Origin: Candidatus Aenigmatarchaeota archaeon
GTDB lineage: Archaea > Aenigmatarchaeota > Aenigmatarchaeia > QMZP01 > QMZT01
DNA: 64,000 bases
Assembly: GCA_043808015.1 (NCBI GenBank)
Contig: JAZDFI010000029.1
Coordinates: 7,003 to 71,002, forward strand
Direction of reading: 5' to 3'
Shown: in pieces, positions 1-64,000 of the stretch
Position numbering within the stretch: the first letter of the stretch is position 1
Layout of the letters: the number at the start of each line of letters is the position of its first letter
Notes under the pieces: generated by a model
The model's input: the letters and a program-made list of their open reading frames with translations, nothing else
Databases searched by the model: none
Told to the model about the DNA's origin: nothing
Position numbers and translations under genes: made by a program

Positions 1-1331
1 CCCTCGAAGTCCAGAGCGCTCTTCCAGTCGAAGATTATGGTCTTGCTTGGAGATGTCTTGATCATGTCGTATTTGAGCGACGCCAGCGCTATCGTCCTCG
101 AGGCCTCGCTGAGCTCGCTGTTTTTCATCTCTTTGTTTCTCTTCTCGGTTTCCTCGTGTGCGTGCTTCTCCAGCTCACCCAGGACATCTTCATAAAGTAT
201 GACTATCCCTTCGCGCGACGCCATCTTGCCCGTGGGAAGGTTTACCAGTTCATAACATAAATGGTGGCTCTTGCCGGCGAGCGGCGAGGCCATCAGCTCG
301 AACGTCTTGAACAGCTGCTGAAAATACATCTTCTGCTCCGAGCCGACCACGTGTATGGACTTGTCTATTTTGTATTCTTTTATCTTGAGTTCGGAAAGCC
401 CGAGGTCCTTGGCCGAATAAAGCGGAGTGCCGTCTGATTTCAGCAAAAGGTACATCCCGAGGCCGTATTTCTCCAGATCTATCAAAACCGCGCCCTCGCT
501 CTCCTTGGCCACGCCTTTTTTCAGCAGCTTTTTGGATATTTCCGTACCAGGCTTCTCGGTCTCGCTCTCGAAATAGAAGCGGTCGAACTTTATGCCGAAA
601 CTTTTGTAAATAGTGTCAAAATAATCAAGGCTCCACTGCCTTGTTTCTTTCCATATTTTTGTCATCTCATGGTCGCCGGCGTAAATTTTTCTGTTTATTT
701 CGTTCACTTCTTCCTCCAAGCCAGCGTCTTCTTTTATTTTTTTGCTGGCCTCGGCGTATATGGTGCCGAGCCGTTTTCCTCTCTCGCTTTCGGGTCCTTT
801 GCCGCCATGAATTTTCGTGAGGCCCCATAAACATCTCGCGACATGCGGCCCTATGTCTCCCTGATAGTTGACGCGTATGACATTGTATCCGCAGAATGTC
901 AGTAATCTGGAAAGCGATTCGCCCAGGCACGCCGTCCTTATGTGGCCGATGTGGACGGCCTTGTGCGTGTTGAAGTGACAGTATTCCACCATCACGTTCC
1001 CTTTCATGGGCCCGCGCCCGTAACTCTCGCCGGCGTCCAGCACGGTCTCGACTGTCGATTGACCTATCTTGTCCCAGTCCGCGAAGAAGTTGACATAACC
1101 GCCTTTCTGCTCGGCCCGCGTTATGAGGCCGTGCGGCTTCATCTTATCCGACATTTCCATCGCTATCGCATCGGGAGCTTTCCTGAATTTTTTCGAAAGT
1201 ATGAAACACGGGAAAGCCAGGTCGCCCATGTTCTCGGGTGGCTTTTCCAGCGTTATCTCCTCGCTTTTCAGGCCTGTCTCCTTCGCCAGCGAAGCCACGA
1301 CCTCTTTCCTGAATTCGTCAAAACTGCTCAT
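1..1331 (-). CDS. argS: Arginyl-tRNA synthetase, partial (N-terminal 443 aa; C-terminus lies beyond the window start)
   Basis: Reverse-strand translation from the ATG at 1331 gives MSSFDEFRKEVVASLAKETGLKSEEITLEKPPENMGDLAFPCFILSKKFRKAPDAIAMEM...GGYVNFF, which matches the ArgRS N-terminal domain pattern. It continues to ...VEYCHFNTHKAVHIGHIRTACLGESLSRLL, the class I HIGH region as found in ArgRS. The frame is open to the window edge, which is why it is absent from the ORF track. Confidence 0.6.
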   Translation of the reverse strand, partial: MSSFDEFRKEVVASLAKETGLKSEEITLEKPPENMGDLAFPCFILSKKFRKAPDAIAMEMSDKMKPHGLITRAEQKGGYVNFFADWDKIGQSTVETVLDAGESYGRGPMKGNVMVEYCHFNTHKAVHIGHIRTACLGESLSRLLTFCGYNVIRVNYQGDIGPHVARCLWGLTKIHGGKGPESERGKRLGTIYAEASKKIKEDAGLEEEVNEINRKIYAGDHEMTKIWKETRQWSLDYFDTIYKSFGIKFDRFYFESETEKPGTEISKKLLKKGVAKESEGAVLIDLEKYGLGMYLLLKSDGTPLYSAKDLGLSELKIKEYKIDKSIHVVGSEQKMYFQQLFKTFELMASPLAGKSHHLCYELVNLPTGKMASREGIVILYEDVLGELEKHAHEETEKRNKEMKNSELSEASRTIALASLKYDMIKTSPSKTIIFDWKSALDFE

Positions 1332-1399
1332 AATATTCTATTCCTAATTCTAACTTAATTAAATAAAAATAAAGAAAATGACGCCAAGCTGAGAAATTT

Positions 1400-1645
1400 C
1401 TATTTTTCACAGAGTTCGTCCTGATAGCTTTTGATACATTCCTGTACAACTTTGTCCAGTTCGCCGCCTGTGTATATTTTGGATATAGAGTTGTAGAAGA
1501 AGTCTATCATAGACTCAGGAACCACTCCACTAGATGCTTGGACCTGAAAGATCCCTTTCTTGAAATCCGTATTTTGATTCATGTCGCTATCTGTCGCTTT
1601 AAACGCTTTTAAAGCTTCCGCGTTATTTAAGACATAACGGGACAT
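1400..1645 (-). CDS. Small hypothetical protein (81 aa)
   Basis: ORF in the gap between argS and the next gene. No recognisable motif. Confidence 0.3.
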   Translation of the reverse strand: MSRYVLNNAEALKAFKATDSDMNQNTDFKKGIFQVQASSGVVPESMIDFFYNSISKIYTGGELDKVVQECIKSYQDELCEK

Positions 1646-1688
1646 TTTTGTTTCAAATGGGACATTTAATCATAGCGGCACGGAAAAT

Positions 1689-2288
1689 ATGAAAAAAGCC
1701 ATAAGCGTTTCGGAAAACGTGAGATTGTTTGTGAAGGGTAAACCATACCTGCAGGAAGCCCTGGAGCGCGGGGTGATAAATTATTCTGCGCTGGCGAGGG
1801 TAATAGAAGGGGAAATGGGCGGTAAAAATTTCGACGCCATAAAGGCGGCTCTCATGAGACTTGGCAGGAGATTCGCGAAAGAACGCAGGAATGCCGAGCA
1901 GAGGATGCTGAAAGTCGTCAGATCGAGCAGGCTCGAGATGCGCGACAGGATAGCCGTAATCATCTCGGGCGGCAGGCTGGACGTGCCTGCCATAGCCTCA
2001 GCGAAAAGCACAAGCGGTTATACCTATATAATAGATGAGCGCGATGCGGATAACGTCAAAAACAGAAATCTGCTTAAAGTTCAGACTGGCCTGAGCATGA
2101 TAACCATCATAAGCCAAGCGTCGCTGGAAGACACGCCCGGTGTGATAGCATATTTTCTTTCGTCGCTCACCACCGAGAACATAAACGTCGTCGAGTTCGT
2201 TTCCTGCTACAGGGACACACTGCTGGTTTTCAAGGACGCGGACGTGACGAAGGCGATAGAAATATTGTCCGGGCGCCTGAAGGTGTGA
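1689..2288 (+). CDS. ACT-domain protein with an HTH-like N-terminus
   Basis: C-terminal half (KVQTGLSMITIISQASLEDTPGVIAYFLSSLTTENINVVEF...) resembles the regulatory ACT fold of aspartokinase-type proteins. The N-terminus looks helix-turn-helix-like. Confidence 0.45.
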   Translation: MKKAISVSENVRLFVKGKPYLQEALERGVINYSALARVIEGEMGGKNFDAIKAALMRLGRRFAKERRNAEQRMLKVVRSSRLEMRDRIAVIISGGRLDVPAIASAKSTSGYTYIIDERDADNVKNRNLLKVQTGLSMITIISQASLEDTPGVIAYFLSSLTTENINVVEFVSCYRDTLLVFKDADVTKAIEILSGRLKV

Positions 2289-2680
2289 TTATGATAAACT
2301 ACGAACGCGCTCCGGACATAGACAAACGCGCACGCGAGATAATCGCGAAGCTCGGCATGGAGCACGTCGACCTGTCGCGCGTGTGGTTCATGCGCTCGCG
2401 CGGCTCGGAGAGCCGATATACGCTAGCGAGAATCCATGTCCTCTCCCGCATAATGCAGAAGGCGCTCGGCATTCCCACGCAATACGTAATAGAAGTGATA
2501 ACGGAAAAGTTCGACCGGCTTTCATACGACGACCAGACCAAGACAATCATCCACGAGCTGATGCACATACCTGAGGCGTTCGGCGGCGGCTTCCGCCATC
2601 ACAAGCCTTTCGTTAACAAGAGGACGGTCGATGAAATGTACAAAAAATATACGGGCAGAAAAAGGCTGTTTGATTTCTGA
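2285..2680 (+). CDS. Putative HExxH zinc metallopeptidase (small, archaeal type)
   Basis: IIHELMHIP HExxH motif. Overlaps the previous stop by 4 nt. Confidence 0.45.
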   Translation: MIMINYERAPDIDKRAREIIAKLGMEHVDLSRVWFMRSRGSESRYTLARIHVLSRIMQKALGIPTQYVIEVITEKFDRLSYDDQTKTIIHELMHIPEAFGGGFRHHKPFVNKRTVDEMYKKYTGRKRLFDF

Positions 2681-2681
2681 G

Positions 2682-3458
2682 TCAGGCGCGCACGACATCG
2701 AGCATTTTTTTGTGAATTTCGGGGTTGGCTGCCAGCACTCCCATTCTTTTCATTTCTATCGGTTTTCCGTCAGGCGACGTGACTTTCGTGCCTGCTTCCA
2801 TGGCGATGAGCGACGACGCCGCGAAGTCCCATGGGCTGAGGACGTATTCCCAGTAGCCGTCGATACGCCCGCAAGCGACGTAACACATGTCGAGAGCGGC
2901 AGAGCCGTCCCTGCGCACGCCGTGGACATTTCTTGACAGGAAGTCGCCCATCTTTTCGAGCGTCTTGCGCATGATTTCCCCGCGCTCATAATAGAAGCCC
3001 GTCGTTAGAAGCGAGTCTTTTAACTCGACTGCTTTTGAGACGCGTATCCTTTTGCCGTTGAGATACGCTCCGTGGCCGGCGACTGCGTGGAACATTTCGT
3101 CCCTTATCGGATCATAAACCACGCCCAGCGATTGTACTCCATTCCTTACCAGCGCGATGGAAACGCAGAAGAAAGGGTAACCATGCGTGAAATTAGTCGT
3201 GCCGTCAAGCGGGTCGATTATCCACATGTTTTCTTCGTTTTCTATCTTGGTGCCTTCCTCGGCCATTATGCCATGACCGGGGAAACGATGCCTTATCATC
3301 GATGTTATCAGCTTCTCCGAATTCTTGTCGACGTTTGTGACAAAGTCGATTTTCGATTTGAATGCGAGAATCCGCCTGTTACCGGTCTGGCTGAGGATGA
3401 GTTTTCCAGCCTTTCTGGCGGTCTCCTGGGCGAAAACCAGCTCTTTATTTTGTTTCAT
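2682..3458 (-). CDS. suhB: Inositol monophosphatase / fructose-1,6-bisphosphatase family protein
   Basis: WIIDPLDGTTNF metal-binding motif and overall IMPase-fold pattern. Confidence 0.8.
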   Translation of the reverse strand: MKQNKELVFAQETARKAGKLILSQTGNRRILAFKSKIDFVTNVDKNSEKLITSMIRHRFPGHGIMAEEGTKIENEENMWIIDPLDGTTNFTHGYPFFCVSIALVRNGVQSLGVVYDPIRDEMFHAVAGHGAYLNGKRIRVSKAVELKDSLLTTGFYYERGEIMRKTLEKMGDFLSRNVHGVRRDGSAALDMCYVACGRIDGYWEYVLSPWDFAASSLIAMEAGTKVTSPDGKPIEMKRMGVLAANPEIHKKMLDVVRA

Positions 3459-3756
3459 CTTCTATCCACCTGGTGAATTCTTTCGAGCCTCCGATAATCG
3501 GAAGCGCTATAATCTCCGGGTTGGTGTATTGGTGCACGGCTTTGACTTTTTTTATCAGTTCGCGCAGGACGGCTTTCTTCGTCTTCACGACCAGCAGCGC
3601 CTCGTCTGCCGTGTGTATTTTGCCCGTCCACCAGAATTTAGATTTCAGTCCGGGAATTATGTTCACGCAAGCGGCCAGGCGCTCCCTGAGAAGCATGTCC
3701 GCTATGCGCTCGCCGTCTTCGACGCCCGGGCACGTTATCATCACAACAATATACAT
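3445..3756 (-). CDS. cutA: CutA1 divalent-cation tolerance protein
   Basis: About 100 aa, with CPGVEDGERIADMLLRERLAACVNIIPG...YTNPEIIALPI, the CutA signature. Confidence 0.75.
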   Translation of the reverse strand: MYIVVMITCPGVEDGERIADMLLRERLAACVNIIPGLKSKFWWTGKIHTADEALLVVKTKKAVLRELIKKVKAVHQYTNPEIIALPIIGGSKEFTRWIEDETK

Positions 3757-3766
3757 ACAACAACCT

Positions 3767-4447
3767 TCATTCTATGGACGTACCTGCGAAGCTCTTGCAG
3801 TTTATGGCTTTTTTCATGTTCTCCATGTTCCTGCCGTCCAGCAGTATGGCCTTTATCTTCGTCTTTTCGAGCAGCCGTGCAGCGACTGTGTCCATGACGG
3901 TCAGGGGGCCAGCAACGTGCTTCTTGACCTTCACCATGCGGTAAAGGTCCTGGGTTTTTATCTTGCTTATCATCCTGGCGCTTTTATATTTTCTAGGATC
4001 CTTGTCGTATACGCCTTTGACGTCAGTGCCTATTATTATCAGATTCGCCCTGAAGAACTGGGCCGCGGCCACTGCGACGGCGTTGGTCGTCTGGCCAGGC
4101 ACGGTTCCTCCCATTACCACGACCTTGCCCGTCGAAATTCCATGCTCCAGCTCTTCCTTGTTTTTGACGATTTTCGGATATGCGTGCTTCCCCAGCGACG
4201 CCATCACGACCATGGCATTCATGCGCGCGCCCAGAATGCCCATGGTGTCGAGCAGGCTCTCGGAAGGCTTAAGCGTCCGCGCCGAGCGTATGTAGTCCTT
4301 GGTCATCTTGCCGCCGCCGACTACGATGATTAAGGCATTTTTTCTTTTAAGTTCCAGCAGGAATTTTGAAAGCTTTTTGACGTAATTAATGTCCGGCACG
4401 CCCTTCGGGCATATTATCGAGCCGCCTATTTTGAAAACTATGCGCAT
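3767..4447 (-). CDS. pyrH: UMP kinase (amino-acid kinase family)
   Basis: MRIVFKIGGSII N-terminus and about 226 aa length typical of archaeal PyrH. Isopentenyl phosphate kinase is the alternative. Confidence 0.6.
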   Translation of the reverse strand: MRIVFKIGGSIICPKGVPDINYVKKLSKFLLELKRKNALIIVVGGGKMTKDYIRSARTLKPSESLLDTMGILGARMNAMVVMASLGKHAYPKIVKNKEELEHGISTGKVVVMGGTVPGQTTNAVAVAAAQFFRANLIIIGTDVKGVYDKDPRKYKSARMISKIKTQDLYRMVKVKKHVAGPLTVMDTVAARLLEKTKIKAILLDGRNMENMKKAINCKSFAGTSIE

Positions 4448-4516
4448 ACCAACACCTCGCTAATAATATGGTTTCCTGATATTTATTTTTCAAAATCAGC
4501 ACTAAAAGCAAAAGGT

Positions 4517-5041
4517 TTAAGCTTTTCTGAGGCCGCGCATTTTCTTGCCGGACGATGTAAGGCCCTTGAAAACCCTGCCGGCATGCTGCTTCTCGGTGAT
4601 CCACTTTCTCTCGCTGTCGCTCGCTATGACCGGGCTTTCAGGATCGACCAGTATGACTTCGAACCACTCGAACTGGCCGTCTTCTCCGACGAAATAAGAA
4701 TTAAGTATCTCCATGTTGGGGAACTTCCTTGCAGCGCGTTCCTCGCCCATTATCTGGTTGGACTTGCCCGAAGAGAAGAAGCGTCCTCTCTTGCTGGGTC
4801 CGCGGCCGCCCGTGAATTTGGGGCGCTTTCGTTTACCCTTCATGACGCGCACTCTGGCGATGACGAAGCCCTGCTTGGCTTTGTAACCAAGCGTCCTGGC
4901 CCTATCGAGCCTGGTCGGCCCGGACAGTTTGGTGACTACATTCTCGTTTCTCCAGGCAATAATTCTTTCCTTCCACAGGCTGCCCAGATTCTGCCTCGGT
5001 TTCTTCCATAGCTGCTTCATGTTTCTGTTCATACCGACCAC
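4517..5041 (-). CDS. rpl15e: 50S ribosomal protein L15e
   Basis: Basic protein (WKKPRQNLGSLWKERIIAWR...GYVIARVRV...) matching the L15e family. Confidence 0.8.
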   Translation of the reverse strand: MVGMNRNMKQLWKKPRQNLGSLWKERIIAWRNENVVTKLSGPTRLDRARTLGYKAKQGFVIARVRVMKGKRKRPKFTGGRGPSKRGRFFSSGKSNQIMGEERAARKFPNMEILNSYFVGEDGQFEWFEVILVDPESPVIASDSERKWITEKQHAGRVFKGLTSSGKKMRGLRKA

Positions 5042-5136
5042 TGTAGGAATGATTTAGAATGATTAGATATTTAAACATATTTTGGCATGAAAGCTATAAA
5101 AACTTATACGGCCAATTCTATTTAAGAGGTGTAAAT

Positions 5137-5415
5137 ATGCACGCGATGGTAAAAATAATATTGGGACTTGTGCTTGTGCTGGTTGGTCTTGGGCTTTTCG
5201 TTGACTCGGTTTACCCCATAATGGGCGTAAAGGGAACGTTCGGGATAGACTGGCTTAGCAACTTCGTAACCGTGCTCACGGGAGTCATACCGATATTCCT
5301 GATACTCATCGGTCTGTTCATAGTGTGGCTTGAAGCCGATGAAATGAAGACCGCCAAGGAGTTCCAGGAGCCGGTTGAGGAAGTAAAGGAAGATAAGAAG
5401 CGCAAGAAAAAATAA
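5137..5415 (+). CDS. Small membrane protein (two TM helices, Lys-rich tail)
   Basis: ATG at 5137 is preceded by GAGGTG. Two hydrophobic helices. The upstream part of the listed ORF looks non-coding. Confidence 0.45.
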   Translation: MHAMVKIILGLVLVLVGLGLFVDSVYPIMGVKGTFGIDWLSNFVTVLTGVIPIFLILIGLFIVWLEADEMKTAKEFQEPVEEVKEDKKRKKK

Positions 5416-5416
5416 G

Positions 5417-7138
5417 CTACAAATCGGTTCTCTGAACGATGGAATCCTTTATATCTACATTCTTGTCTTTTTTCCTGATTTTTTCCCCTATTTTTGAACG
5501 CTGAACGATCGAATCTATAATGTTTATGGTCTCGCTGACCTCGATTTTCTGTATTTCAGTCGCTAGCGACATGGCTATGACTGTGTATTTGACTATGTCG
5601 GCAATCTTTTCTGATAGATTTTCAAGCTCTTCATCCTTGGATGAGTAGAGTTTGAAGGCGACGTGAACAAGACTATCGTCTTCTCGTAGCACGCAGGTAA
5701 GAAGGTAAGTGTCGCCGTCGCTGGACTCGCCGGAGAAAAGGTATAGCCTTTCATTGTCGAACTCATGCGACGCGACAGCCGCAAAATCCCTGCATTCCTC
5801 AAGGACGTGGCTCGAAACAGTCTTTATGTCCGTCCCTTTTAGTGTGTATCCTTTTATTGTCGACTGCAGGTCCGCCTTCATTTTCACGAACTCGTGCTCG
5901 CTTATTTCTTTCGGATGTATGAAGTTCTGCAGGAATCTTCTGAACTTCTGGGTATAATTGAGCTTGTCCATGTTCTCTTTGCTGGTCTGGCCGTTGCTAG
6001 CGGCTGTACGCGCCGTCTGCAGCGATTCCTCCAATACGAAAGGCTCGATATCCTTGATGAAATTCCTGCCGCGCAGGTCGTGGAAGCTTATCGCGGGCTT
6101 GAGCATCGTTTTGCCCGTGACCATCGGCAGTATCTTGAAAACGAAACCCTTCTCCTCGCCGGGGTTTATCTTTTCTATCTCGTAGCCGCTAACAGGGTCG
6201 ACTTTTATTTCCACCGGGAAATTCATGACCAGGTTCACGTCGCTTATGGGTTGCCTTGAGTTGTTGGCCACGGAAACCACGAAATATGACTTTTTGCCGA
6301 CTTCCAATCGCTCCCTAAGATACGGCCTCACATCGATGTTAGGGATGACGCACATTCTCGGCGGCTCTATCTCGCTTTCCATGCGCTCGCCCCTGGCGTT
6401 TTTCCATTCAACCTTCGAGTAAAACGGCTTCACGTTTTCGGATGACGTGACCATGTAACTGAGCGCTCTGGACTCGCCAGGCTTCATGGAAGCGACGCTT
6501 TCGAGAACGTTCGCCTTTACGCCAAGTATCCTTATATCACTGAGCGTCTCTTTCGTATCGTTTCTTAGTGCAAGCGTTACTTTGACTTTTTCGCCTTCCT
6601 TTACCACGTCGCTCTCGCAGGTATGGCTTATGCTGAGATGCGGGGCGATTCTGGCGATGTCATGTATCCTTTTTTCTATCTCCTCGCTGTATTCGATGTC
6701 GAGTGATTTCCTGTAATTTTTGATTGCCAAGTTGTAGTCGTTCATCTTCTCGGCCGCCTGCCCCATCAGGTTGTAGCACCACTGCACCGCATATAGCGAG
6801 CCTGCGCGTGTGAAATAGTCTATCGCCTTGGTTGCGAAGTTCATGGTGTTGTTGAAGTCATTGAAAGAGAACGAGTAAAACGCAGCGGACTTGTATGCCC
6901 AGCCCGTGTTGAAATCCTTGCCCAGCTTGAGGTTGCACTGCACCTCCTCAAGGCAGAAGTCGACGGCTCGTTTGTCGTTTACCGATTCAGCCAGCCTGGC
7001 GGCCTCCTGATAGACTTCGGCTGCTTCAGCGCACTTGCCCGACTTGGCCATTTTTTCCGCTTTTTTGGCCAGGCTTTCCACTTCTTTCGTCGTTTTTTTC
7101 ACTTCTTTCGCGTTGGCATGGGGCTGTTGCTTGTCCAT
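5417..7138 (-). CDS. Hypothetical 573-aa protein: N-terminal TPR/alpha-solenoid-like region, two Ig-like beta-sandwich modules, C-terminal alpha/beta domain; third gene downstream of the ESCRT-III and Vps4 genes
   Basis: No catalytic motif recognised. Same strand as the Vps4 gene and 38 nt downstream of it. Confidence 0.5.
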   Translation of the reverse strand: MDKQQPHANAKEVKKTTKEVESLAKKAEKMAKSGKCAEAAEVYQEAARLAESVNDKRAVDFCLEEVQCNLKLGKDFNTGWAYKSAAFYSFSFNDFNNTMNFATKAIDYFTRAGSLYAVQWCYNLMGQAAEKMNDYNLAIKNYRKSLDIEYSEEIEKRIHDIARIAPHLSISHTCESDVVKEGEKVKVTLALRNDTKETLSDIRILGVKANVLESVASMKPGESRALSYMVTSSENVKPFYSKVEWKNARGERMESEIEPPRMCVIPNIDVRPYLRERLEVGKKSYFVVSVANNSRQPISDVNLVMNFPVEIKVDPVSGYEIEKINPGEEKGFVFKILPMVTGKTMLKPAISFHDLRGRNFIKDIEPFVLEESLQTARTAASNGQTSKENMDKLNYTQKFRRFLQNFIHPKEISEHEFVKMKADLQSTIKGYTLKGTDIKTVSSHVLEECRDFAAVASHEFDNERLYLFSGESSDGDTYLLTCVLREDDSLVHVAFKLYSSKDEELENLSEKIADIVKYTVIAMSLATEIQKIEVSETINIIDSIVQRSKIGEKIRKKDKNVDIKDSIVQRTDL

Positions 7139-7176
7139 AAGAAAAATTAAACGCTAAACTTTATAATGCCAGCGTC

Positions 7177-8277
7177 TCAGACGCTGATGTTTTCCTTCCA
7201 GTCATCGTATCTCTTTATCAGTTTCTGGCTCACGGTCTTCTTTATTTTTGAAAGCGCGTATGTAAAATCATCCTTAGTGAGCGGCCTGTATTTAATGGCG
7301 TATTTCTCCACCTGTGTCGCCGTCATATCTTCGAGATTCGGGTTCTGCTCGCGTATCATGAACATTATGGCCTCGCGGCATATGCTGGCTATGTCACGGC
7401 CGGAATAACCCTCGCTCATTTCTGCCAGTTCGTCGATGGTTATGCCTGACAGCGACGAGCCTTTAACGTGTATTTCGAATATCTTCCTTCTCGAATCGAC
7501 GTCCGGCAGCGGCACGTATATCTTTCTCTGGAACCTCGATATCATCGCGTCATCGAGATCCCATGGCCTGTTCGTGGCGGCCATTATTATGACCTTTTCG
7601 TCCTTCTTGGTCGAGAAGCCGTCTATCTCCACGAGCAGCTGGGATATGACCCTTCTCGTCGCTTCGTGGACGCCGGCTTCCCTGGTGATCATTATCGAGT
7701 CGAACTCGTCCATGAAAATAAGCGAGGGCTGGTTTTTTCTTGCCTTTTCGAAAAGCGCGCCTATGATCTTCTCAGATTCGCCATAATATTTGGAGAGGAG
7801 AGTCGATGTCTTCGCCTCGAAGAAGTTCGCCTTCAGCGTGTTGCTGGCCGCCTTGGCTAGCAGCGTTTTTCCGGTTCCCGGAGGCCCGTAAAGCAGTATC
7901 GTGCGCGGCACCTCCACAAACGCCGGCTTGCCAGCAATCATGGGCAGGATTATCGACTCCCTTACCTCGCGCTTCGCTTCCTTTAGACCGCCTATGTCTT
8001 CCCACTTCGTCGTGGGCTTTTCGTAAACTATCATTTTGTCTATTGGCTGTTCGGACTTCTTTCGAGCGCTACTGACGCCCTCGAACTGGTCAGCAGAATG
8101 GAACAGTGATGCAGCTTCGCCTCTGGGGGATATGTAAGCCAGGCGCCTGTAAATAGATGCGGCGACCTTGTAGTGTGTTGTCGCCTGCTTTGATTTACCG
8201 TCCGCTTCAAGCTTCCTGGCGGTGTCCAGTTCGTGCTGGAGCTGCTGTTTCAAAAGCGACTCTCTCAGTTCGCCCAT
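7177..8277 (-). CDS. cdvC: Vps4-like AAA ATPase (MIT domain plus AAA); CdvC-like
   Basis: N-terminal MIT-like three-helix region. Walker A LLYGPPGTGKT, Walker B IFMDEFD. The SRFQRKIYVPLPD motif is typical of the meiotic-clade AAA proteins, Vps4 included. Length of 366 aa is like archaeal CdvC. Confidence 0.8.
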   Translation of the reverse strand: MGELRESLLKQQLQHELDTARKLEADGKSKQATTHYKVAASIYRRLAYISPRGEAASLFHSADQFEGVSSARKKSEQPIDKMIVYEKPTTKWEDIGGLKEAKREVRESIILPMIAGKPAFVEVPRTILLYGPPGTGKTLLAKAASNTLKANFFEAKTSTLLSKYYGESEKIIGALFEKARKNQPSLIFMDEFDSIMITREAGVHEATRRVISQLLVEIDGFSTKKDEKVIIMAATNRPWDLDDAMISRFQRKIYVPLPDVDSRRKIFEIHVKGSSLSGITIDELAEMSEGYSGRDIASICREAIMFMIREQNPNLEDMTATQVEKYAIKYRPLTKDDFTYALSKIKKTVSQKLIKRYDDWKENISV

Positions 8278-8296
8278 AAAACCACCAGAAAAAAAA

Positions 8297-8917
8297 TCAC
8301 TCTGTGTCCTCTTCCTTCTTTTCCTCTGTTATCGACTTCGCTTTCTCGCCGGCCATGCGCATCGCCGTCTCTTCATCCACCTTTTCCAGGTCGTTTATGG
8401 CGTGCATGAGCTCCTGCGATTCCTCGTCGACGAGCATCTGCTGCTTGCCGAAGACCCGTTCCAGCTTTTCCTTCACCTTATCCAGACGGCCTTCTTCCAA
8501 CGCTTCTCGTACATCGGTATCGGTAAGCACTTCGCTCAGCCTGTCCATGTCCGTGTCGAGAATTTCCTTCGCTATCGACGAAATTTTCTCGCTCTTCTCG
8601 CGCTGTTTCATGGCCTGGACAAGCAGTAGAAGCTGCAATTCGCGGAGAAAATGAGATGCTTCAATCTGCTTCGTGCGAGACTCGAGACTAAACGCCTTGA
8701 TTTTCTGCACGTTAAGCATCTTGAGTGTATTGGGCTGGCCCTTCGACTCGAGCATGAGCTTCTGGATTTTTTCGGCAATACCCCTGAGGTCGTCGGAAAT
8801 CCTCTCTACTTCCTTTTCTATTTTGAGGCGTTCCTTGAGCAAATCATTGTCTTTTATGGAAAATATGTCCTTGCCGAATTTCGATTTGATGAATTTCTTG
8901 AAATCCACCGCTCTCAC
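8297..8917 (-). CDS. cdvB: ESCRT-III / Snf7-like protein (CdvB-like)
   Basis: 206-aa all-helical, charge-segregated coiled-coil protein with an acidic C-terminus. It sits 19 nt upstream of the Vps4 gene on the same strand. Confidence 0.55.
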   Translation of the reverse strand: MRAVDFKKFIKSKFGKDIFSIKDNDLLKERLKIEKEVERISDDLRGIAEKIQKLMLESKGQPNTLKMLNVQKIKAFSLESRTKQIEASHFLRELQLLLLVQAMKQREKSEKISSIAKEILDTDMDRLSEVLTDTDVREALEEGRLDKVKEKLERVFGKQQMLVDEESQELMHAINDLEKVDEETAMRMAGEKAKSITEEKKEEDTE

Positions 8918-8953
8918 CTTGATATTTATTTTGACTGTTTTAAATATAAAGGT

Positions 8954-11900
8954 ATGAAGCGCGGTTTTCTGCTATCGCTCGACGCAATTGTGGCGATAAC
9001 TTTGTTGCTGTCGGTATCGACTTTTTTGGCGGGAATTTCGTTCACTTATTCGACGCCCGAGTTACGCTATCAGCGCTATTACTATGCCGGCAAGGATATC
9101 GCCGCATTGTTTCAGGAAGCCAGAATCAGCTCGGTATCGGACGTCGTCAACCTGACCAAATACAACCTTACACAAGAAGAGATGAACAGGACCATTCTCG
9201 ACGTTATCGGCTCTTTCTGGGCCGGCGGCAACATGAGTGTCGCTAGTAATCTGACAAGGGACATTTTCAGCGAAGTTTTAGGAAACACTGGTCTCAACTA
9301 CGAGGTTTCTTTCAACGACGAAACGATATATGCCAGCGACGACTCTTATTCGGATTTTGTGGCCAGGCTGTCGACTGTTGTATCAGGTTATGAAAAAACG
9401 AAACCTGTCAACGGATATCTTGCGAAGGTTTACGTAACGAAAGTCTCGAAAACCAATTCGGAGTTCATATATTTCGGCGGCTACGAGGGCGACGGTAACA
9501 TAACAAAGGTCATCACGCTTCCTGTCGACGTCAACGTGACCGGCGCGTATCTTGAAATGAACGTCGGCAACAATTTTTTGCTTTACATCAATGGCCAGGC
9601 TGCAGGAACGTACGTCAAGAGCGCCGTAAATTTTTCGGCGGACAACTGGACCATATGTTCAAAAACGAATCCGTCATACTGCTCATACTTTGCGGCCGGC
9701 CAGAACATTATACAGCTGAACTTCACAACAAACCAGAGCACATACGTGGGCGGCGGCTATCTTAAGGTCACTTACAAAACCTCCGAGCTTACGGAATACA
9801 CGACCAGCGGCAATGCCAGTGATTACTATGAATTTCCCGGCATACGCGGCATTATCAACCTTTATTCGTCTTTCTACGTGCCGGGCACGCTTAAAAACAT
9901 GAGTGCAAGATTGCATTACAACAACAACCTCAGCCTCAACAACCAGGGCGTGCCAGTCTATTTTGTTATTGGTTCAAAAGAAATATACAGGAGCAACGCC
10001 ACAGGGGAGCATGTAATCGATATCCCTGAAAAAAACATATCCGATGCGTTCGGAGGAAAAGCGAATCTCACGGAAAAGCTCAGCAACGCGACCATACCCA
10101 TACGCTTCGGCACGGATACCTTCGCCTTTACAAGCGGTGAGGGAACGAGCGACTCTATTCTAATAACAGACATTTCAGGCAGTATGGGCGGCTCCACGGC
10201 CTCATGTGACGTGCAGACTACCGCATGCGAGCACACGGACTGCAACACGGCCAGCGGCTGCCAGAACTACAGGATAGACGTGGCAAAGGACGTGGACAAC
10301 GATTTCGTGGATAACATCCTCAACTACACCGGCAACATGCTCGGCCTTATCAGCTACTCGACCACCGTATATGACAGCCACCCGCTGAGCAATGACAGCT
10401 CTTCACTCCATGCGGAAATAGACGGTTACACACCAACAGATTATACCTGCATATCATGCGGCATCCTCATAGCGACGGACATGCTCCTCGATGCGGCGGT
10501 AATAAATGAAACCATAAAACCGAATTCCACGTGGCTGTATAATGTCAGCTTCCCGTCAAGCGAGCCGCCCGTCGTGAACGGAAGCGAGTGGACATGGCAA
10601 AATTACAGCGATGATGGCTGGTCGTCCGGACAGTCAATACTTGGTTTCGAAAGTCCATCATATTTCCCCAACATAAACACGAACATAGGCAACAACGGCG
10701 GCAACTATTATTTCAGGAAGCACTTCAATTTCACCAAGGCGATGATAGACTCGGCGGACCTTTACGTGCTCTCAGACAACGCTGCCGAAATATACCTCAA
10801 TGGCCATCTTGTTTACAACGATACGTCCGAGCACAACGCCAGATACTGGAACAACTACTACGATGTCCTTGATGAAAATTTCGAAAGCTACTATGCCAGT
10901 GGCGACAACAGGCTTTATTCTACCGAAATAAACCGCACGCCTGGCTACTGGATTGTAGACGGAACGCCAGACGCTGACAAGGAAGTGTTTATCATGGCCA
11001 ACTACGCGGGTTACCCGGCTCATAAAGGGACGGACGTCATGGTCTTCAGGGACATGGACGCATACGGCTCGGTGGAAACGCATCTCAATCTCTCCGGAAA
11101 GGCGAACCTCACGCTTTCATACTGGTGGTCGCTGGGCGACGATGAACCGGACAGCGGGGAATATTCCAATATGCGCATATGGGACGGCAGCTGGCACACC
11201 GTGAAAACTTACAATGCGAGTCACGTTTACGGCGACTATCACAAGGAAACGATAGACCTGAACGCATATAACATGGTAAACAACTTCACTGTAAGATTCG
11301 GCTCAAGGTCGAGCAGCGATACTGAGAGGTTTTATGTCGACGATGTCCGTATCGCTGGTTCGGCAACGCACATAGAAACATCATATTTCAATGACGGAGA
11401 AAACGTCGTTGCCGTGAGACTCAGGAACAACGACGCTGTCGCGGCGAAGTTCGACGCGGCGCTCAACATAACAATGAAGCGATACAAGGCGATGCTGGTG
11501 ATGAGCGACGGGCTCGCCAACAGACCCCTGGGCGTCAATGCGACCGAAGACGCCGTGAGCAAGGCCTGCGATGCGAGAAGGCGCGACATCCAGACGTACA
11601 CGGTCGCCTTCGGCACACAGGCAGACGGAGAGACTCTCAAAAAAATAGCGTGCTGGAACTGCACCACAGGCTCATGGATTCCTAACTGTGACAGGTTCTA
11701 TAACAGCACTGATGCCGAGGAGCTGCAGCAAATATACAGGTCAATCGCAAGAGATATTGCTAACGCCAGCTACGCCGGACAGCTTTTCAATTTCACGGGT
11801 AACGTATCCATGAACAACATCCTATACACGGACTCTTACATATATTTTGATTACACGCCGGTTGTCAGGACCCCCGAATACGGTGAGATAACCCTTAATT

Positions 11901-12697
11901 TCGAATCCCCGCGCCTGGGCGCATCCACAGGCGATATTATGACGACCGATAACGAGACAGGAACAAAGGAGGGCTGGTTCTTCATACCGGGTGACACTGA
12001 AGTCTCGACGGAAGTGCTTGATTCCAAAATAACCTCTTATTCCTCGTACTATTGGACGGACAGGCTTTGGGTCAACTCGTCCAGCACGCCTAATCAAAAC
12101 TGGACGCGCGTATACTGGCTCGCAAATTACTCAAGCGACTACGAAAAACTGGGAGACCCGTACATAGTGCAGATACCGCCCAACATTCTTACAGCGAACG
12201 GCAACAATTCGTTTAAAATAGGCACCGGGCTTCGTCCGACTCCGCTGTCCGGAGGCAAAGGCGCCTCGCCGGACGACAGGGTGATTTACACGCTGGGCAT
12301 AAAAGGCATAAGCCTCACCCAATACAGCGATGTTTTTGCCAAGGCTAAAGGTTCGACTGTCACGATATATTACGATGCGAACGGCGATAACGTCGCGGAC
12401 AGCTCTTCTGTGGTGGAAATCGGACCGGACCCTGACGACAATTTCGACCCCATGAACGACTCGATAGATAATGGTTTTATGAAGCTCATTGACAGGATGA
12501 ATTTCATGAGCGATGTTAATTCAGGCGTGGTCGACTTAAATTACACGGCATCGGGACCAAGCGGCACCGGCGACGGCTCTTCAGGCAACCCGGTCGACCT
12601 GGAAATAACAGAAGACGTGAATTTCAATTCTGATTTCATATCCCAGATATCATCCATGTGGGGTCCTGCGATAATGGAGGTAAAAATATGGGGATGA
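8954..12697 (+). CDS. Giant (1247 aa) class III signal peptide (type IV pilin-like) surface protein with a vWA domain interrupted by a PA14-like insertion; putative glycosylated adhesin
   Basis: True start is the ATG at 8954: MKRGFLLSLDAIVAITLLLSV has the archaeal prepilin pattern of [KR]G followed by a hydrophobic helix with Ser and an acidic residue. The ORF extension upstream of 8954 overlaps cdvB antisense and looks spurious. vWA MIDAS motif DISGSMGG sits near 10169 and the MLVMSDGLAN...YTVAFG part about 440 aa later. Between them is a PA14-like stretch GNYYFRKHFNF...LYVLSDNAAEIYLNGHLVYND. There are dozens of N-x-S/T sequons. Confidence 0.7.
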   Translation: MKRGFLLSLDAIVAITLLLSVSTFLAGISFTYSTPELRYQRYYYAGKDIAALFQEARISSVSDVVNLTKYNLTQEEMNRTILDVIGSFWAGGNMSVASNLTRDIFSEVLGNTGLNYEVSFNDETIYASDDSYSDFVARLSTVVSGYEKTKPVNGYLAKVYVTKVSKTNSEFIYFGGYEGDGNITKVITLPVDVNVTGAYLEMNVGNNFLLYINGQAAGTYVKSAVNFSADNWTICSKTNPSYCSYFAAGQNIIQLNFTTNQSTYVGGGYLKVTYKTSELTEYTTSGNASDYYEFPGIRGIINLYSSFYVPGTLKNMSARLHYNNNLSLNNQGVPVYFVIGSKEIYRSNATGEHVIDIPEKNISDAFGGKANLTEKLSNATIPIRFGTDTFAFTSGEGTSDSILITDISGSMGGSTASCDVQTTACEHTDCNTASGCQNYRIDVAKDVDNDFVDNILNYTGNMLGLISYSTTVYDSHPLSNDSSSLHAEIDGYTPTDYTCISCGILIATDMLLDAAVINETIKPNSTWLYNVSFPSSEPPVVNGSEWTWQNYSDDGWSSGQSILGFESPSYFPNINTNIGNNGGNYYFRKHFNFTKAMIDSADLYVLSDNAAEIYLNGHLVYNDTSEHNARYWNNYYDVLDENFESYYASGDNRLYSTEINRTPGYWIVDGTPDADKEVFIMANYAGYPAHKGTDVMVFRDMDAYGSVETHLNLSGKANLTLSYWWSLGDDEPDSGEYSNMRIWDGSWHTVKTYNASHVYGDYHKETIDLNAYNMVNNFTVRFGSRSSSDTERFYVDDVRIAGSATHIETSYFNDGENVVAVRLRNNDAVAAKFDAALNITMKRYKAMLVMSDGLANRPLGVNATEDAVSKACDARRRDIQTYTVAFGTQADGETLKKIACWNCTTGSWIPNCDRFYNSTDAEELQQIYRSIARDIANASYAGQLFNFTGNVSMNNILYTDSYIYFDYTPVVRTPEYGEITLNFESPRLGASTGDIMTTDNETGTKEGWFFIPGDTEVSTEVLDSKITSYSSYYWTDRLWVNSSSTPNQNWTRVYWLANYSSDYEKLGDPYIVQIPPNILTANGNNSFKIGTGLRPTPLSGGKGASPDDRVIYTLGIKGISLTQYSDVFAKAKGSTVTIYYDANGDNVADSSSVVEIGPDPDDNFDPMNDSIDNGFMKLIDRMNFMSDVNSGVVDLNYTASGPSGTGDGSSGNPVDLEITEDVNFNSDFISQISSMWGPAIMEVKIWG

Positions 12698-13380
12698 GTA
12701 AAGCGAAAGTTTTGTTTGTGTCTGCTGTTGCGTTTTCAATTTTGATGTTGTTTATGAGTCATGCTACCGCTCAGGAGGATGAAGAAAAAATAGTGTGCCT
12801 GGTTTACTTCACAAGCAACGGCTGCGGGGACGAGTGCAGGTTCACTGATACTTTCATGAGCGGCCTGATGCGAGAATACGCAGGAACTCTAGTGTCGATA
12901 ATTTATTTCGTTGATGATAGCGCACAAAACAGCGTCGTTTTCAATGCGTACAGGTCGACATATAATCTGCCGGCCAACGTCCCCATAGTTTTGTTCGGCA
13001 AAGACGATTATCTGCAAGGGAGGAGTGACATATACGAGGGTACTGAAAAAAAAATATTCGATTTTCTGCTGGCCAACGGCACCAACTGCCCGCTGGACTC
13101 GGGCTTTGTTGCACCGAGCCAGCTCTCGCCTGGAAGCGTCCCCGGCGCGCAAATCCTGAGAATGCCCCCAGACAAGGAAGCTGTAAAAAATGACAGCATA
13201 GGGACGATTTCCGAAGATGATGATGTCATGAATGGCAATGACAGCGGACCCGGAGATATCCTGGCGCTGAACGAACCCATGAAAGAAAGCGTCTTCTCCC
13301 TTGTTATTATAGGAATTGTTCTGATAGTGGTGGCCGCCATCATTATTTATGTGTGGACTAAAACGCAGGAAAGTTTATGA
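12688..13380 (+). CDS. Secreted, C-terminally membrane-anchored protein (signal peptide, Cys-rich, Asn-sequons)
   Basis: GGAGGT lies 11 nt upstream of the ATG at 12688. The ATG overlaps the stop codon of the adhesin gene. N-terminal signal peptide and C-terminal TM helix plus short tail. Confidence 0.5.
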   Translation: MGMSKAKVLFVSAVAFSILMLFMSHATAQEDEEKIVCLVYFTSNGCGDECRFTDTFMSGLMREYAGTLVSIIYFVDDSAQNSVVFNAYRSTYNLPANVPIVLFGKDDYLQGRSDIYEGTEKKIFDFLLANGTNCPLDSGFVAPSQLSPGSVPGAQILRMPPDKEAVKNDSIGTISEDDDVMNGNDSGPGDILALNEPMKESVFSLVIIGIVLIVVAAIIIYVWTKTQESL

Positions 13381-13757
13381 AAAATACGATAAAGGCTCTC
13401 ATTTTTCTTTCGCTAGCGCTAGCCGAGACTCTCGCTCTGATCTGGTTCTCGCTGCAGCCGTCAGCAGCTTTCGTCCCTGGCGTTGGCTTCCTGCGACTTG
13501 GCGACCTGGAGCATTTAGCGGCTTATGCTGTGTATGGCTTCATGTGGTCTGCTTTTCTCCTCACTTACAAAAAAAAGCCCGGTGTCGCGATGGCGATTCT
13601 GCTGTCGCTGGCGATAGGTTCCGCGATCGGAGCGCTGTGCGAAACACTGCAGTTTTTCGTCCCCACGCGCGTGGCCGACCCGCTTGACTGGGCAATCGAT
13701 TCGGCAGGCTCGCTTTGCGGAGCGGCTGCGGCCGTTAAAGCCAAAAACCTTTTTTAA
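13377..13757 (+). CDS. VanZ-like small membrane protein
   Basis: Four-TM pattern with WFSLQP...AAYAVYGFMWSAFL resembling the VanZ family. Start overlaps the previous stop (ATGA). Confidence 0.45.
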   Translation: MKNTIKALIFLSLALAETLALIWFSLQPSAAFVPGVGFLRLGDLEHLAAYAVYGFMWSAFLLTYKKKPGVAMAILLSLAIGSAIGALCETLQFFVPTRVADPLDWAIDSAGSLCGAAAAVKAKNLF

Positions 13758-13797
13758 AGTCAAAGCCGAATCTGATTATATTGATGTTAGTGGTGTC

Positions 13798-14295
13798 ATG
13801 AAAACTCCAATATGCGGCATTTGCCTGAATTCGGACATGCTCTGCATGGCGTGCAATAAAAAGCTAGATGAAGGCATCATCAGCGATAGCGACGTTCGCC
13901 TGGCCCGGGCAGTCAAAACGCTAGCATCCACTTTCAAAGTTCTTGACAACATAACCATAAAAAAAGTCATGGAAGGCAGCACCATCATTTTAATGCTGTG
14001 CGGCAGGGGTGACAGGCCGAAGCTTGTGGGGAGGGAAGGTGTCGTGATAAACCGTCTTTCTAAAATGATGGGAAAACCCGTAAGGGTCGTAGAGGAGACG
14101 GAAGACCTGAAGGACTTCATAAAAAATGTCATACATCCGGTCCCGCTAGAAGGGATTAACGTGGTTTACAGCAACGAAGGCGAAACGCTGAAGGTGCTAA
14201 TCCCGCGCAACAGGAATTTGCCGCTGGCGGAGGCGACATTCAGGGAAATAATCAAGATGGTTTTCGGCAGGAATGCGGTCGTCGCAAAAGCGTGA
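13798..14295 (+). CDS. KH-domain RNA-binding protein with N-terminal zinc ribbon
   Basis: CGICLNSDMLCMAC zinc-ribbon-like motif. Type II KH GxxG (LVGREGVVINRLSKMMGKPVRVVE). Confidence 0.5.
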   Translation: MKTPICGICLNSDMLCMACNKKLDEGIISDSDVRLARAVKTLASTFKVLDNITIKKVMEGSTIILMLCGRGDRPKLVGREGVVINRLSKMMGKPVRVVEETEDLKDFIKNVIHPVPLEGINVVYSNEGETLKVLIPRNRNLPLAEATFREIIKMVFGRNAVVAKA

Positions 14296-14305
14296 AGTGA
14301 TATTC

Positions 14306-16078
14306 ATGGGCAGAAAAAGAATAGTCGTTTGTGACAGGGAATTGTGCAGGTTCGAGAAGTGCGGCTATCGCTGCATAAAATCATGTCCTGTCAACCGTTC
14401 CGGTGAAGAATGCATAGTGAAAGAGGCGAATGGCTATCCGGCGTTCAACGAAGAACTCTGCATCGGCTGCGGCCTCTGCGTCAAGGCATGCGACAAAGCC
14501 GGCTTCAGCGCCATAGCTGTCGTCAACCTTCCGAAAGAGCTTGACGAAGACCCGATACACAGATACGGCAAAAATCAGTTCGCTCTTTACCGCCTGCCGA
14601 TGCCAAAGAAAAACATGGTCATGGGCCTTATAGGCCCTAACGGGGTGGGCAAGACCACTGTGCTTAACATACTATCTGGAAATCTCAAACCGAACATGGG
14701 AACTTTCAGGGGTAAAGTGGAGTGGCGTGCCATAATCGAGAAGTTCAAGGGGACGGAGCTGCAGGACTATCTGCAGACGCTCGCGATGAACGGATTGAGT
14801 GTAGGTTACAAGCCGCAGCATGTCGATTTTATTCCAAAAATGTGGAAAGGCAAAGTGATAGACCTGCTCAAGAAGCATGGCGGCTATGAAAATGTCGCCG
14901 GGCGTCTGGGCATAGGTGAAATGTTTGAAAAAGAAATAAAGACGCTTTCCGGCGGGGAGCTGCAGCTGCTAGCGGTGGCCGCTGTGATTTCAAAGGAATA
15001 TGACTTTTATTTTTTTGACGAGCCTTCGAGCTATCTCGATGTACAACAGCGCTTGACTGTCGCCAGAGAAATACGGGAGCTGGCCAAGAAGCACGAGGTG
15101 ATGGTAGTGGAGCACGACCTGGCGATACTCGACTACCTGAGCGACCACGTGCACATACTTTATGGCCAGCCCGGCGCCTTCGGTGTCGTCTCGAATCCAT
15201 ACGGGGTCCGCGTAGGCATAAACACGTATCTGGAGGGTTTCATAAATGAGGAGAACGTCCGCTTCCGCGACAAACCCATTCTCTTCTCAAAAACCGCGAG
15301 GTCAGTATCCAAGGACCGGCTTCTTGCTGAATTCACCGGGTTCGAAAAGAAATTTGGCCAGTTCAGCATAAGAACTGAACCTGGCGAGATTTACAAAGGC
15401 GAGGTGATCGGGATTCTCGGGCCCAACAGTATAGGCAAGACTACATTCATCCGTATGCTCGTGGGCGAACTGAAAGCCGACAAAGGCAAGCCTGTCGAGA
15501 TGGCGCTATCTTACAAGCCACAGAGGCTCATTTTTGAAGGAGAAAACCTTGATGCGAGGGAATACATAAGGAACGCCATTGGCGACAAAGTCGATGACAC
15601 CGAATACAAGCGGATGCTTTCTGCGCTGAACATAGAGCGCAACATGGATAAAAAAATGAAAAACCTTTCCGGCGGCGAATTGCAGGCGGTGTTCATAGCT
15701 TGCGCCATGGGTAAAGAGCACGACATCCTGCTGCTCGACGAACCTTCCGCTTTTCTTGATGTGGAGCAGCGCCTGAGGGTGGCAAAGATAATAAGGTCTC
15801 ACGTAGAGGGACGCGAGACTTCAGCGTTCGTCGTCGACCACGACCTTCAGCTCATCGATTCCGTTGCTGACAGGATTATCGTTTTCGACGGCGAACGCGG
15901 CGTGAGCGGCCTTGGAAAAAAGCCGTGCTCGCTGAACGACGGCATGAATCGTTTTCTCAAAACGCTGGACATAACTTTCCGCCGCGACCCGCAGACGGGA
16001 CGCGCCCGCGCGAACAAGCCGGACTCGCAGAAGGACAGGGAACAGAAGGAAAACGGGCAATATTATTACTCTGATTGA
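14306..16078 (+). CDS. abcE1: ABCE1 / RNase L inhibitor (ribosome recycling factor)
   Basis: N-terminal 4Fe-4S ferredoxin motifs (CIGCGLCVKAC) plus two ABC ATPase domains with Walker A GPNGVGKTT and GPNSIGKTT, and LSGGELQ signatures. Start chosen at MGRKRIVVCD. Confidence 0.9.
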   Translation: MGRKRIVVCDRELCRFEKCGYRCIKSCPVNRSGEECIVKEANGYPAFNEELCIGCGLCVKACDKAGFSAIAVVNLPKELDEDPIHRYGKNQFALYRLPMPKKNMVMGLIGPNGVGKTTVLNILSGNLKPNMGTFRGKVEWRAIIEKFKGTELQDYLQTLAMNGLSVGYKPQHVDFIPKMWKGKVIDLLKKHGGYENVAGRLGIGEMFEKEIKTLSGGELQLLAVAAVISKEYDFYFFDEPSSYLDVQQRLTVAREIRELAKKHEVMVVEHDLAILDYLSDHVHILYGQPGAFGVVSNPYGVRVGINTYLEGFINEENVRFRDKPILFSKTARSVSKDRLLAEFTGFEKKFGQFSIRTEPGEIYKGEVIGILGPNSIGKTTFIRMLVGELKADKGKPVEMALSYKPQRLIFEGENLDAREYIRNAIGDKVDDTEYKRMLSALNIERNMDKKMKNLSGGELQAVFIACAMGKEHDILLLDEPSAFLDVEQRLRVAKIIRSHVEGRETSAFVVDHDLQLIDSVADRIIVFDGERGVSGLGKKPCSLNDGMNRFLKTLDITFRRDPQTGRARANKPDSQKDREQKENGQYYYSD

Positions 16079-16080
16079 GG

Positions 16081-17022
16081 TCACTCAAACTGGGTTGGCT
16101 GGCTTTCGACTTTAACTGAAACTATTTTGTATATAGAGAAAAGCATGAACGCCGCCCCGAGCCACTGAACCAGCGATAGCGTTTTGCCGTAAATCGCGAA
16201 TTCGAGTATTATCGCGGTAATGGGGAACGCCAGCTCGTATATTGTCGATTTTGATGCAGGCACGTGCTTGAGGCCGTAATAATATATGAATATCGCCACT
16301 CCACCCGTGGTGAAAGCTATGAGCAGTAAAGTCGCGATGTTCGCCGGCTCAACTGCCGCGAATTTGTCGAAACGATTAGTAGCCGTTATAATCAGCAGCA
16401 AGATTAATGTGGTTATGCCGAACCTGAGGTACGTTCCAACACGAAAGTTCACTTTGTGTATCGCCCTCTTGCTGAATGTCGTCGACGAGCCGAACGCAAA
16501 CGCTGCAACCAGCGAAAGACCGGCGGCGATTAACGTCTTGTTTTCTAGGCTCAGCACGGGCTGCTCGAAACCGAACGTCAATAGATAACTGCCAATCAGG
16601 GCAATGGCAGCCCATATGAAAAAGTTCTTCTGCGGTTTTTCTTTGAGCACGACAGCCGCGAGCAGGATGGCAAAAATCGGCTGCAGTTTTTGCAGCAGAA
16701 TCACGACTGAAAGCTGGATAAAACCGACGAAGAACAGCGCCGACGTTATGGCCATCGTGCCTATCGCGCCACCGAAGAGGCCGACCCACGCGAACGAACC
16801 CCAGTCTCTGGGCTTTAGTTTTTTCAGCTCTTTGCGCTCGATGAACAAAAACACTGCCATGTAGCAAAATGCTATCGCATGCTCGATGAATACGACTATC
16901 GCGACGTCAAGATGGTAAAGCGACGGACGGAGCAAAACGCCGTCGATGCCCCATAACGCCGCTGCGAACGCTATAGCAATCGCTCCGATTACGGGCATGG
17001 ATTTTTTGTCAAATGAAAACAT
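16081..17022 (-). CDS. EamA/DMT-family transporter (10 TM)
   Basis: Duplicated five-TM EamA-like topology. Start trimmed to MFSFDKK. Confidence 0.6.
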   Translation of the reverse strand: MFSFDKKSMPVIGAIAIAFAAALWGIDGVLLRPSLYHLDVAIVVFIEHAIAFCYMAVFLFIERKELKKLKPRDWGSFAWVGLFGGAIGTMAITSALFFVGFIQLSVVILLQKLQPIFAILLAAVVLKEKPQKNFFIWAAIALIGSYLLTFGFEQPVLSLENKTLIAAGLSLVAAFAFGSSTTFSKRAIHKVNFRVGTYLRFGITTLILLLIITATNRFDKFAAVEPANIATLLLIAFTTGGVAIFIYYYGLKHVPASKSTIYELAFPITAIILEFAIYGKTLSLVQWLGAAFMLFSIYKIVSVKVESQPTQFE

Positions 17023-17027
17023 GAAAA

Positions 17028-17684
17028 TTATATCCTTATTTCGACATGGACGTAATCGTCCTCTTTCAGGCAAAGCGTTTTTCTCAGGTCTTCCGATGCT
17101 ATTATTTCAACTATGTCCGTGGGATGGTGTGTCCTTTCTGGAATTATGACCGCGCCCCTGGCCTTGCGGTTTATCATGCACGGATAAGTGTTGATGTCGC
17201 CGAATGCCCTGTTGTCCTTTTTGAAGCCGCGTATGGTTATGGGCCGCATGTTTTCCATCTCGTCTTTTGCCTTAACGTCCTGGACCGTTTTCAGGCGTAC
17301 GTTAAGCGTGCCGAGAAACGGGCGAAACCCCAATTTTTCATGGAACTGCAAAAAGTATTCGTCCTGACCGACATAATAACGTCCTTCGCCGGATCCCGAC
17401 ACCAGCACGCCTCCGAATGCGATGGATTCGGTTTTAGGACGCTCGACAATTTCCCTGAGTTCCAGATATTTTTTCCTTATGAACTTCGCGCCTTCGTCCG
17501 TAAGCGATACGAACTGGCCTTTCGCCGCCGTCTCCCGCTCTATCAGACCGAGACTCTCCAGCTCGCGTATCTTGCGCGACATGGTCTGCTGTGACGAGCC
17601 GAGCCTCTTGGCCATATCCAGCGTGGTGACCCTGGTCTTTCTTTTAGCCAGCTCGACTAGCACGTCAAACATCTCGCACTTCAT
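17028..17684 (-). CDS. ribK: Archaeal CTP-dependent riboflavin kinase with N-terminal winged HTH
   Basis: N-terminal wHTH, then GTLNVRL...PERTHHPTDIVEI, characteristic of the archaeal riboflavin-kinase fold (MJ0056 family). Confidence 0.65.
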   Translation of the reverse strand: MKCEMFDVLVELAKRKTRVTTLDMAKRLGSSQQTMSRKIRELESLGLIERETAAKGQFVSLTDEGAKFIRKKYLELREIVERPKTESIAFGGVLVSGSGEGRYYVGQDEYFLQFHEKLGFRPFLGTLNVRLKTVQDVKAKDEMENMRPITIRGFKKDNRAFGDINTYPCMINRKARGAVIIPERTHHPTDIVEIIASEDLRKTLCLKEDDYVHVEIRI

Positions 17685-17740
17685 GCAAAGATATTGTCAG
17701 AACTCACTTAAAAATGTTATGCTTAACATAATTGGGTAAT

Positions 17741-18238
17741 CTATTCGAACTCTATCGATCCCATGCTGTAAATTTCCTTGATGACGGCTATGAATTTTTC
17801 CGACATGGCCTTGCATCTCTCTATCATGGCCTGCCTGACGGTATTGTAGAAAATGTGCCAGTATACCCACCAGAAAAACATGACAAGCTTGTTGCCTGTG
17901 AATTCGTGCCTGACCACAGGCTCTATCTCCATCTTGAAAGTTCCCTCGTTTTTCGCCTTGCCCTTGAAGCCCACCATCTTTATGCCGACGATTATTTGGG
18001 AGAATCTGCCAGTCGTCCTGTTGTGCTTGGCTATGCGCCAGTAATACATCTGTATCGGGTCGCCGCCCCAGTCCCACATCCAGCGCGGTTCGCCTGTTCC
18101 GGTGGTAGTGACCTCGAACACCGAACGAAGGATTGACGTCCCTTCCCTGGTCCAGGCAAGCGGATCGGGCCCTGCATAATCTATCCATCTGTTCCTGCGC
18201 GGAGCAAAACAATCGTCTTCAACTATGAACTTGCCCAT
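17741..18238 (-). CDS. Hypothetical protein, tandem paralog 1 (165 aa)
   Basis: Homologous to the adjacent ORF (FIVEDDCF..YAGPDP vs LIQEDCY..YVGPNP, and conserved aromatic C-terminal helix). Confidence 0.5.
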   Translation of the reverse strand: MGKFIVEDDCFAPRRNRWIDYAGPDPLAWTREGTSILRSVFEVTTTGTGEPRWMWDWGGDPIQMYYWRIAKHNRTTGRFSQIIVGIKMVGFKGKAKNEGTFKMEIEPVVRHEFTGNKLVMFFWWVYWHIFYNTVRQAMIERCKAMSEKFIAVIKEIYSMGSIEFE

Positions 18239-18250
18239 GTTACACCTGGT

Positions 18251-18769
18251 TTACCCGCTCTCGTCCCTCAGCTGTCTCAAGAACTCGTGAACGTTCCTGT
18301 TGAAAATAGTGACCATGTTCCTGCAGTCTTCCGCGTACTCCTCCCTCTTGCGGAAATAGAACGACCTGTGCCAGGCGACACGGAGCATCTCATAAAACAG
18401 GGAACGCTGCCATATCGTGTCCTGCGGGTATTCGGTCCTCATGACCGGCTTTACCCTGATCTCGGCGTTGCCAGTCTTTTCGTCTCCGTATCCGGAAATG
18501 TCGACTCTTATGAACATGTAGGTATACGGGTCAATGTCCTTGTGGATGTACCATCTTACCTTGAACTTCTCCTTTTCTCCCTTGCCCCAGCTGTATTTTT
18601 CTTCCTGTATGTCGGAATCGGCGGCTCGAAAGACCGCTTTCATGAGATCGTAAACCTTGTAATAAAGCTTCATGGGATTCGGGCCCACGTAATTTATAGT
18701 GACCCTTTCCGGTCTTTCCCTGTAGCAATCTTCCTGTATCAGCAGCTTCGTTCTCGCAAACTGTGGCAT
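18251..18769 (-). CDS. Hypothetical protein, tandem paralog 2 (172 aa)
   Basis: See paralog 1. 12-nt spacer between the two. Confidence 0.5.
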   Translation of the reverse strand: MPQFARTKLLIQEDCYRERPERVTINYVGPNPMKLYYKVYDLMKAVFRAADSDIQEEKYSWGKGEKEKFKVRWYIHKDIDPYTYMFIRVDISGYGDEKTGNAEIRVKPVMRTEYPQDTIWQRSLFYEMLRVAWHRSFYFRKREEYAEDCRNMVTIFNRNVHEFLRQLRDESG

Positions 18770-18844
18770 GACAACACCTTCTTAATTATTTATATTCAAA
18801 AACGAAATTATAAATTGCTATGGTATGCGTGTGAGGATGTTTTT

Positions 18845-19045
18845 ATGCTCTGGTGGCTTGTTTCAAAAATAATCGCCCTCGTAATGATAGCTGCGGGTGG
18901 TTTTCTGGTGTTCTTTTTTCCAGGCATAAGTGGACAGCAGGAGGCGGGCGCTTCCAACTACCCCCAGACGAATTTCGGCCTGGCCGGCATAGTGATAGGC
19001 CTCGTCCTCATAATAGCCGGCGGTTTCCTGCTATTCAGCCAGTGA
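18845..19045 (+). CDS. Small two-TM membrane protein (66 aa)
   Basis: MLWWLVSKIIALVMIAAGGFLVFFFPG...GLAGIVIGLVLIIAGGFLLFSQ is an internally repeated hydrophobic hairpin. The upstream part of the listed ORF is antisense to paralog 2. Confidence 0.4.
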   Translation: MLWWLVSKIIALVMIAAGGFLVFFFPGISGQQEAGASNYPQTNFGLAGIVIGLVLIIAGGFLLFSQ

Positions 19046-19089
19046 GGCGCTAGTAATACTTTTATCTCTTTCTTCCACAATTAATTATC

Positions 19090-20823
19090 ATGGCAGACAC
19101 AGAACTCGAGAAGCCGCTCGACCGCATGACCAGGGAAGAGAAGAAAAAACGAAAAGAAGAGGCGGAAGAACACAAGAGAGAAGCGAAGGTCAGATGGTGG
19201 AAAAAAGAGCTCGGCGATTATGACACGGTCCTGGAATATCTTTTCGCCAAGGCCAGGGAAACCGGCGGCATATATGGCGATATTGTGATAAGCCCCGCCC
19301 TCATAGACCAGATAGTGACTCTCAATCCCGTCGCGCTCGAGGGCCAGGCAGAAATAATTTTCAACGTCTTCATGTACAGGCTGGCCAAATGGCATTATCT
19401 TTTTGAAAAGGCGGACGAACTCATAAAAGTCACGCCGGTAGCGCCGCCAGCGTTCGCCCCGATGCTGGCACAGAAAGAGAAGCTGGAAAGCCACATAAAA
19501 GCGGGCCTCGCATCCGCAGCGCAGGCTGTCGCGGACTACGAGCTGCTGAAGCACGACGAAAGAAAATACAGGGAGATTCTCGACTACTTCAAGATGGGCG
19601 AGAAGGACCAGCACGTGCTGCGCGCGCTTTATGTCGACCGCGTCGACGCCTACATGGGCGATGGCTATTCGATGGTGACGATGACGAAACGCTGGCCCAC
19701 TATAATAGGCGACTTCCTGAAGATGCAGGATGCATGGACGGACACAAAACTCATAAGGGAAAGGCTTAGGGTGACGAACGTCGAGGCGAACGTGCTCAAG
19801 ACGAAAAACGAACTTTTCAAGGAGTGGAAGAAGCTGTTCTTCCCGGATGTGCGCGAGCGCTACGGCAGGATAAAGAACCTGCTCGACTCGAGGAAGCGCT
19901 CCGTCGACGAATACAGGGAATGGCTCAAGCCGTATTTCAACAAGCTAAAACTGATAAGGGAGGAGTCTGAGTTGAAGGACGCGGCATCGGACTTCACGGA
20001 CCCGTTAAAATTCGGGTTCACGCCGAATGGCGAGGTGAACGCGAAGCTCTGGTTCTGGAAACCCATCAGGCCGGAAGAGACAGGCAAACCCCTCATCATC
20101 CAAGGGTGGGGCGAGATACCGATATTCGACGACTGGGTGAAGGATATGCTTCCAGCCCTTGAGGCAAAACATGAAGTCAAGTGGACTGAAGAGCAAGTAA
20201 AAAAATTTATCACTGAAAAACGGCACGGCACTCCCGGTTCAAGGACGAGCAAGCGAAAGGAATTGCTGACCATATACCCTGCACAGGAAATAGACGAGAG
20301 ATTCATTTATTATTTTTTCGTGGATTTGGACTACGTGTGCCAGTACAAGAAAGGCTCGACGGGTCCGATGGTCGTTGAGGACCAGTATTGGCACTTCCAC
20401 CCTTTTCTGTTGTCAAAAAACGTCATCCTGCTCATGCAGCTTGAGCTTGCAAGTAAAAGTAAAAAGCTCAGGAATGAGATAGAGAGAATCATCGGCGTGA
20501 AGGAAATAGAGAGGGAACACATAGAACAGGCTGAGAAGGACTACAGGCTTGAGAGCGAAAACGTGCATGAGGACAAAAAGAAGACTCTCGCGAAATGGAA
20601 AGATGGCTGGGAAGGCAACAAAATAGCATGGAAGGCCAGACGGAGAAACCTCAAAAAGACGCTGCAACCACTGCTCAAATTTTTCTTCAAGCCGGGCCCG
20701 TACGAGATAAACGTCGCCGAGAGGGTCTCGAAAACGTATGGCCTGTATTTCGGAGCCCAGGTGGAGGAGATGAGGGAACTCATCAAGGAAACTAGTTATA
20801 GGATAAGCGGTCAGAGACCATAG
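19090..20823 (+). CDS. Large hypothetical protein (577 aa), Lys/Glu-rich N-terminus, mostly helical
   Basis: Long ORF with no recognisable catalytic motif. Followed 7 nt later by a second large unknown. Confidence 0.55.
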   Translation: MADTELEKPLDRMTREEKKKRKEEAEEHKREAKVRWWKKELGDYDTVLEYLFAKARETGGIYGDIVISPALIDQIVTLNPVALEGQAEIIFNVFMYRLAKWHYLFEKADELIKVTPVAPPAFAPMLAQKEKLESHIKAGLASAAQAVADYELLKHDERKYREILDYFKMGEKDQHVLRALYVDRVDAYMGDGYSMVTMTKRWPTIIGDFLKMQDAWTDTKLIRERLRVTNVEANVLKTKNELFKEWKKLFFPDVRERYGRIKNLLDSRKRSVDEYREWLKPYFNKLKLIREESELKDAASDFTDPLKFGFTPNGEVNAKLWFWKPIRPEETGKPLIIQGWGEIPIFDDWVKDMLPALEAKHEVKWTEEQVKKFITEKRHGTPGSRTSKRKELLTIYPAQEIDERFIYYFFVDLDYVCQYKKGSTGPMVVEDQYWHFHPFLLSKNVILLMQLELASKSKKLRNEIERIIGVKEIEREHIEQAEKDYRLESENVHEDKKKTLAKWKDGWEGNKIAWKARRRNLKKTLQPLLKFFFKPGPYEINVAERVSKTYGLYFGAQVEEMRELIKETSYRISGQRP

Positions 20824-20830
20824 GGTATTT

Positions 20831-22597
20831 ATGATCAAGGTCGGAGTCACGACTGGTTTGTATTACATTGCCAGGGCGGAAGAGCTAGCAACGTCGCTGA
20901 AAAAGATAGGTTATGCCCTGTCGAAAGGTGCGAACTCCATCGAGATATCGGGCGACACTCCGCACGAGATAGATTATACGATAGGACAGGAGATACGCGA
21001 CCTCGCCTTCAAGCAGGGCATCGACCTGTGTTTTCACGGCTCGCTAACCACGCCTTTCGAAATCCCCGAGCGCTCCGACTGGAGGGACGCGCAGGAGCAC
21101 GTCGAGAAGTCGATACGTTCCGCCGTTTTTTCCGGCTCGAAATACGTCCTGTTCCACGCCTGCCTGCACTTCTGGCTGGAGATGATAACGTTCACGTCAT
21201 CGAAGCTCGAAATAGTCATGTGCGACCACGCGGGACGCATCATATCCGACATACTGAAGGATGATGAGCGCCTCAGGAACTGGTTTTCCGTCAAGATGTG
21301 GGAATACGAAAGGCAGTATCCTCACCTGATTCTGAGGGAAGAGGACCGTTACGAAGCGGCTCTCAGGGCGCAGGAAGAAATGAGGATATGGTCGGAAAAG
21401 GAAAATGAAAGAAGGCTTGGCGAGGAAATCAAAAAGAACCCTCCAAAAAACGAAATGGAATTAATGAAAATGCAGGCTCATGTAAGAGAGGGTGTAGCAA
21501 AGGAATTGAGCATCGTGCAGTCAAAAAAACAAAAAGAATACGAAACGGAAATGGTAAAAAAACGAATGGCGAACAACAATCCCGACGAGAGAAGATGGAA
21601 AGTCGAGACTTACGGCAAGATGACCGACTGTTATGAAATAATAGCGCATCATATGTTCTACAGAAAAGACCCGTTATGGGTGGCCATGGCCGAAGTTTAC
21701 AAGGATGTGCTTGCACCTTATAACCTGGATTATAATGACGACTGGGCGCTTGACAAGGCTTGGAGAAAAGCGCAGGACAGTAACGACCGCCAGTTCAAGG
21801 AGTTCTGGTATGCAGCTATGGGCGCGAAGTTCCTTGAAGGCCACATGAAATCGGCCCTGGAATATCTGAACGGCAAGCTGCTGACTTTTCTCAAGCAGTT
21901 CCCGGATTCCGCAAAGCTGATAGAAAATGCCAAAAAACTGAAAATAACGATAGAGATGCCGGACGCCAGAGACCCCAGATACGCCGGGCAATACATATTG
22001 TGGCATCCCAAGCAGATTTATGCCGCCATAAAAACCATAAGAAAAACGCTCAATACCGACAGGATTTTCATGACCATCGACTGGGAGCACATAGCCGGTC
22101 AGGGAGTCGACCCGCTGATAGAGATCGGCAATCTTAAGCGATTGGCGCCGGACTTCGGCAAATACGTGCTTTCCGTCCATTCCAATGCTCCAAACCCGCT
22201 GCATGCCCATTACCCCATAGAGCTGGGCGACACCGAGGTTTACAAACTAAACTATTTTTTGCGCAGCACGGGCTTCGGCAAGCAGCCTGGATACGACGTG
22301 TATCTCTGGTTCGAGCGCGGCGGCGGCGACGACCCGTTCCGCCAGTCAGTCGATACGCTCAAGCTATGCGCCAAATTTCTCGAGCAGGACGTGCATCCGG
22401 ACAATCTGCCCCAGGAATATTTCGGCATAAAACTGACTGGCATGGACTTCTGGAGGCAGGAAAACATAATGAGGGACCACAGGTTCGAGCCGCTCAAGGA
22501 CCTGCTGGAAATGCCCGAAGAGGAATGGGGTATGCTCTCCTCGGTAGCGATGAGAAAGGGTAAGACAAAGGAATTCAAGAAGGAAGAACTGAAGTAG
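20831..22597 (+). CDS. Hypothetical 588-aa protein with split xylose-isomerase-like TIM-barrel signature and a coiled-coil insertion
   Basis: N-terminal GVTTGLYY...HGSLT...FHACLHFW and C-terminal DRIFMTIDWEHIAGQGVD...LSVHSNAPNPLHAHYP resemble metal-binding motifs of sugar-phosphate isomerase / AP-endonuclease-2-like TIM barrels. A charged helical insert of about 150 aa separates them. Confidence 0.5.
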   Translation: MIKVGVTTGLYYIARAEELATSLKKIGYALSKGANSIEISGDTPHEIDYTIGQEIRDLAFKQGIDLCFHGSLTTPFEIPERSDWRDAQEHVEKSIRSAVFSGSKYVLFHACLHFWLEMITFTSSKLEIVMCDHAGRIISDILKDDERLRNWFSVKMWEYERQYPHLILREEDRYEAALRAQEEMRIWSEKENERRLGEEIKKNPPKNEMELMKMQAHVREGVAKELSIVQSKKQKEYETEMVKKRMANNNPDERRWKVETYGKMTDCYEIIAHHMFYRKDPLWVAMAEVYKDVLAPYNLDYNDDWALDKAWRKAQDSNDRQFKEFWYAAMGAKFLEGHMKSALEYLNGKLLTFLKQFPDSAKLIENAKKLKITIEMPDARDPRYAGQYILWHPKQIYAAIKTIRKTLNTDRIFMTIDWEHIAGQGVDPLIEIGNLKRLAPDFGKYVLSVHSNAPNPLHAHYPIELGDTEVYKLNYFLRSTGFGKQPGYDVYLWFERGGGDDPFRQSVDTLKLCAKFLEQDVHPDNLPQEYFGIKLTGMDFWRQENIMRDHRFEPLKDLLEMPEEEWGMLSSVAMRKGKTKEFKKEELK

Positions 22598-22666
22598 ACG
22601 AACGGCTGTTTCTATATTAGAAATTTATAGAAAAATTTAAATGAAAGGCAAAAATCAATGCCGGTT

Positions 22667-23482
22667 TTATTCAGCCCACGTGCTGTTGAAGAACGGTTCC
22701 ACGAAGCTCTTGATGGCATGCTGGGACTGGGCCCAGAACGCGACATCCTGAGTCTGGTGCACCTTCTTGTCATCCGTGAGAGCGAATAACACGTGTTTGT
22801 CGTCGATTGTGTAAACCCTGTTAAGAGGTTTGTTAATGTTCTTCATCTCGGCTATTTCCGCGAATGCCTTAACGGGTACAGTTTCGCTCATGGGTGCAAG
22901 AATTCTGAGCTTCACGCCTTTTTTCGAAATGCGCTTGAGAGAATTGTAGTGGTGTGAGTAAAGCTCGTTTAGCCCGCTTTCGCTGGTTATGATTCTTATT
23001 TCTTTTGTTGCCCTCTTGAACAGCGAACCAAGGTGCTGGTTTATGGAATGCCTGCCCTTAAGTGTGCCTGTCATCTCGAAAGGCTGTACCAGGTTGAGAC
23101 CGTTCTTGTATATCGCTTCAAGCTCGTTTATAACTGGCGATGTCTTCATGTTTTCCATCCTTTCAACCATCTCTTCATGTCGCTTCTGCATGTTGTCCAT
23201 GGTCCTTTCGAGAGCGTCTTTGGGGGCGAGAGCCACGTATCTTATCGGTTTCGACGGCTGAACAATCACGAATCCTTTCTCGGCCAGCGATTCAAGAATG
23301 TCGTAGGATCTTGACCTTGGGACATTCGCTATTTGCGAAAGTTCGCCGGCAGTCGCTACGCCTCTTGCTAACAAAGCCACGAAAATTTTCCTCTCGTAAA
23401 GGTTCAGACCGATGCTCTTCAACGCATCCAGAGTTTTTGTTGTTGCTACCATTTTTTTCACCTTACTGTTAGTAATATTCAC
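22667..23482 (-). CDS. trmB: TrmB-family transcriptional regulator
   Basis: N-terminal wHTH (GELSQIANVPRSRSYDILESLAEKGFV) and C-terminal sugar-binding-like domain typical of TrmB. Confidence 0.7.
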   Translation of the reverse strand: MNITNSKVKKMVATTKTLDALKSIGLNLYERKIFVALLARGVATAGELSQIANVPRSRSYDILESLAEKGFVIVQPSKPIRYVALAPKDALERTMDNMQKRHEEMVERMENMKTSPVINELEAIYKNGLNLVQPFEMTGTLKGRHSINQHLGSLFKRATKEIRIITSESGLNELYSHHYNSLKRISKKGVKLRILAPMSETVPVKAFAEIAEMKNINKPLNRVYTIDDKHVLFALTDDKKVHQTQDVAFWAQSQHAIKSFVEPFFNSTWAE

Positions 23483-23591
23483 TACGGTTATATAAACATT
23501 TTCTTATACTTTTATTTGCGGCGAAAGCTTTATATAGGTTTATTACTCCTTAGTGAATATATTTAAAGGATGCATGTGCCCATAAATGCCG

Positions 23592-25313
23592 CTAGAATGC
23601 GGATTTTCTGCCCCTCTGCTGGCTGTAAAGCCTTTCTATGCGCCCTACATCGTCTGCTTCTCCAGGCGACTTGTCCGTTCGAATCCTCAGCAATCGCGGG
23701 AAGCGCAGGGCGAACCCGGAAGAATAAGTGGGTGACTTCTGTATTTCTTCGTAGGCGATTTCTACCACGATTTTGGGCTCCACCTGGACTACATTACCCT
23801 TCTTCGATGTTATGTGCGTTTTAAGCTGTTCTGTAAGCTCATCGAAAGTCACGTCTTCATCGACGGACTTTTTCTCCTTTATACCCGTGCCCATCATGCC
23901 GCATTCGGCAAACCCCTCGTCACGCCTGCACGATAGTATGAACGTCCCGAACCAGCTGGTGCGCTTTCCTGTGCCCCATTCCGCGCCCGTGATGACCAGG
24001 TCAAGCGTCTCCATTATCGGTTTTACCTTGAGCCAGTAGCCCACGCGCCTGCCCGGCTGGTAGCTCGCGTCGAGATTCTTCACCATCACGCCTTCCTGCT
24101 TCGCCTTGAGCGCGCGCTCGTAAAATTTCTGCGCTTCGCCTGGGTCTTTGGTAACGAGCTTCTCGGCCAGCTGGAACTTACCGGGAATTACATTGATCAC
24201 GGATTCGAGCAGCTTCTTTCGCTTTTCAAGCGTCTCGGAAAAAAGATCCCTGCCGTCCAGATAAACGATATCGAAAAGGTTTACCTGTATAGGGATTGTG
24301 CGGGCCATCTGTTCTATGTCGTATTTTCTCTTTATCCGCTGGGAAAGCTGCTGGAATGGCAGCGCTTCGCCTTTCGCGTCTATGCCCAGCATTTCGCCCT
24401 CTATTATGCATTCCTTTGCCTTTACGCCTTTCAAAACCAGCTCTTTCAGGTCCGGAAACTGCCGCGTCACGTCTTCGAGCCTTCTGGTATAAAACCAGAG
24501 CTTGTCGCCTTTTTTATGGATGCACACGCGGGCGCCGTCGTATTTGAATTCTAAAATAGGTTTTTCGAATGTTTCCAGCGCCTCCTTGAGATCCGGCGCT
24601 TTTTCGGCCAGCAGGACCTGGTATGGCTTGCCAACCTCGACTGTCACCTTCTCGAGTCCGCGGAGGCCGTGCTCTTTGGCGATTTTTGCTATTTCGGCAT
24701 AATCAGGCCGCAAGAACCATGCCCATTCTATGGCGCTTATTATTTTTTTCTTCTCTTCCTGGTCCTTGAAATCGAAAAACGCCGAGGCAATCGAATCGCG
24801 CAGCACTCCTTCCGCGACTCCGACACGCATCTGCTCAAGCACCGTGCGCACTATGTATTTCGCTTCCTTTGGCTGCGCGCTGGAAATGAGTTCTTTTATG
24901 AACGATATCTTGGAATCCTGGGAGCCTTTACCTTCTACCGATGCCAGTTTCTGGAGGTTTTCGAAAACTTTCGTCACGTCAAGCTCGCGGTTCACCAGGT
25001 TTTTCTGTTTTTTGACCGACAGCATTTTTTCCACGGCGAGGCCGAGGTCGCCTGTTTTTCTGAATTCATTCTCCACTTCGCTTTGTGAAAACCCGGCGGA
25101 TGATGCAATCACCTTCATCATCAGCTTATCGGCAACACCCATCTCCTTTTCGGAATAAGGGGGAAAAACTTTACCCTGCATCAGCAGCACGACTTTGTCG
25201 AGTGTTTTGGCATCCGCTTCCCTGAAGAAAGCTGCAATCTTCTCTATTTTGCTCAGGCGCGACGGAGTCTGCTCCAGATATTCGTAAAGCCCGACGAGTT
25301 CAGAATATTTCAT
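23592..25313 (-). CDS. lig: ATP-dependent DNA ligase
   Basis: KYDGARV adenylation motif, followed by EGEMLG and LFDIVYLDG motifs. Length of 573 aa. Confidence 0.9.
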   Translation of the reverse strand: MKYSELVGLYEYLEQTPSRLSKIEKIAAFFREADAKTLDKVVLLMQGKVFPPYSEKEMGVADKLMMKVIASSAGFSQSEVENEFRKTGDLGLAVEKMLSVKKQKNLVNRELDVTKVFENLQKLASVEGKGSQDSKISFIKELISSAQPKEAKYIVRTVLEQMRVGVAEGVLRDSIASAFFDFKDQEEKKKIISAIEWAWFLRPDYAEIAKIAKEHGLRGLEKVTVEVGKPYQVLLAEKAPDLKEALETFEKPILEFKYDGARVCIHKKGDKLWFYTRRLEDVTRQFPDLKELVLKGVKAKECIIEGEMLGIDAKGEALPFQQLSQRIKRKYDIEQMARTIPIQVNLFDIVYLDGRDLFSETLEKRKKLLESVINVIPGKFQLAEKLVTKDPGEAQKFYERALKAKQEGVMVKNLDASYQPGRRVGYWLKVKPIMETLDLVITGAEWGTGKRTSWFGTFILSCRRDEGFAECGMMGTGIKEKKSVDEDVTFDELTEQLKTHITSKKGNVVQVEPKIVVEIAYEEIQKSPTYSSGFALRFPRLLRIRTDKSPGEADDVGRIERLYSQQRGRKSAF

Positions 25314-25367
25314 GATAGAATATTGTTTTATGTTTTAATTTAATTAAAACACGGCCAACTAATGTAT

Positions 25368-26561
25368 ATGAAAGGGCAGTTTTATTCTGCAATCGCAATA
25401 CTCATCGCCATTCCCATCGTCGTATTCGTCACCCTTTATGTGGCCACCCAGGGCGGCGAGGATGGCATCTACCAGGCGATAGTCGCGGACCAGATACACC
25501 AAGTGGAATCGGGAATAGAAAACGATTTCGGCAAGGCCGTCGTGACGTCGGGAAAACGCGCCATGATAGCCGGCGACGACTATGTCGTCATGAGCGGCAA
25601 AGCGCTTTCCGACGCCGCGGGCGGCGTGAAAGAACTGATGCAGTACGGCACGATAGAAGGCAACGAAAGCATACTCATGCACAATAATACCATATCCAAC
25701 TGGACCAGCAAAATACTGGCCATACCGTCAAATTTCGACATCAACATAACTTACTGGGGCCTCGACGTCGCCGGTTCAGGTGCATTTCACATCAAAGCTT
25801 CTGCGAGAATAAACGTTTCTGTCGCTGATGAGGTCGGCATCGCGCGCATAGACAAAATAGGAGAGTATTATGAAGCTCTTATTCCGATTGAGGGGGCCGA
25901 AGATCCCGTATTCACCCTGAAAACAGGCGGCCTTGTCACCAGGACGGTCAAGCTTTCACCATATCCTTACAGGGCAAAAAAACTGGTGATTGGCGGCCTT
26001 AACTCGAGCGGCAACTGCACCGGCAACTTCACAATGAACAAGAGCGACTGCTCGTCAAAAATACTGGTTGCGGAAAACACGAGCGGTGTCGCTTTATCAT
26101 GCTTTTCCGGTTTCATAATAGAAACATCCATGAACCTCAGCTCCGATTCGGACTGTTACGTCACGGGCAACGGCAACGCAGTTGAATCTATAACACAAGC
26201 CCTCGCGGAAACGAATTACAATAAAATATACATAGACGGTCCGACAAAGGCGGCATGGCACCTGCCCATACGCGATGATATAGACGAGAAATATTATTTC
26301 AGCGGTGGTGGTCCGTTGTTTCTGAAGCGACTGGAAGGCAATCTCAACCAAACGCCCGATGGTCTGGAAACTTTTGTGAACCTGCCGGAACTGGAAAGCA
26401 ACCAGATTCCGATAAAGCAGAACGTCATCTCCGTGGATTATATATATTTTGGGGGACAAGACTATATTGGGTATCCGGTGAGGGGTTTGCAGGGCTGGTT
26501 CAGGCTTAACAGGACTTTTACGGACAGGTATAATCTCACCGAGTTGTGCAATGGTTGTTGA
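25368..26561 (+). CDS. Secreted pilin-like Cys-rich glycoprotein (class III-like signal peptide)
   Basis: MKGQFYSAIAILIAIPIVVFV N-terminus, KGQ then hydrophobic helix. Many N-x-S/T sequons and Cys pairs. Confidence 0.5.
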   Translation: MKGQFYSAIAILIAIPIVVFVTLYVATQGGEDGIYQAIVADQIHQVESGIENDFGKAVVTSGKRAMIAGDDYVVMSGKALSDAAGGVKELMQYGTIEGNESILMHNNTISNWTSKILAIPSNFDINITYWGLDVAGSGAFHIKASARINVSVADEVGIARIDKIGEYYEALIPIEGAEDPVFTLKTGGLVTRTVKLSPYPYRAKKLVIGGLNSSGNCTGNFTMNKSDCSSKILVAENTSGVALSCFSGFIIETSMNLSSDSDCYVTGNGNAVESITQALAETNYNKIYIDGPTKAAWHLPIRDDIDEKYYFSGGGPLFLKRLEGNLNQTPDGLETFVNLPELESNQIPIKQNVISVDYIYFGGQDYIGYPVRGLQGWFRLNRTFTDRYNLTELCNGC

Positions 26562-27414
26562 TATGAAAAAAGGGAAAGATGAAGTAACATCCACGGAAAC
26601 AAAAGATAAAGCTACAGGCGAAAATACAAAGGGTTCCGGGAAGAACGATATTCTGGAAAAGAAGTGGGAGAATCTTGTGAAAGAGTCCACAAAGGATTCT
26701 AAACAGACCAAAGACGCGGGCACGAAAGGCGAAGCGCTGAAAGGGGATTTGAAAAAAGAGGTGCCAAAGCACGAAAAACCGGCCAAAGAATCACCTGCAA
26801 AAAAAGAAGCTGCTCGAAAAAAAACAGAGTGGACAGAAGATGATGGGACGGACGATGATGAAAAATCGACCTATAATAAAAAGAAAGGCGTAATAAAAGA
26901 CCATCTGGAAACCGATGTAGATAAACTCTACGAGCTCGCCAGGGACAGGGGAATAATAAAAATAAACGAAGCTGCAAAATTACTGAAAATAGATATAGAT
27001 CAGATCGAAGAATGGGGCAGGATACTGGAAGAGCACAAACTGGTGCGATTACGTTATCCGCCTGTCGGTGAGCCGGTTCTGATACTGAAAAAATTCATGA
27101 CTGACACCGAAAAAATAAAGGAGATAAAGCAAAAAATAAAACTGAAACCGAGGAAGAGGGTGTTCATGATAAACATTATCATACTCGCCTGCTTCATCGT
27201 CGCCGTGTCATTCTATACCATAAGATTCGGGGCCATACGCATCACTTACACCCAAGCTTATTTAGCGGCGGCCGTAATTATTATAATAGCCGGGGTTTTG
27301 ATTTTCAAGTTCAAAATAAAGAAAAGGGTAAAAAAAGATGATAAAAAAAATACCGAGACTTCCTCAGAAGGATCCCAAGGGGACCATGGAAAGCCAGCCA
27401 GAAAACCGGCCTGA
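26551..27414 (+). CDS. Lys-rich protein with internal wHTH-like segment and two C-terminal TM helices
   Basis: Disordered K/E-rich N-terminus, then KLYELARDRGIIKINEAAKLLKIDIDQIEEWGRILEEHKLV, then TM helices. Overlaps both neighbours. Confidence 0.4.
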   Translation: MVVDMKKGKDEVTSTETKDKATGENTKGSGKNDILEKKWENLVKESTKDSKQTKDAGTKGEALKGDLKKEVPKHEKPAKESPAKKEAARKKTEWTEDDGTDDDEKSTYNKKKGVIKDHLETDVDKLYELARDRGIIKINEAAKLLKIDIDQIEEWGRILEEHKLVRLRYPPVGEPVLILKKFMTDTEKIKEIKQKIKLKPRKRVFMINIIILACFIVAVSFYTIRFGAIRITYTQAYLAAAVIIIIAGVLIFKFKIKKRVKKDDKKNTETSSEGSQGDHGKPARKPA

Positions 27415-28897
27415 GGAAAGAAAAATAATAGAGGATTACAGCATAGATTATCAGAATGTATCGGCCTCCGTTAAAATATATCACGACCCGCAGGAATACG
27501 TTCCTATTTATGACCTCAAATACCCCAAGATAGAGGAAGCCACATGGGCGATTCTCGACTCCATCAGGGAAAAAATAGTCACCGAGCTCGCTTTCAGGAC
27601 GGACGACATTCTGAGCACCGAAGAAACCGGGGACGTCAAGAAAAAATTCGTGCAGAAGGCCACCACCCTTATTCATGCGGAACTGCCAAGCCTGTCGAAA
27701 AACGACGTCGGCATACTTGTCGGCATTCTTTCCCAGGAATCGCTTGGCCTTGGCCCGATAGAATTCATGCTTAAAGACAATGACCTCGAAGAGATAGTCA
27801 TAAACAACGCCAAGGAACCCATATGGGTTTATCACAGGACTTACGGCTGGCTGAAGTCGAATGTTATACTGAGCGACGAAACCAAAATATATAATTATTC
27901 CGCACAGATAGGCAGGAAGGTCGGGACCCAGATAACAAATCTCAATCCCCTCATGGATGCTTATCTGACGACAGGCGACAGGGCCAACGCGACACTTTTT
28001 CCGATATCGTCAAAGGGCAACACGTTAACGATAAGAAAATTCGCCAGAAGGCCATGGACCATAACGGATTTCATAGAAACGAACACGATAACCCCGGAAG
28101 TCGCGGCATTTCTCTGGCTGGCTATACAGTTCGAAATGAACATCGTCTGCACTGGAGGCACGGCTTCGGGCAAGACGTCTTTCCTCAATGTATTGTGCAT
28201 GTTCATCCCGCCGAGCCAGCGCATCCTATCCATCGAGGATACGAGAGAAATCCAGCTTCCGCCATTCCTCCACTGGGTCCCCATGACTACGAGGCCGCCG
28301 AACATTGAAGGTAAAGGCGAGGTCACAATGCTTCAACTCATGATAAACGCGCTTAGAATGCGCCCCGACAGGATGATAGTCGGCGAGATACGCCGTTCGA
28401 AGGAAGCAGAAGTCCTGTTCGAGGCTATAAACACAGGCCACTCTGTTTACTCCACGCTTCACGCCAACACCAGCGAAGAAACGCTCAAGCGTCTCATCAA
28501 CCCGCCCATAAACATTCCCATGTCGCTTCTCACGTCGCTCCAGCTGATAGCGGTCATGCACAGGGACAGGCGCAGGAGAATAAGAAGGGTTCTTGAGATA
28601 ACCGAGCTCATACCTTCCGGTGGGCTGGACGAAATGAAAATCGAACTGAACAACGTGTTCAGATGGATACCATCCAAGGACCAGATAGTCGAATGGGGTA
28701 AATCGAACCGCGTCCTCAATGACATCAAGCTATTTTCCGGGATGGAAGATAATGAAATAAAGAAAAATCTCGAGGAAAAAAAGAGCATTCTGATGTGGCT
28801 GGTAAAAAACAAAGTCAACACGATAGATAAAGTTGGCAGTACGATATCCGATTACTATAAGGACCAGGAAAAGATTCTCAGAATGATAAAGAAATAG
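27386..28897 (+). CDS. FlaI/TadA/GspE-family secretion ATPase (type IV pilus assembly ATPase) 1
   Basis: Walker A VCTGGTASGKTSFLN, then SIEDTREIQL and GEIRR motifs typical of archaeal FlaI/TadA. Start trimmed. Confidence 0.8.
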   Translation: MESQPENRPEERKIIEDYSIDYQNVSASVKIYHDPQEYVPIYDLKYPKIEEATWAILDSIREKIVTELAFRTDDILSTEETGDVKKKFVQKATTLIHAELPSLSKNDVGILVGILSQESLGLGPIEFMLKDNDLEEIVINNAKEPIWVYHRTYGWLKSNVILSDETKIYNYSAQIGRKVGTQITNLNPLMDAYLTTGDRANATLFPISSKGNTLTIRKFARRPWTITDFIETNTITPEVAAFLWLAIQFEMNIVCTGGTASGKTSFLNVLCMFIPPSQRILSIEDTREIQLPPFLHWVPMTTRPPNIEGKGEVTMLQLMINALRMRPDRMIVGEIRRSKEAEVLFEAINTGHSVYSTLHANTSEETLKRLINPPINIPMSLLTSLQLIAVMHRDRRRRIRRVLEITELIPSGGLDEMKIELNNVFRWIPSKDQIVEWGKSNRVLNDIKLFSGMEDNEIKKNLEEKKSILMWLVKNKVNTIDKVGSTISDYYKDQEKILRMIKK

Positions 28898-28898
28898 G

Positions 28899-29480
28899 CT
28901 ACCTGTACATCGTCTGGGTGTTCTCAAACCTGGGCACAAATATCCTGTATTTGTCCTTGTCTTCGAGCTCCTCTAGAATTCTCTTTATAATCATTTTTTC
29001 CGGGTCGGGCAGCATGCTGACACGCTTCTTCATGTCTTCAAAACTCGCGAATGCGTTTTCTTTTCTCGCGGAGAGTATTTCCCATAGATGTTTCTTGCCT
29101 ATGCCGGGAAGCAGTTCCAGCTGATGGAGTCTGGTTGTTATGGGCCCGGCCTTGTTAAAGAAATCCAGAAACTTCTGCGGCGTGGATTTAACTAAGCTCT
29201 CGACTATGTCCGATACCTCTTCTTTTGATGCGGTCGTCAGGTCTTTGTAATCTATTCTTCTTTTGATGAACTTGACCTCGTCCCTTTTGCCGTCGCCAAT
29301 ATAAACAGGGGTACCGACTTTCAGGTAAACTCCTTCCCTGACTATCACCTCGAGCAGTGAAAAATACAGCTCCCCTATAACCTGGGCCACGGGTTGGGAA
29401 ACTTTCATGCCGTAATAGCCGTGCGGAAGGTAATCAAGCACTATCGCCTTCTCATCCTTCTTGATTTCTCTCTGAATCAT
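28899..29480 (-). CDS. COG1491/DUF655-family nucleic-acid-binding protein (OB fold plus HhH)
   Basis: LELLPGIGKKHLWEILSAR helix-hairpin-helix. Lies in the conserved archaeal L21e-RpoF-DUF655 neighbourhood. Confidence 0.55.
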   Translation of the reverse strand: MIQREIKKDEKAIVLDYLPHGYYGMKVSQPVAQVIGELYFSLLEVIVREGVYLKVGTPVYIGDGKRDEVKFIKRRIDYKDLTTASKEEVSDIVESLVKSTPQKFLDFFNKAGPITTRLHQLELLPGIGKKHLWEILSARKENAFASFEDMKKRVSMLPDPEKMIIKRILEELEDKDKYRIFVPRFENTQTMYR

Positions 29481-29526
29481 CCTTCCGCTCCCTTTTTTAT
29501 AAAGTTAGAATGCGTCTTTAAAAGCG

Positions 29527-29853
29527 CTACTTGTTGTCTTTTATAATTTTGATTATTTTTTTCTTGTCGTCCTCTGTCAAAACTAGTCTGTCGTTGGCAA
29601 ACAAAACCCTGATGTCGTTCTGGTTGTCAGGCAGGAAATTTATTATGGTGACTATGTGCCTCTCTTTGAGCTTTTCTATGCCCCGGAGTTCCTCCACTAT
29701 CTTCTCGTATTTTTTGTCCGGGAGCTTGCAGAATTTTCTAAGGTGGTCCAGAGCGTTCTTCTGCTCGTAAACAAGCTCCTTCTTCTTCTCGCTTTCAGAA
29801 AGTATTTTTTTGGCGTCTGTCCAGCTCGTCACTTTTTCGTCTTTAACATTCAT
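29527..29853 (-). CDS. rpoF: RNA polymerase subunit Rpo4/F-like protein
   Basis: About 108-aa helical protein immediately downstream of L21e, as in the conserved archaeal gene order. Confidence 0.5.
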   Translation of the reverse strand: MNVKDEKVTSWTDAKKILSESEKKKELVYEQKNALDHLRKFCKLPDKKYEKIVEELRGIEKLKERHIVTIINFLPDNQNDIRVLFANDRLVLTEDDKKKIIKIIKDNK

Positions 29854-29861
29854 GAAACCAC

Positions 29862-30173
29862 CTACTTTTTCAGGACCAGATGTTCCGGCCTGGATATTAC
29901 TTCTTTCAGGCTGTTGCCTATCTTTATCTGCACCACGTAAGCATCGCCTCGCCTCGCCTTTATCACTCCGGTCAGGCCCTTGAACTTGGGAAAGGGCATG
30001 CCCTTGTGCGACGATGGATTTGGTTTAAGCGTCACCCTGTCGTGTACCTTGAATTCCGTAAGGTATGGGGTGACCTTGAATTTGTGCCTGAGCGTCGCCT
30101 TCAGCTTCCTTCTTGTGGCTCTCCTGAATCCCATTGTAGCTCTTACCATATTATCATCCTTTTTTGATGCCAA
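29862..30173 (-). CDS. rpl21e: 50S ribosomal protein L21e
   Basis: HKGMPFPKFKG...RRGDAYVVQI matches L21e signature residues. Confidence 0.85.
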   Translation of the reverse strand: MASKKDDNMVRATMGFRRATRRKLKATLRHKFKVTPYLTEFKVHDRVTLKPNPSSHKGMPFPKFKGLTGVIKARRGDAYVVQIKIGNSLKEVISRPEHLVLKK

Positions 30174-31314
30174 TCAGGTCGAATTCCTTCATACGCGCCT
30201 GGTTTTCAAGAACCTGCGATATTGAAGGTTTCGTCCTGCCGCCGTCGCCGGTTACGAGTTCCTGCAGGTATAAGCCGGACTCCGCGGTTATATCAAATTG
30301 GTATCTTTTAGTATTAATCCTTTTCCATTTTATGCTTTTAACCTTTTTATGCTTTGTTTTGTCGGGTTTTGCCCCCAGAATTCTGCTGGGCGTCCGCTGT
30401 TTTATGGCGCCTACTATGCCTTTGAGGCGCTCCGGTTTTTCCACGGGTGCCTCGAAATCCACCACGACCCTGTAGACCTTGAATGGGTTCTGGGCCTTGA
30501 GCTCGGCCACTTTTTTCCTGGAGGAAAGGCGAAGCCTAGCGACCTTGACTTTAGCGCTTTTGTTTATGGCGCTCTCCATCTTTCGCAGCAGCAAGCTTCT
30601 TTTGAGCGGCTGCTTCAGCTCCACGATGAACGGCCTCCATGCCAGGCATCTGGCATCCCTGTCCTCCCTGCCTTGCGCGTGCAGTACATGGCTCGTCGCT
30701 AGCGACGCCTTCATGAGCGGCCGGGCTATGATATCCTCTACCGAATCCTTGAACTGCCTCGAACTCGTCTGCGGGAGGCCGCGGAAGAGCTTTTTGTATT
30801 CACCATAGATAAATAGCGGGTTGTAAAAAATCTCAGCCGACATTTTATGCACGTCGAACGTTATGATTATGTCCGGACGCTCGTTATCCTGTTTCTTGCC
30901 GGTTTTCTGCGCTATTATTTTTCCAAGTTCTCTCGCGATTTCGGCTTTCAGCGGCTCGCAGTATTTTATGCCGATTTTCCCCCACAACGCTTCTTCTTTC
31001 ATGACGAGCGAATCGCTCATCCTGACGCCTATCATGAAAGTCGAAAAACCGGCAGGCTTAATCTTATTGGCGATGCTCGCAGCCGCCGCCGCTATTCCGG
31101 CTATTGCATTTTCGCACAACGGGCACGAGGCATCTTTATGGGCGGGCTGTGCACGCCCGTCTTTGGTCAGCATGGCGCGTATCTTACTGCCTCTCTCGCT
31201 ATTGTCCGCCGCCCTGATGACCCCGGCGAACTGCCTGCCGAGGCATGAGTCGCACACGTCACCCGTCTCAAAAATTCTCAGCACTAGCGACGTTATCTCT
31301 TTGACATTTTTCAT
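30154..31314 (-). CDS. pus10: tRNA pseudouridine synthase Pus10
   Basis: N-terminal zinc ribbon CDSCLGRQFA...CPLCEN, THUMP-like region and catalytic domain. Conserved next to L21e. Confidence 0.65.
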   Translation of the reverse strand: MKNVKEITSLVLRIFETGDVCDSCLGRQFAGVIRAADNSERGSKIRAMLTKDGRAQPAHKDASCPLCENAIAGIAAAAASIANKIKPAGFSTFMIGVRMSDSLVMKEEALWGKIGIKYCEPLKAEIARELGKIIAQKTGKKQDNERPDIIITFDVHKMSAEIFYNPLFIYGEYKKLFRGLPQTSSRQFKDSVEDIIARPLMKASLATSHVLHAQGREDRDARCLAWRPFIVELKQPLKRSLLLRKMESAINKSAKVKVARLRLSSRKKVAELKAQNPFKVYRVVVDFEAPVEKPERLKGIVGAIKQRTPSRILGAKPDKTKHKKVKSIKWKRINTKRYQFDITAESGLYLQELVTGDGGRTKPSISQVLENQARMKEFDLIGIKKG

Positions 31315-31338
31315 AATACCATCTTGTCCGCCTTGTTT

Positions 31339-32091
31339 TTAAGCTATTTTAAGGCCGAAAACCCTGACCGCGTTTTCCTTGGCGGCGCGCAGGACGCTCT
31401 CGGTGGTATCGCCGCGCAATTCGGCTATCTTGGCAGCGGAAAGCTTTATGTTCCACGGGTAGTTGCGCGGATCCTGCTCCTTGTTCGGAGAAAGGAACGG
31501 TGAGTCGGTCTCAAGAAGCAGCCTGTCGAGAGGTATATAGCTAGCGATTTTGCGTATGTTTTTTGAGAAAAGCACCATAGTGGAAACGGATACATAAAAC
31601 CCGCGCTCCGTTATTTCTTTCGCCAGCTCTCTGGGCCCGGAAAAGCAATGGAAAACCGCTTCGACGCCCGCGTCTTTGACCATTTCGAAACACTCGCTTT
31701 CCGCGTCCCACGAGTGTATGACCAGCGGCTTTCCGAGGGTTTTAGCAAGCTTTATAAAAAGCGAAAATATCTCCGCCTGTTTCGCCTGTTTGGATGCGTC
31801 TTTTTCCCAGTGGTGGTCAAGGCCAACCTCGCCGACGCCGACAATCCTGTCTGCGTTTTCCTTTATCAGATGCATTATTTTTTCAGGGTCGCCACCCTCG
31901 GTTGGATGGTAACCGAGCGTCGGAAATATGAAGCCTTGGTTTTTTCTGGACAGCTCCAGGGCTTTCACGCCTTCATCGTATCTGGCCGTCCCTACTATGA
32001 CTGCTGCCAGTTCGCTACGACATCTCGCTAGCGTTTCATGCATGTCCTTATCGTAATCCCCGAAACACAAATGAGCATGCACGTCGATCAT
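31339..32091 (-). CDS. tatD: TatD-family metal-dependent hydrolase
   Basis: MIDVHAHL N-terminus and distributed His/Asp/Glu motifs of the TatD TIM-barrel. Confidence 0.8.
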   Translation of the reverse strand: MIDVHAHLCFGDYDKDMHETLARCRSELAAVIVGTARYDEGVKALELSRKNQGFIFPTLGYHPTEGGDPEKIMHLIKENADRIVGVGEVGLDHHWEKDASKQAKQAEIFSLFIKLAKTLGKPLVIHSWDAESECFEMVKDAGVEAVFHCFSGPRELAKEITERGFYVSVSTMVLFSKNIRKIASYIPLDRLLLETDSPFLSPNKEQDPRNYPWNIKLSAAKIAELRGDTTESVLRAAKENAVRVFGLKIA

Positions 32092-32861
32092 GCGTTATCT
32101 CCCCCGAAAAAATAAACCAGCGCCTCTTCTATGCTTTTAACTTCCTTTATTTCAATGCCGGTTTCCTTGGCTATATCGACGCTGACCGGCACGTTATCCG
32201 TGGTGCACACGGGCGCGGGACCTGCCTGATCGCAGTATTTTCTGGTATCATAAATTATTTCGGTGCTCTGGCCGCTTGGCACGAGAAACGTGCTCATGCC
32301 GGCTTCCTTTGCAGCCTTTGCCTTGGCCAGCACGTGACTTACATGCCCTATTGTGCCATCCTCGTTTATTGTCCCGGTTATCACGATACGCGCGTCAATT
32401 TCCTTTCCCGTCAGCGAAGCTACCGTGACTATCGCTAGCGCAGCGCCTGCCGACGGACCTTCTACCGACGTCGATTCTGTCTCAATATTGTATATTATAT
32501 CATATTTTGAAAGGTTCATGCCAGTTATGTTCGAGGCGACTTTGCTTGAAACACGTATGGAGTTCTGTGTGTCGGTCCAGAAAAGCATTTTGTCTATGTT
32601 GGCCAGAACCCTCCCATCGCCTTCGCTGGTCTGGACCGTGAGTTTCGCTAACATGCCAAAGCCATCGTCGTCCACTGCGGGGATGAGTATTGACGCTGAT
32701 GCATTGTGGCTTTCGTTTAATGATGTGTAAGGCATGTAATTCATAACTCCAACTAGGTAACCAGTCATGAATATCGCGGCCGCGGAGAATATTATCGCGC
32801 ATGTTCCGGCCTTGTTGCGGGGCTTCTTTTTTTTCACGGCGTCCTTCCTGTATTTATGCAT
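32088..32861 (-). CDS. Membrane-anchored Lon-like S16 peptidase domain protein
   Basis: Ser-Lys dyad context GPSAGAALAIV...KAKAAKEAG. N-terminal TM anchor. Start trimmed to MHKYRK so that it does not overlap the SRP RNA. Confidence 0.65.
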   Translation of the reverse strand: MHKYRKDAVKKKKPRNKAGTCAIIFSAAAIFMTGYLVGVMNYMPYTSLNESHNASASILIPAVDDDGFGMLAKLTVQTSEGDGRVLANIDKMLFWTDTQNSIRVSSKVASNITGMNLSKYDIIYNIETESTSVEGPSAGAALAIVTVASLTGKEIDARIVITGTINEDGTIGHVSHVLAKAKAAKEAGMSTFLVPSGQSTEIIYDTRKYCDQAGPAPVCTTDNVPVSVDIAKETGIEIKEVKSIEEALVYFFGGDNA

Positions 32862-32885
32862 AAAACCACGAGAGCGCTGCGGGTC

Positions 32886-32901
32886 TATATATTTAAATAC
32901 G
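32886..32901 (+). promoter_or_regulatory. TATA/BRE-like element upstream of the SRP RNA
   Basis: TATATATTTAAATAC about 20-30 nt upstream of the predicted RNA 5' end. Confidence 0.4.
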
Positions 32902-32917
32902 GCCTCTCGGATTATTA

Positions 32918-33203
32918 ATGCAGGGGCCTCCAACCATGGGGCTAGGCCTACCGTACCTTCGGGTGGCAAACGGTCTTCACGGCCGGTTGTAGTTTGCGGA
33001 TGGTTTTGCGCTGAGCTGCAAAGCCCAGACTGCCAACGTAGAAGCCTTGTCCTGCAGGATCATCTTCATGGCGAACCGGGTCAGGGTCGGAAGACAGCAG
33101 CTCTAAGTCATGTCGGCGGTGCTTGCAGGGTAGCAGGGTGGAGAAGGCAATCAGGTTAACTTTCGGTTTTGTGCAAAGTCTACCGCAAACATGTCCCTGC
33201 ATT
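32918..33203 (+). ncRNA. ffs: Signal recognition particle RNA (7S/SRP RNA)
   Basis: 284-bp ORF-free gap. Contains GGGUCAGGGUCGGAAGACAGCAGC (33078-33101), closely matching the conserved SRP RNA helix-8 motif GUCAGGUCCGGAAGGAAGCAGC. The terminal complementarity (5' GCAGGG ... 3' CCCUGC) closes the molecule. Ends approximate. Confidence 0.55.
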
Positions 33204-33253
33204 TTGTTTCGCTAGTGCGGGCCGCTTTTTATATGCGAATGTAATATTTTAAT

Positions 33254-34132
33254 ATGTCTTCCTTTTACAGAAAAATTTCCCTGCTTTTTTTCGGAGGGAT
33301 GGTCAACAAAAACATAGAATCTTTCAGGCCGCTCGAACCGCATATAAGAAACGCCAACATGAAAATCCTGCTGAAGACATGGATCAGCATGCTGTTTTTT
33401 TCGACGGCCCTCGCTTTTATTGCGTCTTTCGCCGCTATATACGTCCTGCTTTCATACGTTTTCCGGGTGGAATTTTACATATACATATTCAGCGTCATAT
33501 TCTTTCCCGTGTTCGTCGCGTCGCTCGTATTCATATCGTTTTACCTGTATCCGGTTCAGAAGGAGCGGTCGAGACAAAAATCGATTGATAACAACCTGCC
33601 TTTCGCTATAACTCACATGGCCGCTATTTCATCGTCCGGCATACCCACAGAGTTCATGTTCGAGCTGCTGACTGGTTTCAAGGAATACGGGGAGATAACA
33701 CAAGACGCGAAGCTCATAATGCGCAACATAAAAACGTTCGGCATGAGCTCGGTCGACGCGATGAAGGAAGTCGCCGATCGTACGCCATCGCAGGCTTTCA
33801 GGGAATTACTGCTTGGCATAGTCAACACCACAGAAACCGGTGGGGATATGATAGAATATCTCCACGGCATGGCGGAGAAGGCGCTTTTCGATTACAGAAT
33901 AAAAAGGGAGAAATACCTCAAAACGCTTTCTACGTATGCCGACATATACACCGCCCTGCTCGTGGCGGCGCCTCTGATGATGCTGTCGATGTTGGCATCG
34001 ATGAGTATAATAGGTGGCAGTATAATGGGCCTTACCATAGAAGAGCTGATATTGCTCATGACGTGGGTTTTGCTGCCCGTGATGAATATGGGATTCCTGG
34101 CATTCATCCATGTCACATATCCCGGTGTGTAA
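33254..34132 (+). CDS. TadC/FlaJ-like type IV pilus platform protein, N-terminal repeat (T2SS-F domain)
   Basis: N-terminal TM, cytoplasmic helical T2SSF-like domain, two C-terminal TMs. Confidence 0.65.
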   Translation: MSSFYRKISLLFFGGMVNKNIESFRPLEPHIRNANMKILLKTWISMLFFSTALAFIASFAAIYVLLSYVFRVEFYIYIFSVIFFPVFVASLVFISFYLYPVQKERSRQKSIDNNLPFAITHMAAISSSGIPTEFMFELLTGFKEYGEITQDAKLIMRNIKTFGMSSVDAMKEVADRTPSQAFRELLLGIVNTTETGGDMIEYLHGMAEKALFDYRIKREKYLKTLSTYADIYTALLVAAPLMMLSMLASMSIIGGSIMGLTIEELILLMTWVLLPVMNMGFLAFIHVTYPGV

Positions 34133-34991
34133 AATGGAAATAAGCAAGACGTTCGTGCTTGAAATGATGTTCATATGCGCAGGGTCAGCAATACTGCTGC
34201 TGAATTTTTTTGTAATCGGTAATATATTTCCTTTCATAATGCCCCTGTTCAATGTCCTTGGGGCGCTGGTGGCGATAGTGCCGCCCTTTCTCATTTTCTA
34301 CGGGCGCTACCGCGTAAGCAAGGAAATAGAGGAGCAGTTCATCATCTTCATAACCGACCTGACTGAATCGATAGATTCGGGTATGACGCTACCCATAGCC
34401 CTCAAGCACATAGGCAAGAAGGACTTCAGATCCATGTCCCCCTTTGTTCATGAGATAGCCAGCAAGGTGGAATGGGGCATACCTTTCGAGAAGGCACTGA
34501 AAATATTTTCCGAGAAAGTGAAGTCGACTCCCATCAGGAGGTCCGTCAGCACCATAATAGAAACATACAAGGTCGGCGGTAAGATATCCGACACGCTGAG
34601 AGCTATAGGCCAGTCTCTTATCGAAATAAACAAAATACGCCAGGAGCGCTCTGCATCGGTGCAGTCGCAGCTCGTGACCTCATACCTGATATTCTTCGTC
34701 TTCATTTTCATTCTGGTGGTGCTGAAAACGTTCCTGATACCCAGTTTCGGCACCATGCAGACGACACCATCGCTTCTCGGTGAAGAGCAAGCGCCGACAT
34801 CTACTCCGGCCGAGATGTATAACCAGGCTTTCGTCAACTTCATCATCGTCCAAGGGTTTTTTGCCGGCCTCGCTACCGGCAAGATGGCAGAAGGCTCCAT
34901 CATTGCCGGGTTAAAACACAGCATAGTGCTGATAGTGGTAGGCTACACTATATTCTCCCTTCTGGGCCAGATGCAAATATCAATGTTTTAA
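34110..34991 (+). CDS. TadC/FlaJ-like type IV pilus platform protein, C-terminal repeat (T2SS-F domain)
   Basis: Same architecture as the previous ORF. It starts 23 nt before that ORF's stop, in another frame. Confidence 0.65.
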   Translation: MSHIPVCKMEISKTFVLEMMFICAGSAILLLNFFVIGNIFPFIMPLFNVLGALVAIVPPFLIFYGRYRVSKEIEEQFIIFITDLTESIDSGMTLPIALKHIGKKDFRSMSPFVHEIASKVEWGIPFEKALKIFSEKVKSTPIRRSVSTIIETYKVGGKISDTLRAIGQSLIEINKIRQERSASVQSQLVTSYLIFFVFIFILVVLKTFLIPSFGTMQTTPSLLGEEQAPTSTPAEMYNQAFVNFIIVQGFFAGLATGKMAEGSIIAGLKHSIVLIVVGYTIFSLLGQMQISMF

Positions 34992-35030
34992 ATACTTATA
35001 GTGAGGAATAAGTAATATTGCGGTGAAATT

Positions 35031-35231
35031 ATGGGAAGGATAAAAACGATTCCTATCAAGTCACTTGGAGACCGTCTCCTTGAAGAACATGCTGACAAAT
35101 TCACGACTGATTTCGAAAAGAACAAGAAAGTCATTGACAGCCTGAAGGACATGCAATCCAAGAAAATGAGGAACATACTTGCCGGATACATAACCAAAGA
35201 AGTGAAGAAGATGAAAAAGGCCGGTCAGTGA
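35031..35231 (+). CDS. rps17e: 30S ribosomal protein S17e
   Basis: MGRIKTIPIKS...KKMRNILAGYITKEVKK matches S17e (MGRVRTK...KKLRNKIAGYVT). Confidence 0.85.
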   Translation: MGRIKTIPIKSLGDRLLEEHADKFTTDFEKNKKVIDSLKDMQSKKMRNILAGYITKEVKKMKKAGQ

Positions 35232-35235
35232 TTTT

Positions 35236-36330
35236 ATGAAAATAGAAGAAATACTGGAAAGCGCGTTCGTGGTCAAGCCAGATGACACACTTTCTCACGT
35301 GGTTGCTAGAATGACCGAGGAGAAGCGCTACGAGGCTTTTGTTTTCGACGGCGAGAACCACGGCATCGTCACCATGGACGACATAATAAGGAAGAACGTC
35401 AGTGAACCACAGAAGATGAAAATATCATATTTCATGAAGCCCATAAACGTCTTCTCAGCAGAGACGCCGGCCGAGGACATAATAAACTACATGCTCGTGA
35501 GCGAATACAGGTCGCTGCCAGTCGAGAAAGACGGCAAAATATATGCAATAACCAAGCCTAAGCTTCTCGGCTTCATAAAAGACGAGGTATTCGAAGGCAA
35601 GAACGCCGGGGATATAATGCAAAAGCCTTTCTGCGTGAAAACAGATGACTCGCTTAACATGGTGCTTTCCGTGATAAAGGACGGCGGCAACAACAGGGTC
35701 CCTGTAATAGATGATAAAGGCAAGTTCGCCGGTCTAGTCGATAGTCTCAGCCTTTCTGGCATAATAATTGGCAGGGAAAGGCTAAGTCTTGGGGCGCGCA
35801 GCGACGGTGAAAAGAGCAGGATAGGCGACTTGGATATAAGCAAGTTCGCTACCAGCGATGTCGTCAGAGTGGGCCCTGAAGAAAGCGTCAAGAAAATCGT
35901 CAAGAAGATGTCAGATAAAGAAGTTTATAATGTCGTCGTCGAAGATGACGATAAGTTCATTGGCATAATAACCATAAAAGACATTCTCAAGCTAATAGGC
36001 AAGTCGCTCGAGACTGTGTACATACGAGTCAGCGGCCTCGGGGACGAGGATGAATTCGTCAGGGAAAAGATAGACGAACTCATTGAAAAAAGCATACAAA
36101 AGGTTCTCAAGGTCGTGAGAGTTTCGTATGTCGTCATACACGTCGAGATACACAAGAAAAAGGAAAAAAGCGATAGGAAAAAATATTCGGTCCAGGGACG
36201 TTTCGTCACTGACAAAGGCAACTTCTACGCCAGCGACCATGAGTGGGAACCGATAAGCGCCGCCAAAATTTTCCTGGAAAGAATGGAAGGCGAAATATTC
36301 AAACAGGTAAGCAAAGAACGCGGACGCTGA
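35236..36330 (+). CDS. CBS-domain (x4) protein with C-terminal ribosome-hibernation-factor-like (HPF/RaiA, S30AE) domain
   Basis: Four CBS repeats. The C-terminal 100 aa (VREKIDELIEKSIQKV...VVIHVEIHKKK...YSVQGRFVTDKGNFYASDHE...ISAAKIFLERMEGEIFK) follows the HPF/YfiA pattern. Confidence 0.5.
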   Translation: MKIEEILESAFVVKPDDTLSHVVARMTEEKRYEAFVFDGENHGIVTMDDIIRKNVSEPQKMKISYFMKPINVFSAETPAEDIINYMLVSEYRSLPVEKDGKIYAITKPKLLGFIKDEVFEGKNAGDIMQKPFCVKTDDSLNMVLSVIKDGGNNRVPVIDDKGKFAGLVDSLSLSGIIIGRERLSLGARSDGEKSRIGDLDISKFATSDVVRVGPEESVKKIVKKMSDKEVYNVVVEDDDKFIGIITIKDILKLIGKSLETVYIRVSGLGDEDEFVREKIDELIEKSIQKVLKVVRVSYVVIHVEIHKKKEKSDRKKYSVQGRFVTDKGNFYASDHEWEPISAAKIFLERMEGEIFKQVSKERGR

Positions 36331-36333
36331 AGC

Positions 36334-37803
36334 TTAAAATGTTTTTTTGCCGGAAAAAAATTCATTCGCTGTTTTTTCCAGATCCTTTATTTTGACGCGT
36401 ATCTGCTTCATCGAGTCGCGGTCGCGGAGTGTGACATCGTCATTCGTCAGCGAATCGTAATCCACGGTTATCGCCAGAGGGACGCCGAGCTGGTCGTATA
36501 TGACGTAGCGCTTTCCTATCGACTGTTTTTCATCGTATTTGGTTTCGAAAAGCATTTTCAACGTCTCGTTTATTTCTAATGCCTTTTCGTCTATGCCATC
36601 TTTTCTGACGAGGGGCAGTATGACTACGTCTAATGGCGATAGTTTGCGCGGGAACTTGAGCACAGGCTTGCCTTCTCTTTCCGAAACGGAATTCTCGAGC
36701 ACGGTGTAGAAAATCCTGTCGAGACCCATGGAGAGTTCGAATACGTGGGGTGTGAATTTTTCCTCATCCTCCACGACGGACAGGTCGACGCCCGAAACCT
36801 TCGCGTGCGAAGATAGGTCATAATCGGTCCTGTAATTGCACGCTACCAGCTCCAGCCATCCAGTGCTCGTGTTAACCTCAAGGTCCCAGGTTTCCTTTGA
36901 ATAGAAAGCCCTTGCGTTTTCCTCCAGTTCTCGGAAGCGTATGTCCTTAGGGTCGAAACCGCATTTCTCCATGAATTCCTGAGCAACGGCGAGATAATAA
37001 GCGATAAGCTTGCCCGACACGAGTTTTTTCTCCACGGCATCCTGGACGCTTATGGAATGCGTTTCCTTGTCGACAAGTTTGAGCCTGAGCTTGAAATCTT
37101 TATACTTGTCGAAATCGTGGAAGTCGTTTATTTTTTTCGGGTTGAAAAACACCTCAGTCTCTAGTTGGGTGAATTCCCTGGTGCGTATGAGACCCTGGCG
37201 CGGCGAAATCTCATTACGGAATGAGCGCCCGGTCTGGGATATGCCCAACGGGAGCGAGACTCTTGCCGTCTTGTATATCTTGAGAAAGTCGGCGAATATG
37301 TTCTGGCACGTCTCCGGCCTCAGGTATGCGTTTTTTTCGTCCGTGAGCGGGCCTATTGAGACTCCGATCATCATGTTGAATTTCTGGACCTTCGCTAGCG
37401 TTCCCTTGCATTCCGGGCATTTGACTTCGTGTTTGTCTATGAACACGTCGAATTCGCCGGATGACATGGCTTCCGGAATCGTCTCGCCGGTCGCGTCTTC
37501 TATGATTTTGTCGGCGCGGAATATCTTGTGACATTTCTTGCACTGCACGAGCGGGTCCACGAAATTTTTCAGGTGGCCTGACGCTTCGAAATTCTTTTTG
37601 GGCAGTATGAGACAGCCGTCGATTTCAAGCGAATCCGTTTTCCTAACGACTTCCGCACGCCAAAGTTCCGTGATTTTTCTCTTCATCACGGTTCCCATGT
37701 GGCCGAAATCCATGAATCCCGAAAGTGAAGAGTGAATTTCAGCCGTGGGGAAGAATATGCCACGCTGGTCGGCAAGTTGCTGTATATGAGTGAATTTGTC
37801 CAT
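36334..37803 (-). CDS. glyS: Glycyl-tRNA synthetase (archaeal/eukaryotic type)
   Basis: N-terminus RGIFFPTAEIHSSLSGFMDFGHMG resembles GlyRS RRGFxxxSxEIYGGxxGxxDYGPLG. SGHLKNFVDPLVQCKKCHKIFRAD matches human GlyRS [24 protein letters not shown]. Class II motifs present. Confidence 0.75.
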   Translation of the reverse strand: MDKFTHIQQLADQRGIFFPTAEIHSSLSGFMDFGHMGTVMKRKITELWRAEVVRKTDSLEIDGCLILPKKNFEASGHLKNFVDPLVQCKKCHKIFRADKIIEDATGETIPEAMSSGEFDVFIDKHEVKCPECKGTLAKVQKFNMMIGVSIGPLTDEKNAYLRPETCQNIFADFLKIYKTARVSLPLGISQTGRSFRNEISPRQGLIRTREFTQLETEVFFNPKKINDFHDFDKYKDFKLRLKLVDKETHSISVQDAVEKKLVSGKLIAYYLAVAQEFMEKCGFDPKDIRFRELEENARAFYSKETWDLEVNTSTGWLELVACNYRTDYDLSSHAKVSGVDLSVVEDEEKFTPHVFELSMGLDRIFYTVLENSVSEREGKPVLKFPRKLSPLDVVILPLVRKDGIDEKALEINETLKMLFETKYDEKQSIGKRYVIYDQLGVPLAITVDYDSLTNDDVTLRDRDSMKQIRVKIKDLEKTANEFFSGKKTF

Positions 37804-37848
37804 AAAATCACATATAAATTTATTGCGAGAGTGCTTTTATAAGATATT

Positions 37849-38508
37849 ATGACAGGCAGAAAAGGTCTGAAAATCGATTTTCATGTCCATTCACATTTCT
37901 CTTCCGATGGCGACATGACGCCGGAAGAAATAATAAGATATGCCAAGAAAGCCGGGCTGGACGCGATAGCCGTTACGGATCATAACAGCCTGCGCGGAGG
38001 CAAGGAAGTGGAGAAGCTTTCAAAAGATCTTATTGTTCTCGTCGGTTCTGAGATAAAAACCGATGCCGGGGAAATCATAGCTCTCAATATAAAAAAGGAT
38101 ATAGAACGTGACCTGGGGCTCGAGGAAACGTGCAAGCTGGTCAAAGAGCAGGGCGGTTTCATAATAATTTCACATCCATTCGACAGGTTCAGAAGCGGTA
38201 TAGGAAGCGAGGCTGAAAAAATAGTAAAATACATAGACGCGGTCGAGGTTTTCAACGCGAGGACTATGGTCGGAAAATTCAACGACGATGCGCTCGCTTT
38301 CGCCAGGAAGCACAACCTGCCATGCGTCGCTGGTTCCGATTCCCACTTCGCCTCAGAACTGGGTTCTGCCTACACTCTGGTCATGGCCGAAAATAAAAAA
38401 GACATATTCAAGGCCATACGTCAGGGCAGGACTGAAATAGCAGGCAGGAAAACAGGCATAATGCCACACTGGAGAACCTTCATCAAGAACATGAACAGAA
38501 AATTATAA
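37849..38508 (+). CDS. PHP-domain metal-dependent phosphoesterase
   Basis: KIDFHVHSHFSSDG...AIAVTDHN His-rich PHP motifs. Confidence 0.75.
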   Translation: MTGRKGLKIDFHVHSHFSSDGDMTPEEIIRYAKKAGLDAIAVTDHNSLRGGKEVEKLSKDLIVLVGSEIKTDAGEIIALNIKKDIERDLGLEETCKLVKEQGGFIIISHPFDRFRSGIGSEAEKIVKYIDAVEVFNARTMVGKFNDDALAFARKHNLPCVAGSDSHFASELGSAYTLVMAENKKDIFKAIRQGRTEIAGRKTGIMPHWRTFIKNMNRKL

Positions 38509-39534
38509 TCACTTGTTCACTGTCGCATTTGTGATATTCCCTATTCCGGTTTCTATTTCTGACTGTATGTCGTCGATTGTTTTGTATTTGCCAAGGCCGC
38601 CAGTCAGGTTGTCCACAGGCTTCATGATATTTTCAGGTATTTCATTCGCCACAATCTCCTTGTAGTTGTCTATGGTGTCGGCAATTCTCTCGTTCGCCTG
38701 GCCGACGAACGGCACCATGAGAACGAGAAATGAAATTATCACCACCGGGAGAAGCAGGTATTCTATCACTATCATGTTGTTTATCTTGTGAAACTCGATG
38801 TCTATTTTTTTCATGAGCAGAAGTATTGAAAGGGGAATGACTATCAGCAGTATCATGCTCAGCGGGAAGCCGTACTGCAGCAGTGAAACCACGTAAGAGA
38901 ATGCGCCCAGAAGGCCGATCGCCACGAACATCTTTTTGTTGCCCTTTATGATGCTGCCCTTGAACTTGAATTTGTATATGAGGTAACTGGCCATGTAAAC
39001 CAGGGAAAACGCCATTATTATCCAGAAGGGGAATTTTGAAATGTCGGACGTGAGGGCGAACCATCCGCACGAATATTTTAGGAACTCTATGACCGTCATG
39101 TTGACCGCTGTCTTGCGCAGGCTTTTCTTGAAGCGCGCGCGCGGCGACGAGTGCAGCAGGTTGAGAAAAAGCATGGCAGTTATCATCAGGAAAAACCACT
39201 TGCTTATGAAAAACGACATACCCATTCCGACTACGATGAAAGTGGCAAGTATTATTTTGGCCTGCTTGAGGTTGATCATGTCCCCTGCCACGAGCTTCCA
39301 TTTCCTCTTCTCGGCGTCTTTCCTGTCTTCGTCGTGGTCGACGATGTCGTTGTAAACATATACAGCCGAATAGGATATCAGGAAGGCCGCCAAAGACGCG
39401 AGCGTCAGAAAGATATCCGGAACTCCCAGCAAAAACCAGAACAGTATTATTCCAAGAAGGAACTGGACCATGTTCTTGGGGAGGCTTATGGTTATGCTGT
39501 TGAAAAGGATTTTCTTTATTTTCATAAGCATCAC
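38509..39534 (-). CDS. UbiA-family prenyltransferase (membrane)
   Basis: NDIVDHDEDR (NDxxDxxxD) Asp-rich motif in a polytopic membrane protein. Start uncertain. Confidence 0.55.
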   Translation of the reverse strand: MMLMKIKKILFNSITISLPKNMVQFLLGIILFWFLLGVPDIFLTLASLAAFLISYSAVYVYNDIVDHDEDRKDAEKRKWKLVAGDMINLKQAKIILATFIVVGMGMSFFISKWFFLMITAMLFLNLLHSSPRARFKKSLRKTAVNMTVIEFLKYSCGWFALTSDISKFPFWIIMAFSLVYMASYLIYKFKFKGSIIKGNKKMFVAIGLLGAFSYVVSLLQYGFPLSMILLIVIPLSILLLMKKIDIEFHKINNMIVIEYLLLPVVIISFLVLMVPFVGQANERIADTIDNYKEIVANEIPENIMKPVDNLTGGLGKYKTIDDIQSEIETGIGNITNATVNK

Positions 39535-39543
39535 ATATAGATT

Positions 39544-40308
39544 TCAGGCCGGCTCCTTTTTATGCATTTCCCGCACCTTTCGTGCGCGGAATATTATGGT
39601 TGAGGCAAAGGTTGTTTTCCTGGCGAACGCGGAGTCGACGGCATTCCATAGTCTTTCCTGCCATTTTTTGCGCGAGCCGTCCGCCATCACCGGAGTACCT
39701 TTTATCTTTTCAATAGAGAAGCCATGCATCTCCAGCAGCTCTTTAAGAGAACGCTTTGTGAAGGCGTGTATGTGGCCTACGCCCTCCTTTATGAAAGGGT
39801 TGCCAGTGTACGTTTTCAGGGACGACTCTATCCACGTCGGCATGAAACCCAGGAAAAGGAAGCCGCGGTTATACCATGAGGCTATGTTCGGCACGGAAAT
39901 GACCAGGCAACCATTCGTCTTAAGCGAACGGTTTATGTTGGTGAGAAGGTTCTCGGTATCATAAATATGCTCTATCACGTCACCGCAGAAAACGGCATCG
40001 AAGCTGTTTTTTTCGAACGGAAATTCCTTGTCTATGTTGGCGGTCTTGGCGTCTATCCCTTTTTTTCCGGCCTCGGCCACGGCATCCGCGCTTATGTCTA
40101 TGCCATAAACCTTCGCCCCGGTTTCCTTGGATATGATCGCAGAAATGAAGCCGTCACCACAACCCACGTCCAGGATTTTTCCGTTCTTCTGGCCGCTGAA
40201 AAACTCCAGGACTACTTTTATTTTTTTCTCCTGTATTTTGTAGTATTTTCCGGATTCCTTGGCGAAAATATTGGAGTAGAAATTCTTGTTGTATTCGTTT
40301 GTGTCCAT
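39544..40308 (-). CDS. Class I SAM-dependent methyltransferase
   Basis: ILDVGCGDG motif I, plus DAVFCGDVIEH. Confidence 0.8.
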   Translation of the reverse strand: MDTNEYNKNFYSNIFAKESGKYYKIQEKKIKVVLEFFSGQKNGKILDVGCGDGFISAIISKETGAKVYGIDISADAVAEAGKKGIDAKTANIDKEFPFEKNSFDAVFCGDVIEHIYDTENLLTNINRSLKTNGCLVISVPNIASWYNRGFLFLGFMPTWIESSLKTYTGNPFIKEGVGHIHAFTKRSLKELLEMHGFSIEKIKGTPVMADGSRKKWQERLWNAVDSAFARKTTFASTIIFRARKVREMHKKEPA

Positions 40309-40369
40309 GGTAAAGGATTGTGGCCTCCAGTTATAAAAACGTATAAAAACGGAACGTCATTATAATTGT

Positions 40370-41878
40370 ATGGATTTGGTGAAAGCGCTGGAATCGCTGA
40401 GTCCCATTGAAAGGAGCGTGCTGCCGCACATCAAAGACGGCATGGAGCTCCGTGCAATAGCAAGGGACGCTAAATTGCAGGAAATAGAAGTCATGCGCGC
40501 CATCCAGTGGCTCGAAAACAAGGGCATGATAAAAGTTTCATCTTCCGCAAAAGACGTCGTTGTCGTTGGAAGCAACGGAAAGCTTTACATGAAAACCGGC
40601 TTACCTGAAAAGCGGTTTCTGGAGGCGCTTTCAGGAAAAATGAGCATTGATGACATCAAAAAGGTGACCAAGCTCGACGACAATGAAATAAGGATATGCC
40701 TTGGTCTGCTGAAAGCCAGATACGCGATTTCCATAATTGGTAATGTAATAGAACCGACCAGCGAGTGTGAGCGCATACTAAAAGAGGGTTTTGCGGAAGA
40801 AGCATTTCTCAAAAGCCTGCCGAAAAACTTCGATGGGCTGAGCGATGACGAAAAGATGCTTTTCGCCAGGCTTGCTAAAAGAAGGGACATCGTCCTGAAA
40901 GAAACGGCGAAACTGAGATTCGTGGAACTCACTGAGCTCGGCAAAAAACTTGCTGCCGGCTCAAAAAAAATAAAGATGGACCTCATAGAGTCGCTAACGC
41001 CGCAGATGCTCAGGGAAAAAACATGGAGCGGCAAGAAGTTCAGGAGATATGACATAAAGACAGGTGTGCCGAAAATAAACCCGGGCAAGAGGCAGCCGTA
41101 CAGCGAATTCCTGCAGGACGTGCGAGAACGACTGGTGTCGCTCGGATTCGAGGAAATGCACGGGCCTGTAATAGAGACTGAATTTTTCAATTTTGATGCG
41201 CTTTACCAGCCGCAGAACCACCCGGCAAGGGACTGGAGCGCCACTTACAGAATCAGGGAACCGAAATACGGCGACCTGCCTGAAAAAAGCATAGTTGCGT
41301 CAGTCAAAAAGGCCCATGAAAGGGGTATCGGTGGCTCTAGCGGATGGGGTTATAAGTGGGACAGCAAAATCGCGGCCCGTCTGATGCCAAGGGCGCATGA
41401 TACTGCCATATCACCCAGGTTTCTTGAGAAGGGTGTCAAGATACCAGGCAAATATTTCAGCCTCGTCCGCTGTTACAGGCCGGATGTCATCGACGCGACC
41501 CATGGCGTCGAATTCAGCCAGCTTGGCGGTTTTGTCATAGGCAATGATCTTAATTTCAGGCATCTGCTCGGCCTGCTGAAACAATTCGTATTCGAAATAA
41601 CTGGCATAGAAGACGTGCGCTTCTCGCCGGACTATTTTCCTTTCACGGAACCTTCGGTCCAGATTGCCGCAAAACACCCGAAGCTTGGCTGGATGGAGCT
41701 TGCCGGGGCTGGTATTTTCAGGCCGGAACTCACTCTGCCCATGGGTGTCAAAGAGCCGGTAATAGCGTGGGGCTTCGGCATAGACAGGCTTGCCATGATA
41801 AAGCTCGGTATAAAGGACATACGCGACATATTTTCGAATGATATAGAATTCTTGAGGAAAGCCGGAAAGGTGTTTTGA
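40370..41878 (+). CDS. pheS: Phenylalanyl-tRNA synthetase alpha subunit
   Basis: N-terminal wHTH repeats and C-terminal class II catalytic core (HPARD...FRPE...GFGIDRL). Confidence 0.9.
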   Translation: MDLVKALESLSPIERSVLPHIKDGMELRAIARDAKLQEIEVMRAIQWLENKGMIKVSSSAKDVVVVGSNGKLYMKTGLPEKRFLEALSGKMSIDDIKKVTKLDDNEIRICLGLLKARYAISIIGNVIEPTSECERILKEGFAEEAFLKSLPKNFDGLSDDEKMLFARLAKRRDIVLKETAKLRFVELTELGKKLAAGSKKIKMDLIESLTPQMLREKTWSGKKFRRYDIKTGVPKINPGKRQPYSEFLQDVRERLVSLGFEEMHGPVIETEFFNFDALYQPQNHPARDWSATYRIREPKYGDLPEKSIVASVKKAHERGIGGSSGWGYKWDSKIAARLMPRAHDTAISPRFLEKGVKIPGKYFSLVRCYRPDVIDATHGVEFSQLGGFVIGNDLNFRHLLGLLKQFVFEITGIEDVRFSPDYFPFTEPSVQIAAKHPKLGWMELAGAGIFRPELTLPMGVKEPVIAWGFGIDRLAMIKLGIKDIRDIFSNDIEFLRKAGKVF

Positions 41879-43551
41879 TGCCAACGATAGAAATTTCGCT
41901 TAAGGACATGAGCAGGCTGGTGCGCAAGAAATTATCATTGACGGAGCTAGCGACTGCGCTGCAATACGTAAAAGGCGAAATCGAATCTTCGGACGGCGAC
42001 AGGTTGAAAATAGAGATAGCTGACAGCAACAGGCCTGACCTCTGGTCTGCCGAGGGCATAGCCAGGGAGTTGCGGTCGAGGTACGTCAATGAAAGGGGTC
42101 TCGCTAAATTCAAAACCAAAAAGTCAGGCCTCAAGGTAATAGTCGAAAAGAGCCTCAGAAACATAAGGCCGAGAACCGTCTGTGCGGTTGTCCGCGGTCT
42201 TCGCATAGATGATGAAACGCTTTTCCAGATGATTCAGCTGCAGGAAAAAATATGCGAGAATTTCGGCAGGAGAAGAAAGGAAGTGGCGCTGGGAATATAC
42301 GACTACAGCAGGATTTCACCGCCAATTTATTTCAGGGCGTACGGCCCGGAAGATATAAAATTCGTACCGCTCGACTTCAATGTGGATATGAGCCTCAAGG
42401 CCATACTTGCAGAGCATCCGAAAGGTAAGGAATACGCGCATCTTCTCGCCGGTATGAAAAAATATCCTATCTTCATAGATTCGATGGACCACGTGCTTTC
42501 CATGCCGCCGGTCATAAACTCCGACTTCAGCGGCAAGGTCACGAAGGCGACGAAAGACGTGTTCATCGAATGCTCGGGATTCAGCATGAAATTCCTCCTG
42601 CCCGCACTCAACATAATGGTCGCGGCCCTCGCCGACAGGGGCGGGCGCGTCGAGACTGTCGATGTCGTTTTCCCGGACGGCAAAATGCAGACGCCGGATT
42701 TCACCTCGAAAAAAATACTGGTAAATCCTGATAGAGCAAGGCATATTTCAGGTTTGCATTTAACCGATGCCGATATTGCAAAGCTTCTGATGAAAGCAAG
42801 ATACGGCGTGAAAAAAGAGCGTGGCGCGCTGGCCGTTCTCGTCCCGTCATACAGGCAGGACGTGATGCACGAAGTTGATGTGATAGAAGACATGATTATA
42901 TCATACAGTTACAATAAAATAGAGCCCATCACGCCTTCCCTGGCCAGCACCGGAAAGCTGACGCCGGTTAATAATTTCGTTAAAAAAATAACCGAGCTTA
43001 TGGTCGGCCTCGGCAACCAGGAAGTCCTTTCATACACTCTTACCAACAGGGAGAACATGATAAAGAAGATGAACCTCGAAGGTATGAAAATCATAGAAAT
43101 AAACAATCCGGTTTCAAAAAACTGGAGCGTTTTCAGGACATGGATAACACCTTCGCTAATCGAATTCATGTCGAACAACACCAACAAGGAATACCCCCAG
43201 CGCGTGTTCGAAATAGGCGAGGTCGTCGTTTACGACGCCAAAGCGGAAACCAGAAGCAATAATCCCGTGATGCTCGCGCTGGCCTGCGCCGGGTCTGACG
43301 CCAACTTTACACTGGCCAGGCAGCAATTGGACTTCGTGCTGAGAACGATAGGCATTGAATACGTTGTAGAGGAAACCGAGCACTGTTCCTTCATAACAGG
43401 AAGGGTTGGAATCGTTTATGCTAAAGGCCGGGAAATCGCATGCCTGGGGGAAATACACCCCAAAGTCCTTTCTAATTTTGGCATAGAACAGCCGGTATGC
43501 ACTTTCGAAATGAACCTTAGCGAAATTCTCGCGCTGGTCGAAAAAAAATAA
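41875..43551 (+). CDS. pheT: Phenylalanyl-tRNA synthetase beta subunit
   Basis: Overlaps the pheS stop (ATGA). B3/B4 and B5 domain pattern. 558 aa as in archaeal PheT. Confidence 0.9.
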   Translation: MMPTIEISLKDMSRLVRKKLSLTELATALQYVKGEIESSDGDRLKIEIADSNRPDLWSAEGIARELRSRYVNERGLAKFKTKKSGLKVIVEKSLRNIRPRTVCAVVRGLRIDDETLFQMIQLQEKICENFGRRRKEVALGIYDYSRISPPIYFRAYGPEDIKFVPLDFNVDMSLKAILAEHPKGKEYAHLLAGMKKYPIFIDSMDHVLSMPPVINSDFSGKVTKATKDVFIECSGFSMKFLLPALNIMVAALADRGGRVETVDVVFPDGKMQTPDFTSKKILVNPDRARHISGLHLTDADIAKLLMKARYGVKKERGALAVLVPSYRQDVMHEVDVIEDMIISYSYNKIEPITPSLASTGKLTPVNNFVKKITELMVGLGNQEVLSYTLTNRENMIKKMNLEGMKIIEINNPVSKNWSVFRTWITPSLIEFMSNNTNKEYPQRVFEIGEVVVYDAKAETRSNNPVMLALACAGSDANFTLARQQLDFVLRTIGIEYVVEETEHCSFITGRVGIVYAKGREIACLGEIHPKVLSNFGIEQPVCTFEMNLSEILALVEKK

Positions 43552-44316
43552 TCATCTGCCATGAAGCCAGTTGAAAAGCCTGTAGCTTAACTGTATTTTC
43601 GGTGTGTAAGTTTCTCCGATGAGGCTGGCCGCTATGGCCCTTATGTGCTGCGCGGCTGGGGAACGCGGATTGTAAACGACAACCGGCTCTTTCATGGCAA
43701 TCGCCTTTCGCACTTCTCTGTCCTCCGGCACTGTACCTATTATGGGAAGGCCTATCATCCTCTCTATGTGTTCTGCCGGGAGCTCGTGCGTTTCGTTTTT
43801 CACCCTGTTGAGAATTATGCCGAGGTTGTGTGTTGAACACTTGTTTGACATCATGGTAAGCTTGAAGGCGTCCGTGACTGCCGGGAGCTCCGGATTTGTA
43901 ACTGTCAATAGCTCGTCGGCCGCTTCCATGGCCGCCACGGATTCCTTGCCCAGTCCGGCTGGCGTGTCGATGAGTATGAAATCATGGCCTTCGAGCAGCT
44001 TGTAAAGCACATCGATATAATGATGGGATTTTATATTCTTTGTTTTTCTCATGGATATGTCCGCAGGTATGACCTTGAAGCCGGTTTTATGTGTGTAAAG
44101 AACGTCGCTGACCTTTGCCCTGCCTTCAAAAACGTCATGTATTGTTTTGGGGTACAAATGCATGCCGAGATGCAGTGCCAGATTCGACGTCGTCAGGTTG
44201 GCGTCGATGGCCACTACCGATTTGCCATATTGTGCCAAAGCCGCGGCGAGATTCGCGACGAGCGTCGTTTTGCCCACCCCGCCTTTACCAGAAGAAATTG
44301 CTATTATGCGTGTCAT
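43552..44316 (-). CDS. minD: MinD/ParA-family P-loop ATPase
   Basis: Deviant Walker A SGKGGVGKTT. 254 aa. Confidence 0.8.
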   Translation of the reverse strand: MTRIIAISSGKGGVGKTTLVANLAAALAQYGKSVVAIDANLTTSNLALHLGMHLYPKTIHDVFEGRAKVSDVLYTHKTGFKVIPADISMRKTKNIKSHHYIDVLYKLLEGHDFILIDTPAGLGKESVAAMEAADELLTVTNPELPAVTDAFKLTMMSNKCSTHNLGIILNRVKNETHELPAEHIERMIGLPIIGTVPEDREVRKAIAMKEPVVVYNPRSPAAQHIRAIAASLIGETYTPKIQLSYRLFNWLHGR

Positions 44317-44369
44317 GCTATAGTCTTGTCTTCAAAAAGTTATAAAACTATCCTGTCAGAAACGCGGAG

Positions 44370-44476
44370 CGGACCTGGGGGGATTTTCGCTTAAGCCTTT
44401 TAGTTAAAAGACTTGTTTCGAACCCCCGACCTTTAGCTTAGGAGGCTACTGCTCTATCCAACTGAGCTACAGGCCC
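44370..44476 (-). tRNA. tRNA-Arg (anticodon CCU) carrying a 33-nt intron in the T-loop (between positions 59 and 60)
   Basis: Reverse complement reads GGGCCUG-UA-GCUC-AGUUGGAUA-GAGC-A-GUAGC-CUCCUAA-GCUAA-AGGUC-GGGGG-UUCGAA[33 nt]U-CCCCC-CAGGUCC-G. Cloverleaf stems pair: acceptor 7 bp including G3.U70, D 4 bp, anticodon 4 bp plus one G.A, T 5 bp. Insert ACAAGUCUUUUAACUAAAAGGCUUAAGCGAAAA can itself fold into a hairpin. No CCA encoded. Confidence 0.6.
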
Positions 44477-44496
44477 GTCGCTAGCGCTGTTTAATG

Positions 44497-46041
44497 TTAT
44501 AGTTTGAACAGGTTTTTAAAGAAGTTTATCACGCCATCGAGCGCCGAAGAGAACCAGTCATCATTCGTTTTCGAGATTATTTTTCCGGTGGGTATGTTTA
44601 TTGATTCATCATTTTGTGCGTCGTTTTTTGAGCCATTTTTATCCAGAACATTTTTTGTATTCCCGTCATCCTTTGCCTGTCCCGTGTTATTAAGAAAATA
44701 ATTTTTCAGTGCGACGCCGTCATTGTTTGTATTTCTTGCGTTCGTTACGCCGGTTGCATTGCACGTTGTCTTGTTTTCACACTTGCAAGCCTGACACGGC
44801 GGGCAGGAGCATGGCTTGGATGTTTCGATTGTTTTTGTTTTGCATAAAGAAGTTGCTTGGCCTTCTATTTTCAGTTCGCCATAATCCCGCGAATCGAGGC
44901 CTTCGGTCCTGACCGCATAGCTTCCGTTCGCATAATTGCCGTCGCAGTTGGGGTTTATTTGCAGCGGGATTGTAATTGTCTGGTTGGAAAATTTTTCATA
45001 AACGTTAAGGTTCGCCTTTGCTATTTTTGTTCCGGCTGCATTTTCTATCCAGACATCTATTGAACTCTTTGTCGTGTCGCCTTTGTAAACATTGACAACG
45101 ACATCAACCATGTCGCCGAACTTCGCTTTTTTGTCGGAGCCTACGTCGATTTCCAGTATTTTTATTGATGATTCTTTTACCGGTGGTTCGCCGCCGACCA
45201 CGACGATTTTGTCCGCATGGTTGTTGGAAGCGCCGGTGTCGTTGCATCCGAAAACATAAAGATGCGCCATGATGCGATACGCTTCAGTCCCCTTTGTCGC
45301 TGGTGGTGTCCACTCCCTGGAGATGTTTTCATTGCATTCCATGGCCGCAGACGAATTGTGTTTTGCTTTGATGGCCGCGCCGAACAAATCCTCTATCCAG
45401 TATTCTACGACAACGTCTTTTTTCATACACGACGCGTCTTTTAAAACCAAAAAATAGTTCTGTTTTTCACCTGAATTAAAAAATTGCTCTGATGCTATTG
45501 CGATTGATATGTCGCACGCATCCGCAACGGTCTCGTTGGTCTGGTTGTACGGTTCGCCCGCGCACGCGTTTTCGCGGCCGGGGGTCGATACATTCTGCTG
45601 GACTAATGCATCCGCGCAAATACCATAAGAAACATTCGCATCAGACCCCGAGTATATGATACTCTGGAGAGCGACTGAATTTTTGTACAGGGTGATGTTG
45701 CTCCCGGTGTTAGTCAGCCTCAGCGACTTGCCCTCCAGCAGTTTAACGCCTTCTGTATTCCACATCTCGCCAAATACGCTGGCGTTTCTTGTGATTAACA
45801 AATATTCTCCGGCTGAAAGCGAACTGTTGATTATCGTCTGGTATTTTCCAGTCTCCAGCAAGAGGCTCTCCGCTTCGACTGGCTCGCTTATAAAAATTTC
45901 CAGCCATTCGGAGCAGTCGGAGCAGTTATCGGCCGGGTCTGGCATGAATTCGCTCACGAAAATCGCCTGTGAACTTCCTGCTAAAATCAGAAACAACAAC
46001 GACATTATCGATAAAATAAGCAGTTCAGAACCATGCTTCAT
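44497..46041 (-). CDS. Secreted protein with lamin-tail-domain (LTD) motif and Cys-rich C-terminal region
   Basis: Signal peptide, then FVSEFMPDPADNCSDCSEWLEIF (LTD-like N..P..D..EWIEL motif), Asn sequons, and C-terminal CSCPPCQACKC cluster. Confidence 0.55.
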   Translation of the reverse strand: MKHGSELLILSIMSLLFLILAGSSQAIFVSEFMPDPADNCSDCSEWLEIFISEPVEAESLLLETGKYQTIINSSLSAGEYLLITRNASVFGEMWNTEGVKLLEGKSLRLTNTGSNITLYKNSVALQSIIYSGSDANVSYGICADALVQQNVSTPGRENACAGEPYNQTNETVADACDISIAIASEQFFNSGEKQNYFLVLKDASCMKKDVVVEYWIEDLFGAAIKAKHNSSAAMECNENISREWTPPATKGTEAYRIMAHLYVFGCNDTGASNNHADKIVVVGGEPPVKESSIKILEIDVGSDKKAKFGDMVDVVVNVYKGDTTKSSIDVWIENAAGTKIAKANLNVYEKFSNQTITIPLQINPNCDGNYANGSYAVRTEGLDSRDYGELKIEGQATSLCKTKTIETSKPCSCPPCQACKCENKTTCNATGVTNARNTNNDGVALKNYFLNNTGQAKDDGNTKNVLDKNGSKNDAQNDESINIPTGKIISKTNDDWFSSALDGVINFFKNLFKL

Positions 46042-46108
46042 GAAATGATTGTGAAATATATGTTAAAATAGTTATGTTTAAACATATGTTTAAACATTTT
46101 TCAGGTTT

Positions 46109-46648
46109 TCACACACAGTCGGAACAAATCCATCTGCCGTTCGTGTTTCTAAGTTCCTCGGAAAATTCACTGCACTTCTCGCAAATGCCGGATATTATTT
46201 CGTTGGGGCGCGCGACTATTTCTGCCCTGGCTTTCAGCCTCTCCGAAAGGATTTCAACAAGCTCAGGCGAGACAGTTATTATTTCCCTTGTCGAAACTAT
46301 GCCTTTCAGCTCGCCGTTCTCCACTACCGGGAATCTTTTGTAGCCGGTCTTGAGCATTTTTTTGGCGACCTTCATCATGCTCTCGTCCGAAGAAATGGTG
46401 ATGAAAGGTCTTTTCATGCTGGCCCAGTAATCCCCCGCCTTGACTTTCTTGAGGTCCTTCTCCTTTGCGACCAGCGTAACGATATCGTTCGTTGTTATGA
46501 GGCCGATGGGTTTGTTTTCGCTGATTATGACCACGCAGCCGATCTTGTTGTTCGTAAGGATTTTGGCTATGGTCGACATGTTCATTTTAGGGTCAATGGT
46601 GACCACGTGCTTCTTCATCACGTCTCTTACTCTTATCATCGAAAACAC
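46109..46648 (-). CDS. CBS-pair protein with C-terminal zinc ribbon
   Basis: Two CBS domains and CEKCSEF...CSDC. Confidence 0.65.
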   Translation of the reverse strand: MFSMIRVRDVMKKHVVTIDPKMNMSTIAKILTNNKIGCVVIISENKPIGLITTNDIVTLVAKEKDLKKVKAGDYWASMKRPFITISSDESMMKVAKKMLKTGYKRFPVVENGELKGIVSTREIITVSPELVEILSERLKARAEIVARPNEIISGICEKCSEFSEELRNTNGRWICSDCV

Positions 46649-46714
46649 CCCGATTATATTCGTCGAACAGACTTTTTAAGCGTGTTTTATGGCATCGTAG
46701 CTGGCGCGATTCAG

Positions 46715-49450
46715 CTACTTTTTGGCTTTTTCCCTTATCTTCGCCTGTGCAGCTGACAATCTTGCTACCGGAACCCTGAAAGGCGAGCAGGATACGTAGT
46801 CCATACCTATTTTATGACAGAATTCTATAGTCCTTGGGTCGCCGCCATGCTCACCACATATGCCGATTTCCAGGTTTTTCTTTGTTTTCCTGCCGCGCTC
46901 TATGCCTATCTTCATGATGTCGCCAATACCCTGCTGGTCGATTGTCTGGAACGGGTCTTCAGGTAGTATGCCTTTCTTCAGATAGTCCTGCAAAAAGCTG
47001 CCTATGTCGTCGCGGGAGAATCCGAAGCCCATCTGCGTCATGTCATTCGTTCCGTAGGAGAAGAACTGCGCGATCTCGGCAAGCTTGTCCGCGACGAAAG
47101 CGGCTCTGGGTATTTCTATCATCGTGCCGAACATGTACCTTATCCGTTTCAGCTTGTATTTGGCAAGCACATTTTTGTAAACCCTCTCCGCAATTTCGAG
47201 CTGGTTCTTTAGTTCCTTTGGTTCAGAAACGACTGCTATCATTATCTCCGGGTATGGTTTCTTGCCTTCTATTATCAGCTCTGCGGCCGCCTCAAAAATG
47301 GCGCGTATCTGCATCTCGGAAATCTCAGGGTATGTTATGCCCAGGCGCACGCCACGATGGCCCATCATGGGATTCGACTCGTGCAGATCGTCTGCGCGTG
47401 CTTTCAGCTCTTCCACGGTTATGCCAAGATTGCTGGCCAGGTGCTGCAGTTTTTCGCTGTCTTTTGGCACGAACTCGTGCAGCGGCGGATCAAGAAGACG
47501 TATGACGACGGGTAGATTATCCATCGCCAGAAGCGTTTCCTTTATGTCTTTTTTGACATATGGGTAAAGCTCGTCCAGCGCCTTTCTCCTCTCGCTCTCT
47601 GTTTTCGAAACTATCATTTTGCGCAGCCTGAAAAGCGGCTCTTCGGAATTCTTGCCGTAGAACATGTGCTCGGTCCTGAAAAGTCCGATGCCTTCTGCGC
47701 CGAACTGCCTTGCCTTTGCAGCGTCTTCCGGCGTATCTGCGTTCGTGCGGATGCCGAGCTTTCTCACCGAATCGCAAAGCCTGAGGAAATCGTTGAATAT
47801 TTTATTTTCCTTCAAGGCATCCATCATGGGCAGTCGTCCTTCGTACACGTTGCCTTTCGTGCCGTTGAGCGTCAGCCAGTCGCCTTCCTTGATGACTATG
47901 CCTTCCGCATGAATCTCTTTTTTGGCTGCGTCGACATGCAAAGCCCCTGCTCCGACGATGCAGCATTTGCCCCAGCCTCTCGCCACGAGCGCCGCATGGG
48001 ATGTCATGCCGCCGCGGGCGGTTAGAATCGCCTGCGCTGCGCGCATTCCTTCGACATCTTCTGGATTCGTCTCCTCGCGGACGAGGATGACGCACTTGCC
48101 CTGCCTGGCCCATTCCACCGCGTCTTTCGCTGTGAAAACTATCTGTCCTGAAGCGCCACCGGGCCCGGCAGGAAGGCCTTTGGCGATGATTTTGCATTTC
48201 GCTTCCACCTTGGTGTCGACTACAGGATGAAGCAGCTCATCGAGCTGCGACGGCGTCACCCGCATGATGGCTTCCTCTTTTGTGATGAGTTTTTCTTTTA
48301 GCATATCCATTGCCATGCGCACAGCGGCCGGGCCGTTCCTCTTGCCGATGCGGCACTGCAACATGTAAAGTTTGTCGCGCTCTATCGTGAATTCGATGTC
48401 CTGCATGTCGCGATAGTGATTCTCGAGTTTTTTCTGATACGTGAAAAGCTCCTTGTAAAGATGCGGCATGGTTTTTTCCAGCGTGACGAGCGATTTGTTG
48501 TGCTCCGATGTGGAATATACATTTATCGGGGCCGGCGTGCGGATGCCGGCAACGACGTCCTCGCCCTGCGCATTTATCAGGTATTCTCCGTAAAAATCGT
48601 TTTCACCGTTGCCTGGATTTCGCGTGAATGCCACTCCAGTTGCCGAATCGTTGCCCATGTTGCCGAAGACCATGGACTGCACGTTGACTGCTGTTCCCCA
48701 TTCGTCAGGTATCCCTTCTATGCGTCGGTAACTGACGGCGCGCTTGCCGTTCCATGACGAGAAGACCGCACTTATCCCGCCCCACAACTGTTCGTCCGGG
48801 TCGTCCGGGAAATTCTTGCCGAGAACGTCCTTGACCCTGGTCTTGAAAAGCCAGCAGAGCTTCTTCAGGTCCTCCACAGTAAGGTCTGTGTCGCTTTTGT
48901 ATCCATTTTCCTTTTTAACCTTGTCCATTATCTTTTCGAACTGTTTGCGTATGCCTTCATCGTCTTTTGGCTCGATACCAGCGGCCTTCTCCATCACGAC
49001 ATCCGAGTACATCATGATAAGGCGCCTGTATGCGTCATAAACGAAGCGCTCGTTGCCGCCGCTCTGCTTGATCATGCCGGATATGGTTTTTGTGGTAAGG
49101 CCGACGTTAAGGACGGTCTCCATCATGCCAGGCATCGACTTGCGCGCGCCCGAACGAACTGAAACCAGCAGCGGGTTTGCCGGGTCGCCGAATTTCCTGT
49201 GCATGAGCGCCTCGATTTTTTTCATTGCCTTGCTGACTTCGCCCTTAAGCTCCTTGGGATATTTCCTGCCGTTCTTGTAATAATGTGTGCATACTTCTGT
49301 AGTAATCGTGAAGCCCGGAGGGACCGGAAGCCGCAAAGCGGGATGACCAGCCATCTCTGCGAGGTTCGCCCCTTTGCCGCCCAGCAGTTCCTTCATCGTC
49401 TCGTTGCCGTCAGCCTTTCCTCCGCCGAAAAAATAAACATTTTTTTTCAT
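46715..49450 (-). CDS. ppdK: Pyruvate, phosphate dikinase
   Basis: 911 aa. N-terminal YFFGGGKADGN...LLGGKGANLAEM...GFTITTE and central His-domain plus PEP-utilising C-terminus characteristic of PPDK. Confidence 0.9.
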   Translation of the reverse strand: MKKNVYFFGGGKADGNETMKELLGGKGANLAEMAGHPALRLPVPPGFTITTEVCTHYYKNGRKYPKELKGEVSKAMKKIEALMHRKFGDPANPLLVSVRSGARKSMPGMMETVLNVGLTTKTISGMIKQSGGNERFVYDAYRRLIMMYSDVVMEKAAGIEPKDDEGIRKQFEKIMDKVKKENGYKSDTDLTVEDLKKLCWLFKTRVKDVLGKNFPDDPDEQLWGGISAVFSSWNGKRAVSYRRIEGIPDEWGTAVNVQSMVFGNMGNDSATGVAFTRNPGNGENDFYGEYLINAQGEDVVAGIRTPAPINVYSTSEHNKSLVTLEKTMPHLYKELFTYQKKLENHYRDMQDIEFTIERDKLYMLQCRIGKRNGPAAVRMAMDMLKEKLITKEEAIMRVTPSQLDELLHPVVDTKVEAKCKIIAKGLPAGPGGASGQIVFTAKDAVEWARQGKCVILVREETNPEDVEGMRAAQAILTARGGMTSHAALVARGWGKCCIVGAGALHVDAAKKEIHAEGIVIKEGDWLTLNGTKGNVYEGRLPMMDALKENKIFNDFLRLCDSVRKLGIRTNADTPEDAAKARQFGAEGIGLFRTEHMFYGKNSEEPLFRLRKMIVSKTESERRKALDELYPYVKKDIKETLLAMDNLPVVIRLLDPPLHEFVPKDSEKLQHLASNLGITVEELKARADDLHESNPMMGHRGVRLGITYPEISEMQIRAIFEAAAELIIEGKKPYPEIMIAVVSEPKELKNQLEIAERVYKNVLAKYKLKRIRYMFGTMIEIPRAAFVADKLAEIAQFFSYGTNDMTQMGFGFSRDDIGSFLQDYLKKGILPEDPFQTIDQQGIGDIMKIGIERGRKTKKNLEIGICGEHGGDPRTIEFCHKIGMDYVSCSPFRVPVARLSAAQAKIREKAKK

Positions 49451-49530
49451 ATTATCACCCTCAAACTAGATTAAACCTTTTGGTCTTTTTAATTTAAAAA
49501 TATATATTAGACCCGGCCCAACGTATATAT

Positions 49531-50013
49531 ATGGGCAAGAAAGGCATATCGCCAGTTATAGCCAGCGTCCTTCTCATAGGCATAACTGTCGCGGTTGGTG
49601 TGATGCTTTCTTCATGGATAACGCACTGGATAAGCAACAAGACGCAGGACATAAGCAGTGCCTGCGCCACGAGCACCAACTATAAGATAGATTCAATCAT
49701 CTATTCATCAGCCACAAAGAACATGACCATAATGCTGACGAACATGGGAAGCGTCGAACTTTACGGCTTCAGCGTCCAGATTCTGAACGGGACCGAGGTT
49801 ATAGTTTATAACTACACTGATACTAAATTTAAAATAAGTCCCAACATAACGCAATCGAATCCGTTGAAACAGCAGAGATCTGCAATAATAATAGTTTCGC
49901 TCGACGCAAGCGGATACGAAGCCGGCCTCGGCGAGACAGCCGATATGGTAAAGGTTCTCAACAGCGCCTGCCCGGCGTTTTCGCTTGAAACGAGAACCGT
50001 GACAAGGGAGTGA
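49531..50013 (+). CDS. Archaeal type IV pilin (Pilin_N class III signal peptide)
   Basis: MGKKGISPVIASVLLIGITVAVGV matches the archaeal pilin N-terminal RG[VI]SPVI motif. Asn sequons. Confidence 0.75.
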   Translation: MGKKGISPVIASVLLIGITVAVGVMLSSWITHWISNKTQDISSACATSTNYKIDSIIYSSATKNMTIMLTNMGSVELYGFSVQILNGTEVIVYNYTDTKFKISPNITQSNPLKQQRSAIIIVSLDASGYEAGLGETADMVKVLNSACPAFSLETRTVTRE

Positions 50014-50456
50014 TGTGCATGATGAGAAAAGGTATATCCCCATTGATAGCGACCATAATGTTAATAGCTTTTACTATGGTTGTTGCAGGCATAATCGCCG
50101 GCTGGGCGACGCAGTTTGTGACGCAGAGCCGTTCGGAGCTGCAGTTCTGCTCCAAAGCCCAGATGCTGATACAGAGGGCATATTACGACAACGTGTCAAA
50201 AACGCTCACTCTTGCACTTTTTAACACGGGTGACGTTCCTCTCGATGGTTTCTCCGTAAGGATTACATATAACAACGAGACCATAACATCCGAGAAGTTC
50301 GAGGATCTTAACATATCATATCAGGAAATAAAGACTGCGGTCGTGCTTACTGACGATACGCTCAAACAGATAGCGGTCCAGTCCCTGCAATGCAGGGGTG
50401 CGCAGGATATGATAAACAGGTATGACGTCCAGGGCATAGGCTTCAAGTCGTTCTAG
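50010..50456 (+). CDS. Archaeal type IV pilin (Pilin_N class III signal peptide), second copy
   Basis: MRKGISPLIATIMLIAFTMVVAG. Overlaps the previous stop by 4 nt. Confidence 0.75.
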   Translation: MMCMMRKGISPLIATIMLIAFTMVVAGIIAGWATQFVTQSRSELQFCSKAQMLIQRAYYDNVSKTLTLALFNTGDVPLDGFSVRITYNNETITSEKFEDLNISYQEIKTAVVLTDDTLKQIAVQSLQCRGAQDMINRYDVQGIGFKSF

Positions 50457-50496
50457 CGCTCTTGCGCCCTTTTATTTACCTTTCACAATTCTTTTT

Positions 50497-50907
50497 ATGA
50501 AATTCCAGTTTATCAAGGACATGACTTCGGATGTCGTGTTCGAGGCATTTGGAAAGGATAAGAAAGAGCTTTTCGAAAACGCAGGATTTGCCCTGATGAG
50601 CGTCATATGCCAGGTGGATAAAATAGCGCCGCTGCTTTCCAAAGAAGTCGAAGTCTCGGGTGAGAACGAAAAAGACCTGCTGTTCAACTGGCTGCAGAAG
50701 CTCATAGAGATGGTTGACATCGAAAACATTTTCTTCTCCAAATTCGAGATCAAAAAAATCAGCGGCAAACACATGATTGTCAAGTGCTTCGGCGAAGGCT
50801 CCGACCCCGGCAGGGGCGGCACGCTCGTCAAAGCGGTGACTTATTACAAGTTCAACATTGAAAAGACGAAAGACGGTCTCAAAGCGACTGTCAGCCTGGA
50901 TATATGA
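50497..50907 (+). CDS. Archease (RtcB cofactor)
   Basis: 136 aa, FQFIKDMTSDVVFEAFGKD...KVEVSG pattern typical of archease. Convergent with rtcB. Confidence 0.75.
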   Translation: MKFQFIKDMTSDVVFEAFGKDKKELFENAGFALMSVICQVDKIAPLLSKEVEVSGENEKDLLFNWLQKLIEMVDIENIFFSKFEIKKISGKHMIVKCFGEGSDPGRGGTLVKAVTYYKFNIEKTKDGLKATVSLDI

Positions 50908-50911
50908 GTGC

Positions 50912-52324
50912 TTAGCCTTTGCAGACGCCGATCGGCAGCGCCTTTGCGACCTTGAGTGAGATGCCCATTCCATGGACGGATTCTATCACGTCGTCTACGT
51001 TCTTGTAAGCGCCTGGCGCCTCTTCTGCGAGGACTTCTGGGTGCGTTGACTGGGCAACGATGCCCTTCTTCGCGAGGTCGTCCTTGACATTGCCTCCCCA
51101 GAACTTCTTTATCGCGTCGTTCCTTGACATCGCCCTGCCGGCGCCGTGCACGGTCGAGCCGAACGTCTTTTCCAGCGACGCTTCAGCGCCTTTGAGTATG
51201 TAACTCGACGTTCCCATCGTGCCCGCGATGAGCACCGGATCGCCCGGGAAGCTGCGCGTCGACCCCTTCCGATGGACGTACACTTTTCGCTTCTTGCCGT
51301 CTATTTTGTGTTCCTCCACCTTCACTACGTTATGGCAGAGGCCGTAAAGCGTGTGCATGCCCATCGCTTCCCACTCGCGATTGAATACCTTCTCGAACGT
51401 TTCGCGTATCCACTGGGTCATTACCAGACGATTGGTGAAAGAATAGTTCACGGCACATTTCATAGCGGAAAAATAATCCAACGCTTCCGGCGTCTTCGCC
51501 GGCGCGCACGCGAGCTGCCTGTCAGGGAGCCATATTTTGTATTTGTCGACCGCCTTCTCCTGTATTTTCAGGTAATCGGTCGCAACCTGATGGCCGAGCC
51601 CGCGCGAGCCGCAGTGCAGCATTATGAGGACCTGATCCGGACTCTCGATTCCCCATTTGCTGGCGACCGGCGCATCGTAAATTTCCGAGACCTTCTGTAT
51701 TTCCAGAAAATGGTTCCCGGCACCGAGCGTTCCCAGCTGTTCGAGGCCGCGTTTCTTGGCAAGGTCTGAAACCTTTTTCGGGTCGCCGCCTTCCATGCAT
51801 CCCTTTTCTTCCATGTGTTCCCTGTCGCTGGCGACGCCGTAGCCATTTTCGATAGCCCAGTTAACGCCGTGCGTGAGGACCTGCGCGAGCTGATCCTGCG
51901 TCAGCTTCAGCCTTCCATGAGCTCCGACGCCGCATGGTATGGTCTTGAAAAGGGCTGATATGAGTTCGTTGAGCTTCGGCTTCACTTCATCATAAGTGAG
52001 GCTGGTGCGTATGGAATTAACTCCGCAGTTTATGTCGAAGCCGCACAGGCCTGAAGAAATTATACCATCGTCAAAATCGAATGCAGACACCGCGCCCATG
52101 GGAAGACCGTAGCCCCAGTGCATGTCCGGGAGGCCGATAACTGGTTCTATCACACCCGGCAGGCAGGCGACATTGGTGAGCTGTTCGATGGCAGCGTCTT
52201 CGATACCATTTATGATCTGGCTGTTGCCCACGATTTTTGCCTTCACGTTCATCTTGGGCCTGACGTTTTTTTCGAGTTCCCACTCGTAATCTGAAACCTG
52301 TTTCAGCTTGCTTTTCATCGTCAT
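50912..52324 (-). CDS. rtcB: RNA-splicing ligase RtcB
   Basis: 470 aa with conserved His/Cys metal ligands (GFDINCGV, HNVV, GAGNHF, HGAGR). Confidence 0.9.
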   Translation of the reverse strand: MTMKSKLKQVSDYEWELEKNVRPKMNVKAKIVGNSQIINGIEDAAIEQLTNVACLPGVIEPVIGLPDMHWGYGLPMGAVSAFDFDDGIISSGLCGFDINCGVNSIRTSLTYDEVKPKLNELISALFKTIPCGVGAHGRLKLTQDQLAQVLTHGVNWAIENGYGVASDREHMEEKGCMEGGDPKKVSDLAKKRGLEQLGTLGAGNHFLEIQKVSEIYDAPVASKWGIESPDQVLIMLHCGSRGLGHQVATDYLKIQEKAVDKYKIWLPDRQLACAPAKTPEALDYFSAMKCAVNYSFTNRLVMTQWIRETFEKVFNREWEAMGMHTLYGLCHNVVKVEEHKIDGKKRKVYVHRKGSTRSFPGDPVLIAGTMGTSSYILKGAEASLEKTFGSTVHGAGRAMSRNDAIKKFWGGNVKDDLAKKGIVAQSTHPEVLAEEAPGAYKNVDDVIESVHGMGISLKVAKALPIGVCKG

Positions 52325-52426
52325 GCGCTCCCTCCAGAACTATGATGTGTTATTAATATTTAAAATAGTTTTTCTTATATAGGGTCATCAATTAATATAT
52401 TAATGATGTTGAAGGTAGGTGGATAA

Positions 52427-52681
52427 ATGAGCAGTAAACAATTTTACAAAAGAGGATGGCATCACAATAAAGGCAGGGGAAGGGAAACGTCTGTCACATG
52501 CGGTTTCTGCGGAAGGATTGTCCCTAAATACAAAACCTTTGCAGTTTACAGAGGATTTTCCATCACTGATCCTGCACTGAGACAGGAACTCGGCGGGAGA
52601 GGCGGTTCTTTGTTTTCTACCAAATTGTATGCGTGCCCTGGCTGTGCAAGGCACAGACAAATCGTAAAGAAAAAAAGATGA
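52427..52681 (+). CDS. rps26e: 30S ribosomal protein S26e
   Basis: KGRGRETSVTCGFCGRIVPKYK and KLYACPGCARHRQIV match eS26 ([22 protein letters not shown] and KLYVKLHYCVSCAIHSKVV). Confidence 0.7.
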   Translation: MSSKQFYKRGWHHNKGRGRETSVTCGFCGRIVPKYKTFAVYRGFSITDPALRQELGGRGGSLFSTKLYACPGCARHRQIVKKKR

Positions 52682-52688
52682 TGGTGCA

Positions 52689-54377
52689 TTGATGGGCCTG
52701 AGGGGATTGCTCAGAGATAAATTAGAAAAGAGGAAAAACGCAGATGAAAATGTATATCCCAAGATTGAAATAAAGGAGCCCAAGAATCTGATAATATTTC
52801 CATCGCTGAAAAAAGCGACGGAAATCGACATACAATACCCGCTTCTGGAGCCGTTCGTATATGCCCACGTGAGATGGGATCAAAAAAAGAAAGGCCTTTT
52901 TTATGAAATAATAGAGCCTTCCCTTTCGAATACGGAGAAGGAAATCCTGGAAACCATTAAGAAAGACCTTCTGGAAATAATTGACGTCGAGTTATCGGCC
53001 ATAAAGGCGGAGGGAAAGGTTTTCGAATACATACAGGAAAAACTGCAGAAAATACTCGAAGACGAGAATATGAAACTGCCTACGGAGGCATACATAAAGA
53101 TAACTTACTTCATCTACCGCGATTTCGTGGGCTATAATGAAATCGAGGGGCTGCTTCATGACCCTTACATTGAAGATATAGGGTGCCCGGGCCTCAGTAT
53201 GCCTGTCTTCGTGGTCCACAGGAAATTCGGCTCCATCGAGACGAACATCACGTTCGAAGACAGCGGCTACCTTAACAATTTTGTCATAAAGCTCGCCGAG
53301 CGCAGCGGTAGATATATATCATACGCGAAACCTCTGCTCGACGGCTCGCTTCCCGATGGCTCGAGGGTCCAGGCAACGCTCGCGAAAGACGTCACGACCA
53401 AAGGTCCGACATTCTCTATAAGGAAGTTCAGGGTCGAGCCATTCACCCCGATAGACGTCATAAACTTCAACACGGCGTCCAGCGAAATCATGGCTTATTT
53501 GTGGTTAATGGTGGAATCGCGCGCCTCGGCCCTCGTATGCGGCGGCGTGTCGACTGGAAAGACCACGTTCCTGAACGTTATGAGCATGTTCATCCCGCCC
53601 GAAGACAAGATCGTTTCGATAGAGGATACGCGAGAATTGAACCTGCAGCACCAGAACTGGATACCGAGCGTTTCAAGGATCGGTTTCGGCGTGCCTGAAA
53701 TAGGCGGCAGACGCTATGGCGAGGTTACGCTTTTCGAACTGCTCAAGGAATCTTTCAGGCAAAATCCGGATTATGTGATAGTCGGAGAGGTGAGGGGTAA
53801 AGAGGCATACGTCATGTTCCAGGGTATGGCAAGCGGCCACGCATCTTTGGGGACGATTCACGCAGGCTCAGTAGATGACGTGATAAAGCGCCTCGAAATG
53901 CCGCCAATCGAGCTATCGCCGACGCTGATAGAGACGCTGGACATGGTCTTGGTCATGATACACGCGAAGGAAAAGGGTAAATCCGCCAGACGATTGAAAG
54001 AAATAGACGAGATAGAGTCAATAGATCCGAAAACCGGAACGCCCCACACTGTAAAGGCGTTTGCGTGGAGCCCGTCATCCGATACTTATTCCTCAAATCT
54101 TGAGGAATCATACTTGCTTAAGAAAACTGCTTTCGAGAAGGGAATATCATACGACGACATGGTAAAGGAACTCAAGAAACGCCAGAAGATACTCGACTGG
54201 ATGAGAAAATTCGGCGTGACGAATTTCGATGATGTTTCAAAGCTGATAAACCTGTATTACAAAGAACCGGGCATAATAACAGACTGGGTGGAAAAGGATG
54301 TGCCGCCGTTCAAAACGAAAATGAAAGAGGTAAAAAAGGTGCTTGAATCGTACACCGGCCTCAAAGTAATCGAATAA
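52689..54377 (+). CDS. FlaI/TadA/GspE-family secretion ATPase (type IV pilus assembly ATPase) 2
   Basis: Walker A VCGGVSTGKTTFLN, SIEDTRELNL and GEVRG motifs. Paralogous to the ATPase at 27386. Confidence 0.8.
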   Translation: MMGLRGLLRDKLEKRKNADENVYPKIEIKEPKNLIIFPSLKKATEIDIQYPLLEPFVYAHVRWDQKKKGLFYEIIEPSLSNTEKEILETIKKDLLEIIDVELSAIKAEGKVFEYIQEKLQKILEDENMKLPTEAYIKITYFIYRDFVGYNEIEGLLHDPYIEDIGCPGLSMPVFVVHRKFGSIETNITFEDSGYLNNFVIKLAERSGRYISYAKPLLDGSLPDGSRVQATLAKDVTTKGPTFSIRKFRVEPFTPIDVINFNTASSEIMAYLWLMVESRASALVCGGVSTGKTTFLNVMSMFIPPEDKIVSIEDTRELNLQHQNWIPSVSRIGFGVPEIGGRRYGEVTLFELLKESFRQNPDYVIVGEVRGKEAYVMFQGMASGHASLGTIHAGSVDDVIKRLEMPPIELSPTLIETLDMVLVMIHAKEKGKSARRLKEIDEIESIDPKTGTPHTVKAFAWSPSSDTYSSNLEESYLLKKTAFEKGISYDDMVKELKKRQKILDWMRKFGVTNFDDVSKLINLYYKEPGIITDWVEKDVPPFKTKMKEVKKVLESYTGLKVIE

Positions 54378-54389
54378 ATGTTTAAACAT
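54378..54389. promoter_or_regulatory. ATGTTTAAACAT palindrome immediately upstream of the TATA-like element of the RPA gene
   Basis: Perfect 12-bp palindrome 43-54 nt upstream of the ATG at 54432. The same 12-mer occurs twice in tandem at 46074-46097. Confidence 0.35.
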
Positions 54390-54431
54390 AATCTTTTATA
54401 ATTTATTCTCAATCTTTATGCAGGGTTTGAT

Positions 54432-55460
54432 ATGTTCTCGCTCAAAGAGATGGTAAAGGAAATTTCGCTCTCTTCCGGTCTCAGCGAAGGTGATGTGGAA
54501 CTGAGAATAGAAGATAAACAGCTGGAGCTTTCCGGCCTTGTATCGCCTGAGGGGGCTGCATACATAGTCGGAAAGGAGTTGGGCGTCAGCCTGTTAAAAG
54601 AGTCACCGAAGAGGGGGCTTAAGATAAAAAACGTTGTCCCTGGCATGAGATCGGTCGACGTTGTCGGGCGTATAATACGAATTTCTCCCAGAAAGGATTT
54701 CCAGAGGGACGGACGCCTTAAAGGCGTTATAAACGTCACCCTGGGCGATGAAACCGGCGTTCTCAGGCTTTCATTATGGGACAGCGAAACAGAAATTGTC
54801 GAAAAAGCCGACATGAAGGAAAATGATGTAATGAGCATAATGAATGCCTACGTTAAGGAAAACAACCGCGGCGATATCGAGCTCCGCCTCGGCAGGAGCG
54901 GCAGGATAAACAAGTCCGACGAAAAAATACCCGAGATTAACGAGATAAGGAAGGACGTCGAGTCCGTGAATGCTAAGAGCATTGCCGACCTCAGAGAGGA
55001 TGAGTTTAGCGAAATAAAAGCCTCGCTTATACAAGTGTTCAAAAGAAATCCATTCTACAGCGTCTGCCCGTTATGCGACTCGCGGCTGGAGAAGGATGGT
55101 AATGATTCAAAATGCAAGGATCACGGCAAGGTCGAACCTAAATACAATCTCGTGATTTCAGGCGTCGTTGACGATGGCACGGGAAACGTGCGCGTCGTGT
55201 TCTTCAGGGACATGGCCGAGAAGATTTGCGGTAAAAACGCTGACGAACTCAGAAAAATCGCATTAAGCCAGGACCCGTCATCTTTATGTGAAGACGTGAA
55301 GCTGGGCCGTGAATTTGTGATAAGAGGCCGCGTGAAGAAAAATGAATACGCCGACAAGATTGAACTTGTCGCCAGCAGCGTCGAAGACGTCAATCCCAGG
55401 AGAGAATCCGAGAAACTGGTGCAAAAAATAGAGACGTTGAATATTAAAAATACGAAATGA
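54432..55460 (+). CDS. rpa: Replication protein A-like ssDNA-binding protein (OB folds plus zinc ribbon)
   Basis: OB-fold repeats and CPLCDSRLEKDGNDSKCKDHGKV zinc ribbon. Directly upstream of radA. Confidence 0.65.
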   Translation: MFSLKEMVKEISLSSGLSEGDVELRIEDKQLELSGLVSPEGAAYIVGKELGVSLLKESPKRGLKIKNVVPGMRSVDVVGRIIRISPRKDFQRDGRLKGVINVTLGDETGVLRLSLWDSETEIVEKADMKENDVMSIMNAYVKENNRGDIELRLGRSGRINKSDEKIPEINEIRKDVESVNAKSIADLREDEFSEIKASLIQVFKRNPFYSVCPLCDSRLEKDGNDSKCKDHGKVEPKYNLVISGVVDDGTGNVRVVFFRDMAEKICGKNADELRKIALSQDPSSLCEDVKLGREFVIRGRVKKNEYADKIELVASSVEDVNPRRESEKLVQKIETLNIKNTK

Positions 55461-55487
55461 ATATTTAAGCCCTAGTGAGGTGTTGGT

Positions 55488-56471
55488 ATGGCAAAAGAAG
55501 TTGAAGTGAACAAAGAGAATAAGGATATTGAAAATCTTCCAGGAGTTGGGGAGAAAACCCTTGAAAAATTCATAGAAGCTGGTTATGATAATCTCATGGC
55601 TATAGCCGCAGCTTCTGCCAGCGAGCTTGTAGCTTCAACGGGCATAGGCGTCGAAACCGCCAATAAAATAATCGCTGGTGCGAGGCAGAAACTCAAGATG
55701 GGTTTCGAGACGGCAAAGGAAGTCCTTGTCAAGAGGGAAAACATTGGAAAGATAACAACATGCGCGAAAGAACTCGACAAGCTTCTTGGCGGCGGCGTGG
55801 AAACGCAGGCCATCACTGAGATGCACGGCGCTTATGGCTCCGGCAAATCGCAGCTTGCACACCAGCTTTCCGTTTCTGTGCAGTTGCCGAGGGATAAAGG
55901 CGGCTTAGACGGGAAAGTGATTTTCATCGACACCGAGCAGACGTTCAGGCCTGAAAGGATAATACAGATGGCTGAAGGCCTTGATCTGGATTCTGATAAA
56001 ATTCTCGAGAACATATTCTTTGCCAGGGCTTACAACTCTGACCATCAGGTGCTTTTGATAGAAAAGGCCGAGGAAATCATAAAGAAGGAAAACGTCAAGC
56101 TTATAGTAGTCGACTCGCTTACATCGGCATTCAGGTCGGATTACACTGGCCGAGGCACGCTTGCTGACCGCCAGCAAAAGCTTAACAGGCATATGCACAA
56201 GCTTCAAAGGCTCGCCGACGTCTACAATCTGGCCGTTTACGTGACCAACCAGGTCATGTCAAGGCCCGACGTCATGTTTGGTGACCCGACCGCTCCAATC
56301 GGCGGGCACATTGTAGGCCACCAGGCGACATATCGCGTCTATCTGAGAAAGTCAAAAGAAGACAAGAGGATAGCCAAGCTTATAGACTCTCCTAACCTAC
56401 CAGAAGGCGAGACTATCTTCAGGGTTCTGCTCGAGGGCGTGAGGGACGCAGAAGAGGGCTCTAAAAAGTGA
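55488..56471 (+). CDS. radA: DNA repair and recombination protein RadA
   Basis: N-terminal HhH ([17 protein letters not shown]), Walker [15 protein letters not shown], Walker B LIVVDSL. 327 aa. Confidence 0.9.
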
Positions 56472-56763
56472 GACTTCTAAGCTTCAAAAACCTCAACACG
56501 TGCTCTCTTGTCATGTTTTTGTTTTTCAGGCGCACGAATTTTATTTTCAGCCCCACATCGTCGAAGCCTTCAGGAACGGTAATTTCGACATAGGGCGACA
56601 TATAGAGGTCCAAAGTCCGGGAAACCGTCCATTTGTGGAGACCAGTCGCCTTCGCTATTTTTGATACCGTAAGCAACTGCCCGTTCTCCGCGGTCTCTTT
56701 CAGCAGACTGAAGATCCGTATAACGTTTTTTACGGTATTCTTGTAGAATTCCCTTTCAGCCAT
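56461..56763 (-). CDS. Small winged-helix DNA-binding protein
   Basis: [27 protein letters not shown] pattern. A 17-bp palindrome lies 9 nt upstream. Confidence 0.5.
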
Positions 56764-56771
56764 GATAATAT

Positions 56772-56788
56772 ATTTGACCGGGTCAAAT
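56772..56788. promoter_or_regulatory. Perfect 17-bp palindrome ATTTGACC-G-GGTCAAAT between the putative TATA and the start codon of the wHTH gene
   Basis: Directly visible inverted repeat located 9 nt upstream of the ATG at 56763. Confidence 0.5.
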
Positions 56789-56835
56789 TTAAGCCTATGG
56801 CTAATGTAAAAAATGAAAATAAGAGAGAAAGGTAT

Positions 56836-57099
56836 TTAGATTATATCTTTCTCTGAAACGATTACGAAATCGCCTACAGACTTGACCGCCGAGAAAGGCA
56901 CAAGAGTTCTGCCCTTGTCGTCTTCCTGGAGATTAAGTTCGCCTGCATGCTTTGTGGGCTGAACCAGAACCAGATTTATTAACTCCCCAGATTCAACGAT
57001 GTAATCAAGGTCGCCAACGACACCGAATTTCTTGCCACTTTCTTCTGAAATCAGGATCTTGCCTATAAGGTCCCTGCTTCTTACTCTTTCATCTGCCAT
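56836..57099 (-). CDS. Stand-alone PRC-barrel protein
   Basis: 87 aa with GKKFGVVGDLDY...GELNL...LVPFSAVKSVGDFVIV PRC-barrel pattern. Confidence 0.65.
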   Translation of the reverse strand: MADERVRSRDLIGKILISEESGKKFGVVGDLDYIVESGELINLVLVQPTKHAGELNLQEDDKGRTLVPFSAVKSVGDFVIVSEKDII

Positions 57100-57150
57100 A
57101 AAAACCCTCCCGCTAGTGATATTTATATTATGAAAGAATCTATTTAAAAT

Positions 57151-58245
57151 TTATGCGTGGACCATTAACGTTCTTATTTTGTCAGATAAGACGTATTGGA
57201 AGCTCTTGCCGCGCCTTTTTCTGATGATTGTGCCGTCTTTCACCAGCCTTTTGAGTATGTTGTTTATCGATCTAATCGCGTTGTCCTTGCTCTTGTAATC
57301 TTCCATGTCCATCTTTTCAACAATCTCGGTTGGTGTCATCTCACCATATTTCCACAGTGTTTCGATTATGTGTTTCTGTTTCGATGGCAAATTGTCAAGC
57401 GAACCGAGTGAAATTCTTTTTGGTGAATGATGCATCACGTGTGAAAACTCGCTTTCTCTCAGGAAGTTGTGGTCTATTGTGGATACGTTATTTTCCATCG
57501 CCTTCTGAACAAGATCGTTGCACAGTCTTATGACTTCCCTCGGGAAGCCGCCGCTTTTTTCGTATATCTCTTCCACAGTTTCCGATGTGAATGGCTTTAT
57601 ATCTTCGCCGCCGGCCCATTCTATGCGTCTCTTTATCAGTTCTCTGGTTTCGGTTTTGGTGAGATTTGTGAGCTCAATTTTCGTGCTCATTCTACGAATG
57701 AATGTTTCAAGCTTGTCTCTCAGTACGTTCTCTAGAATAGGAAGGCCTGCAATGACCACTGTGAGGTTTTCTATCTGATCCGTCAGCGTCCGCAGCCATT
57801 CAAGCGTTTCTGTGCTGGCTTCGTGACTTTCATCGACAAAAAGCGCTATCTTTCTGTTCTTTGTTTTTTTGTTCACCCATTCACTAAGGTTGTATATGTT
57901 AACTTCACTTCTGCGTGAAAATAGCCTTTCGAACGTTCCTGTTCCTATGAAGTTGGTGAAGATCTTCACCCAGTCGTCCTGATTGCTCGGTGGCTTTGAC
58001 AAATAGAAAACCTTTCTCTGTTTTTCGAAAGATTTTGCGAGAAATTTGAGAAGGGTCGTTTTGCCTGAGCCCGTGGGGCCTATAAGAAGGGACATTTTAT
58101 CCTCGCTGCTTATGCTAGAAGCGAGTTTTTCCAGTTCCTTGCCATGTCCCACGTACAGACCGGGCATTATCTTGAAATTGAATGGATTTTCTTTCCACTT
58201 GAACATCTTCATGTATTTTTCATCCAAGTTCATGCTGAAGTTCAT
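57151..58245 (-). CDS. Archaeal AAA+ ATPase (arch_ATPase-like) with C-terminal winged helix
   Basis: FVGHGKELEKL followed by Walker A LLIGPTGSGKTT, Walker B LFVDESH, and a C-terminal wH. Start uncertain (58245 or 58233); the upstream extension of the listed ORF looks non-coding. Confidence 0.55.
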   Translation of the reverse strand: MNFSMNLDEKYMKMFKWKENPFNFKIMPGLYVGHGKELEKLASSISSEDKMSLLIGPTGSGKTTLLKFLAKSFEKQRKVFYLSKPPSNQDDWVKIFTNFIGTGTFERLFSRRSEVNIYNLSEWVNKKTKNRKIALFVDESHEASTETLEWLRTLTDQIENLTVVIAGLPILENVLRDKLETFIRRMSTKIELTNLTKTETRELIKRRIEWAGGEDIKPFTSETVEEIYEKSGGFPREVIRLCNDLVQKAMENNVSTIDHNFLRESEFSHVMHHSPKRISLGSLDNLPSKQKHIIETLWKYGEMTPTEIVEKMDMEDYKSKDNAIRSINNILKRLVKDGTIIRKRRGKSFQYVLSDKIRTLMVHA

Positions 58246-58368
58246 AATTTCATATAATTCGTGAATGAATTTAAAAGCTTTTCGTGAAGGTCGTGTAAAT
58301 CGTGTGAAAATGTAGTGTGATATATGTGAAATGACAAACAATTTATATAATGGCGGCATATTCATCTA

Positions 58369-58917
58369 ATGAGATGCTTTATATCAATAGATGTTGATGA
58401 TCGCCTCAAAGAAAGCATTTTGCAGATTCAGAAAAATATTTTAAATTTGGGCGTTGATGTGAAAATGGTAGAACCACAAAACCTCCATTTCACCGTCAAT
58501 TTTTTGGGTGAACTGGATGAAAATAAAATAAGCAACGTGAAGAAGCAACTTGACTACGTGAAGGGTGCATGTGAATTTGAAGTGAATGTCGCGGGTCTGG
58601 GATATTTTGGAAATGAAAATAACATAAGAACGCTTTGGTTGGGCCTGAAAGCTGGTGAACGTGAATTATCTGACTTGATGTCGGATGTAAATGAATGTGT
58701 GAAAATCGGCGAGAAATGCACAAAACCTCATCTTACAATAGGAAGGGTTAGAAGTGGTTCCGGCAGAAAGGATTTGCTCGACTTTATAAAAAATCACTCA
58801 GATGTGAACATAGGTGAAATGAACGTGAAGTGCGTGAAGTTGAAAAGAAGTGATCTTGGCGCCAGTGGGCCGATATACGATGTTTTGTACGATGTTAAGT
58901 TGGTTTCGCATGAATGA
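58369..58917 (+). CDS. ligT: 2'-5' RNA ligase / 2H phosphoesterase (LigT/ThpR)
   Basis: Two H-x-T-x motifs (HFTVNFLG and HLTIGRV) at the right spacing in a 182-aa protein. Confidence 0.75.
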   Translation: MRCFISIDVDDRLKESILQIQKNILNLGVDVKMVEPQNLHFTVNFLGELDENKISNVKKQLDYVKGACEFEVNVAGLGYFGNENNIRTLWLGLKAGERELSDLMSDVNECVKIGEKCTKPHLTIGRVRSGSGRKDLLDFIKNHSDVNIGEMNVKCVKLKRSDLGASGPIYDVLYDVKLVSHE

Positions 58918-59296
58918 AAAGACGCTGACAAAAATATCAGTAGTTGGATCTGTGTTAAGTATAATTTTACTGTATTTTATGACTCTGAACATCATTCCTG
59001 AGGGAATGGCTATCGGTAATCTTGATCGATCATTAATTGGCAGAAGCGTTAGCATAACCGGAAAAATAACTTCACTCTACGTGAACAACGGTAACATGTT
59101 CATGAACGTCGCTGACGAAAGCGGTGAAATAAAGGCAGTGTTATGGAAAGATACTCTGGAGATGATCCGTATCAATGACATTAATCCTGATACATTCGAA
59201 GTCGGTAAAAAAATAGACATAACAGGTGAAATCCAGGAATATAAAGGGGAACTTGAAATAGTGCCTGTGAAAGGCGTTGTGAAGCTGGCTGATTGA
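58910..59296 (+). CDS. Membrane-anchored OB-fold protein
   Basis: N-terminal hydrophobic anchor, then OB-fold-like beta region (VSITGKITSLYVNNGNMFMNVADESGEIKAVLW). Start overlaps the ligT stop. Confidence 0.45.
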   Translation: MNEKTLTKISVVGSVLSIILLYFMTLNIIPEGMAIGNLDRSLIGRSVSITGKITSLYVNNGNMFMNVADESGEIKAVLWKDTLEMIRINDINPDTFEVGKKIDITGEIQEYKGELEIVPVKGVVKLAD

Positions 59297-59297
59297 A

Positions 59298-60341
59298 TCA
59301 TATGCTAGTGCTGGCGCTCTTCACGAGCTCGGTCACCAATATCACGGCATTCTTCACGTCATTCATGTCTGCTACCTCTGTTGGTGTGTGAAGGTAACGT
59401 GAAGGTGTCAATATTGCGATGGATGGTATGCCTTCCCTTATCATCGGTGTAACAGACGCGTCGGTCGCTCCTCCTGAAAGGATGTCGAACTGGATTTTTA
59501 TTTTGTTCTTTTTAGCTACATCTTCAACCCATTCCTTCATCTCGCTTTGTATTATGCTGATAGCATCTTTCACTACAAGGACTGGACCCAAACCCATTCT
59601 GGCAGGGGCTTCGTATGGCTTTAACTCGGGCGTGTCGCCAGATGTGGTGGTATCGAGTGATATTACTACATCCGGATTTATGCTGAAAGCCGAACCCCTC
59701 ACGCCAACAAGGCCTATTTCTTCCTTGACCGTGCCGACGGCGTAAACCGTGCCTTTGAATTTCTTCAGATTTTTCATGACTTCTATCATGACTAGGCAGC
59801 CAATTCTGTCATCAAAGCCGTGAGCTGTTATCCTAGAACCATTTAGTTTGTTGAACTCTCCATAAATCGTTATGAAGTCCCCCAATCTTATGCCAATTGC
59901 TGCAACTTCTTTTTTGTTTTTGGCGCCTATGTCTATGAACATGTCGTTCAACTTCACGATTTTGTTCACGTCTTCTCTGTCCTGCAGATGAATCGGTTTC
60001 GAGCCAATGACACCTATGACCGGGCCTTTCGTGCCATGTATTTTGAACTTCTGCGAAAGCAGAACTTTCGGGTCCCAGCCACCGACTGGCTCGAATTTTA
60101 TGAAACCGTCTTCATCGATGTATTTGACCATCAGGCCAACTTCGTCCATGTGGGCGGTGAGCATGACTTTTGGCGAACCAGACCCCTTCTTGCAAATCAG
60201 GTTGCCTATCTTGTCAATCTTTATTTCATCAACATAAGGTTTGATTTCTTTCGATATCAAATCCCTTATATTTTTTTCGTAACCCGAAATAGATGCTGAA
60301 TCGACAAGTCTTTTTAATAAATCTTCCATTTTCTCACCCAC
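59298..60341 (-). CDS. M42-family (TET/FrvX) aminopeptidase
   Basis: VMLTAHMDEVGLMV, GFDDRIG and other M42 metal ligands. 347 aa. Confidence 0.85.
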   Translation of the reverse strand: MGEKMEDLLKRLVDSASISGYEKNIRDLISKEIKPYVDEIKIDKIGNLICKKGSGSPKVMLTAHMDEVGLMVKYIDEDGFIKFEPVGGWDPKVLLSQKFKIHGTKGPVIGVIGSKPIHLQDREDVNKIVKLNDMFIDIGAKNKKEVAAIGIRLGDFITIYGEFNKLNGSRITAHGFDDRIGCLVMIEVMKNLKKFKGTVYAVGTVKEEIGLVGVRGSAFSINPDVVISLDTTTSGDTPELKPYEAPARMGLGPVLVVKDAISIIQSEMKEWVEDVAKKNKIKIQFDILSGGATDASVTPMIREGIPSIAILTPSRYLHTPTEVADMNDVKNAVILVTELVKSASTSI

Positions 60342-60389
60342 ATAAGTCTAATAATAAAATATTGTAAGGCGTCCTATAAATCTGTTGTT

Positions 60390-61664
60390 TTAAACAATAT
60401 CCTCTTTTGACAGGATGCCCACCGGCGTTGACTTTATCATTTCCTTTTCCATGCCTATGAGGAACTTCACGCCTTTCTTTCTGGCTATCATATCCAACCT
60501 GTAGTCGACTTTTCCGTCGAATATGACCGCATACGGGTTATCGAGCGTTTTCAGCGTGTTCTGCAGTTCCTTGGTAGGAACCTTTCCTAGCAGGTTGAAT
60601 GATGAATCGAATATGCAAGCCGCCCTGGTGCCGATGAGCTCATCAAGTGTTTTTTTGAAATTCTTTTTCTGCTCGTCGGTTATCATCACTTTTCTCACAA
60701 GCGATGACTGCTGCGTTCTGAAGTCCCTTTCCCTGTTGTCATCGATACTCCTATCAATATTCCTTTCCTGTATGTGTTCCGGTCGCTCTTGCGGCCTGTC
60801 GCGCCTTTCGAAATTGTTATTGCTTTGGGGCCTGTCATTCTTGCCTTCTACCTTGAACTGCGAGGCCGATACTTTGTCCCTCAATGCCTTGAAAACTTCC
60901 TTCTTTGAAAGCTCCTCCACTTCCTTGCCTTCCGGGGCAATGGCGACAAAGTCGACTTCCGATGTTTCCAGTAGGCTCTTCAGGTTAAGGCTGCCGCCCC
61001 TGTCTCCGTCGAAGAACGCGGTTAACGTCTTCTCTCTGGAGAGGCTCACTATCTGAGGCGGTATTGAACTGCCCTCTATTGCTATTACATTTTTTATGCC
61101 GAATTTGATGAGGTTTATTACATCCGCTCGCCCTTCGACGACTATTATTTCCTCGGACTCCATTATGCCTGGACCGCATGGCAATCCCTGCCAAGTCGTT
61201 ATTTCATAAGCCTTTATTTCCTGCTTTATTTCTTCCGCCATTCTGCTCGTGTCAGGAATGCCTTTTTCGAGAAGTTCTTTCAGTATCGCCTTCGCCTTTT
61301 CGATGACAAATTTCCTTTTAAGTTCTCTTGTGTCCTCAACTGATTTAAGTATAATTTTAGCTATGCACGGGCCTACCCTTTCTATAGTTTCCAGCGTAGC
61401 CGCTATCAGAGCGGTCTCGGCCGAATCAAGAGATGAAGGTATTATCACTTCACCGTGCGATTTGCCCTTTTCCGAGTTTATGTTGACTTCTATCCTGCCT
61501 ATCCTGCCTGTCCTCTGCAACTCTCTCAAATCAAGGTCTGGACCGAGCAATCCTTCTGTCTGCCCAAAAATAGCTCCTATCACATCAGGCTTTTCTATTA
61601 CTCCCTGAGCATCTATCTCTGCTTTTACCACGTATTTTATCGAAGTTGGTGCAAGTTTTGACAT
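60390..61664 (-). CDS. dnaG: Archaeal DnaG primase-like Toprim protein
   Basis: Conserved N-terminus KAEIDAQGVIEKPDVIGAIFGQTEGLLGPDLDLRELQRTGRIGRI and central Toprim (IIVVEGRADV...DGDRGG). Confidence 0.85.
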   Translation of the reverse strand: MSKLAPTSIKYVVKAEIDAQGVIEKPDVIGAIFGQTEGLLGPDLDLRELQRTGRIGRIEVNINSEKGKSHGEVIIPSSLDSAETALIAATLETIERVGPCIAKIILKSVEDTRELKRKFVIEKAKAILKELLEKGIPDTSRMAEEIKQEIKAYEITTWQGLPCGPGIMESEEIIVVEGRADVINLIKFGIKNVIAIEGSSIPPQIVSLSREKTLTAFFDGDRGGSLNLKSLLETSEVDFVAIAPEGKEVEELSKKEVFKALRDKVSASQFKVEGKNDRPQSNNNFERRDRPQERPEHIQERNIDRSIDDNRERDFRTQQSSLVRKVMITDEQKKNFKKTLDELIGTRAACIFDSSFNLLGKVPTKELQNTLKTLDNPYAVIFDGKVDYRLDMIARKKGVKFLIGMEKEMIKSTPVGILSKEDIV

Positions 61665-62043
61665 GAAAATCATCCTCCACTACTGACATCTTCTCCGGGC
61701 TGTTTAAAGCTCCGAAGTCTTCTATCTTGTTTTTGCCAAATTCCATTAGTTTACACCTTAGCTTTGTGTTTGGCTGTTTGCCAAATCTCTGGAGCAGGGT
61801 TTTCAGTTTCCTTTCCAGCATCCTGCCCTTTTTATCGAAATCCGTCAATATTACTATTGGCTTTTGTGAGTTCGACGCGACCTCTGCCACTTCGTAAAGT
61901 GGCCTGCCATTGATCGCAATAATATCTTTCAGGCCAAGGCTTTTTAAAGCTTTTTCATCCCAGCCACCCTCGACAATAACTAGCGCGTCTTTCAGGTCGT
62001 CCAGTATATTTTGCAGTCTCTCTTCATCGATTTTTGTTTTCAT
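61585..62043 (-). CDS. Small Toprim-domain protein
   Basis: LVIVEGGWDEKAL...IVILTDFDKKG Toprim motifs. Its 3' end overlaps the dnaG 5' end by about 80 nt in another frame. Confidence 0.55.
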   Translation of the reverse strand: MKTKIDEERLQNILDDLKDALVIVEGGWDEKALKSLGLKDIIAINGRPLYEVAEVASNSQKPIVILTDFDKKGRMLERKLKTLLQRFGKQPNTKLRCKLMEFGKNKIEDFGALNSPEKMSVVEDDFHVKTCTNFDKIRGKSRDRCSGSNRKA

Positions 62044-62879
62044 GCAAAAGCATCCACTATATCCCTTTGCGTTATTATGCCCACAAGCTCCTCGTCGTCT
62101 ATCACCGGCAGCCCGCCCACGTTCATGCTAGTCATGAGGCTTACTGCATGCGCGACGTCCGCGCCGCCGCTGATAGTGACTGTTTTTCTCTTCATTATGT
62201 CTTCGATTCTTGTTTTATCCGAAAAGAAGCCTGAATATTTGCCCTTCAGCTTAAGGTATGACAGTATATCGACAGGCGTGACCACACCCAAAAGGATGTT
62301 ATTCTCCACGACCGGAAGGCGCCTGGTTCCGCCTTTACACATCATCCTAGCCACGTCATAAACAGTGTAATCTCTCCTGACGAATGTTGGCCTCTCTACC
62401 ATGACTTCACGCACTTTCACGCCGGTATTTTCTTTCACTAGCTTCATGAAATCCCATTCTGAAACTATCGAAACTAATTTTTTAGAGTCGACTACCGGGA
62501 AGAAACCCATTTTTTCATGCCTGAAAACATTCAGCGCCTTTCTTATGCTGGTCGTGTGATGGATCGTCCTGACGTGTCTGGTCATTATGTCGCTTATCTT
62601 CATGTCAATCCTTTCCCTGTTAATTTTGAAGATGCTGTGCTTTTCACCGCCGCCGAAGAGGTCGAGAATGTCAATCGAAGAGACGATACCCTTCAGATGG
62701 CCACTTTCGTCTATTACCGGCATTTTCCTTATGTTTTTGCTTATCATCGCCCCCAGGACATCGACAAGTTTGGCATTTTCATGAGTAGCCAGGGGTTTGG
62801 ATGATATTTCGGTTACCGGCTTGCCGGAATCTATGATGTTTTCCAAACTTATTCTATTCCCACCCATGCGACCACCCAC
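62040..62879 (-). CDS. CBS-domain (x4) protein
   Basis: Four CBS repeats. Stop overlaps the start of the small Toprim gene. Confidence 0.7.
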   Translation of the reverse strand: MGGRMGGNRISLENIIDSGKPVTEISSKPLATHENAKLVDVLGAMISKNIRKMPVIDESGHLKGIVSSIDILDLFGGGEKHSIFKINRERIDMKISDIMTRHVRTIHHTTSIRKALNVFRHEKMGFFPVVDSKKLVSIVSEWDFMKLVKENTGVKVREVMVERPTFVRRDYTVYDVARMMCKGGTRRLPVVENNILLGVVTPVDILSYLKLKGKYSGFFSDKTRIEDIMKRKTVTISGGADVAHAVSLMTSMNVGGLPVIDDEELVGIITQRDIVDAFA

Positions 62880-62919
62880 CAGACACTTTATTTTAAGCCG
62901 GCCTTAATAAATAATTTAT

Positions 62920-64000
62920 ATGGCATGCGAAAGTGTGATTGCGGCGGTTCTCTCGGAAATAACTCCAAGCCAAAAGGAAAGGGATGAGTTTTCGGACGTT
63001 CTGGGTCTGATAGAAAACGCAGCCGACGTGATCATAAAACCCCTACGACTAGAAAAAACAATAGCCGGCTCTTTCATACGCGATACGTGGCTTGCCGACA
63101 AAAAGGAAATGGACCTTTTCATCATGTTTCCTGTTTCATATTCAAGAGAGCGGCTGGAAAAGACGGGTCTTGAGGTGGGCAAAAAAATAATCAGGAAACT
63201 CAGAGGGAAATATGCGATTGCATATGCTGAGCATCCATACGTGAAAGGCGTCGTTAAAGGATTTTCTGTCGATATCGTTCCATGCTACAAAGTGGAGTCG
63301 GCAAGCAAGATAAAATCCGCGGTTGACCGCACTCCTTTTCATAACATGTATATATTGGAAAACCTGAAGCCTGCGATGGCGGCGGACGTGCGTTTACTAA
63401 AACAACTCTGCAAGGCGATGGATGTTTACGGCTCGGATATAAGAACGCTGGGTTTTTCCGGATATCTCTGCGAATTGCTTGTCATAAATTACAAAAACTT
63501 CACTGGCCTTGCAGCCGCGGCCAGCAAATGGAAATACGGCACATTCATCGACCTCCAGAAGCACGGCGCTCCGCCTTCGTCTGAGCGCTTCAAAGGTCAG
63601 CCACTGGTTGTCATAGACCCGACGGATCCTAAAAGAAACGTCGCTGCCTCTTTATCCGAGGAAAACTTCCTGAAATTCATTGATGGCTGCAGGAATTTCA
63701 TAAAAAAGCCGTCGAAAAGCTTTTTCCAAATAAAAAAAATTCCGCTTAAACCATCGGAACTCGTAAGGGCGCTGAGAGCCAGGAACACTGAAGTCCTGAT
63801 TGTAGAATTTAAAAGGCCGGACGTGGTGGATGACATACTCTGGTCCCAGATGAGGAAAACTGCATCGCGTCTAAAAAAACTCATGCAAGAGAATGATTTC
63901 AGCGTTACTGGTCATGACGTTTGGAGTGATGAGAAAAAATCGTATTTTATGTTCGAGCTGAATAAATGGGAACTGCCGGAACTGATGAATCTGGTTGGGC
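62920..64000 (+). CDS. cca: Archaeal class I CCA-adding enzyme (tRNA nucleotidyltransferase), partial (C-terminus beyond window end)
   Basis: Translation from the ATG at 62920 gives MACESVIAAVLSEITPSQKERDEFSDVLGL...IAGSFIRDTWLADKKEMDLFIMFP...VDIVPCY, the Pol-beta-like nucleotidyltransferase motif (GS...D.D) of archaeal CCA enzymes. Open to the window end. Confidence 0.75.
   Translation, partial: MACESVIAAVLSEITPSQKERDEFSDVLGLIENAADVIIKPLRLEKTIAGSFIRDTWLADKKEMDLFIMFPVSYSRERLEKTGLEVGKKIIRKLRGKYAIAYAEHPYVKGVVKGFSVDIVPCYKVESASKIKSAVDRTPFHNMYILENLKPAMAADVRLLKQLCKAMDVYGSDIRTLGFSGYLCELLVINYKNFTGLAAAASKWKYGTFIDLQKHGAPPSSERFKGQPLVVIDPTDPKRNVAASLSEENFLKFIDGCRNFIKKPSKSFFQIKKIPLKPSELVRALRARNTEVLIVEFKRPDVVDDILWSQMRKTASRLKKLMQENDFSVTGHDVWSDEKKSYFMFELNKWELPELMNLVG

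Follow-up and report, generated by a model that had tools for sequence, protein, structure and literature searches.

The 64,000-nucleotide stretch of DNA analysed here (the window) stems from a MAG of Candidatus Aenigmatarchaeota, a tiny symbiotic archaeon of the DPANN lineage. Its minus strand carries, one after the other, the genes of an ESCRT-III-like protein, a Vps4-like AAA+ ATPase and a 573-aa adaptor-like protein, and the gene of a large surface protein starts back-to-back on the plus strand (Table 1). The sequence-only reading had already reported the three ORFs, the gaps of 19 nt and 38 nt between them, an AT-rich spacer and the start of the plus-strand adhesin gene at 8954. All of these are found in the sequence, position 8954 being an ATG that opens a 1247-aa protein and is backed by a 1247-aa gene call in the syntenic locus L004. 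The start of the first gene, placed before at GTG 8917 (8297..8917, 206 aa), is most likely GTG 8908: homologues open with M/V-DFKKF, three codons downstream, the gene call of NCBI (a 203-aa product, 100% identical) uses this later start as well, and GTG 8917 falls within a GGTGA Shine-Dalgarno-like motif (8914-8918) located 5 nt upstream of GTG 8908. This makes 45 bp, rather than 36 bp, the most likely length of the spacer between the two starts. As proposed, the three genes are clustered in a conserved manner. They are a candidate operon at most; a T8 run comes after the stop codon of the first gene, and the ATG of the 573-aa gene is preceded at a distance of ~25 nt by a TATA-like element. 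Judged by their sequence, the 19-nt gap might combine a partial terminator with a ribosome-binding site ahead of the Vps4 ATG, and the TATA-like element and the palindrome of the 38-nt gap, the latter with a 7-bp stem and spanning the Vps4 stop codon, might be functional.

Table 1. Features of the cluster and its divergent neighbour (positions within the window).
Feature	Position	Strand	Description and basis
ESCRT-III-like gene	8297..8908	-	203 aa from GTG 8908 (alternative GTG 8917, 206 aa); ORF and homologue starts
Vps4-like AAA+ ATPase gene	7177..8277	-	366 aa; single AAA cassette, AAA lid, Vps4_C helix; Pfam/NCBIfam
ATPase N-terminal domain	8068..8277	-	~70 aa, three helices, putatively MIT-like; hhalign and orthologue profile
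573-aa adaptor-like protein gene	5417..7138	-	ORF and 24 homologues
TPR/SNAP-like/MIT-like alpha-solenoid	6644..7138	-	residues 1-165; Pfam
First Ig-like beta-sandwich	6317..6637	-	residues ~168-274; AF2 strands, weak Pfam DUF11/CARDB-type matches
Adaptin/COPI appendage-like module	5549..6289	-	residues ~284-530; Foldseek and AF2 topology
C-terminal tail	5420..5527	-	tandem motif INIIDSIVQRS ... IKDSIVQRT; invariant columns, pLDDT <50
Divergent spacer	8909..8953	.	two conserved AT-rich TATA-like boxes and GGTGA motif; sequence
1247-aa surface protein gene	8954..12697	+	ORF, 1247-aa gene call in L004, weak Pfam VWA_2
Gap between first and second gene	8278..8296	-	19 nt; T8 run (8289-8296), then GGTGG (8282-8286); sequence
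Gap between second and third gene	7139..7176	-	38 nt; TATA-like ATTATAAA (7160-7167) and palindrome (7170-7186); sequence

The 366-aa ATPase had rightly been called Vps4-like, as its matches to Pfam AAA (142 bits), AAA_lid_3 (45 bits) and Vps4_C (32 bits, cut-off 21.3) are all above the cut-offs. Its score against the NCBIfam CdvC model is 233.8 bits, short of the equivalog cut-off of 650, and its Cdc48 D2 score is as good as that for CdvC. An MIT domain was not matched by Pfam. Alignment of the N-terminus with MIT sequences by hhalign resulted in a probability of 42.6% and a P value of 2.5e-4 (reversed controls: P 0.11-0.13), and a profile of 16 ATPase orthologues aligned in register, weakly (E 0.04), with the MIT domain of Sulfolobus Vps4 (2v6y), weakly suggesting that the N-terminal domain is MIT-like.

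For the 203-aa protein, the Snf7 profile match that had been set beforehand as a check failed: neither the protein nor any of the 49 relatives scanned (39+10) matched a Snf7, PspA or CdvB HMM in Pfam, NCBIfam or the PDB. A profile search of the PDB with the family returned nothing relevant, and a search of 1.84 billion representative proteins yielded only 26 clusters for the family and no bridge to ESCRT-III. The assignment to ESCRT-III rests on the architecture, the composition, a weak collinear profile-profile signal and the recurrent adjacency to Vps4. In the AF2 model, the order and lengths of the helices fit ESCRT-III, i.e., alpha0 (6-14), alpha1 (23-57) and alpha2/3 (63-108) are followed by shorter helices (165-177 and 182-197), with residues 110-162 being modelled at low confidence. 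A wH domain was not seen, there being no Pfam domain and the model being all-helical. The protein has the size of ESCRT-III proteins and, family-wide and as in Snf7 and the CHMPs, a basic N-half (pI 9.8) and an acidic C-half (pI 4.6); the C-terminal helix DLEKVDEETA is conserved. Moreover, the basic N-terminal FGK motif and the KGQ hairpin tip (residues 59-61) are positioned as in CHMP3 (KKGQ) and Snf7 (TKGN). Aligned by hhalign with six Pfam-validated ESCRT-III sequences, the protein is collinear over 199 columns with P values of 2.4e-4 (global) and 4.8e-3 (local), compared to 0.12-0.54 for single-reversed controls. The hhalign probability is low (7-20%), and the same small-profile test does not connect true ESCRT-III to PspA either, showing that the method is weak in both directions. 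Architecture, composition, profile-profile signal and Vps4 adjacency make it probable that the 203-aa protein is a very diverged homologue of ESCRT-III.

The architecture proposed for the 573-aa protein, an alpha-solenoid, two Ig-like modules and an alpha/beta domain, was borne out and refined by Pfam, AF2 and Foldseek. The solenoid matches TPR_2 with 28.3 bits (cut-off 27), SNAP with 24.9 (cut-off 25) and MIT with 20.8 (cut-off 30), and 167-182-aa versions encoded in L004, L011, L012, L014 and L018 keep only this part. The appendage-like module consists of the second Ig sandwich, a beta-alpha-beta4-alpha (TBP-like) platform and a long helix. The ten best Foldseek matches of this module, with E values of 1.8e-10 to 9.5e-8 over 262-290 aligned columns, are COPI/AP-2 appendages without exception, appendage folds are its best structural matches by two methods, and no Pfam appendage family is matched by the protein. 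Its 24 homologues, the named ones from Aenigmatarchaeota, share their contigs with the ESCRT-III-like gene. Furthermore, HMMs of the second Ig and the C-terminal domain match several proteins of ANME-type loci (E 1e-5 and 5e-34 to 6e-28), and in L005-L007 the tandem DS[IV]VQR[ST] motif also follows the homologous module. Retention of the gene beside Vps4, the other check set beforehand, holds only within one sub-clade, to which the gene is restricted: in a genome scan, it follows Vps4 in 10 of 52 loci and a TPR-only version does so in four more.

The 203-aa family itself is found across Aenigmatarchaeota at 52 species-level loci with 46-98% tblastn identity. Vps4 adjoins it in 30 of the 46 assessable loci; it is not adjacent in the other 16 and is gone from the neighbourhood throughout one sub-clade. 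Counting archaeal lineages distant from one another, at least four have a family member adjoining a Vps4-like ATPase; besides the Aenigmatarchaeota loci, this is seen in Methanosarcinales/ANME-type MAG contigs (L005-L007), in L061 and in L060, the latter additionally encoding a second paralogue, a PP2C phosphatase and a Pfam-positive MIT-Vps4. In keeping with the remark that no CdvA homologue is adjacent, the three proteins show no CdvA/PRC match, and the annotation of the syntenic neighbours in L004 includes none. The 64-kb window gave no tubulin signature, and no copies were found on viral contigs. The N-terminus of the 1247-aa surface protein is pilin-like (MKRGFLLSLDAIVAITLLL), its N-x-S/T sequons are numerous, and its vWA domain, matched weakly by Pfam VWA_2, includes a DISGS motif. 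Its divergent pairing with the ESCRT-III-like gene is conserved: the first ~150-570 residues are retained in this arrangement in 34 of 48 assessable Aenigmatarchaeota loci. The spacer contains the boxes GATATTTATTTTGAC (8921-8935) and TTTTAAATATAAA (8938-8950), both near-invariant in close relatives, and these boxes may act as promoters. The shortness of the spacer, to which attention had been drawn, is typical of this compact genome: in a crude gene set, the 91%-coding window has divergent gaps of 3, 26, 26, 45, 48, 48, 61 and 80 bp besides three of ~360-390 bp.

We infer that the cluster is a real, diverged ESCRT-like module, and favor, with reasonable though far from complete confidence, a minimal and strongly diverged membrane-remodelling and sorting module of Aenigmatarchaeota. 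The 203-aa protein would belong, as a divergent member, to the ESCRT-III superfamily; its basic N-half (FGK-containing alpha0 and the alpha1-alpha2 hairpin) would bind the membrane and polymerise, and its acidic C-half would fold back and expose the conserved C-terminal helix. The ATPase, a Vps4-type (meiotic-clade) AAA+ protein, would dock on the polymer with its MIT-like N-domain and disassemble or remodel it. The 573-aa protein might act as accessory adaptor, its TPR/MIT-like head binding the ESCRT-III-like tail, its appendage-like Ig and platform module serving as protein-interaction hub and its tandem DS[IV]VQR[ST] tail as a short linear motif recognised by a partner that all these systems share. 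In this scheme, polymerisation and MIT-tail contacts are predicted steps. The module may function in vesicle or protein sorting or in membrane repair or remodelling, possibly tied to the adjoining surface adhesin; the vesicle or cell-contact role suggested by the sequence-only reading is speculation that the evidence permits.

Rather unlikely, in our view, is that the 203-aa protein is an unrelated coiled-coil hairpin that works with a meiotic-clade AAA+ unfoldase, be it as substrate, adaptor or regulator, and resembles ESCRT-III by convergence in composition and helical hairpin. This would agree with the negative outcome of every HMM-level Snf7/ESCRT-III test and with the low hhalign probability, the latter coming from a test that is weak both ways. 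However, it leaves the coincidence of independent hallmarks (size, helix order, charge asymmetry, FGK alpha0, in-register KGQ tip), a full-length collinear alignment better than its reversed controls, the gene's position directly upstream of Vps4, which is canonical for ESCRT-III, and the paralogue duplication in L060. Still more doubtful is a CdvB/CdvC-like cytokinesis machine in place of a sorting or vesicle system. Conservation of the family across the phylum would be expected for an essential function and division based on ESCRT arose repeatedly among archaea (PMC7619361), but the CdvA/PRC-barrel partner was not found in the operon proteins, DPANN divide with FtsZ according to reviews (PMC7617429), the adaptin-appendage partners argue for a system of the sorting type described by Makarova et al. 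(2024), and a whole sub-clade is devoid of neighbourhood Vps4. An anti-virus defence system around an IetA- or TRIP13-type ATPase is highly improbable: the ATPase does match the PADLOC IetA models (138 bits) and NCBIfam IteA (130 bits, under the cut-off of 510), but these matches are generic to the AAA cassette, neither the adhesin nor the other two proteins show a defence-family match beyond 16.7-bit noise, an IetS-like protease is absent, and the genes occur at a single locus throughout the phylum, highly conserved and not patchy, with no viral-contig copies found.

For the surface protein, the chances are nearly even that the back-to-back layout reflects nothing but genome compaction and inherited synteny, with no regulation or function shared with the ESCRT-like genes. 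In the window, 3-80 bp is the usual length of a divergent spacer, the tight spacer of 42-63 bp is confined to the closest clade (72-208 bp in distant relatives), and distant ESCRT-III-like homologues in other phyla are not found beside such a protein. On the other hand, the pairing survives in the sub-clade that lost adjacent Vps4 and persists while the other flanks, i.e., L15e, the TM118 small membrane protein and the 573-aa gene, change.

If the favored reading of an ESCRT-like module is true, such a module exists in a DPANN lineage, which reviews describe as lacking ESCRT-III. It is more similar to the 'Meth_adaptin' and 'Halo_adaptin' ESCRT systems known from Euryarchaeota than to the CdvABC division machine, this euryarchaeal 'adaptin' type being the closest known system (Makarova et al., 2024, mBio, PMC10936438). 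In Meth_adaptin of Methanosarcinales such as Methanosalsum zhilinae, ESCRT-III, Vps4 and an appendage protein (Ig and TBP-like platform) likewise follow each other on one strand, AP-2/COPI appendage similarity is the shared signature, and the ANME/Methanosarcinales-type loci with the 203-aa family carry Zn-ribbon and Ig proteins with a homologous module. In contrast, the cluster described here has a DPANN host, lacks a Snf7 match, has a pilin-like vWA surface protein as its divergent partner, has its appendage fused to a TPR/MIT-like head and the tandem-motif tail, and shows no recognised SPFH, GOLD, ProX or coiled-coil+wH genes (Pfam on the operon proteins; L004 annotation). Halo_adaptin of Haloquadratum shares a Vps4-like ATPase without recognisable canonical MIT domain, a derived, weakly detected ESCRT-III-like gene upstream (HHpred 33% to PspA in Halo_adaptin) and accompanying Ig 'adaptin-like' proteins. 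However, its ATPase has a VAT-N double-psi barrel in place of the short helical MIT-like bundle, and counterparts of its beta-propellers on adaptin-like proteins, wH proteins and CetZ were not recognised in the general, untargeted scans made here. With CdvABC of Sulfolobales and Thaumarchaeota, the cluster has in common an ESCRT-III-type gene directly upstream of a Vps4-type ATPase with an archaeal-style N-terminal three-helix domain; it differs in that no CdvA (PRC barrel, coiled coil and E3B) was found, no wH was seen on the 203-aa protein, the ATPase falls short of the CdvC cut-off and DPANN are reported to use FtsZ for division. The appendages ('ears') of eukaryotic AP-2 alpha/beta2, AP-4 beta and COPI beta/gamma show the same succession of Ig beta-sandwich and beta-alpha-beta4-alpha platform, but share just 9-14% sequence identity with the 573-aa module, which matches no Pfam appendage family, follows an extra Ig domain and sits on a short TPR-like head and not on a HEAT-repeat trunk. 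Finally, arCOG08707 of Thaumarchaeota is a coiled-coil hairpin protein whose gene lies upstream of Vps4; by description, it is similar to the 203-aa protein as a lineage-specific helical hairpin without detectable sequence similarity, with the difference that Thaumarchaea additionally retain canonical CdvB genes (Makarova et al., 2024).

The strongest evidence on the 203-aa ESCRT-III-like family of the minus-strand cluster is its genomic context. A scan of GTDB species-representative genomes resulted in a set of 52 loci, about 50 of which are labelled Aenigmatarchaeota/Aenigmarchaeota or archaeon (the label of L030 reads Micrarchaeota and that of L017 'uncultured bacterium'), and in 30 of the 46 assessable loci a Vps4-like gene lies immediately 3' of the ESCRT-III-like gene. 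Moreover, family members with 18-26% identity adjoin Vps4-like ATPases in other lineages, i.e., in L005-L007, contigs from Methanosarcinales-labelled MAGs that have Methanophagales-labelled relatives, and in the distant lineages of L060 and L061; L060 carries two paralogues of the family, one of 198 aa and a second of 194 aa whose N-terminus is hydrophobic. Makarova et al. (2024; PMC10936438) note that archaeal ESCRT loci as a rule have their ESCRT-III gene upstream of Vps4, and apply this position argument to the weakly PspA-like Halo_adaptin gene. Because of the recurrent Vps4 adjacency together with this rule and argument, the family is regarded as a probable, highly diverged member of the ESCRT-III superfamily. 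An Aenigmatarchaeota sub-clade without adjacent Vps4 (L024, L026-L028, L031, L033-L035, L038) shows a different conserved block 3' of the ESCRT-III-like gene: a small ORF, which is present in most of the loci, encodes 86-129 aa and can lie on either strand, then a minus-strand 778-826-aa gene and, in all but L028 and L038, a plus-strand 302-324-aa gene. In L059, a distant Aenigmatarchaeota locus, a toxin-antitoxin-like nucleotidyltransferase/HEPN pair (9728-10752, plus strand) is located directly 3' of Vps4.

Features of the cluster, of its third protein and of related loci (window coordinates unless a locus or residues are named)
Feature	Position	Strand	Description
First gene, mechanical ORF	8297..8917	-	ORF table: 206 aa, GTG start
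ATPase gene	7177..8277	-	ORF table: 366 aa
Third gene	5417..7138	-	ORF table: 573 aa
AT-rich box GATATTTATTTTGAC	8921-8935		within divergent spacer
AT-rich box TTTTAAATATAAA	8938-8950		within divergent spacer
573-aa protein, N-terminal solenoid	residues 1-165		TPR-like; TPR_2 28.3/27, SNAP 24.9/25, MIT 20.8/30 (Pfam bits/cut-off)
573-aa protein, first Ig sandwich	residues ~168-274		AF2 strands
573-aa protein, second Ig sandwich	residues ~284-370		AF2 strands
573-aa protein, platform	to residue ~530		AF2: beta-alpha-beta4-alpha, then long helix
573-aa protein, tail	residues 538-573		low confidence; tandem motif
Appendage-like module protein	L006 11319-13301	-	with tandem DSVVQR[ST]
Appendage-like module protein	L006 4949-6682	+	with tandem DSVVQR[ST]
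Appendage-like module protein	L006 2866-4788	+	with tandem DSVVQR[ST]
Appendage-like module protein	L005 3530-6082	+	with tandem DSVVQR[ST]
Distant ESCRT-III-like locus	L060 2054-6429		order: Vps4-like ATPase, two ESCRT-III-like paralogues, PP2C phosphatase, second ATPase with Pfam-positive MIT

The sequence-only reading had called the first protein Snf7-like, a label for which profile searches of Pfam, NCBIfam and PDB gave no match. In Pfam, neither the 203-aa protein nor 39 family members nor 10 distant members matched Snf7 or PspA at E ≤ 1; NCBIfam returned no match for the 203-aa protein, neither of these two collections gave a CdvB match, and no ESCRT-III entry of the PDB was reached by phmmer or by an hmmsearch profile search with the family. 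The matches which these three collections did return are noise (GapR, RAQPRD, UPF0335), and six eukaryotic ESCRT-III sequences and PspA, used as positive controls, scored 60-198 bits in Pfam. With the single 203-aa protein as query, 252 clusters (90% identity) were found, whereas a HMMER profile search across 1.84 billion representatives recovered only 26 clusters (50% identity), none of them bridging to ESCRT-III. A third homologue search, started from an alignment of the most distant members, recovered the ANME-type subfamily, and there was no Snf7-annotated protein among the 120 of its 195 matches listed. One metagenomic protein, P0146 (339 aa), combines residues 1-122 of the ESCRT-III-like family with a phosphoglycerate-mutase-type metalloenzyme domain, an apparent fusion that probably stems from chimeric assembly or from a frameshift and is not real.

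Next to the genomic context, several features of the predicted structure and of the composition of the protein fit ESCRT-III. Comparison by hhalign of 60 family members with six ESCRT-III sequences, validated in Pfam, gave Prob 7.3% and P 4.8e-3 in the local and Prob 19.6% and P 2.4e-4 in the global mode, in a test of low power that also misses the accepted ESCRT-III/PspA relationship; within this low-power test the alignment is collinear over 199 columns with the hairpin tip in register. Only single-reversed runs served as controls (P 0.12-0.54), since a both-reversed run preserves any alignment and thereby is no control. AF2 predicts helices at residues 6-14 (alpha-0), 23-57 (alpha-1) and 63-108 (alpha-2/3) followed by shorter ones, of which two C-terminal ones are confident, with high confidence in the hairpin and a pLDDT <50 for residues 110-162. 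The predicted helix order and lengths fit the ESCRT-III scheme (a hairpin of ~35 + ~45 residues, shorter alpha4-alpha6), and the predicted helix positions are close to those of Snf7. Furthermore, the N-terminal half is basic (net +8, pI 9.8) and the C-terminal half acidic (net -13, pI 4.6), a pattern that 13 other members of the family share, as do Snf7, CHMP4B, CHMP3 and CHMP2A. The FGK motif at the N-terminus is similar to LFGK/LFGR of the CHMP proteins, the KGQ of the hairpin tip (residues 59-61) is found at the same place as KKGQ in CHMP3 and TKGN in Snf7, and the C-terminal helix of the family contains the invariant residues D176, L177, E178, V180, D181, T184 and A185. It was considered that the protein might be a coiled-coil protein which is unrelated to ESCRT-III and acts as a partner of the ATPase, and with this reading the empty profile searches would agree; the shared helix scheme, charge pattern and motifs, and above all the recurrent position next to Vps4, point to a highly diverged member of the ESCRT-III superfamily, which the family probably is, while no profile match places it within the Snf7 family. 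If the 203-aa protein were not ESCRT-III, the cluster would still represent a conserved, uncharacterised Vps4-type ATPase system.

The assignment of the second protein as Vps4-like was borne out by Pfam, which detects AAA (142.4 bits), AAA_lid_3 (45.3 bits) and Vps4_C (32.0 bits, cut-off 21.3) in the 366 residues, and it is a predicted single-cassette AAA+ enzyme of the Vps4/katanin type. In NCBIfam it misses the CdvC equivalog cut-off (NF041006, 233.8 bits versus 650), a Cdc48 subfamily model reaches 243 bits over that region, and the ATPase scores about equally against Cdc48 D2 and CdvC; a PDB search with the ATPase fails to tell Vps4 and Cdc48 apart, as the scores of double-cassette proteins add up over two hits. 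Pfam shows no MIT domain at E ≤ 10 in residues 1-75. A three-helix pattern is conserved across the N-termini of 30 orthologues, and a profile of 16 orthologous N-termini finds TPR proteins and, in register, the MIT domain of Sulfolobus Vps4 (2v6y, E 0.04) and CdvC (4lcb, E 0.37). The hhalign comparison of these 16 N-termini with three MIT domains yielded Prob 42.6% and P 2.5e-4, with P 0.11-0.13 in reversed controls. The ATPase is called Vps4-like here, and its N-domain is probably MIT-like.

The third protein carries a predicted adaptin-appendage fold. Its AF2 model, spanning residues 160-573 with a pLDDT of 77.4, shows an Ig beta-sandwich with a TBP-like platform C-terminal to it, and the ten best Foldseek matches are all COPI/AP-2 appendages (E 1.8e-10 to 9.5e-8 over 262-290 columns; targets of 233-824 residues, nine of the ten of 233-271). 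Two structure-comparison methods agree on the appendage fold. No Pfam appendage family (Alpha_adaptinC2 and similar) matches the 573-aa protein, and the sole match of this kind seen was Alpha_adaptinC2 in a neighbour at L061 (E 0.17). For the N-terminal domain, generic TPR-like solenoid is the most fitting description; alpha-SNAP (PF14938, residues 18-151) was rejected at 24.9 bits, below the cut-off of 25. A second 573-aa ORF of the window (23592-25313, minus strand) was discarded as paralogue, as it is by eye an ATP-dependent DNA ligase-like protein without similarity, and the equal length is a coincidence. This ligase-like gene is divergent over a 48-bp gap from a gene for a 399-aa protein (25362-26561, plus strand) with a pilin-like N-terminus (MYMKGQFYSAIAILIAIPIV) and many N-x-S/T sequons.

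The conservation of the 573-aa gene next to Vps4, on which its proposed role as third component depended, holds in one sub-clade and fails in distant relatives. The gene is found directly 3' of Vps4 in 10 of the 52 loci and a TPR-only version (167-182 aa) takes this place in four other loci as well as in L004. All of these loci fall within the sub-clade whose ESCRT-III-like proteins are at least 68% identical. More distant Aenigmatarchaeota loci contain no conserved third gene, and the Vps4-downstream genes present there (NTase/HEPN, GNAT, CARDB protein) were rejected as third component since they are not conserved. HMMs of the second Ig and of the C-terminal domain find matches in L006 (three proteins) and in L005 (one protein), at E 1e-5 and at 5e-34 to 6e-28, and in both ANME-type loci the appendage-like module adjoins the ESCRT-III-like/Vps4 pair. 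The module is joined there to three partners, i.e., an MIT-like helical head, a membrane protein and an FGE-sulfatase domain, with a Zn ribbon at the end of the membrane-anchored and helical-head proteins of L006. In both phyla it is followed by the tandem motif NIIDS[IV]VQR[ST] ... [DG]S[IV]VQR[ST], and module and motif together look like a portable targeting module. The invariance across phyla of such a short motif within a low-confidence tail suggests that it may bind a partner common to these systems, for which the Vps4-like N-domain and the ESCRT-III-like protein would be the obvious candidates.

Regarding the gene layout, the three minus-strand genes, their intergenic gaps of 19 and then 38 nt in the ORF table, the plus-strand ATG at 8954 and the quoted AT-rich spacer are all present, and at 100% identity the 203-aa and 573-aa proteins match V1648_03955 and V1648_03945 of an NCBI MAG that bears the label Candidatus Aenigmatarchaeota archaeon, which places the window in a DPANN archaeon. 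The spacer, previously given as 36 bp, most likely measures 45 bp from start to start, as the start at 8908 is favoured over 8917: nearly all homologues and the NCBI call begin with M/V-DFKKF three codons past GTG 8917, and GTG 8917 itself lies within a Shine-Dalgarno-like GGTGA motif (8914-8918), 5 nt before GTG 8908. Relatives have an ATG at the codon equivalent to GTG 8908. Neither is such a spacer unusual, because short divergent gaps are common in the window (3, 26, 26, 45, 48, 48, 61 and 80 bp plus three of ~360-390 bp, according to a crude gene set covering 91% of it). A single operon is plausible for the first two genes and uncertain for the third, in view of the signals between the genes. 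The 19-nt gap contains a T8 run (8289-8296) after the stop of the first gene and then GGTGG before the Vps4 ATG; oligo-T is able to terminate archaeal transcription, and the run might lower expression of Vps4 relative to the ESCRT-III-like gene. Due to ATTATAAA ~25 nt 5' of its ATG and a palindrome across the Vps4 stop, the 573-aa gene may have its own promoter, which would fit its variable presence. At its other end, the gene converges with that of a 118-aa membrane protein (5059-5415, plus strand) with ends one base apart, and the position of this membrane protein gene is kept in all relatives having the 573-aa or the TPR-only gene.

The two AT-rich boxes of the spacer are nearly invariant in relatives with spacers of 42-63 bp; relatives further away have spacers of 72-208 bp. 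Each box is located ~26 nt 5' of the site where transcription of the gene facing the other way is expected to start, about the distance at which archaeal TATA boxes are expected, suggesting that the spacer would contain two back-to-back promoters with overlapping initiation complexes. The adhesin itself shows by eye a pilin-like N-terminus (MKRGFLLSLDAIVAI...), to which HMMs add no support, many glycosylation sequons and a weak vWA match with a DISGS motif. Its frame is open for 101 codons 5' of ATG 8954 (8651-8953, plus strand), antisense to the ESCRT-III-like gene; the 1348-aa version from ATG 8651 in mechanical ORF lists was rejected since homologues and gene calls begin with MKRGF at 8954. 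That the pairing of adhesin and ESCRT-III-like gene might reflect mere synteny was considered. The pairing is also retained in the sub-clade without adjacent Vps4 and, unlike the spacing, is conserved beyond the surrounding synteny. No adhesin-like neighbour was found in the distant non-Aenigmatarchaeota loci (L005-L007, L060, L061), and a link to the adhesin, if functional at all, would be lineage-specific.

Another reading considered is that the cluster represents division machinery. The PRC barrel is a domain of CdvA as well as of CdpB proteins, which take part in archaeal division. In agreement with the sequence-only reading no adjacent CdvA was recognised: neither CdvA nor a PRC domain was found in the three operon proteins or the adhesin, and none is annotated in the syntenic L004 neighbourhood. 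In one relative, L001, a PRC-barrel gene occurs 1.2 kb away (L001 / L030 1625-1912, minus strand). According to a review (PMC7617429), DPANN divide by FtsZ. A defence system was rejected, as PADLOC gave generic AAA matches only and no copies were found on viral contigs. The most far-reaching interpretation, which we regard as an unlikely one, is that the family would form a hitherto unrecognised, fast-evolving ESCRT-III branch in Aenigmatarchaeota and some other uncultured archaea, operating with a Vps4-like ATPase and an adaptin-ear-like adaptor and genetically coupled to a pilin-like vWA adhesin in episymbionts. It would act not in division but at the site of host contact, where it could, for instance, bud vesicles or nanotubes, or seal or sever cytoplasmic bridges. 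The invariant tandem DS[IV]VQR[ST] tail would represent a targeting motif of a new class that recruits diverse proteins. The ESCRT-III homology and all mechanistic steps are what we infer.

A conserved Vps4-like/ESCRT-III-like/adaptin-ear cluster across a whole DPANN phylum would extend the reach of ESCRT-type systems and support the existing proposal that the Vps4, ESCRT-III and adaptin-appendage blocks are older than the archaeal radiation. There is also a detection gap, as profile HMMs overlook an entire ESCRT-III-like family. The analysis raises testable hypotheses on the interaction of the MIT-like domain with the tail and on a new tandem linear motif, and the hypothesis that membrane remodelling is linked to the attachment apparatus of an obligate episymbiont.

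For DPANN it was reported that ESCRT proteins or ESCRT-III homologues are absent (reviews PMC10117752, PMC7619361). Makarova et al. (2024; PMC10936438) report Vps4 in three DPANN genomes; in their text and the available parts of their tables, no Aenigmatarchaeota entry and no DPANN-group ESCRT-III was found. In that study the adaptin appendage fold defines arCOG15284 of the Meth_adaptin ESCRT loci, with the order ESCRT-III, Vps4, coiled-coil+wH protein and appendage protein in Methanosalsum. The module of the 573-aa protein resembles arCOG15284 by fold and by its Vps4/ESCRT-III neighbourhood. In summary, we place the cluster with the 'adaptin' ESCRT systems of Euryarchaeota as a variant of them, from which it differs in an ESCRT-III-like family that is invisible to Snf7 HMMs, in an adaptor composed of TPR, appendage and motif, in a DPANN host and in a pilin-like adhesin gene as conserved neighbour.

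Follow-up and report, generated by a model that had tools for sequence, protein, structure and literature searches.

A giant pilin-like protein with a split vWA domain as a probable modular surface adhesin of a DPANN archaeon

A gene in the 64,000-nucleotide stretch of Candidatus Aenigmatarchaeota DNA analysed here (the window) probably codes for a DPANN surface adhesin that is modular and resembles type IV pilins. Its best reading, by analogy, is a modular minor pilin or tip adhesin that would be the archaeal analogue of Streptococcus sanguinis PilB plus PilC. The protein belongs to a large, undescribed family of giant pilin-like surface proteins of DPANN archaea and, as the earlier note had supposed, no described archaeal counterpart of a pilin-vWA fusion of this size was found in the literature searched. 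The gene and the parts of its product are as follows.

8954..12697, + strand: gene of the vWA/lectin protein with a class III signal, 1247 aa, stop included, 100% identical to the Candidatus Aenigmatarchaeota MAG protein V1648_03960 (NCBI)
8954..9049, + strand: aa 1-32, class III-type signal, MKRG with a putative cut after Gly4, then the hydrophobic H-domain FLLSLDAIVAITLLLSV..., Asp at +6
9050..10138, + strand: aa 33-395, family-specific N-terminal region, helix, helical bundle and two beta-sandwiches (AF2 model)
10139..10489, + strand: aa 396-512, N-terminal half of the vWA domain, MIDAS D406-x-S408-x-S410 and T498
10490..11479, + strand: aa 513-842, all-beta insertion within the vWA domain, probably two jelly-roll (galactose-binding-domain-like/CBM-like) modules
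11480..11773, + strand: aa 843-940, C-terminal half of the vWA domain, MIDAS D852 (MLVMSDG), PRK13685 match at aa 848-936
11774..12694, + strand: aa 941-1247, conserved C-terminal region, no C-terminal membrane anchor

The 1247-aa frame proposed in the earlier note proved to be real. The open reading frame 8651..12697 (+) contains the MKRGFLL start at 8954, the N-termini of homologs begin at this same methionine, and extension of the frame 5' of 8954 overlaps a conserved minus-strand gene. The motifs that had been read from the sequence were all found at their places (DISGSMGG at aa 406-413, GNYYFRKHF at 583-591, LYVLSDNAAEIYLNGHLVYND at 603-623, MLVMSDGLAN at 847-856 and YTVAFG at 882-887), and the dozens of N-glycosylation sequons announced there amount to 46 N-x-S/T, compared to 18.9 +/- 3.8 in 1000 shuffles. 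Hydropathy analysis revealed a hydrophobic segment at aa 1-32 only. This sequon excess, together with the single N-terminal hydrophobic segment, supports a predicted extracellular location of the ectodomain, which is of ~135 kDa and contains 12 Cys. The C-terminal region (aa 941-1247) gave no Pfam match and, by sequence, no PDB match.

Archaeal prepilin-peptidase substrates carry G, A or S at -1, a charge at -2 and an H-domain after the cleavage site (PMC4371748). The protein begins with MKRG-FLLSLDAIVAITLLLSVSTFLAG, a short charged leader that ends in [KR]-[GAS] right before a hydrophobic H-domain of ~20 residues. Position frequencies, scored on 247 of the 258 family members, showed that the family has a very short leader followed by an H-domain of ~20 aa, with K/R at -2 in 229 members, G/A at -1 in 241, a hydrophobic residue at +1, S/T at +4 in 228 and D at +6 in 240. 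The claim of a class III-type N-terminus is thereby upheld, K/R at -2, G/A at -1 and D at +6 each being kept in >90% of the 247 members; the +1 residue is usually Phe, unlike the residues of characterised archaeal pilins. The signal region of the vWA family aligns with that of a small pilC-like family (hhalign probability 82.6%), and the N-terminus resembles the N-termini of the small pilin-like proteins whose genes immediately precede the vWA gene in other genomes. The earlier note had also proposed a search with curated pilin models, and this was negative: PF07790 (Pilin_N), PF04021 (Class_IIIsignal) and TIGR02537 gave no match to the N-terminus at E<=0.1. This last result, and flanking genes in the window that are not pilus genes, would fit a vWA glycoprotein of the ordinary Sec-secreted or signal-anchored kind that has nothing to do with type IV filaments and whose likeness to a prepilin is coincidental. 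We consider this very improbable, as >90% of the 247 diverse members retain [KR][GA] directly before the hydrophobic segment and, outside one subclade, embedding in operons with pilin-like genes, ATPase and platform is the rule (see the census below). The vWA protein is predicted to be cleaved by a PibD/FlaK-type peptidase and incorporated into a filament. No A24 prepilin peptidase (PibD/FlaK/EppA) was found among the window ORFs scanned. Elsewhere in the window, two PilA-type pilins pass TIGR02537.

In the AF2 model of the N-terminal region (pLDDT 83.2), helices span residues 2-31 and 35-55 with a kink near Pro35, and the long helix is followed by a small helical bundle to ~109 and by beta-sandwiches at 166-276 and 296-387. 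As modelled, this region of helical bundle and jelly rolls appears to differ from the canonical alpha/beta head of pilins, in which an alpha1 helix of ~53 residues lies on an antiparallel beta-sheet. Fold matches were weak ones, to BcsB, GH2 sugar-binding and PNGase F jelly rolls, and no pilin structure was present among the 50 Foldseek matches listed for the model. Such a very large protein with no recognised pilin head could instead be a cell-surface adhesin or bindosome-like protein that uses its class III-type N-terminus, cleaved or not, only for membrane insertion and anchoring, and that would remain on the cell surface or in a short pseudopilus and bind its ligands there, as has been proposed for the sugar-binding proteins of the Sulfolobus bindosome or for membrane-anchored bacterial vWA proteins of the TadG/BatA type. 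Not all large proteins with a class III signal are classical pilins, the substrate-binding proteins of the Sulfolobus bindosome being an example (PMC4371748); unlike the present protein, these solute-binding proteins have no vWA or lectin modules, and homology to them was not detected.

The vWA domain with a MIDAS, described earlier as split by an insertion, was confirmed: an insert of ~330 aa separates its halves and the MIDAS is complete (D406, S408, S410, T498 and D852). Among 35 diverse members there is no variation at D406, S410 or T498 and almost none at D852, and the MIDAS is predicted to be a metal site. The intact 1247-aa protein stays below the curated threshold for a vWA profile (21.4 bits, GA 27), whereas in silico removal of aa 513-842 gave scores above threshold (VWA, 31.3 bits, GA 23.8; VWA_2, 28.8 bits, GA 27). 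PF00092 is matched by 17 of the 35 relatives (best E 1.1e-10). Comparison of the family profile with the PDB retrieved the vWA domain of the fimbrial tip protein Mfa5 (6tnj, E 1.5e-6), one of two PDB matches only. By sequence, the domain is closest to membrane-anchored BatA-type vWA proteins (PRK13685), and the 'membrane spanning protein' 4rck was also matched, a likeness that speaks for a surface adhesin anchored in the membrane.

The insertion (aa 513-842) has a jelly-roll beta-sandwich fold. Its PA14 identity, suggested in the earlier note on the basis of a carbohydrate-binding signature, was rejected, since neither PF07691 nor the PA14 fold was recovered and the fold is that of a galactose-binding-domain-like/CBM jelly roll. 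Carbohydrate binding by the insertion modules is a prediction, and the same fold occurs also in protein-binding modules (MAM, reelin, ephrin receptor). The insertion site is a cassette hot spot, at which relatives have nothing or other lectin-type modules (LamG/ConA-like, DUF2341, GH59 C-terminal lectin domain). Compared with the remainder of the protein, the insertion has only a slightly higher rate of evolution within the subclade and thus gives no residue-level sign of an arms race.

The strongest evidence comes from the gene context, which was surveyed by an HMM census of 80 species-level loci. Genes linked to type IV filaments lie within 10 kb of the vWA gene in 57 of the 80 loci, in line with the proposed link to such filaments, and in 49 of the 51 loci outside the subclade of the window. 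The operon of relatives comprises three small pilin-like genes, the vWA gene, a large pilin-like 'partner' (320-680 aa in the family), a FlaI-type ATPase and a split FlaJ-type platform. The partner gene lies <=2 kb downstream of the vWA gene in 44 of the 62 loci with enough flank, the order pilC-like, vWA, partner is found in 27 loci, and all six families occur together in 18. Q at +1 and E at +5 (Epd/EppA type) characterise the small proteins encoded upstream; one matches Pfam Class_IIIsignal (E 4.7e-5) and others match DUF7266 and DUF7287. Embedding among pilin-like genes, often with overlapping frames, is the hallmark of a structural part of the filament or its tip, and the D at +6 that the vWA family has in common with the adjacent small pilin family suggests helix-helix assembly contacts and not a simple anchor. 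Both observations argue against a cell-surface or bindosome-like protein, which we regard as unlikely, and favour the minor pilin or tip adhesin.

The operon is broken in the window. Partner, ATPase and platform lie 12-22 kb downstream of the vWA gene, i.e. >12 kb away with unrelated genes between, and are not co-operonic with it. These genes and the divergent neighbour of the vWA gene are:

8297..8917, - strand: divergently oriented gene of a 206-aa acidic coiled-coil protein, separated by 36 bp from the start of the vWA gene
25362..26561, + strand: partner homolog of 399 aa with a class III-like N-terminus (MKG-QFYSAIAILIAIPIVV), 39% identical (E 1.6e-88) to the Nanoarchaeota gene next after vWA
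26551..27414, + strand: K-rich protein with a C-terminal TM segment, just upstream of the ATPase in 29/80 loci
27338..28897, + strand: type IV filament ATPase of the FlaI/TadA type (T2SSE), orthologous to that of the vWA-containing operons
33254..34132 and 34110..34991 (span 33254..34991), + strand: two T2SSF genes, a split platform matching the N- and C-terminal FlaJ halves

The ATPase is 53% identical to that of locus L005 and 61.5% identical to that of locus L010, and matches the TadA-family model with an E of 1.6e-57. The gene of the acidic coiled-coil protein adjoins the vWA gene in 26 of the 80 loci, possibly only by synteny. The 64-kb window contained no homologs of the small pilins and no candidate major pilin of the kind found in loci L005 and L007. 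The distance of the vWA gene from the pilus genes in this lineage, and its pairing with genes for two membrane proteins, are further points for a surface adhesin independent of the pilus. These two genes are:

12688..13380, + strand: gene 2, Sec signal peptide, probable thioredoxin-like ectodomain, acidic linker and C-terminal TM anchor
13377..13757, + strand: gene 3, VanZ-like small membrane protein, above the Pfam and NCBIfam cut-offs

The overlapping stop and start codons reported earlier are present: the gene-2 ATG (12688), with GGAGGT 8 nt upstream, precedes the vWA TGA (12695-12697), and the gene-2 TGA (13378-13380) overlaps the ATG of gene 3 (13377). Assignment of gene 3 to VanZ-like proteins likewise stood (PF04892, 33.2 bits, GA 30.1; NF037970, 36.9 bits, cut-off 20). 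The ectodomain of gene 2 is, from its sequence, probably thioredoxin-like. Its family profile matched dozens of thioredoxins in the PDB weakly (E 0.015-1.5), and 5 of 15 members match Pfam Thioredoxin below GA (best E 0.0019). The window protein has the motif C-x3-C, three relatives have C-x2-C, and the first Cys is not invariant, and the loop VP-x-[VI]L[FM], VP-x-VLF in the window protein, is conserved. A three-gene adhesion module had been proposed, with a synteny check in related genomes. As a unit of the family this module did not hold: gene 2 follows the vWA gene in 17 of the 80 loci and VanZ in 11, both being kept only in one close Aenigmatarchaeota subclade, outside which the neighbours are three small pilin-like genes upstream and the pilin-like partner downstream.

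The context also bears on an assembly or priming role, in which the protein and its partner would form an initiation complex or an envelope-traversing cap through the S-layer, its domains serving intra-complex or S-layer contacts. The N- and C-terminal regions and the partner are kept in all DPANN phyla sampled, independently of the variable insert. In bacteria, assembly is primed by minor pilins, and S. sanguinis loses its piliation when pilB is deleted (PMC8179133); for archaea, a 2026 TFF census suggests priming of the cell wall by some of the large TFF-associated proteins (10.64898/2026.04.22.720090). However, the swapping of lectin cassettes at one site and the conserved MIDAS are more typical of ligand-binding adhesins, and a priming role is compatible with adhesion, both being functions of tip complexes. 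As a reading of its own, the priming factor is in our view improbable, and the modular tip adhesin is retained.

A functional precedent is given by S. sanguinis PilB (pilin and vWA) and PilC (pilin, Ig-like and ConA-like lectin), modular pilins that form a tip-located PilABC adhesin complex (PMC8179133, PMC9934059). Like them, the archaeal protein has a class III signal, a bulky adhesive module (vWA with MIDAS; lectin), a pilus locus beside small minor pilins and a predicted fit at the tip only. By contrast, PilB and PilC are bacterial and ~3 times smaller and have a recognisable pilin head, and here the vWA and lectin-type modules are in one polypeptide, with the lectin inserted inside the vWA domain; no sequence relationship is detectable outside the vWA domain. 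PilY1/PilC of bacterial type IVa pili, a tip-associated adhesin of very large size, requires minor pilins, and some PilY1 proteins have an N-terminal vWA domain. The present protein would resemble PilY1 in being a very large adhesin of the pilus tip, but PilY1 has an ordinary signal peptide and is not a pilin, and its C-terminal beta-propeller was not found in the vWA protein. TadG of Tad/Flp pili similarly has an N-terminal hydrophobic pilin-like segment followed by a vWA domain, and its gene lies with those of the small pseudopilins TadE and TadF, a TadA-type ATPase and the two platform proteins TadB and TadC; TadG has neither N-terminal jelly rolls nor the insertion nor a C-terminal domain like that of the present protein, and no Pfam TadE or Tad_N match was obtained here. 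The role of TadG, anchor or tip, is unsettled (PMC4858521). The split platform and the small Q+1/E+5 pilins are shared with the Methanococcus maripaludis Epd pilus and archaeal TFF 'System 1', which consists of an ATPase, two platform genes, Q+1/E+5 pilins and EppA and is reported in DPANN (10.64898/2026.04.22.720090, PMC4371748), although no vWA component is described for it, 'vWA' occurring 0 times in the main text (10.64898/2026.04.22.720090). A vWA domain with MIDAS at the pilus tip is also found in RrgA of the S. pneumoniae sortase pilus, where protruding 'arms' flank the MIDAS (PMC8179133), and in Mfa5 of the P. gingivalis type V fimbria (PDB 6tnj); their assembly systems are unrelated to the type IV filament, which indicates convergence in design.

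Taken together, these results are compatible with the following course. The precursor would enter the membrane via Sec, a PibD-type peptidase would cut the MKRG leader after Gly4, and the hydrophobic helix would become the mature N-terminus. To judge from the operons of relatives and the analogy with bacterial minor pilins, this helix may assemble with the partner (25362..26561) and, in other genomes, with the three small pilins, and these pilin-like subunits may jointly make up the priming or tip complex of the filament, which the ATPase (27338..28897) and the platform (33254..34991) would build. The ~135-kDa, heavily N-glycosylated ectodomain would then be exposed, either at the tip of the filament or on the cell surface, and may there bind host-surface ligands through its metal-dependent MIDAS and its lectin-like jelly rolls, namely the two conserved N-terminal beta-sandwiches and the two inserted in the vWA domain; cassette exchange at the insertion site would adjust the specificity for ligand or host. 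The vWA gene of this Aenigmatarchaeota subclade has left the pilus operon and is translationally coupled to the thioredoxin-like and VanZ-like membrane proteins, which, speculatively, may help to fold or handle the 12-Cys ectodomain. More tentatively, and short of what we would call probable, the family could be the host-recognition tip adhesin of a type IV filament common to DPANN archaea, within a five-pilin priming or tip complex in which two small pilins carry Glu+5, a third small pilin and the giant vWA protein carry Asp+6, and the acid-less partner is the terminal cap; the cassettes would set the host envelope recognised, and the gene that escaped in the subclade would have the thioredoxin-like and VanZ-like proteins as helpers. 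The place of its genes inside a type IV pilus operon in most related genomes makes the vWA family a good candidate for the device that DPANN symbionts use to grip their hosts.

The vWA gene lies within an open reading frame at 8651..12697 (+), whose conserved start codon, the ATG at 8954, yields a protein of 1247 aa with the N-terminus MKRGFLLSLDAIVAITLLLSV. The in-frame extension 5' of this ATG overlaps a conserved gene of the minus strand, and nearly all homologs begin at the equivalent Met. A Candidatus Aenigmatarchaeota MAG encodes a hypothetical protein of 100% identity, which places the organism among the DPANN archaea. The motifs quoted in the earlier note were all recovered at the residues it had given, and the many N-glycosylation sequons that it reported were confirmed, as 46 N-x-S/T sequons were counted compared to 18.9 +/- 3.8 in composition-matched shuffles. 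The hydrophobic segments of the whole protein amount to one (aa 1-32), and no C-terminal membrane anchor was found among them. Upstream, the 36-bp, AT-rich divergent intergenic region (8918..8953) contains two TATA-like elements, ATATTTATTT (about 28 nt 5' of the vWA ATG) and TTTAAATA, and is compatible with a near-leaderless transcript of the vWA gene.

On the intact protein, Pfam recognised the N-terminal half of the vWA domain alone (VWA_2, aa 402-514, 21.4 bits, below threshold) and NCBIfam the C-terminal half alone (PRK13685, aa 848-936). Homologs of 850-950 aa align to residues 1 to ~512 and ~843 to 1246 of the query with no gap on the homolog side, and other homologs carry inserts of varied length at the same point of the vWA domain. 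When aa 513-842 were deleted in silico, the protein matched Pfam VWA at 31.3 bits (threshold 23.8), in an alignment crossing the junction, and VWA_2 at 28.8 bits (threshold 27). These two independent tests, the alignments of short homologs and the deletion, demonstrate that the two halves are a single vWA domain interrupted by an insertion, as had been proposed from the sequence. Among 35 diverse relatives, the MIDAS residues D406, S410 and T498 are invariant and D852 nearly so. A PDB search with the family profile matched just two sequences, 4rck, a membrane-anchored vWA protein, and 6tnj, the vWA domain of Mfa5, a subunit of the fimbrial tip.

The inserted segment had been described as PA14-like, an identity that we ruled out: the isolated insertion (aa 513-842) gave no Pfam match at E<=1, and no PA14 structure was present, in either list, among the listed structural matches of its AlphaFold model (36-sequence alignment, pLDDT 82.9) compared with solved structures. 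The model is all-beta, and Foldseek instead matched it to CBM4-2, CBM22, CBM61, CBM16, the gingipain K2 adhesin domain and MAM domains, a tandem CBM22-1/CBM22-2 being aligned over ~300 columns. Given these carbohydrate-binding and jelly-roll matches without PA14, the insertion is read as galactose-binding-domain-like and, as modelled, most likely consists of two such jelly rolls. Relatives, 35 of which were scanned with Pfam, have at the same site Laminin_G_3 (E 6.8e-32), DUF2341, 3-keto-disaccharide-hydrolase-like or GH59 C-terminal lectin modules, or no insert at all. Lectin-type modules are thus exchanged as cassettes at a hot spot, the insertion site. In the subclade whose members share this insert, the insertion is just marginally hypervariable, being slightly less conserved than the rest of the protein (pairwise identity 0.53-0.59 versus 0.55-0.70).

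The N-terminus bears the class III-type prepilin pattern noticed earlier. Around the putative cleavage site, residues are strongly constrained in 247 of 258 family members: position -2 is K/R in 229, -1 is G/A in 241, +4 is S/T in 228, +6 is Asp in 240 and +7 is Ala in 207; position +1 is hydrophobic (Phe in 115), and the leader is a few residues only. These features agree with the criteria that have been published for substrates of archaeal prepilin peptidases (PMC4371748). Curated models of pilin N-termini, from Pfam and NCBIfam, gave no match to it. An AF2 model of aa 1-405 (92-sequence alignment, pLDDT 83.2) predicts a helix (2-31), a kink, a second helix (35-55), a small helical bundle to ~109 and then two beta-sandwiches, weakly matched by Foldseek to the jelly rolls of BcsB, GH2 N-terminal domains and PNGase F. 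No pilin structure or pilin head was found among the listed Foldseek matches of this model, which speaks for the main rival explanation, a bindosome-like or TadG/BatA-like protein anchored at the surface, outside any filament. At the other end, the C-terminal 307 aa (941-1247) are conserved throughout the family and have no Pfam or PDB sequence match.

The genomic context is the decisive evidence for a link to type IV filaments. Using one genome per GTDB species, we retrieved 453 loci encoding relatives of the vWA protein; the best 80 are almost all from DPANN lineages (Aenigmat-, Woese-, Nano-, Micr-, Nanohal-, Parv- and Altiarchaeota). An HMM census of these 80 loci (+/-10 kb) detected type IV-linked genes at 57, including 49 of the 51 outside the window's subclade, both exceptions being short contigs. 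In distant homologs, the vWA gene is embedded in type IV filament loci that also hold a T2SSE ATPase gene and two T2SSF genes; three small genes precede it, another large pilin-like gene (the partner) follows, and the frames often overlap. The three small proteins form three orthologous families (pilA-like, pilB-like and pilC-like), each with a class III-type N-terminus. In two of them, position +1 is Gln and +5 is Glu, as in the Epd/EppA type, one family matching Pfam Class_IIIsignal (E 4.7e-5) and another DUF7266 (~5e-6). The third has Q-x-x-S-x-D, the S-x-D being common to the vWA protein, and aligns with the first 29 residues of the vWA family (hhalign probability 82.6%). Partner proteins (320-680 aa) start with [KR][GA] and a hydrophobic stretch without acidic residue; their gene lies <=2 kb downstream of the vWA gene in 44 of the 62 loci with enough flank. 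The canonical order is pilA-like, pilB-like, pilC-like, vWA, partner, K-rich protein, ATPase, platform, platform; all six families are present at 18/80 loci and the order pilC-like, vWA, partner at 27/80. The K-rich protein, rich in lysine, joins a conserved core of many helices to a C-terminal TM segment, is not assigned to any family, and precedes the ATPase in 29/80 loci (homologs at 14119..14742 of locus L010 and 14697..15182 of L011); it could be an unrecognised accessory component of the filament system. Four loci (L072, L077, L084 and L088) carry the full DPANN-type operon in bins labelled 'uncultured Methanosarcinales archaeon', which could mean that an episymbiont was mis-binned with its host, or that the operon truly occurs outside DPANN.

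In the window itself this operon is broken, the vWA gene (8954..12697) being followed 12.7 kb further on by a block comprising the partner, K-rich protein and ATPase genes. The relevant features are:

25362..26561: partner homolog, 39% identical to the Nanoarchaeota gene following the vWA gene
26551..27414 (+): K-rich protein with C-terminal TM
27338..28897: ATPase, downstream of the K-rich protein
28899..32969 (-): ~4 kb of unrelated/housekeeping genes, between the ATPase and platform genes
33254..34991: two half-FlaJ platform genes
35236..36330: CBS-domain protein, after the half-platform genes
49531..50013 and 50022..50456 (+): tandem PilA/UpsA-type pilins with KGISP motif, both passing TIGR02537
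52689..54377 (+): second FlaI-like ATPase, in the same gene set as the tandem pilins

This detachment of the vWA gene from the pilus operon in the window's lineage also favours a surface-anchored protein outside the filament, a reading that we hold to be rather unlikely. Neither the three small pilin families nor a QAAMEY-type candidate major pilin was found in the 64-kb window by tblastn, HMMs or regular expressions, and no A24 prepilin peptidase was found among the window ORFs scanned, the multi-TM ORF at 38509..39534 proving to be a UbiA prenyltransferase. In locus L005, CBS proteins flank the ATPase as well. The genes at 49531..54377 (+) constitute a second type IV filament gene set, with no platform gene identified adjacent to it. 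The 514-aa product of the gene at 44497..46041 (minus strand) has a Sec-type signal peptide, is unmatched in Pfam and may be a further surface protein that is uncharacterised.

The vWA gene and the two genes that follow it had been proposed to form a three-gene adhesion module. The stop/start overlaps are present as described: the vWA ORF ends 10 nt after the ATG of gene 2 (12688), which is preceded by GGAGGT, and the VanZ ATG (13377) overlaps the gene-2 TGA. The arrangement is kept in the close Aenigmatarchaeota subclade, to which belong all the loci where the vWA gene is followed by gene 2 (17/80) and VanZ (11/80), and these counts rule it out as a conserved unit of the family. The product of gene 2 comprises a Sec signal, a C-terminal TM anchor and a domain whose features are thioredoxin-like (motif VC-x-VYFT...C-x2-3-C and a conserved VP-x-VLF loop). 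Its PDB matches include many thioredoxins at E 0.015-1.5, and Pfam Thioredoxin matches 5 of 15 members, all sub-threshold; judged from sequence, a thioredoxin-like domain is plausible, not established. In L001 (CP070809.1, a complete Aenigmatarchaeota genome, 13834..16834), a 756-aa secreted protein lies between the vWA gene and gene 2, and the gene call splits gene 2 into two ORFs (63 + 152 aa), which may represent a frameshift or a pseudogene.

Three genes (5417..8917, minus strand) are divergent to the vWA gene:

5417..7138 (-): 573-aa TPR/MIT-like and CARDB-like protein
7177..8277 (-): Vps4/CdvC-like AAA ATPase (Pfam AAA and Vps4_C; NCBIfam CdvC 233.8 bits, below cut-off)
8297..8917 (-): 206-aa acidic coiled-coil protein, 36 bp from the vWA gene

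The 206-aa gene adjoins the vWA gene across a tiny intergenic gap in 26/80 loci, and an intermediate group of loci has this gene upstream and the partner downstream of the vWA gene. An ESCRT-III-like identity of the 206-aa protein was unsupported by Pfam and by profile comparison with the PDB; its link to the vWA gene may be functional or synteny only.

Taken together, these results are best accounted for by a modular type IV pilin-like adhesin, a reading that we consider fairly probable. The class III-type helix, once cleaved, would recruit a very large glycosylated ectodomain, in which lectin-type jelly rolls are combined with a vWA domain that has a MIDAS, into the minor-pilin tip/priming complex of a DPANN type IV filament. 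The same modules serve adhesion at bacterial pilus tips. The closest functional precedent is the PilABC tip complex of S. sanguinis, with a vWA module and a lectin module at the pilus tip: host proteins are bound by the vWA module of PilB, and the lectin module of PilC is ConA-like (PMC8179133, PMC9934059). TadG and PilY1 offer less close parallels. The domains, the split of the vWA, the conserved signal-like motif and the position of the gene within operons of relatives are direct observations; cleavage, entry into the filament, tip location, adhesion and the role of cassette exchange are inferred.

In the literature surveyed, archaeal vWA proteins encoded near pilus loci are described solely as intracellular ArnB-type regulators (PMC4858521), and a 2026 census of archaeal type IV filaments (10.64898/2026.04.22.720090) reports adhesin-like and galactose-binding class III proteins and no vWA component. 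Literature searches for DPANN together with vWA or pilins turned up no account of a pilin-vWA fusion from DPANN or other archaea. With 865 clusters at 50% identity matching it at E<=1e-30, the family is large, and its database names are only 'hypothetical' or 'VWA domain-containing protein'. It is therefore an archaeal version of the known modular pilin/pilus-tip vWA adhesin design, not a new kind of system, and extends to archaea the 'modular pilin' concept, surveyed so far in bacteria only (PMC8179133). Cassette swapping at the vWA site could account for host specificity. Little is known of the means by which DPANN archaea find their hosts and keep hold of them; one large family is now linked to a type IV filament through the structure of its operons, and it gives concrete targets for study in cultivable DPANN-host pairs.

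Follow-up and report, generated by a model that had tools for sequence, protein, structure and literature searches.

The two adjacent open reading frames at positions 19090-22597, designated ORF1 and ORF2, belong to a conserved unit of five genes (sB, sA, mem, ORF1 and ORF2), not two, which is chromosomal and specific to the phylum Aenigmatarchaeota. ORF2 encodes a member of the PF01261/xylose isomerase-like TIM barrel superfamily whose ligand residues match those of endonuclease IV (EndoIV). What we consider the best explanation of the whole, with a likelihood that falls a little short of even, is that the module encodes a membrane-tethered, multi-subunit tri-metal phosphoesterase with ORF2 as its catalytic subunit. 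Here a known kind of enzyme barrel sits inside an orphan module: four of the five genes are without known relatives, and for ORF1, sA/sB and mem no Pfam, PDB or viral-structure relatives were reported. The genes and their parts are arranged as follows in the window (the whole stretch of DNA that was analyzed, 64,000 nucleotides).

17741..18238, - strand: sA, a 165-aa soluble protein paralogous to sB, with invariant Cys10 and Cys141
18251..18769, - strand: sB, a 172-aa soluble protein with invariant Cys15 and Cys149
18770..18844, no strand: AT-rich intergenic region of 75 bp separating the divergent sB and mem, as read from the sequence
18845..19045, + strand: mem, 66 aa, 44 nt upstream of ORF1
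19090-20823, + strand: ORF1, 577 aa, an intact open frame
20831-22597, + strand: ORF2, 588 aa, an intact open frame
20831..21175, + strand: ORF2 aa 1-115, the N-terminal half of the (βα)8 barrel (β1-β4), with His69 at the end of β3 and His109 at the end of β4
21176..21937, + strand: ORF2 aa 116-369, an all-helical 254-aa insert after β4, on the catalytic face of the barrel
21338-21571, + strand: ORF2 aa 170-247, a charged, sequence-variable helical hairpin within the insert
21596-21937, + strand: ORF2 aa 256-369, a conserved, less charged helical cap within the insert
21938..22330, + strand: ORF2 aa 370-500, the C-terminal half-barrel (β5-β8), with seven ligands
22331..22597, + strand: ORF2 aa 501-588 and the stop codon, a conserved helical C-terminal extension (alignment A1)

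The window contig is an ordinary chromosome of Candidatus Aenigmatarchaeota, a phylum of tiny symbiotic archaea, and housekeeping genes surround the locus. The location and sizes of the two frames, their shared strand and the 7-nt spacing had been given in the original prediction and are borne out by the sequence, in which the spacer reads ggtattt. Both ORF1 and ORF2 are real genes. Both are strongly conserved, with roughly 250 homologues apiece at E<=1e-3, and a protein of an NCBI Aenigmatarchaeota MAG shows 100% identity to the window ORF2. As predicted, Pfam and other profile searches placed neither in any characterized housekeeping family. A viral, mobile-element or defence system was considered and rejected: PHROG and PADLOC profile searches gave no significant match, IMG/VR held no relatives of ORF1, the viral structures of BFVD gave no significant fold match for it, and the genomic context is one of housekeeping.

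The linkage of the pair is kept across the phylum. Among GTDB species representatives, ORF1 lies directly upstream of ORF2 in 60/64 loci, on the same strand and with a median gap of 14 nt, in line with the close same-strand spacing noted in the original prediction. The four larger genes occur together in 52/55 species-representative loci; sA adjoins sB, on the strand opposite to ORF1/ORF2, in 47/55 species loci, with a median sB-to-sA gap of 7 nt (46 loci), and mem was found in 59/59 loci with the sB-ORF1 layout. Relative to the window, identity drops to 36% for ORF2 and to 27% for ORF1 at the lowest, so the linkage has outlasted deep divergence. The layout proposes two divergent transcription units, sB-sA on the - strand and mem-ORF1-ORF2 on the + strand. 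In three loci (L083, L085 and L089), sA/sB and mem do not adjoin the pair and therefore may be dispensable or lineage specific. The two small paralogs and the membrane protein, originally regarded as mere flanks, are instead conserved parts of the module. The TrmB regulator named with them was correctly identified (PF01978, E=1.7e-20), but it is not a general neighbor, its linkage being limited to the window's own clade. The other neighbors belong mostly to generic information processing (ABCE1, Trm1, ligase and PCNA) and point to no pathway.

The small genes that had been called paralogs are indeed divergent paralogs (24% identity, E=2e-12), forming one BLAST cluster across 56 loci, and their invariant Cys columns are seen in alignment A3. 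The better conserved of the two is sB (median of 53% identity to the window), for which 236 homologues were found, nearly all labelled Aenigmatarchaeota and with no Pfam domains among them; profile searches likewise assigned sA to no Pfam family. A small membrane protein had been predicted beside the pair, and it exists, but the frame listed for it (18853-19053) was the wrong one, the true frame being 18845-19045. Mem comprises a pair of hydrophobic helices and has a conserved loop, FFFP...(H/Y/Q)Q(E/P). Each of the 59 loci of the sB-ORF1 layout has, in the interval from sB to ORF1, a small, highly hydrophobic ORF (GRAVY, 1.3-1.9) with the same loop motif. Even in the rearranged loci L037 and L048, mem is still directly upstream of ORF1 and on its strand. 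The intergenic region 18770..18844 contains the TATA-like sequences TTAATTATTTATATT and AAATTATAAATT, with GAGG ahead of the start codon of mem, and presumably holds bidirectional archaeal promoters.

ORF1 was described in the original prediction as Lys/Glu-rich and helical. The composition is as stated (22.5% K+E, with a variable, K/E-rich N terminus), but the AF2 model (pLDDT 75, pTM 0.67) is of mixed alpha/beta type and not purely helical, with very long helices at aa 120-170 and 230-288 and a long beta-hairpin at aa 407-442. The family has invariant core motifs, VDRVDAxTGEGYS and RWPTIIxDF (alignment A2). It had no match in Pfam, NCBIfam, PHROG or PADLOC, and a Foldseek search with the model returned no significant fold match in PDB, as in BFVD. 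ORF1 accounts for only 240 clusters among 1.84 billion representatives.

AF2 modelling of ORF2 (pLDDT 84, pTM 0.80) revealed eight strands, at residues 2-7, 36-40, 65-71, 105-109, 371-375, 412-417, 446-450 and 490-494. The best 50 Foldseek matches in the PDB were all xylose-isomerase-like barrels (TMt up to 0.68), with ketose epimerases, UxuA and EndoIV among the relatives; E. coli EndoIV (8rly_C; TMt 0.67) gave an rmsd of 5.6 Å, the lowest among the Foldseek matches listed. The PF01261 profile was matched by 32/35 family members (best E=2.3e-9), and deep-branching homologues scored 55.6 and 67.5 bits against a gathering cut-off of 31.1. The window ORF2 itself gave no PF01261 match at E<=1, because the split barrel hides its membership. 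Model, fold search and profile agree with the earlier view of ORF2 as a xylose-isomerase-like or AP-endonuclease-2-like barrel split by a helical insert. JGI names several ORF2 homologues "sugar phosphate isomerase/epimerase."

The insert had been taken for about 150 aa of charged helix. It is there, modelled mostly at a pLDDT above 90, but it is about 254 aa long and its high charge is confined to the hairpin at aa 170-247, which is 46% K/E/R/D and varies in length and sequence (alignment A1). Co-variation of ORF1 length with hairpin length is weak and confounded by phylogeny. The cap (aa 256-369) has W256, D280, N318/D319, K323, K333 and H338 invariant in 81 sequences and carries the conserved block NDRxFKEFFYAxxGAKFLEGH (alignment A1). 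Elsewhere in the insert, Cys131 is conserved in 66/81 sequences. The C-terminal extension is modelled as helices of lower confidence (pLDDT 61-75); its end is acidic and then basic (PEEEWG..LS..A..KGK.KEFKKEE.R), and it may serve as an interaction tail. In one locus, L089, the ORF2 homologue carries a fused glutaredoxin.

The motifs singled out in the original prediction were found at aa 108-115 (FHACLHFW), 415-427 (TIDWEHIAGQGVD) and 447-456 (LSVHSNAPNP), and conservation in the 81 sequences, together with the alignment to E. coli EndoIV (Nfo), identifies their His, Glu and Asp residues as metal-ligand positions. H69, H109, E375, D417, H420, H450, H458, H460 and E495 of ORF2 are each conserved in 78-81 of the 81 sequences (His69 in 78, His109 in all 81). 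The trinuclear-metal ligands of Nfo, which we take to be H69, H109, E145, D179, H182, H216, D229, H231 and E261 (the residues were confirmed in the E. coli sequence), align with them one to one, in the order H69=His69, H109=His109, E145=Glu375, D179=Asp417, H182=His420, H216=His450, D229=His458, H231=His460 and E261=Glu495. Eight are identical, and the ninth is the replacement of D229 by H458. A profile of the ORF2 family with the insert deleted, compared with single-sequence templates, scored Nfo best at E=0.011, an alignment that is statistically weak on its own, followed by UlaE (0.061), YcjR (0.062) and Hyi (0.19). Where ORF2 has His69 and His109, at β3 and β4, the residues of YcjR are Ala and Pro. 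The C-terminal half-barrel also carries the EndoIV-like DxxHxxxxGxD and HxN motifs.

ORF2 therefore resembles endonuclease IV (Nfo/Apn1; AP endonuclease family 2, in PF01261) in its (βα)8 barrel, its nine ligand positions and these motifs, but it departs from that enzyme in several respects. Endonuclease IV is a compact single-domain protein, about 285 aa long, whose DNA-binding face is open, whereas ORF2 is twice that size, bears the insert after β4 on this face, has an 88-aa C-terminal extension and is encoded alongside an orphan partner and a membrane mini-protein. Sequence identity is about 7-9%, and the DNA-intercalating Tyr72 and Leu73 of Nfo are Leu72 and Thr73 in ORF2.

In the phosphoesterase that we propose, ORF2 would be the catalytic subunit, with the full nine-position, three-metal ligand set of EndoIV (one Asp changed to His), and by analogy with EndoIV-type enzymes its most likely reaction is hydrolysis of a phosphoester bond by a metal-activated water. 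EndoIV-type ligand geometry also serves the oxidative MNIO enzymes, and hydrolysis by ORF2 is therefore a prediction only. The conserved part of the insert probably acts as a lid and shapes the substrate pocket or restricts it, and the variable charged hairpin would form a protruding arm; with the catalytic face covered in this way, duplex DNA is a less likely substrate. ORF1, built around helices of about 50-60 residues, would be an obligatory noncatalytic partner or scaffold, which the cotranscribed two-TM mem probably anchors to the membrane on its cytoplasmic side. The Cys-pair paralogs sA and sB may be accessory subunits, carriers or substrates.

The nine-position site and the low rmsd to EndoIV among the Foldseek matches listed would also suit a DNA-repair enzyme, in which ORF2 is the lineage's AP endonuclease, a functional EndoIV orthologue nicking abasic sites or cleaning 3'-blocked ends, and ORF1 is a coiled-coil DNA tether, loosely like Rad50/SbcC with Mre11/SbcD. 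Several neighborhoods fit: in the window's clade (19 loci) there is an ATP-dependent DNA ligase gene two genes downstream, in L002 the neighbors of sA include PCNA, TatD and an HhH-GPD glycosylase, and NurA is near the pair in L085. An ordinary 290-aa PF01261 protein (c10), nearby in 18 loci, lacks most Nfo ligands and is therefore not an obvious canonical Nfo. We nonetheless regard a repair role as unlikely, since the lid and arm (254 aa) occupy the DNA-binding face, the intercalating residues of Nfo are not kept, profile searches found no ATPase or known DNA-binding domain in ORF1, and base-excision repair offers no ready role for a dedicated membrane mini-protein; moreover, the repair-gene neighbors differ by clade and may represent the inherited synteny of small genomes. 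A sugar or sugar-phosphate isomerase, epimerase or dehydratase, with a single Mn/Co site like that of ketose 3-epimerases or UxuA and the insert as a substrate lid, seems to us quite improbable, although the top PDB matches are of this kind (many ketose 3-epimerases, UlaE, YcjR and the mannonate dehydratase UxuA [4eac], which also carries an inserted domain; E of 5e-4 to 1e-2, TMt 0.45-0.68), the E-D-H-E ligand subset is common to them and ORF2, a closed lid fits a small-molecule substrate, and the automatic JGI names agree. Identity to the sugar-enzyme structures is only 7-11%, with rmsd values of 8-18 Å, and the family profile scores UlaE, YcjR and Hyi below Nfo. Five His residues of ORF2 (69, 109, 420, 458 and 460), invariant and extra to the sugar-acting barrels, are superfluous to a four-ligand epimerase site, no conserved sugar-metabolism genes lie in the neighborhood, and the orphan partner and membrane mini-protein are left unexplained. 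Assignment to the single-metal E-D-H-E branch was rejected, His69/His109 being invariant where YcjR has Ala/Pro and the context not being sugar catabolic. The original prediction of a system acting on DNA or sugar phosphate is thus narrowed, with the nine-ligand EndoIV set, as opposed to the four-ligand epimerase set, making a sugar isomerase the less favored option.

The EndoIV-type ligand set is that of MNIOs too. These enzymes (PF05114; MbnB, TglH and ChrH) are TIM barrels of the same superfamily with a multinuclear metal site, as is predicted for ORF2, and an MNIO-like tri-iron ORF2 could, with its partner ORF1, modify Cys residues of sA/sB post-translationally. MNIOs mostly target Cys and frequently need a co-encoded partner protein, and their systems resemble the ORF2 locus in having an adjacent partner gene and small Cys-containing proteins nearby (PMC12452194). 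The two invariant Cys of both sA and sB and the conserved Cys131 of ORF2 are consistent with this, and the glutaredoxin fusion in L089 hints at thiol chemistry. The probability is nevertheless very low: PF05114 was matched by 0/35 family members at E<=1, PF01261 being matched instead; ORF1, with no Pfam match, is unrelated to the partners DUF2063, MbnC and Anthrone_oxy; and sA/sB would be folded candidate substrates of about 170 aa (165-172 aa), not leader-core peptides, and do not adjoin the pair in L085 or L089. MNIOs also require O2, and anaerobic hosts are probable here. The literature describes Aenigmatarchaeota as fermentative and from largely anoxic settings, with no de novo synthesis of their own membrane lipids (PMC8407114). 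The latter would favor a system for membrane-lipid acquisition or remodelling, with ORF2 cleaving or exchanging head groups like phospholipase C/D, ORF1 and sA/sB as helix-grip-type lipid carriers and mem, the dedicated two-TM partner of ORF1, as the dock. From their sequences, sA/sB have the size and the pattern (strand, helix, strands and long C-terminal helix) typical of START/Bet v 1, ORF1 has sheet elements and faint Foldseek matches to SRPBCC/Ups1 lipid-transfer folds (probability <=0.14), and three multi-TM proteins precede the pair in L089. These structural hints are statistically insignificant, however, no conserved lipid-metabolism gene lies nearby, and we know of no lipid activity for EndoIV-type barrels, so that such a system is, in our view, highly improbable.

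Alongside the tri-metal phosphoesterase as proposed, we entertain with considerable doubt the idea that the module is a previously unknown, membrane-anchored multi-protein machine unique to Aenigmatarchaeota, in which a tri-metal barrel descended from EndoIV now serves a substrate other than DNA, ORF1 is a scaffold of new fold and sA/sB are carriers. Candidate substrates would be host-derived phospholipid head groups, RNA ends, or proteins nucleotidylated or phosphodiester-linked by the neighboring MNT-HEPN nucleotidyltransferase. Such a machine, if real, would be a lineage-defining adaptation to a symbiotic, biosynthesis-poor lifestyle. The MNT-HEPN gene lies 3' of ORF2 in about half of the lineages, and the ORF1-ORF2 pair is retained together with the nucleotidyltransferase in the deep-branching short forms L085 and L089.

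ORF1 and ORF2 lie as the original prediction had placed them, 7 nt apart. Both are genuine genes, each with ~250 homologues at an E value of ≤1e-3 in a collection of 5.8 billion proteins; these homologues are almost always labeled Candidatus Aenigmatarchaeota, and an NCBI MAG protein from this phylum matches ORF2 at 100% identity. The unit is five genes rather than two, with the small paralogs sB and sA (172 and 165 aa) on the minus strand and, divergent from them, the following three genes:

18845-19045, plus strand: mem, a conserved two-TM mini-protein, which lies inside a spurious long GTG ORF (18287-19045)
19090-20823, plus strand: ORF1, 577 aa
20831-22597, plus strand: ORF2, 588 aa

In order to assess the conservation of this arrangement, one genome per GTDB species was scanned, which revealed an ORF2 relative in 94 species; 80 loci were retrieved, and their gene layout was scored by tblastn with the window proteins. 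Conserved co-occurrence of the pair was borne out, 60 of the 64 loci that had enough flank for adjacency to be scored having ORF1 immediately before ORF2, in the same orientation. The canonical order, sA(-) sB(-) / ORF1(+) ORF2(+), was observed in 47/55 loci, and all four genes were within the locus in 52/55. The module is rearranged in loci L037 and L048, and sA lies downstream of ORF2 in L061, L062, and L066. Median gaps are short (14 nt from ORF1 to ORF2 and 7 nt from sB to sA). ORF2 identity ranges from 36 to 90% across the phylum, and the lowest identities to the window proteins are 36% for ORF2, 27% for ORF1, 38% for sB, and 23% for sA; because values as low as 23 to 38% are found, the linkage is no by-product of close relatedness.

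The two small neighbors are paralogs, as had been proposed (24% identity; E = 2e-12), and fall into a single BLAST cluster. They and a membrane gene, both originally described as flanking the pair, proved to be parts of the module, whereas the TrmB regulator named with them follows ORF2 in the window's clade only, as does the DNA ligase gene. In a further 39 loci, ORF2 is followed directly, on the same strand, by a gene for a ~400-aa nucleotidyltransferase (MNT [NTP_transf_2/Polβ] plus HEPN-like); this gene is absent from the 64-kb window. Frequent outer neighbors are ABCE1 (32 loci) and Trm1 (11 loci).

Every one of the 59 loci with the sB-ORF1 layout proved, in a scan for hydrophobic ORFs, to have a tiny ORF between the two genes, oriented like ORF1. 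The encoded family, mem, spans 48 to 78 aa and has two predicted TM helices joined by a loop with the motif FFFP..(H/Y/Q)Q(E/P). The 66-aa ORF listed as a membrane protein at 18853-19053 (plus strand) was rejected as a wrong-frame artifact. Even in the rearranged loci L037 and L048, mem remains directly upstream of ORF1 and on its strand, which indicates that it belongs with ORF1. The spacer between sB and mem is 75 bp long and AT-rich, with TATA-like boxes, and its sequence is consistent with putative divergent promoters.

Several small observations were made at the edges of the module. In one lineage (L002), an inserted gene for the large subunit of form III RuBisCO (3790-5070) separates sB from the mem-ORF1-ORF2 operon, and immediately on the far side of sA are genes for PCNA, an HhH-GPD glycosylase, and a TatD DNase. 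L002 (12479-13363, minus strand) and 17 other loci also carry, 3 to 4 genes downstream of ORF2, a ~290-aa PF01261 protein (cluster c10). Since c10 is without most metal ligands of Nfo (E. coli endonuclease IV [EndoIV]), having, for instance, Asn at the D179 position and no His at that of H216, it represents a second, degenerate barrel. Small proteins adjoin sA in the divergent lineages L068, L071, L076, L079, and L082, and occur also in L085 (1909-2415, minus strand) and L086 (1380-3152, minus strand), the latter with three tandem copies. They begin with an amphipathic segment (MGFF...), continue through a long stretch of low complexity, and end in a short coiled coil (D.DRI..KLD..L..L), and they gave no family match.

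Pfam, NCBIfam, PHROG, and PADLOC scans of the window's ORF1, ORF2, sA, and sB returned no significant matches, and sequence searches of the PDB with single sequences and with profiles returned noise only. The window ORF2 sequence misses PF01261; 32 of 35 homologues match it, and deep-branching homologues score above the gathering threshold. An AF2 model of ORF2 built from a 35-sequence alignment (pLDDT 84; pTM 0.80) revealed the split TIM barrel that had been predicted, with β1 to β4 in residues 2-109, β5 to β8 in residues 371-494, an all-helical insert between them, and a helical C-terminal extension. When this model was compared with the PDB using Foldseek, as had originally been suggested, it matched xylose-isomerase-like barrels only (UxuA, ketose 3-epimerases, UlaE, YcjR, EndoIV, and African swine fever virus [ASFV] AP endonuclease; TMt, 0.45 to 0.68; identity, 7 to 11%), the lowest rmsd being 5.6 Å to E. 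coli EndoIV (8rly_C).

The motifs from which metal binding had been predicted are all present in ORF2, and the Glu, His, and Asp residues concerned proved to be conserved, placed at strand ends, and aligned to Nfo ligands. Between 77 and 81 of 81 sequences keep H69, H109, E375, D417, E419, H420, D427, H450, P454, H458, H460, E464, and E495, each of which lies at or just past the C-terminal end of a β-strand in the model. Using hhalign, neither the full-length ORF2 profile nor global alignment gave a usable match to Nfo. Local alignment at low mact of the ORF2 family profile, with the insert deleted, to E. coli paralogs did so, Nfo being the best of the templates (E = 0.011 over 251 columns), compared with 0.061 for UlaE, 0.062 for YcjR, 0.19 for Hyi, and 0.035 for the neighboring c10 family. 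Nine ORF2 residues fall exactly on Nfo H69, H109, E145, D179, H182, H216, D229, H231, and E261, the three-metal ligands of EndoIV, which are present as such in the E. coli sequence. Eight of these positions are identical and D229 is replaced by His; both proteins also share the DxxHxxxxGxD spacing and an HxN following β7. The individual alignment statistics are weak, and an EndoIV-type multinuclear site is the best reading for ORF2 because fold, strand-end topology, family-wide invariance, and one-to-one ligand match combine. ORF2 appears to work most like the EndoIV branch of PF01261, from which it probably descends. We consider it likely that ORF2 is an active metalloenzyme of this superfamily in a functionally linked module.

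The insert had been described as a coiled coil of ~150 aa. A charged helical insert does split the barrel, but it is not a plain coiled coil; it comprises 254 aa (residues 116-369) and combines a hairpin with a compact domain. The helical hairpin (residues 170-247) is 46% charged and differs in sequence and length between lineages, and the compact helical domain (residues 256-369) carries the invariant polar residues W256, D280, N318/D319, K323, K333, and H338. Because its point of exit, after β4, places the insert on the catalytic face of the barrel, its conserved part probably acts as a lid and helps to form the substrate pocket. The intercalating Tyr72 and Leu73 of Nfo are Leu and Thr in ORF2; together with the lid, this makes a canonical duplex-DNA AP endonuclease less likely. 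Unlike an Nfo orthologue, ORF2 has neither the architecture nor the DNA-contact residues of that enzyme. The length of the hairpin co-varies weakly with that of ORF1 segments (|rho| of ~0.38), a signal that is confounded by phylogeny and was given no weight.

ORF1 had been characterized as Lys/Glu rich and helical. Its variable N terminus is indeed K/E rich, but the AF2 model (pLDDT 75; pTM 0.67) is mixed α/β rather than purely helical, with helices of 51 and 59 residues and a 15+15-residue β-hairpin. In agreement with the view that it shows no evident homology to housekeeping families, neither ORF1 nor the 83 relatives scanned matched Pfam or any other family, and the Pfam scan revealed no domain fusions in these relatives (39 close and 44 divergent). 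Foldseek searches of the PDB and BFVD gave coiled-coil or low-probability matches, none significant, and ORF1 contains no TM segment. Conservation in ORF1 is highest in the blocks VDRVDAxTGEGYS and RWPTIIxDF. The sA/sB proteins have no Pfam family (36 members scanned) and no PDB sequence relative; they share two invariant Cys residues, one near the N terminus and one in the C-terminal helix. Four of the module's five proteins have no recognizable relatives: ORF1, sA/sB, and mem are orphans, and ORF2 is probably an altered EndoIV-type enzyme inside an uncharacterized phylum-specific module. We found no description of this cluster in the Aenigmatarchaeota and DPANN papers that were searchable.

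Among 1.84 billion cluster representatives, the ORF1 profile matched only 240 clusters, the weakest matches including short forms of 386 to 426 aa. Two short forms, also labeled Aenigmatarchaeota, adjoin shorter ORF2-like PF01261 proteins, in L085 (404 aa plus 499 aa) and in L089, a deep-branching closed 875-kb genome (CP066684.1). The L089 order, on one strand, is three multi-TM proteins, ORF1-like (409 aa), ORF2-like (617 aa; 9263-11113; fused to an N-terminal glutaredoxin domain), MNT-HEPN nucleotidyltransferase, and Trm1, the multi-TM proteins standing where sA, sB, and mem would be. No sA/sB-like proteins were detected by HMM or hhalign in the deep-branching loci L085, L086, and L089. As the pair is kept in such loci and sA/sB-like genes are not detectable there, ORF1-ORF2 is the ancient core.

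Taking the module, its conservation, its operon-like spacing, the barrel, the position of the insert, and the EndoIV-like ligand set as established, we tentatively favor, at slightly below an even chance, a metal-dependent phosphoesterase system. ORF2 would bind two or three metals and hydrolyze a phosphoester, ORF1 would serve as its noncatalytic partner or scaffold, mem may tether ORF1 to the membrane, and sA/sB would be accessory. A bona fide DNA-repair AP endonuclease complex is suggested by the ligase, PCNA, glycosylase, and NurA neighbors found in different clades; neither the lid nor the membrane protein is in keeping with it, and we regard it as unlikely. That ORF2 is a sugar isomerase, as auto-annotated, is improbable: epimerases need an E-D-H-E subset of the ligands only, and the β3 and β4 positions are occupied by Ala and Pro in YcjR.

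MNIOs (multinuclear nonheme iron oxidative enzymes) pair this kind of barrel with obligatory partner proteins (PMC12452194), and ORF2 could by analogy modify Cys residues oxidatively, with sA/sB as its substrates and ORF1 as its partner. However, the ORF2 family does not match PF05114 and the hosts are fermentative and probably anaerobic (PMC8407114); we see only a slim chance of this. We would be equally surprised by a lipid-handling system.

The Aenigmatarchaeota, DPANN archaea that are not in culture, have genomes of ~1 Mb, and the retention of five genes together throughout a phylum with such genomes suggests that the module probably plays a central part in their biology. ORF2 would indicate that a barrel interrupted by a helical domain of 254 aa, and paired with an obligatory partner, can carry the EndoIV three-metal active site, and we know of no description of this architecture for the xylose-isomerase-like superfamily. 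For complex structure prediction and heterologous biochemistry, the module offers a well-defined and testable target; the outcome may be a repair nuclease of an unusual kind or EndoIV chemistry put to a new use at the membrane of a symbiont that has to scavenge its nucleotides and lipids from a host.

The window is ordinary chromosome, encoding ABCE1, CTP-dependent riboflavin kinase, TrmB, ATP-dependent DNA ligase, PheRS alpha and beta, RtcB, and PPDK. Given these housekeeping genes and the lack of relatives on IMG/VR viral contigs, we rejected the idea that the module is viral or mobile in origin. No tRNAs were found in the 64 kb. GC content is unremarkable around the module and low at 58001-60000 (0.407 versus ~0.48 to 0.51 in the rest of the window). 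Three further large ORFs, additional orphans without a Pfam match at an E value of ≤1e-5, lie at 8651-12697 (plus strand, 1,348 aa), 5417-7138 (minus strand, 573 aa), and 44497-46041 (minus strand, 514 aa). Read from the TTG codon with which it is listed, the EamA transporter ORF (16081-17073, minus strand) shares 46 nt with the 3' end of the riboflavin kinase gene (17028-17684, minus strand); the true start of the EamA ORF is probably further downstream. At 25362-28897 (plus strand), three proteins are encoded together: one of 399 aa without a Pfam match, a charged one of 287 aa whose C terminus bears a TM segment, and a T2SSE-type ATPase of 519 aa. This trio stays together downstream of the ligase gene in 13 to 18 related loci and probably represents an assembly cluster resembling those of type IV pili or archaella; a second T2SSE ATPase is encoded at 52689-54377 (plus strand).
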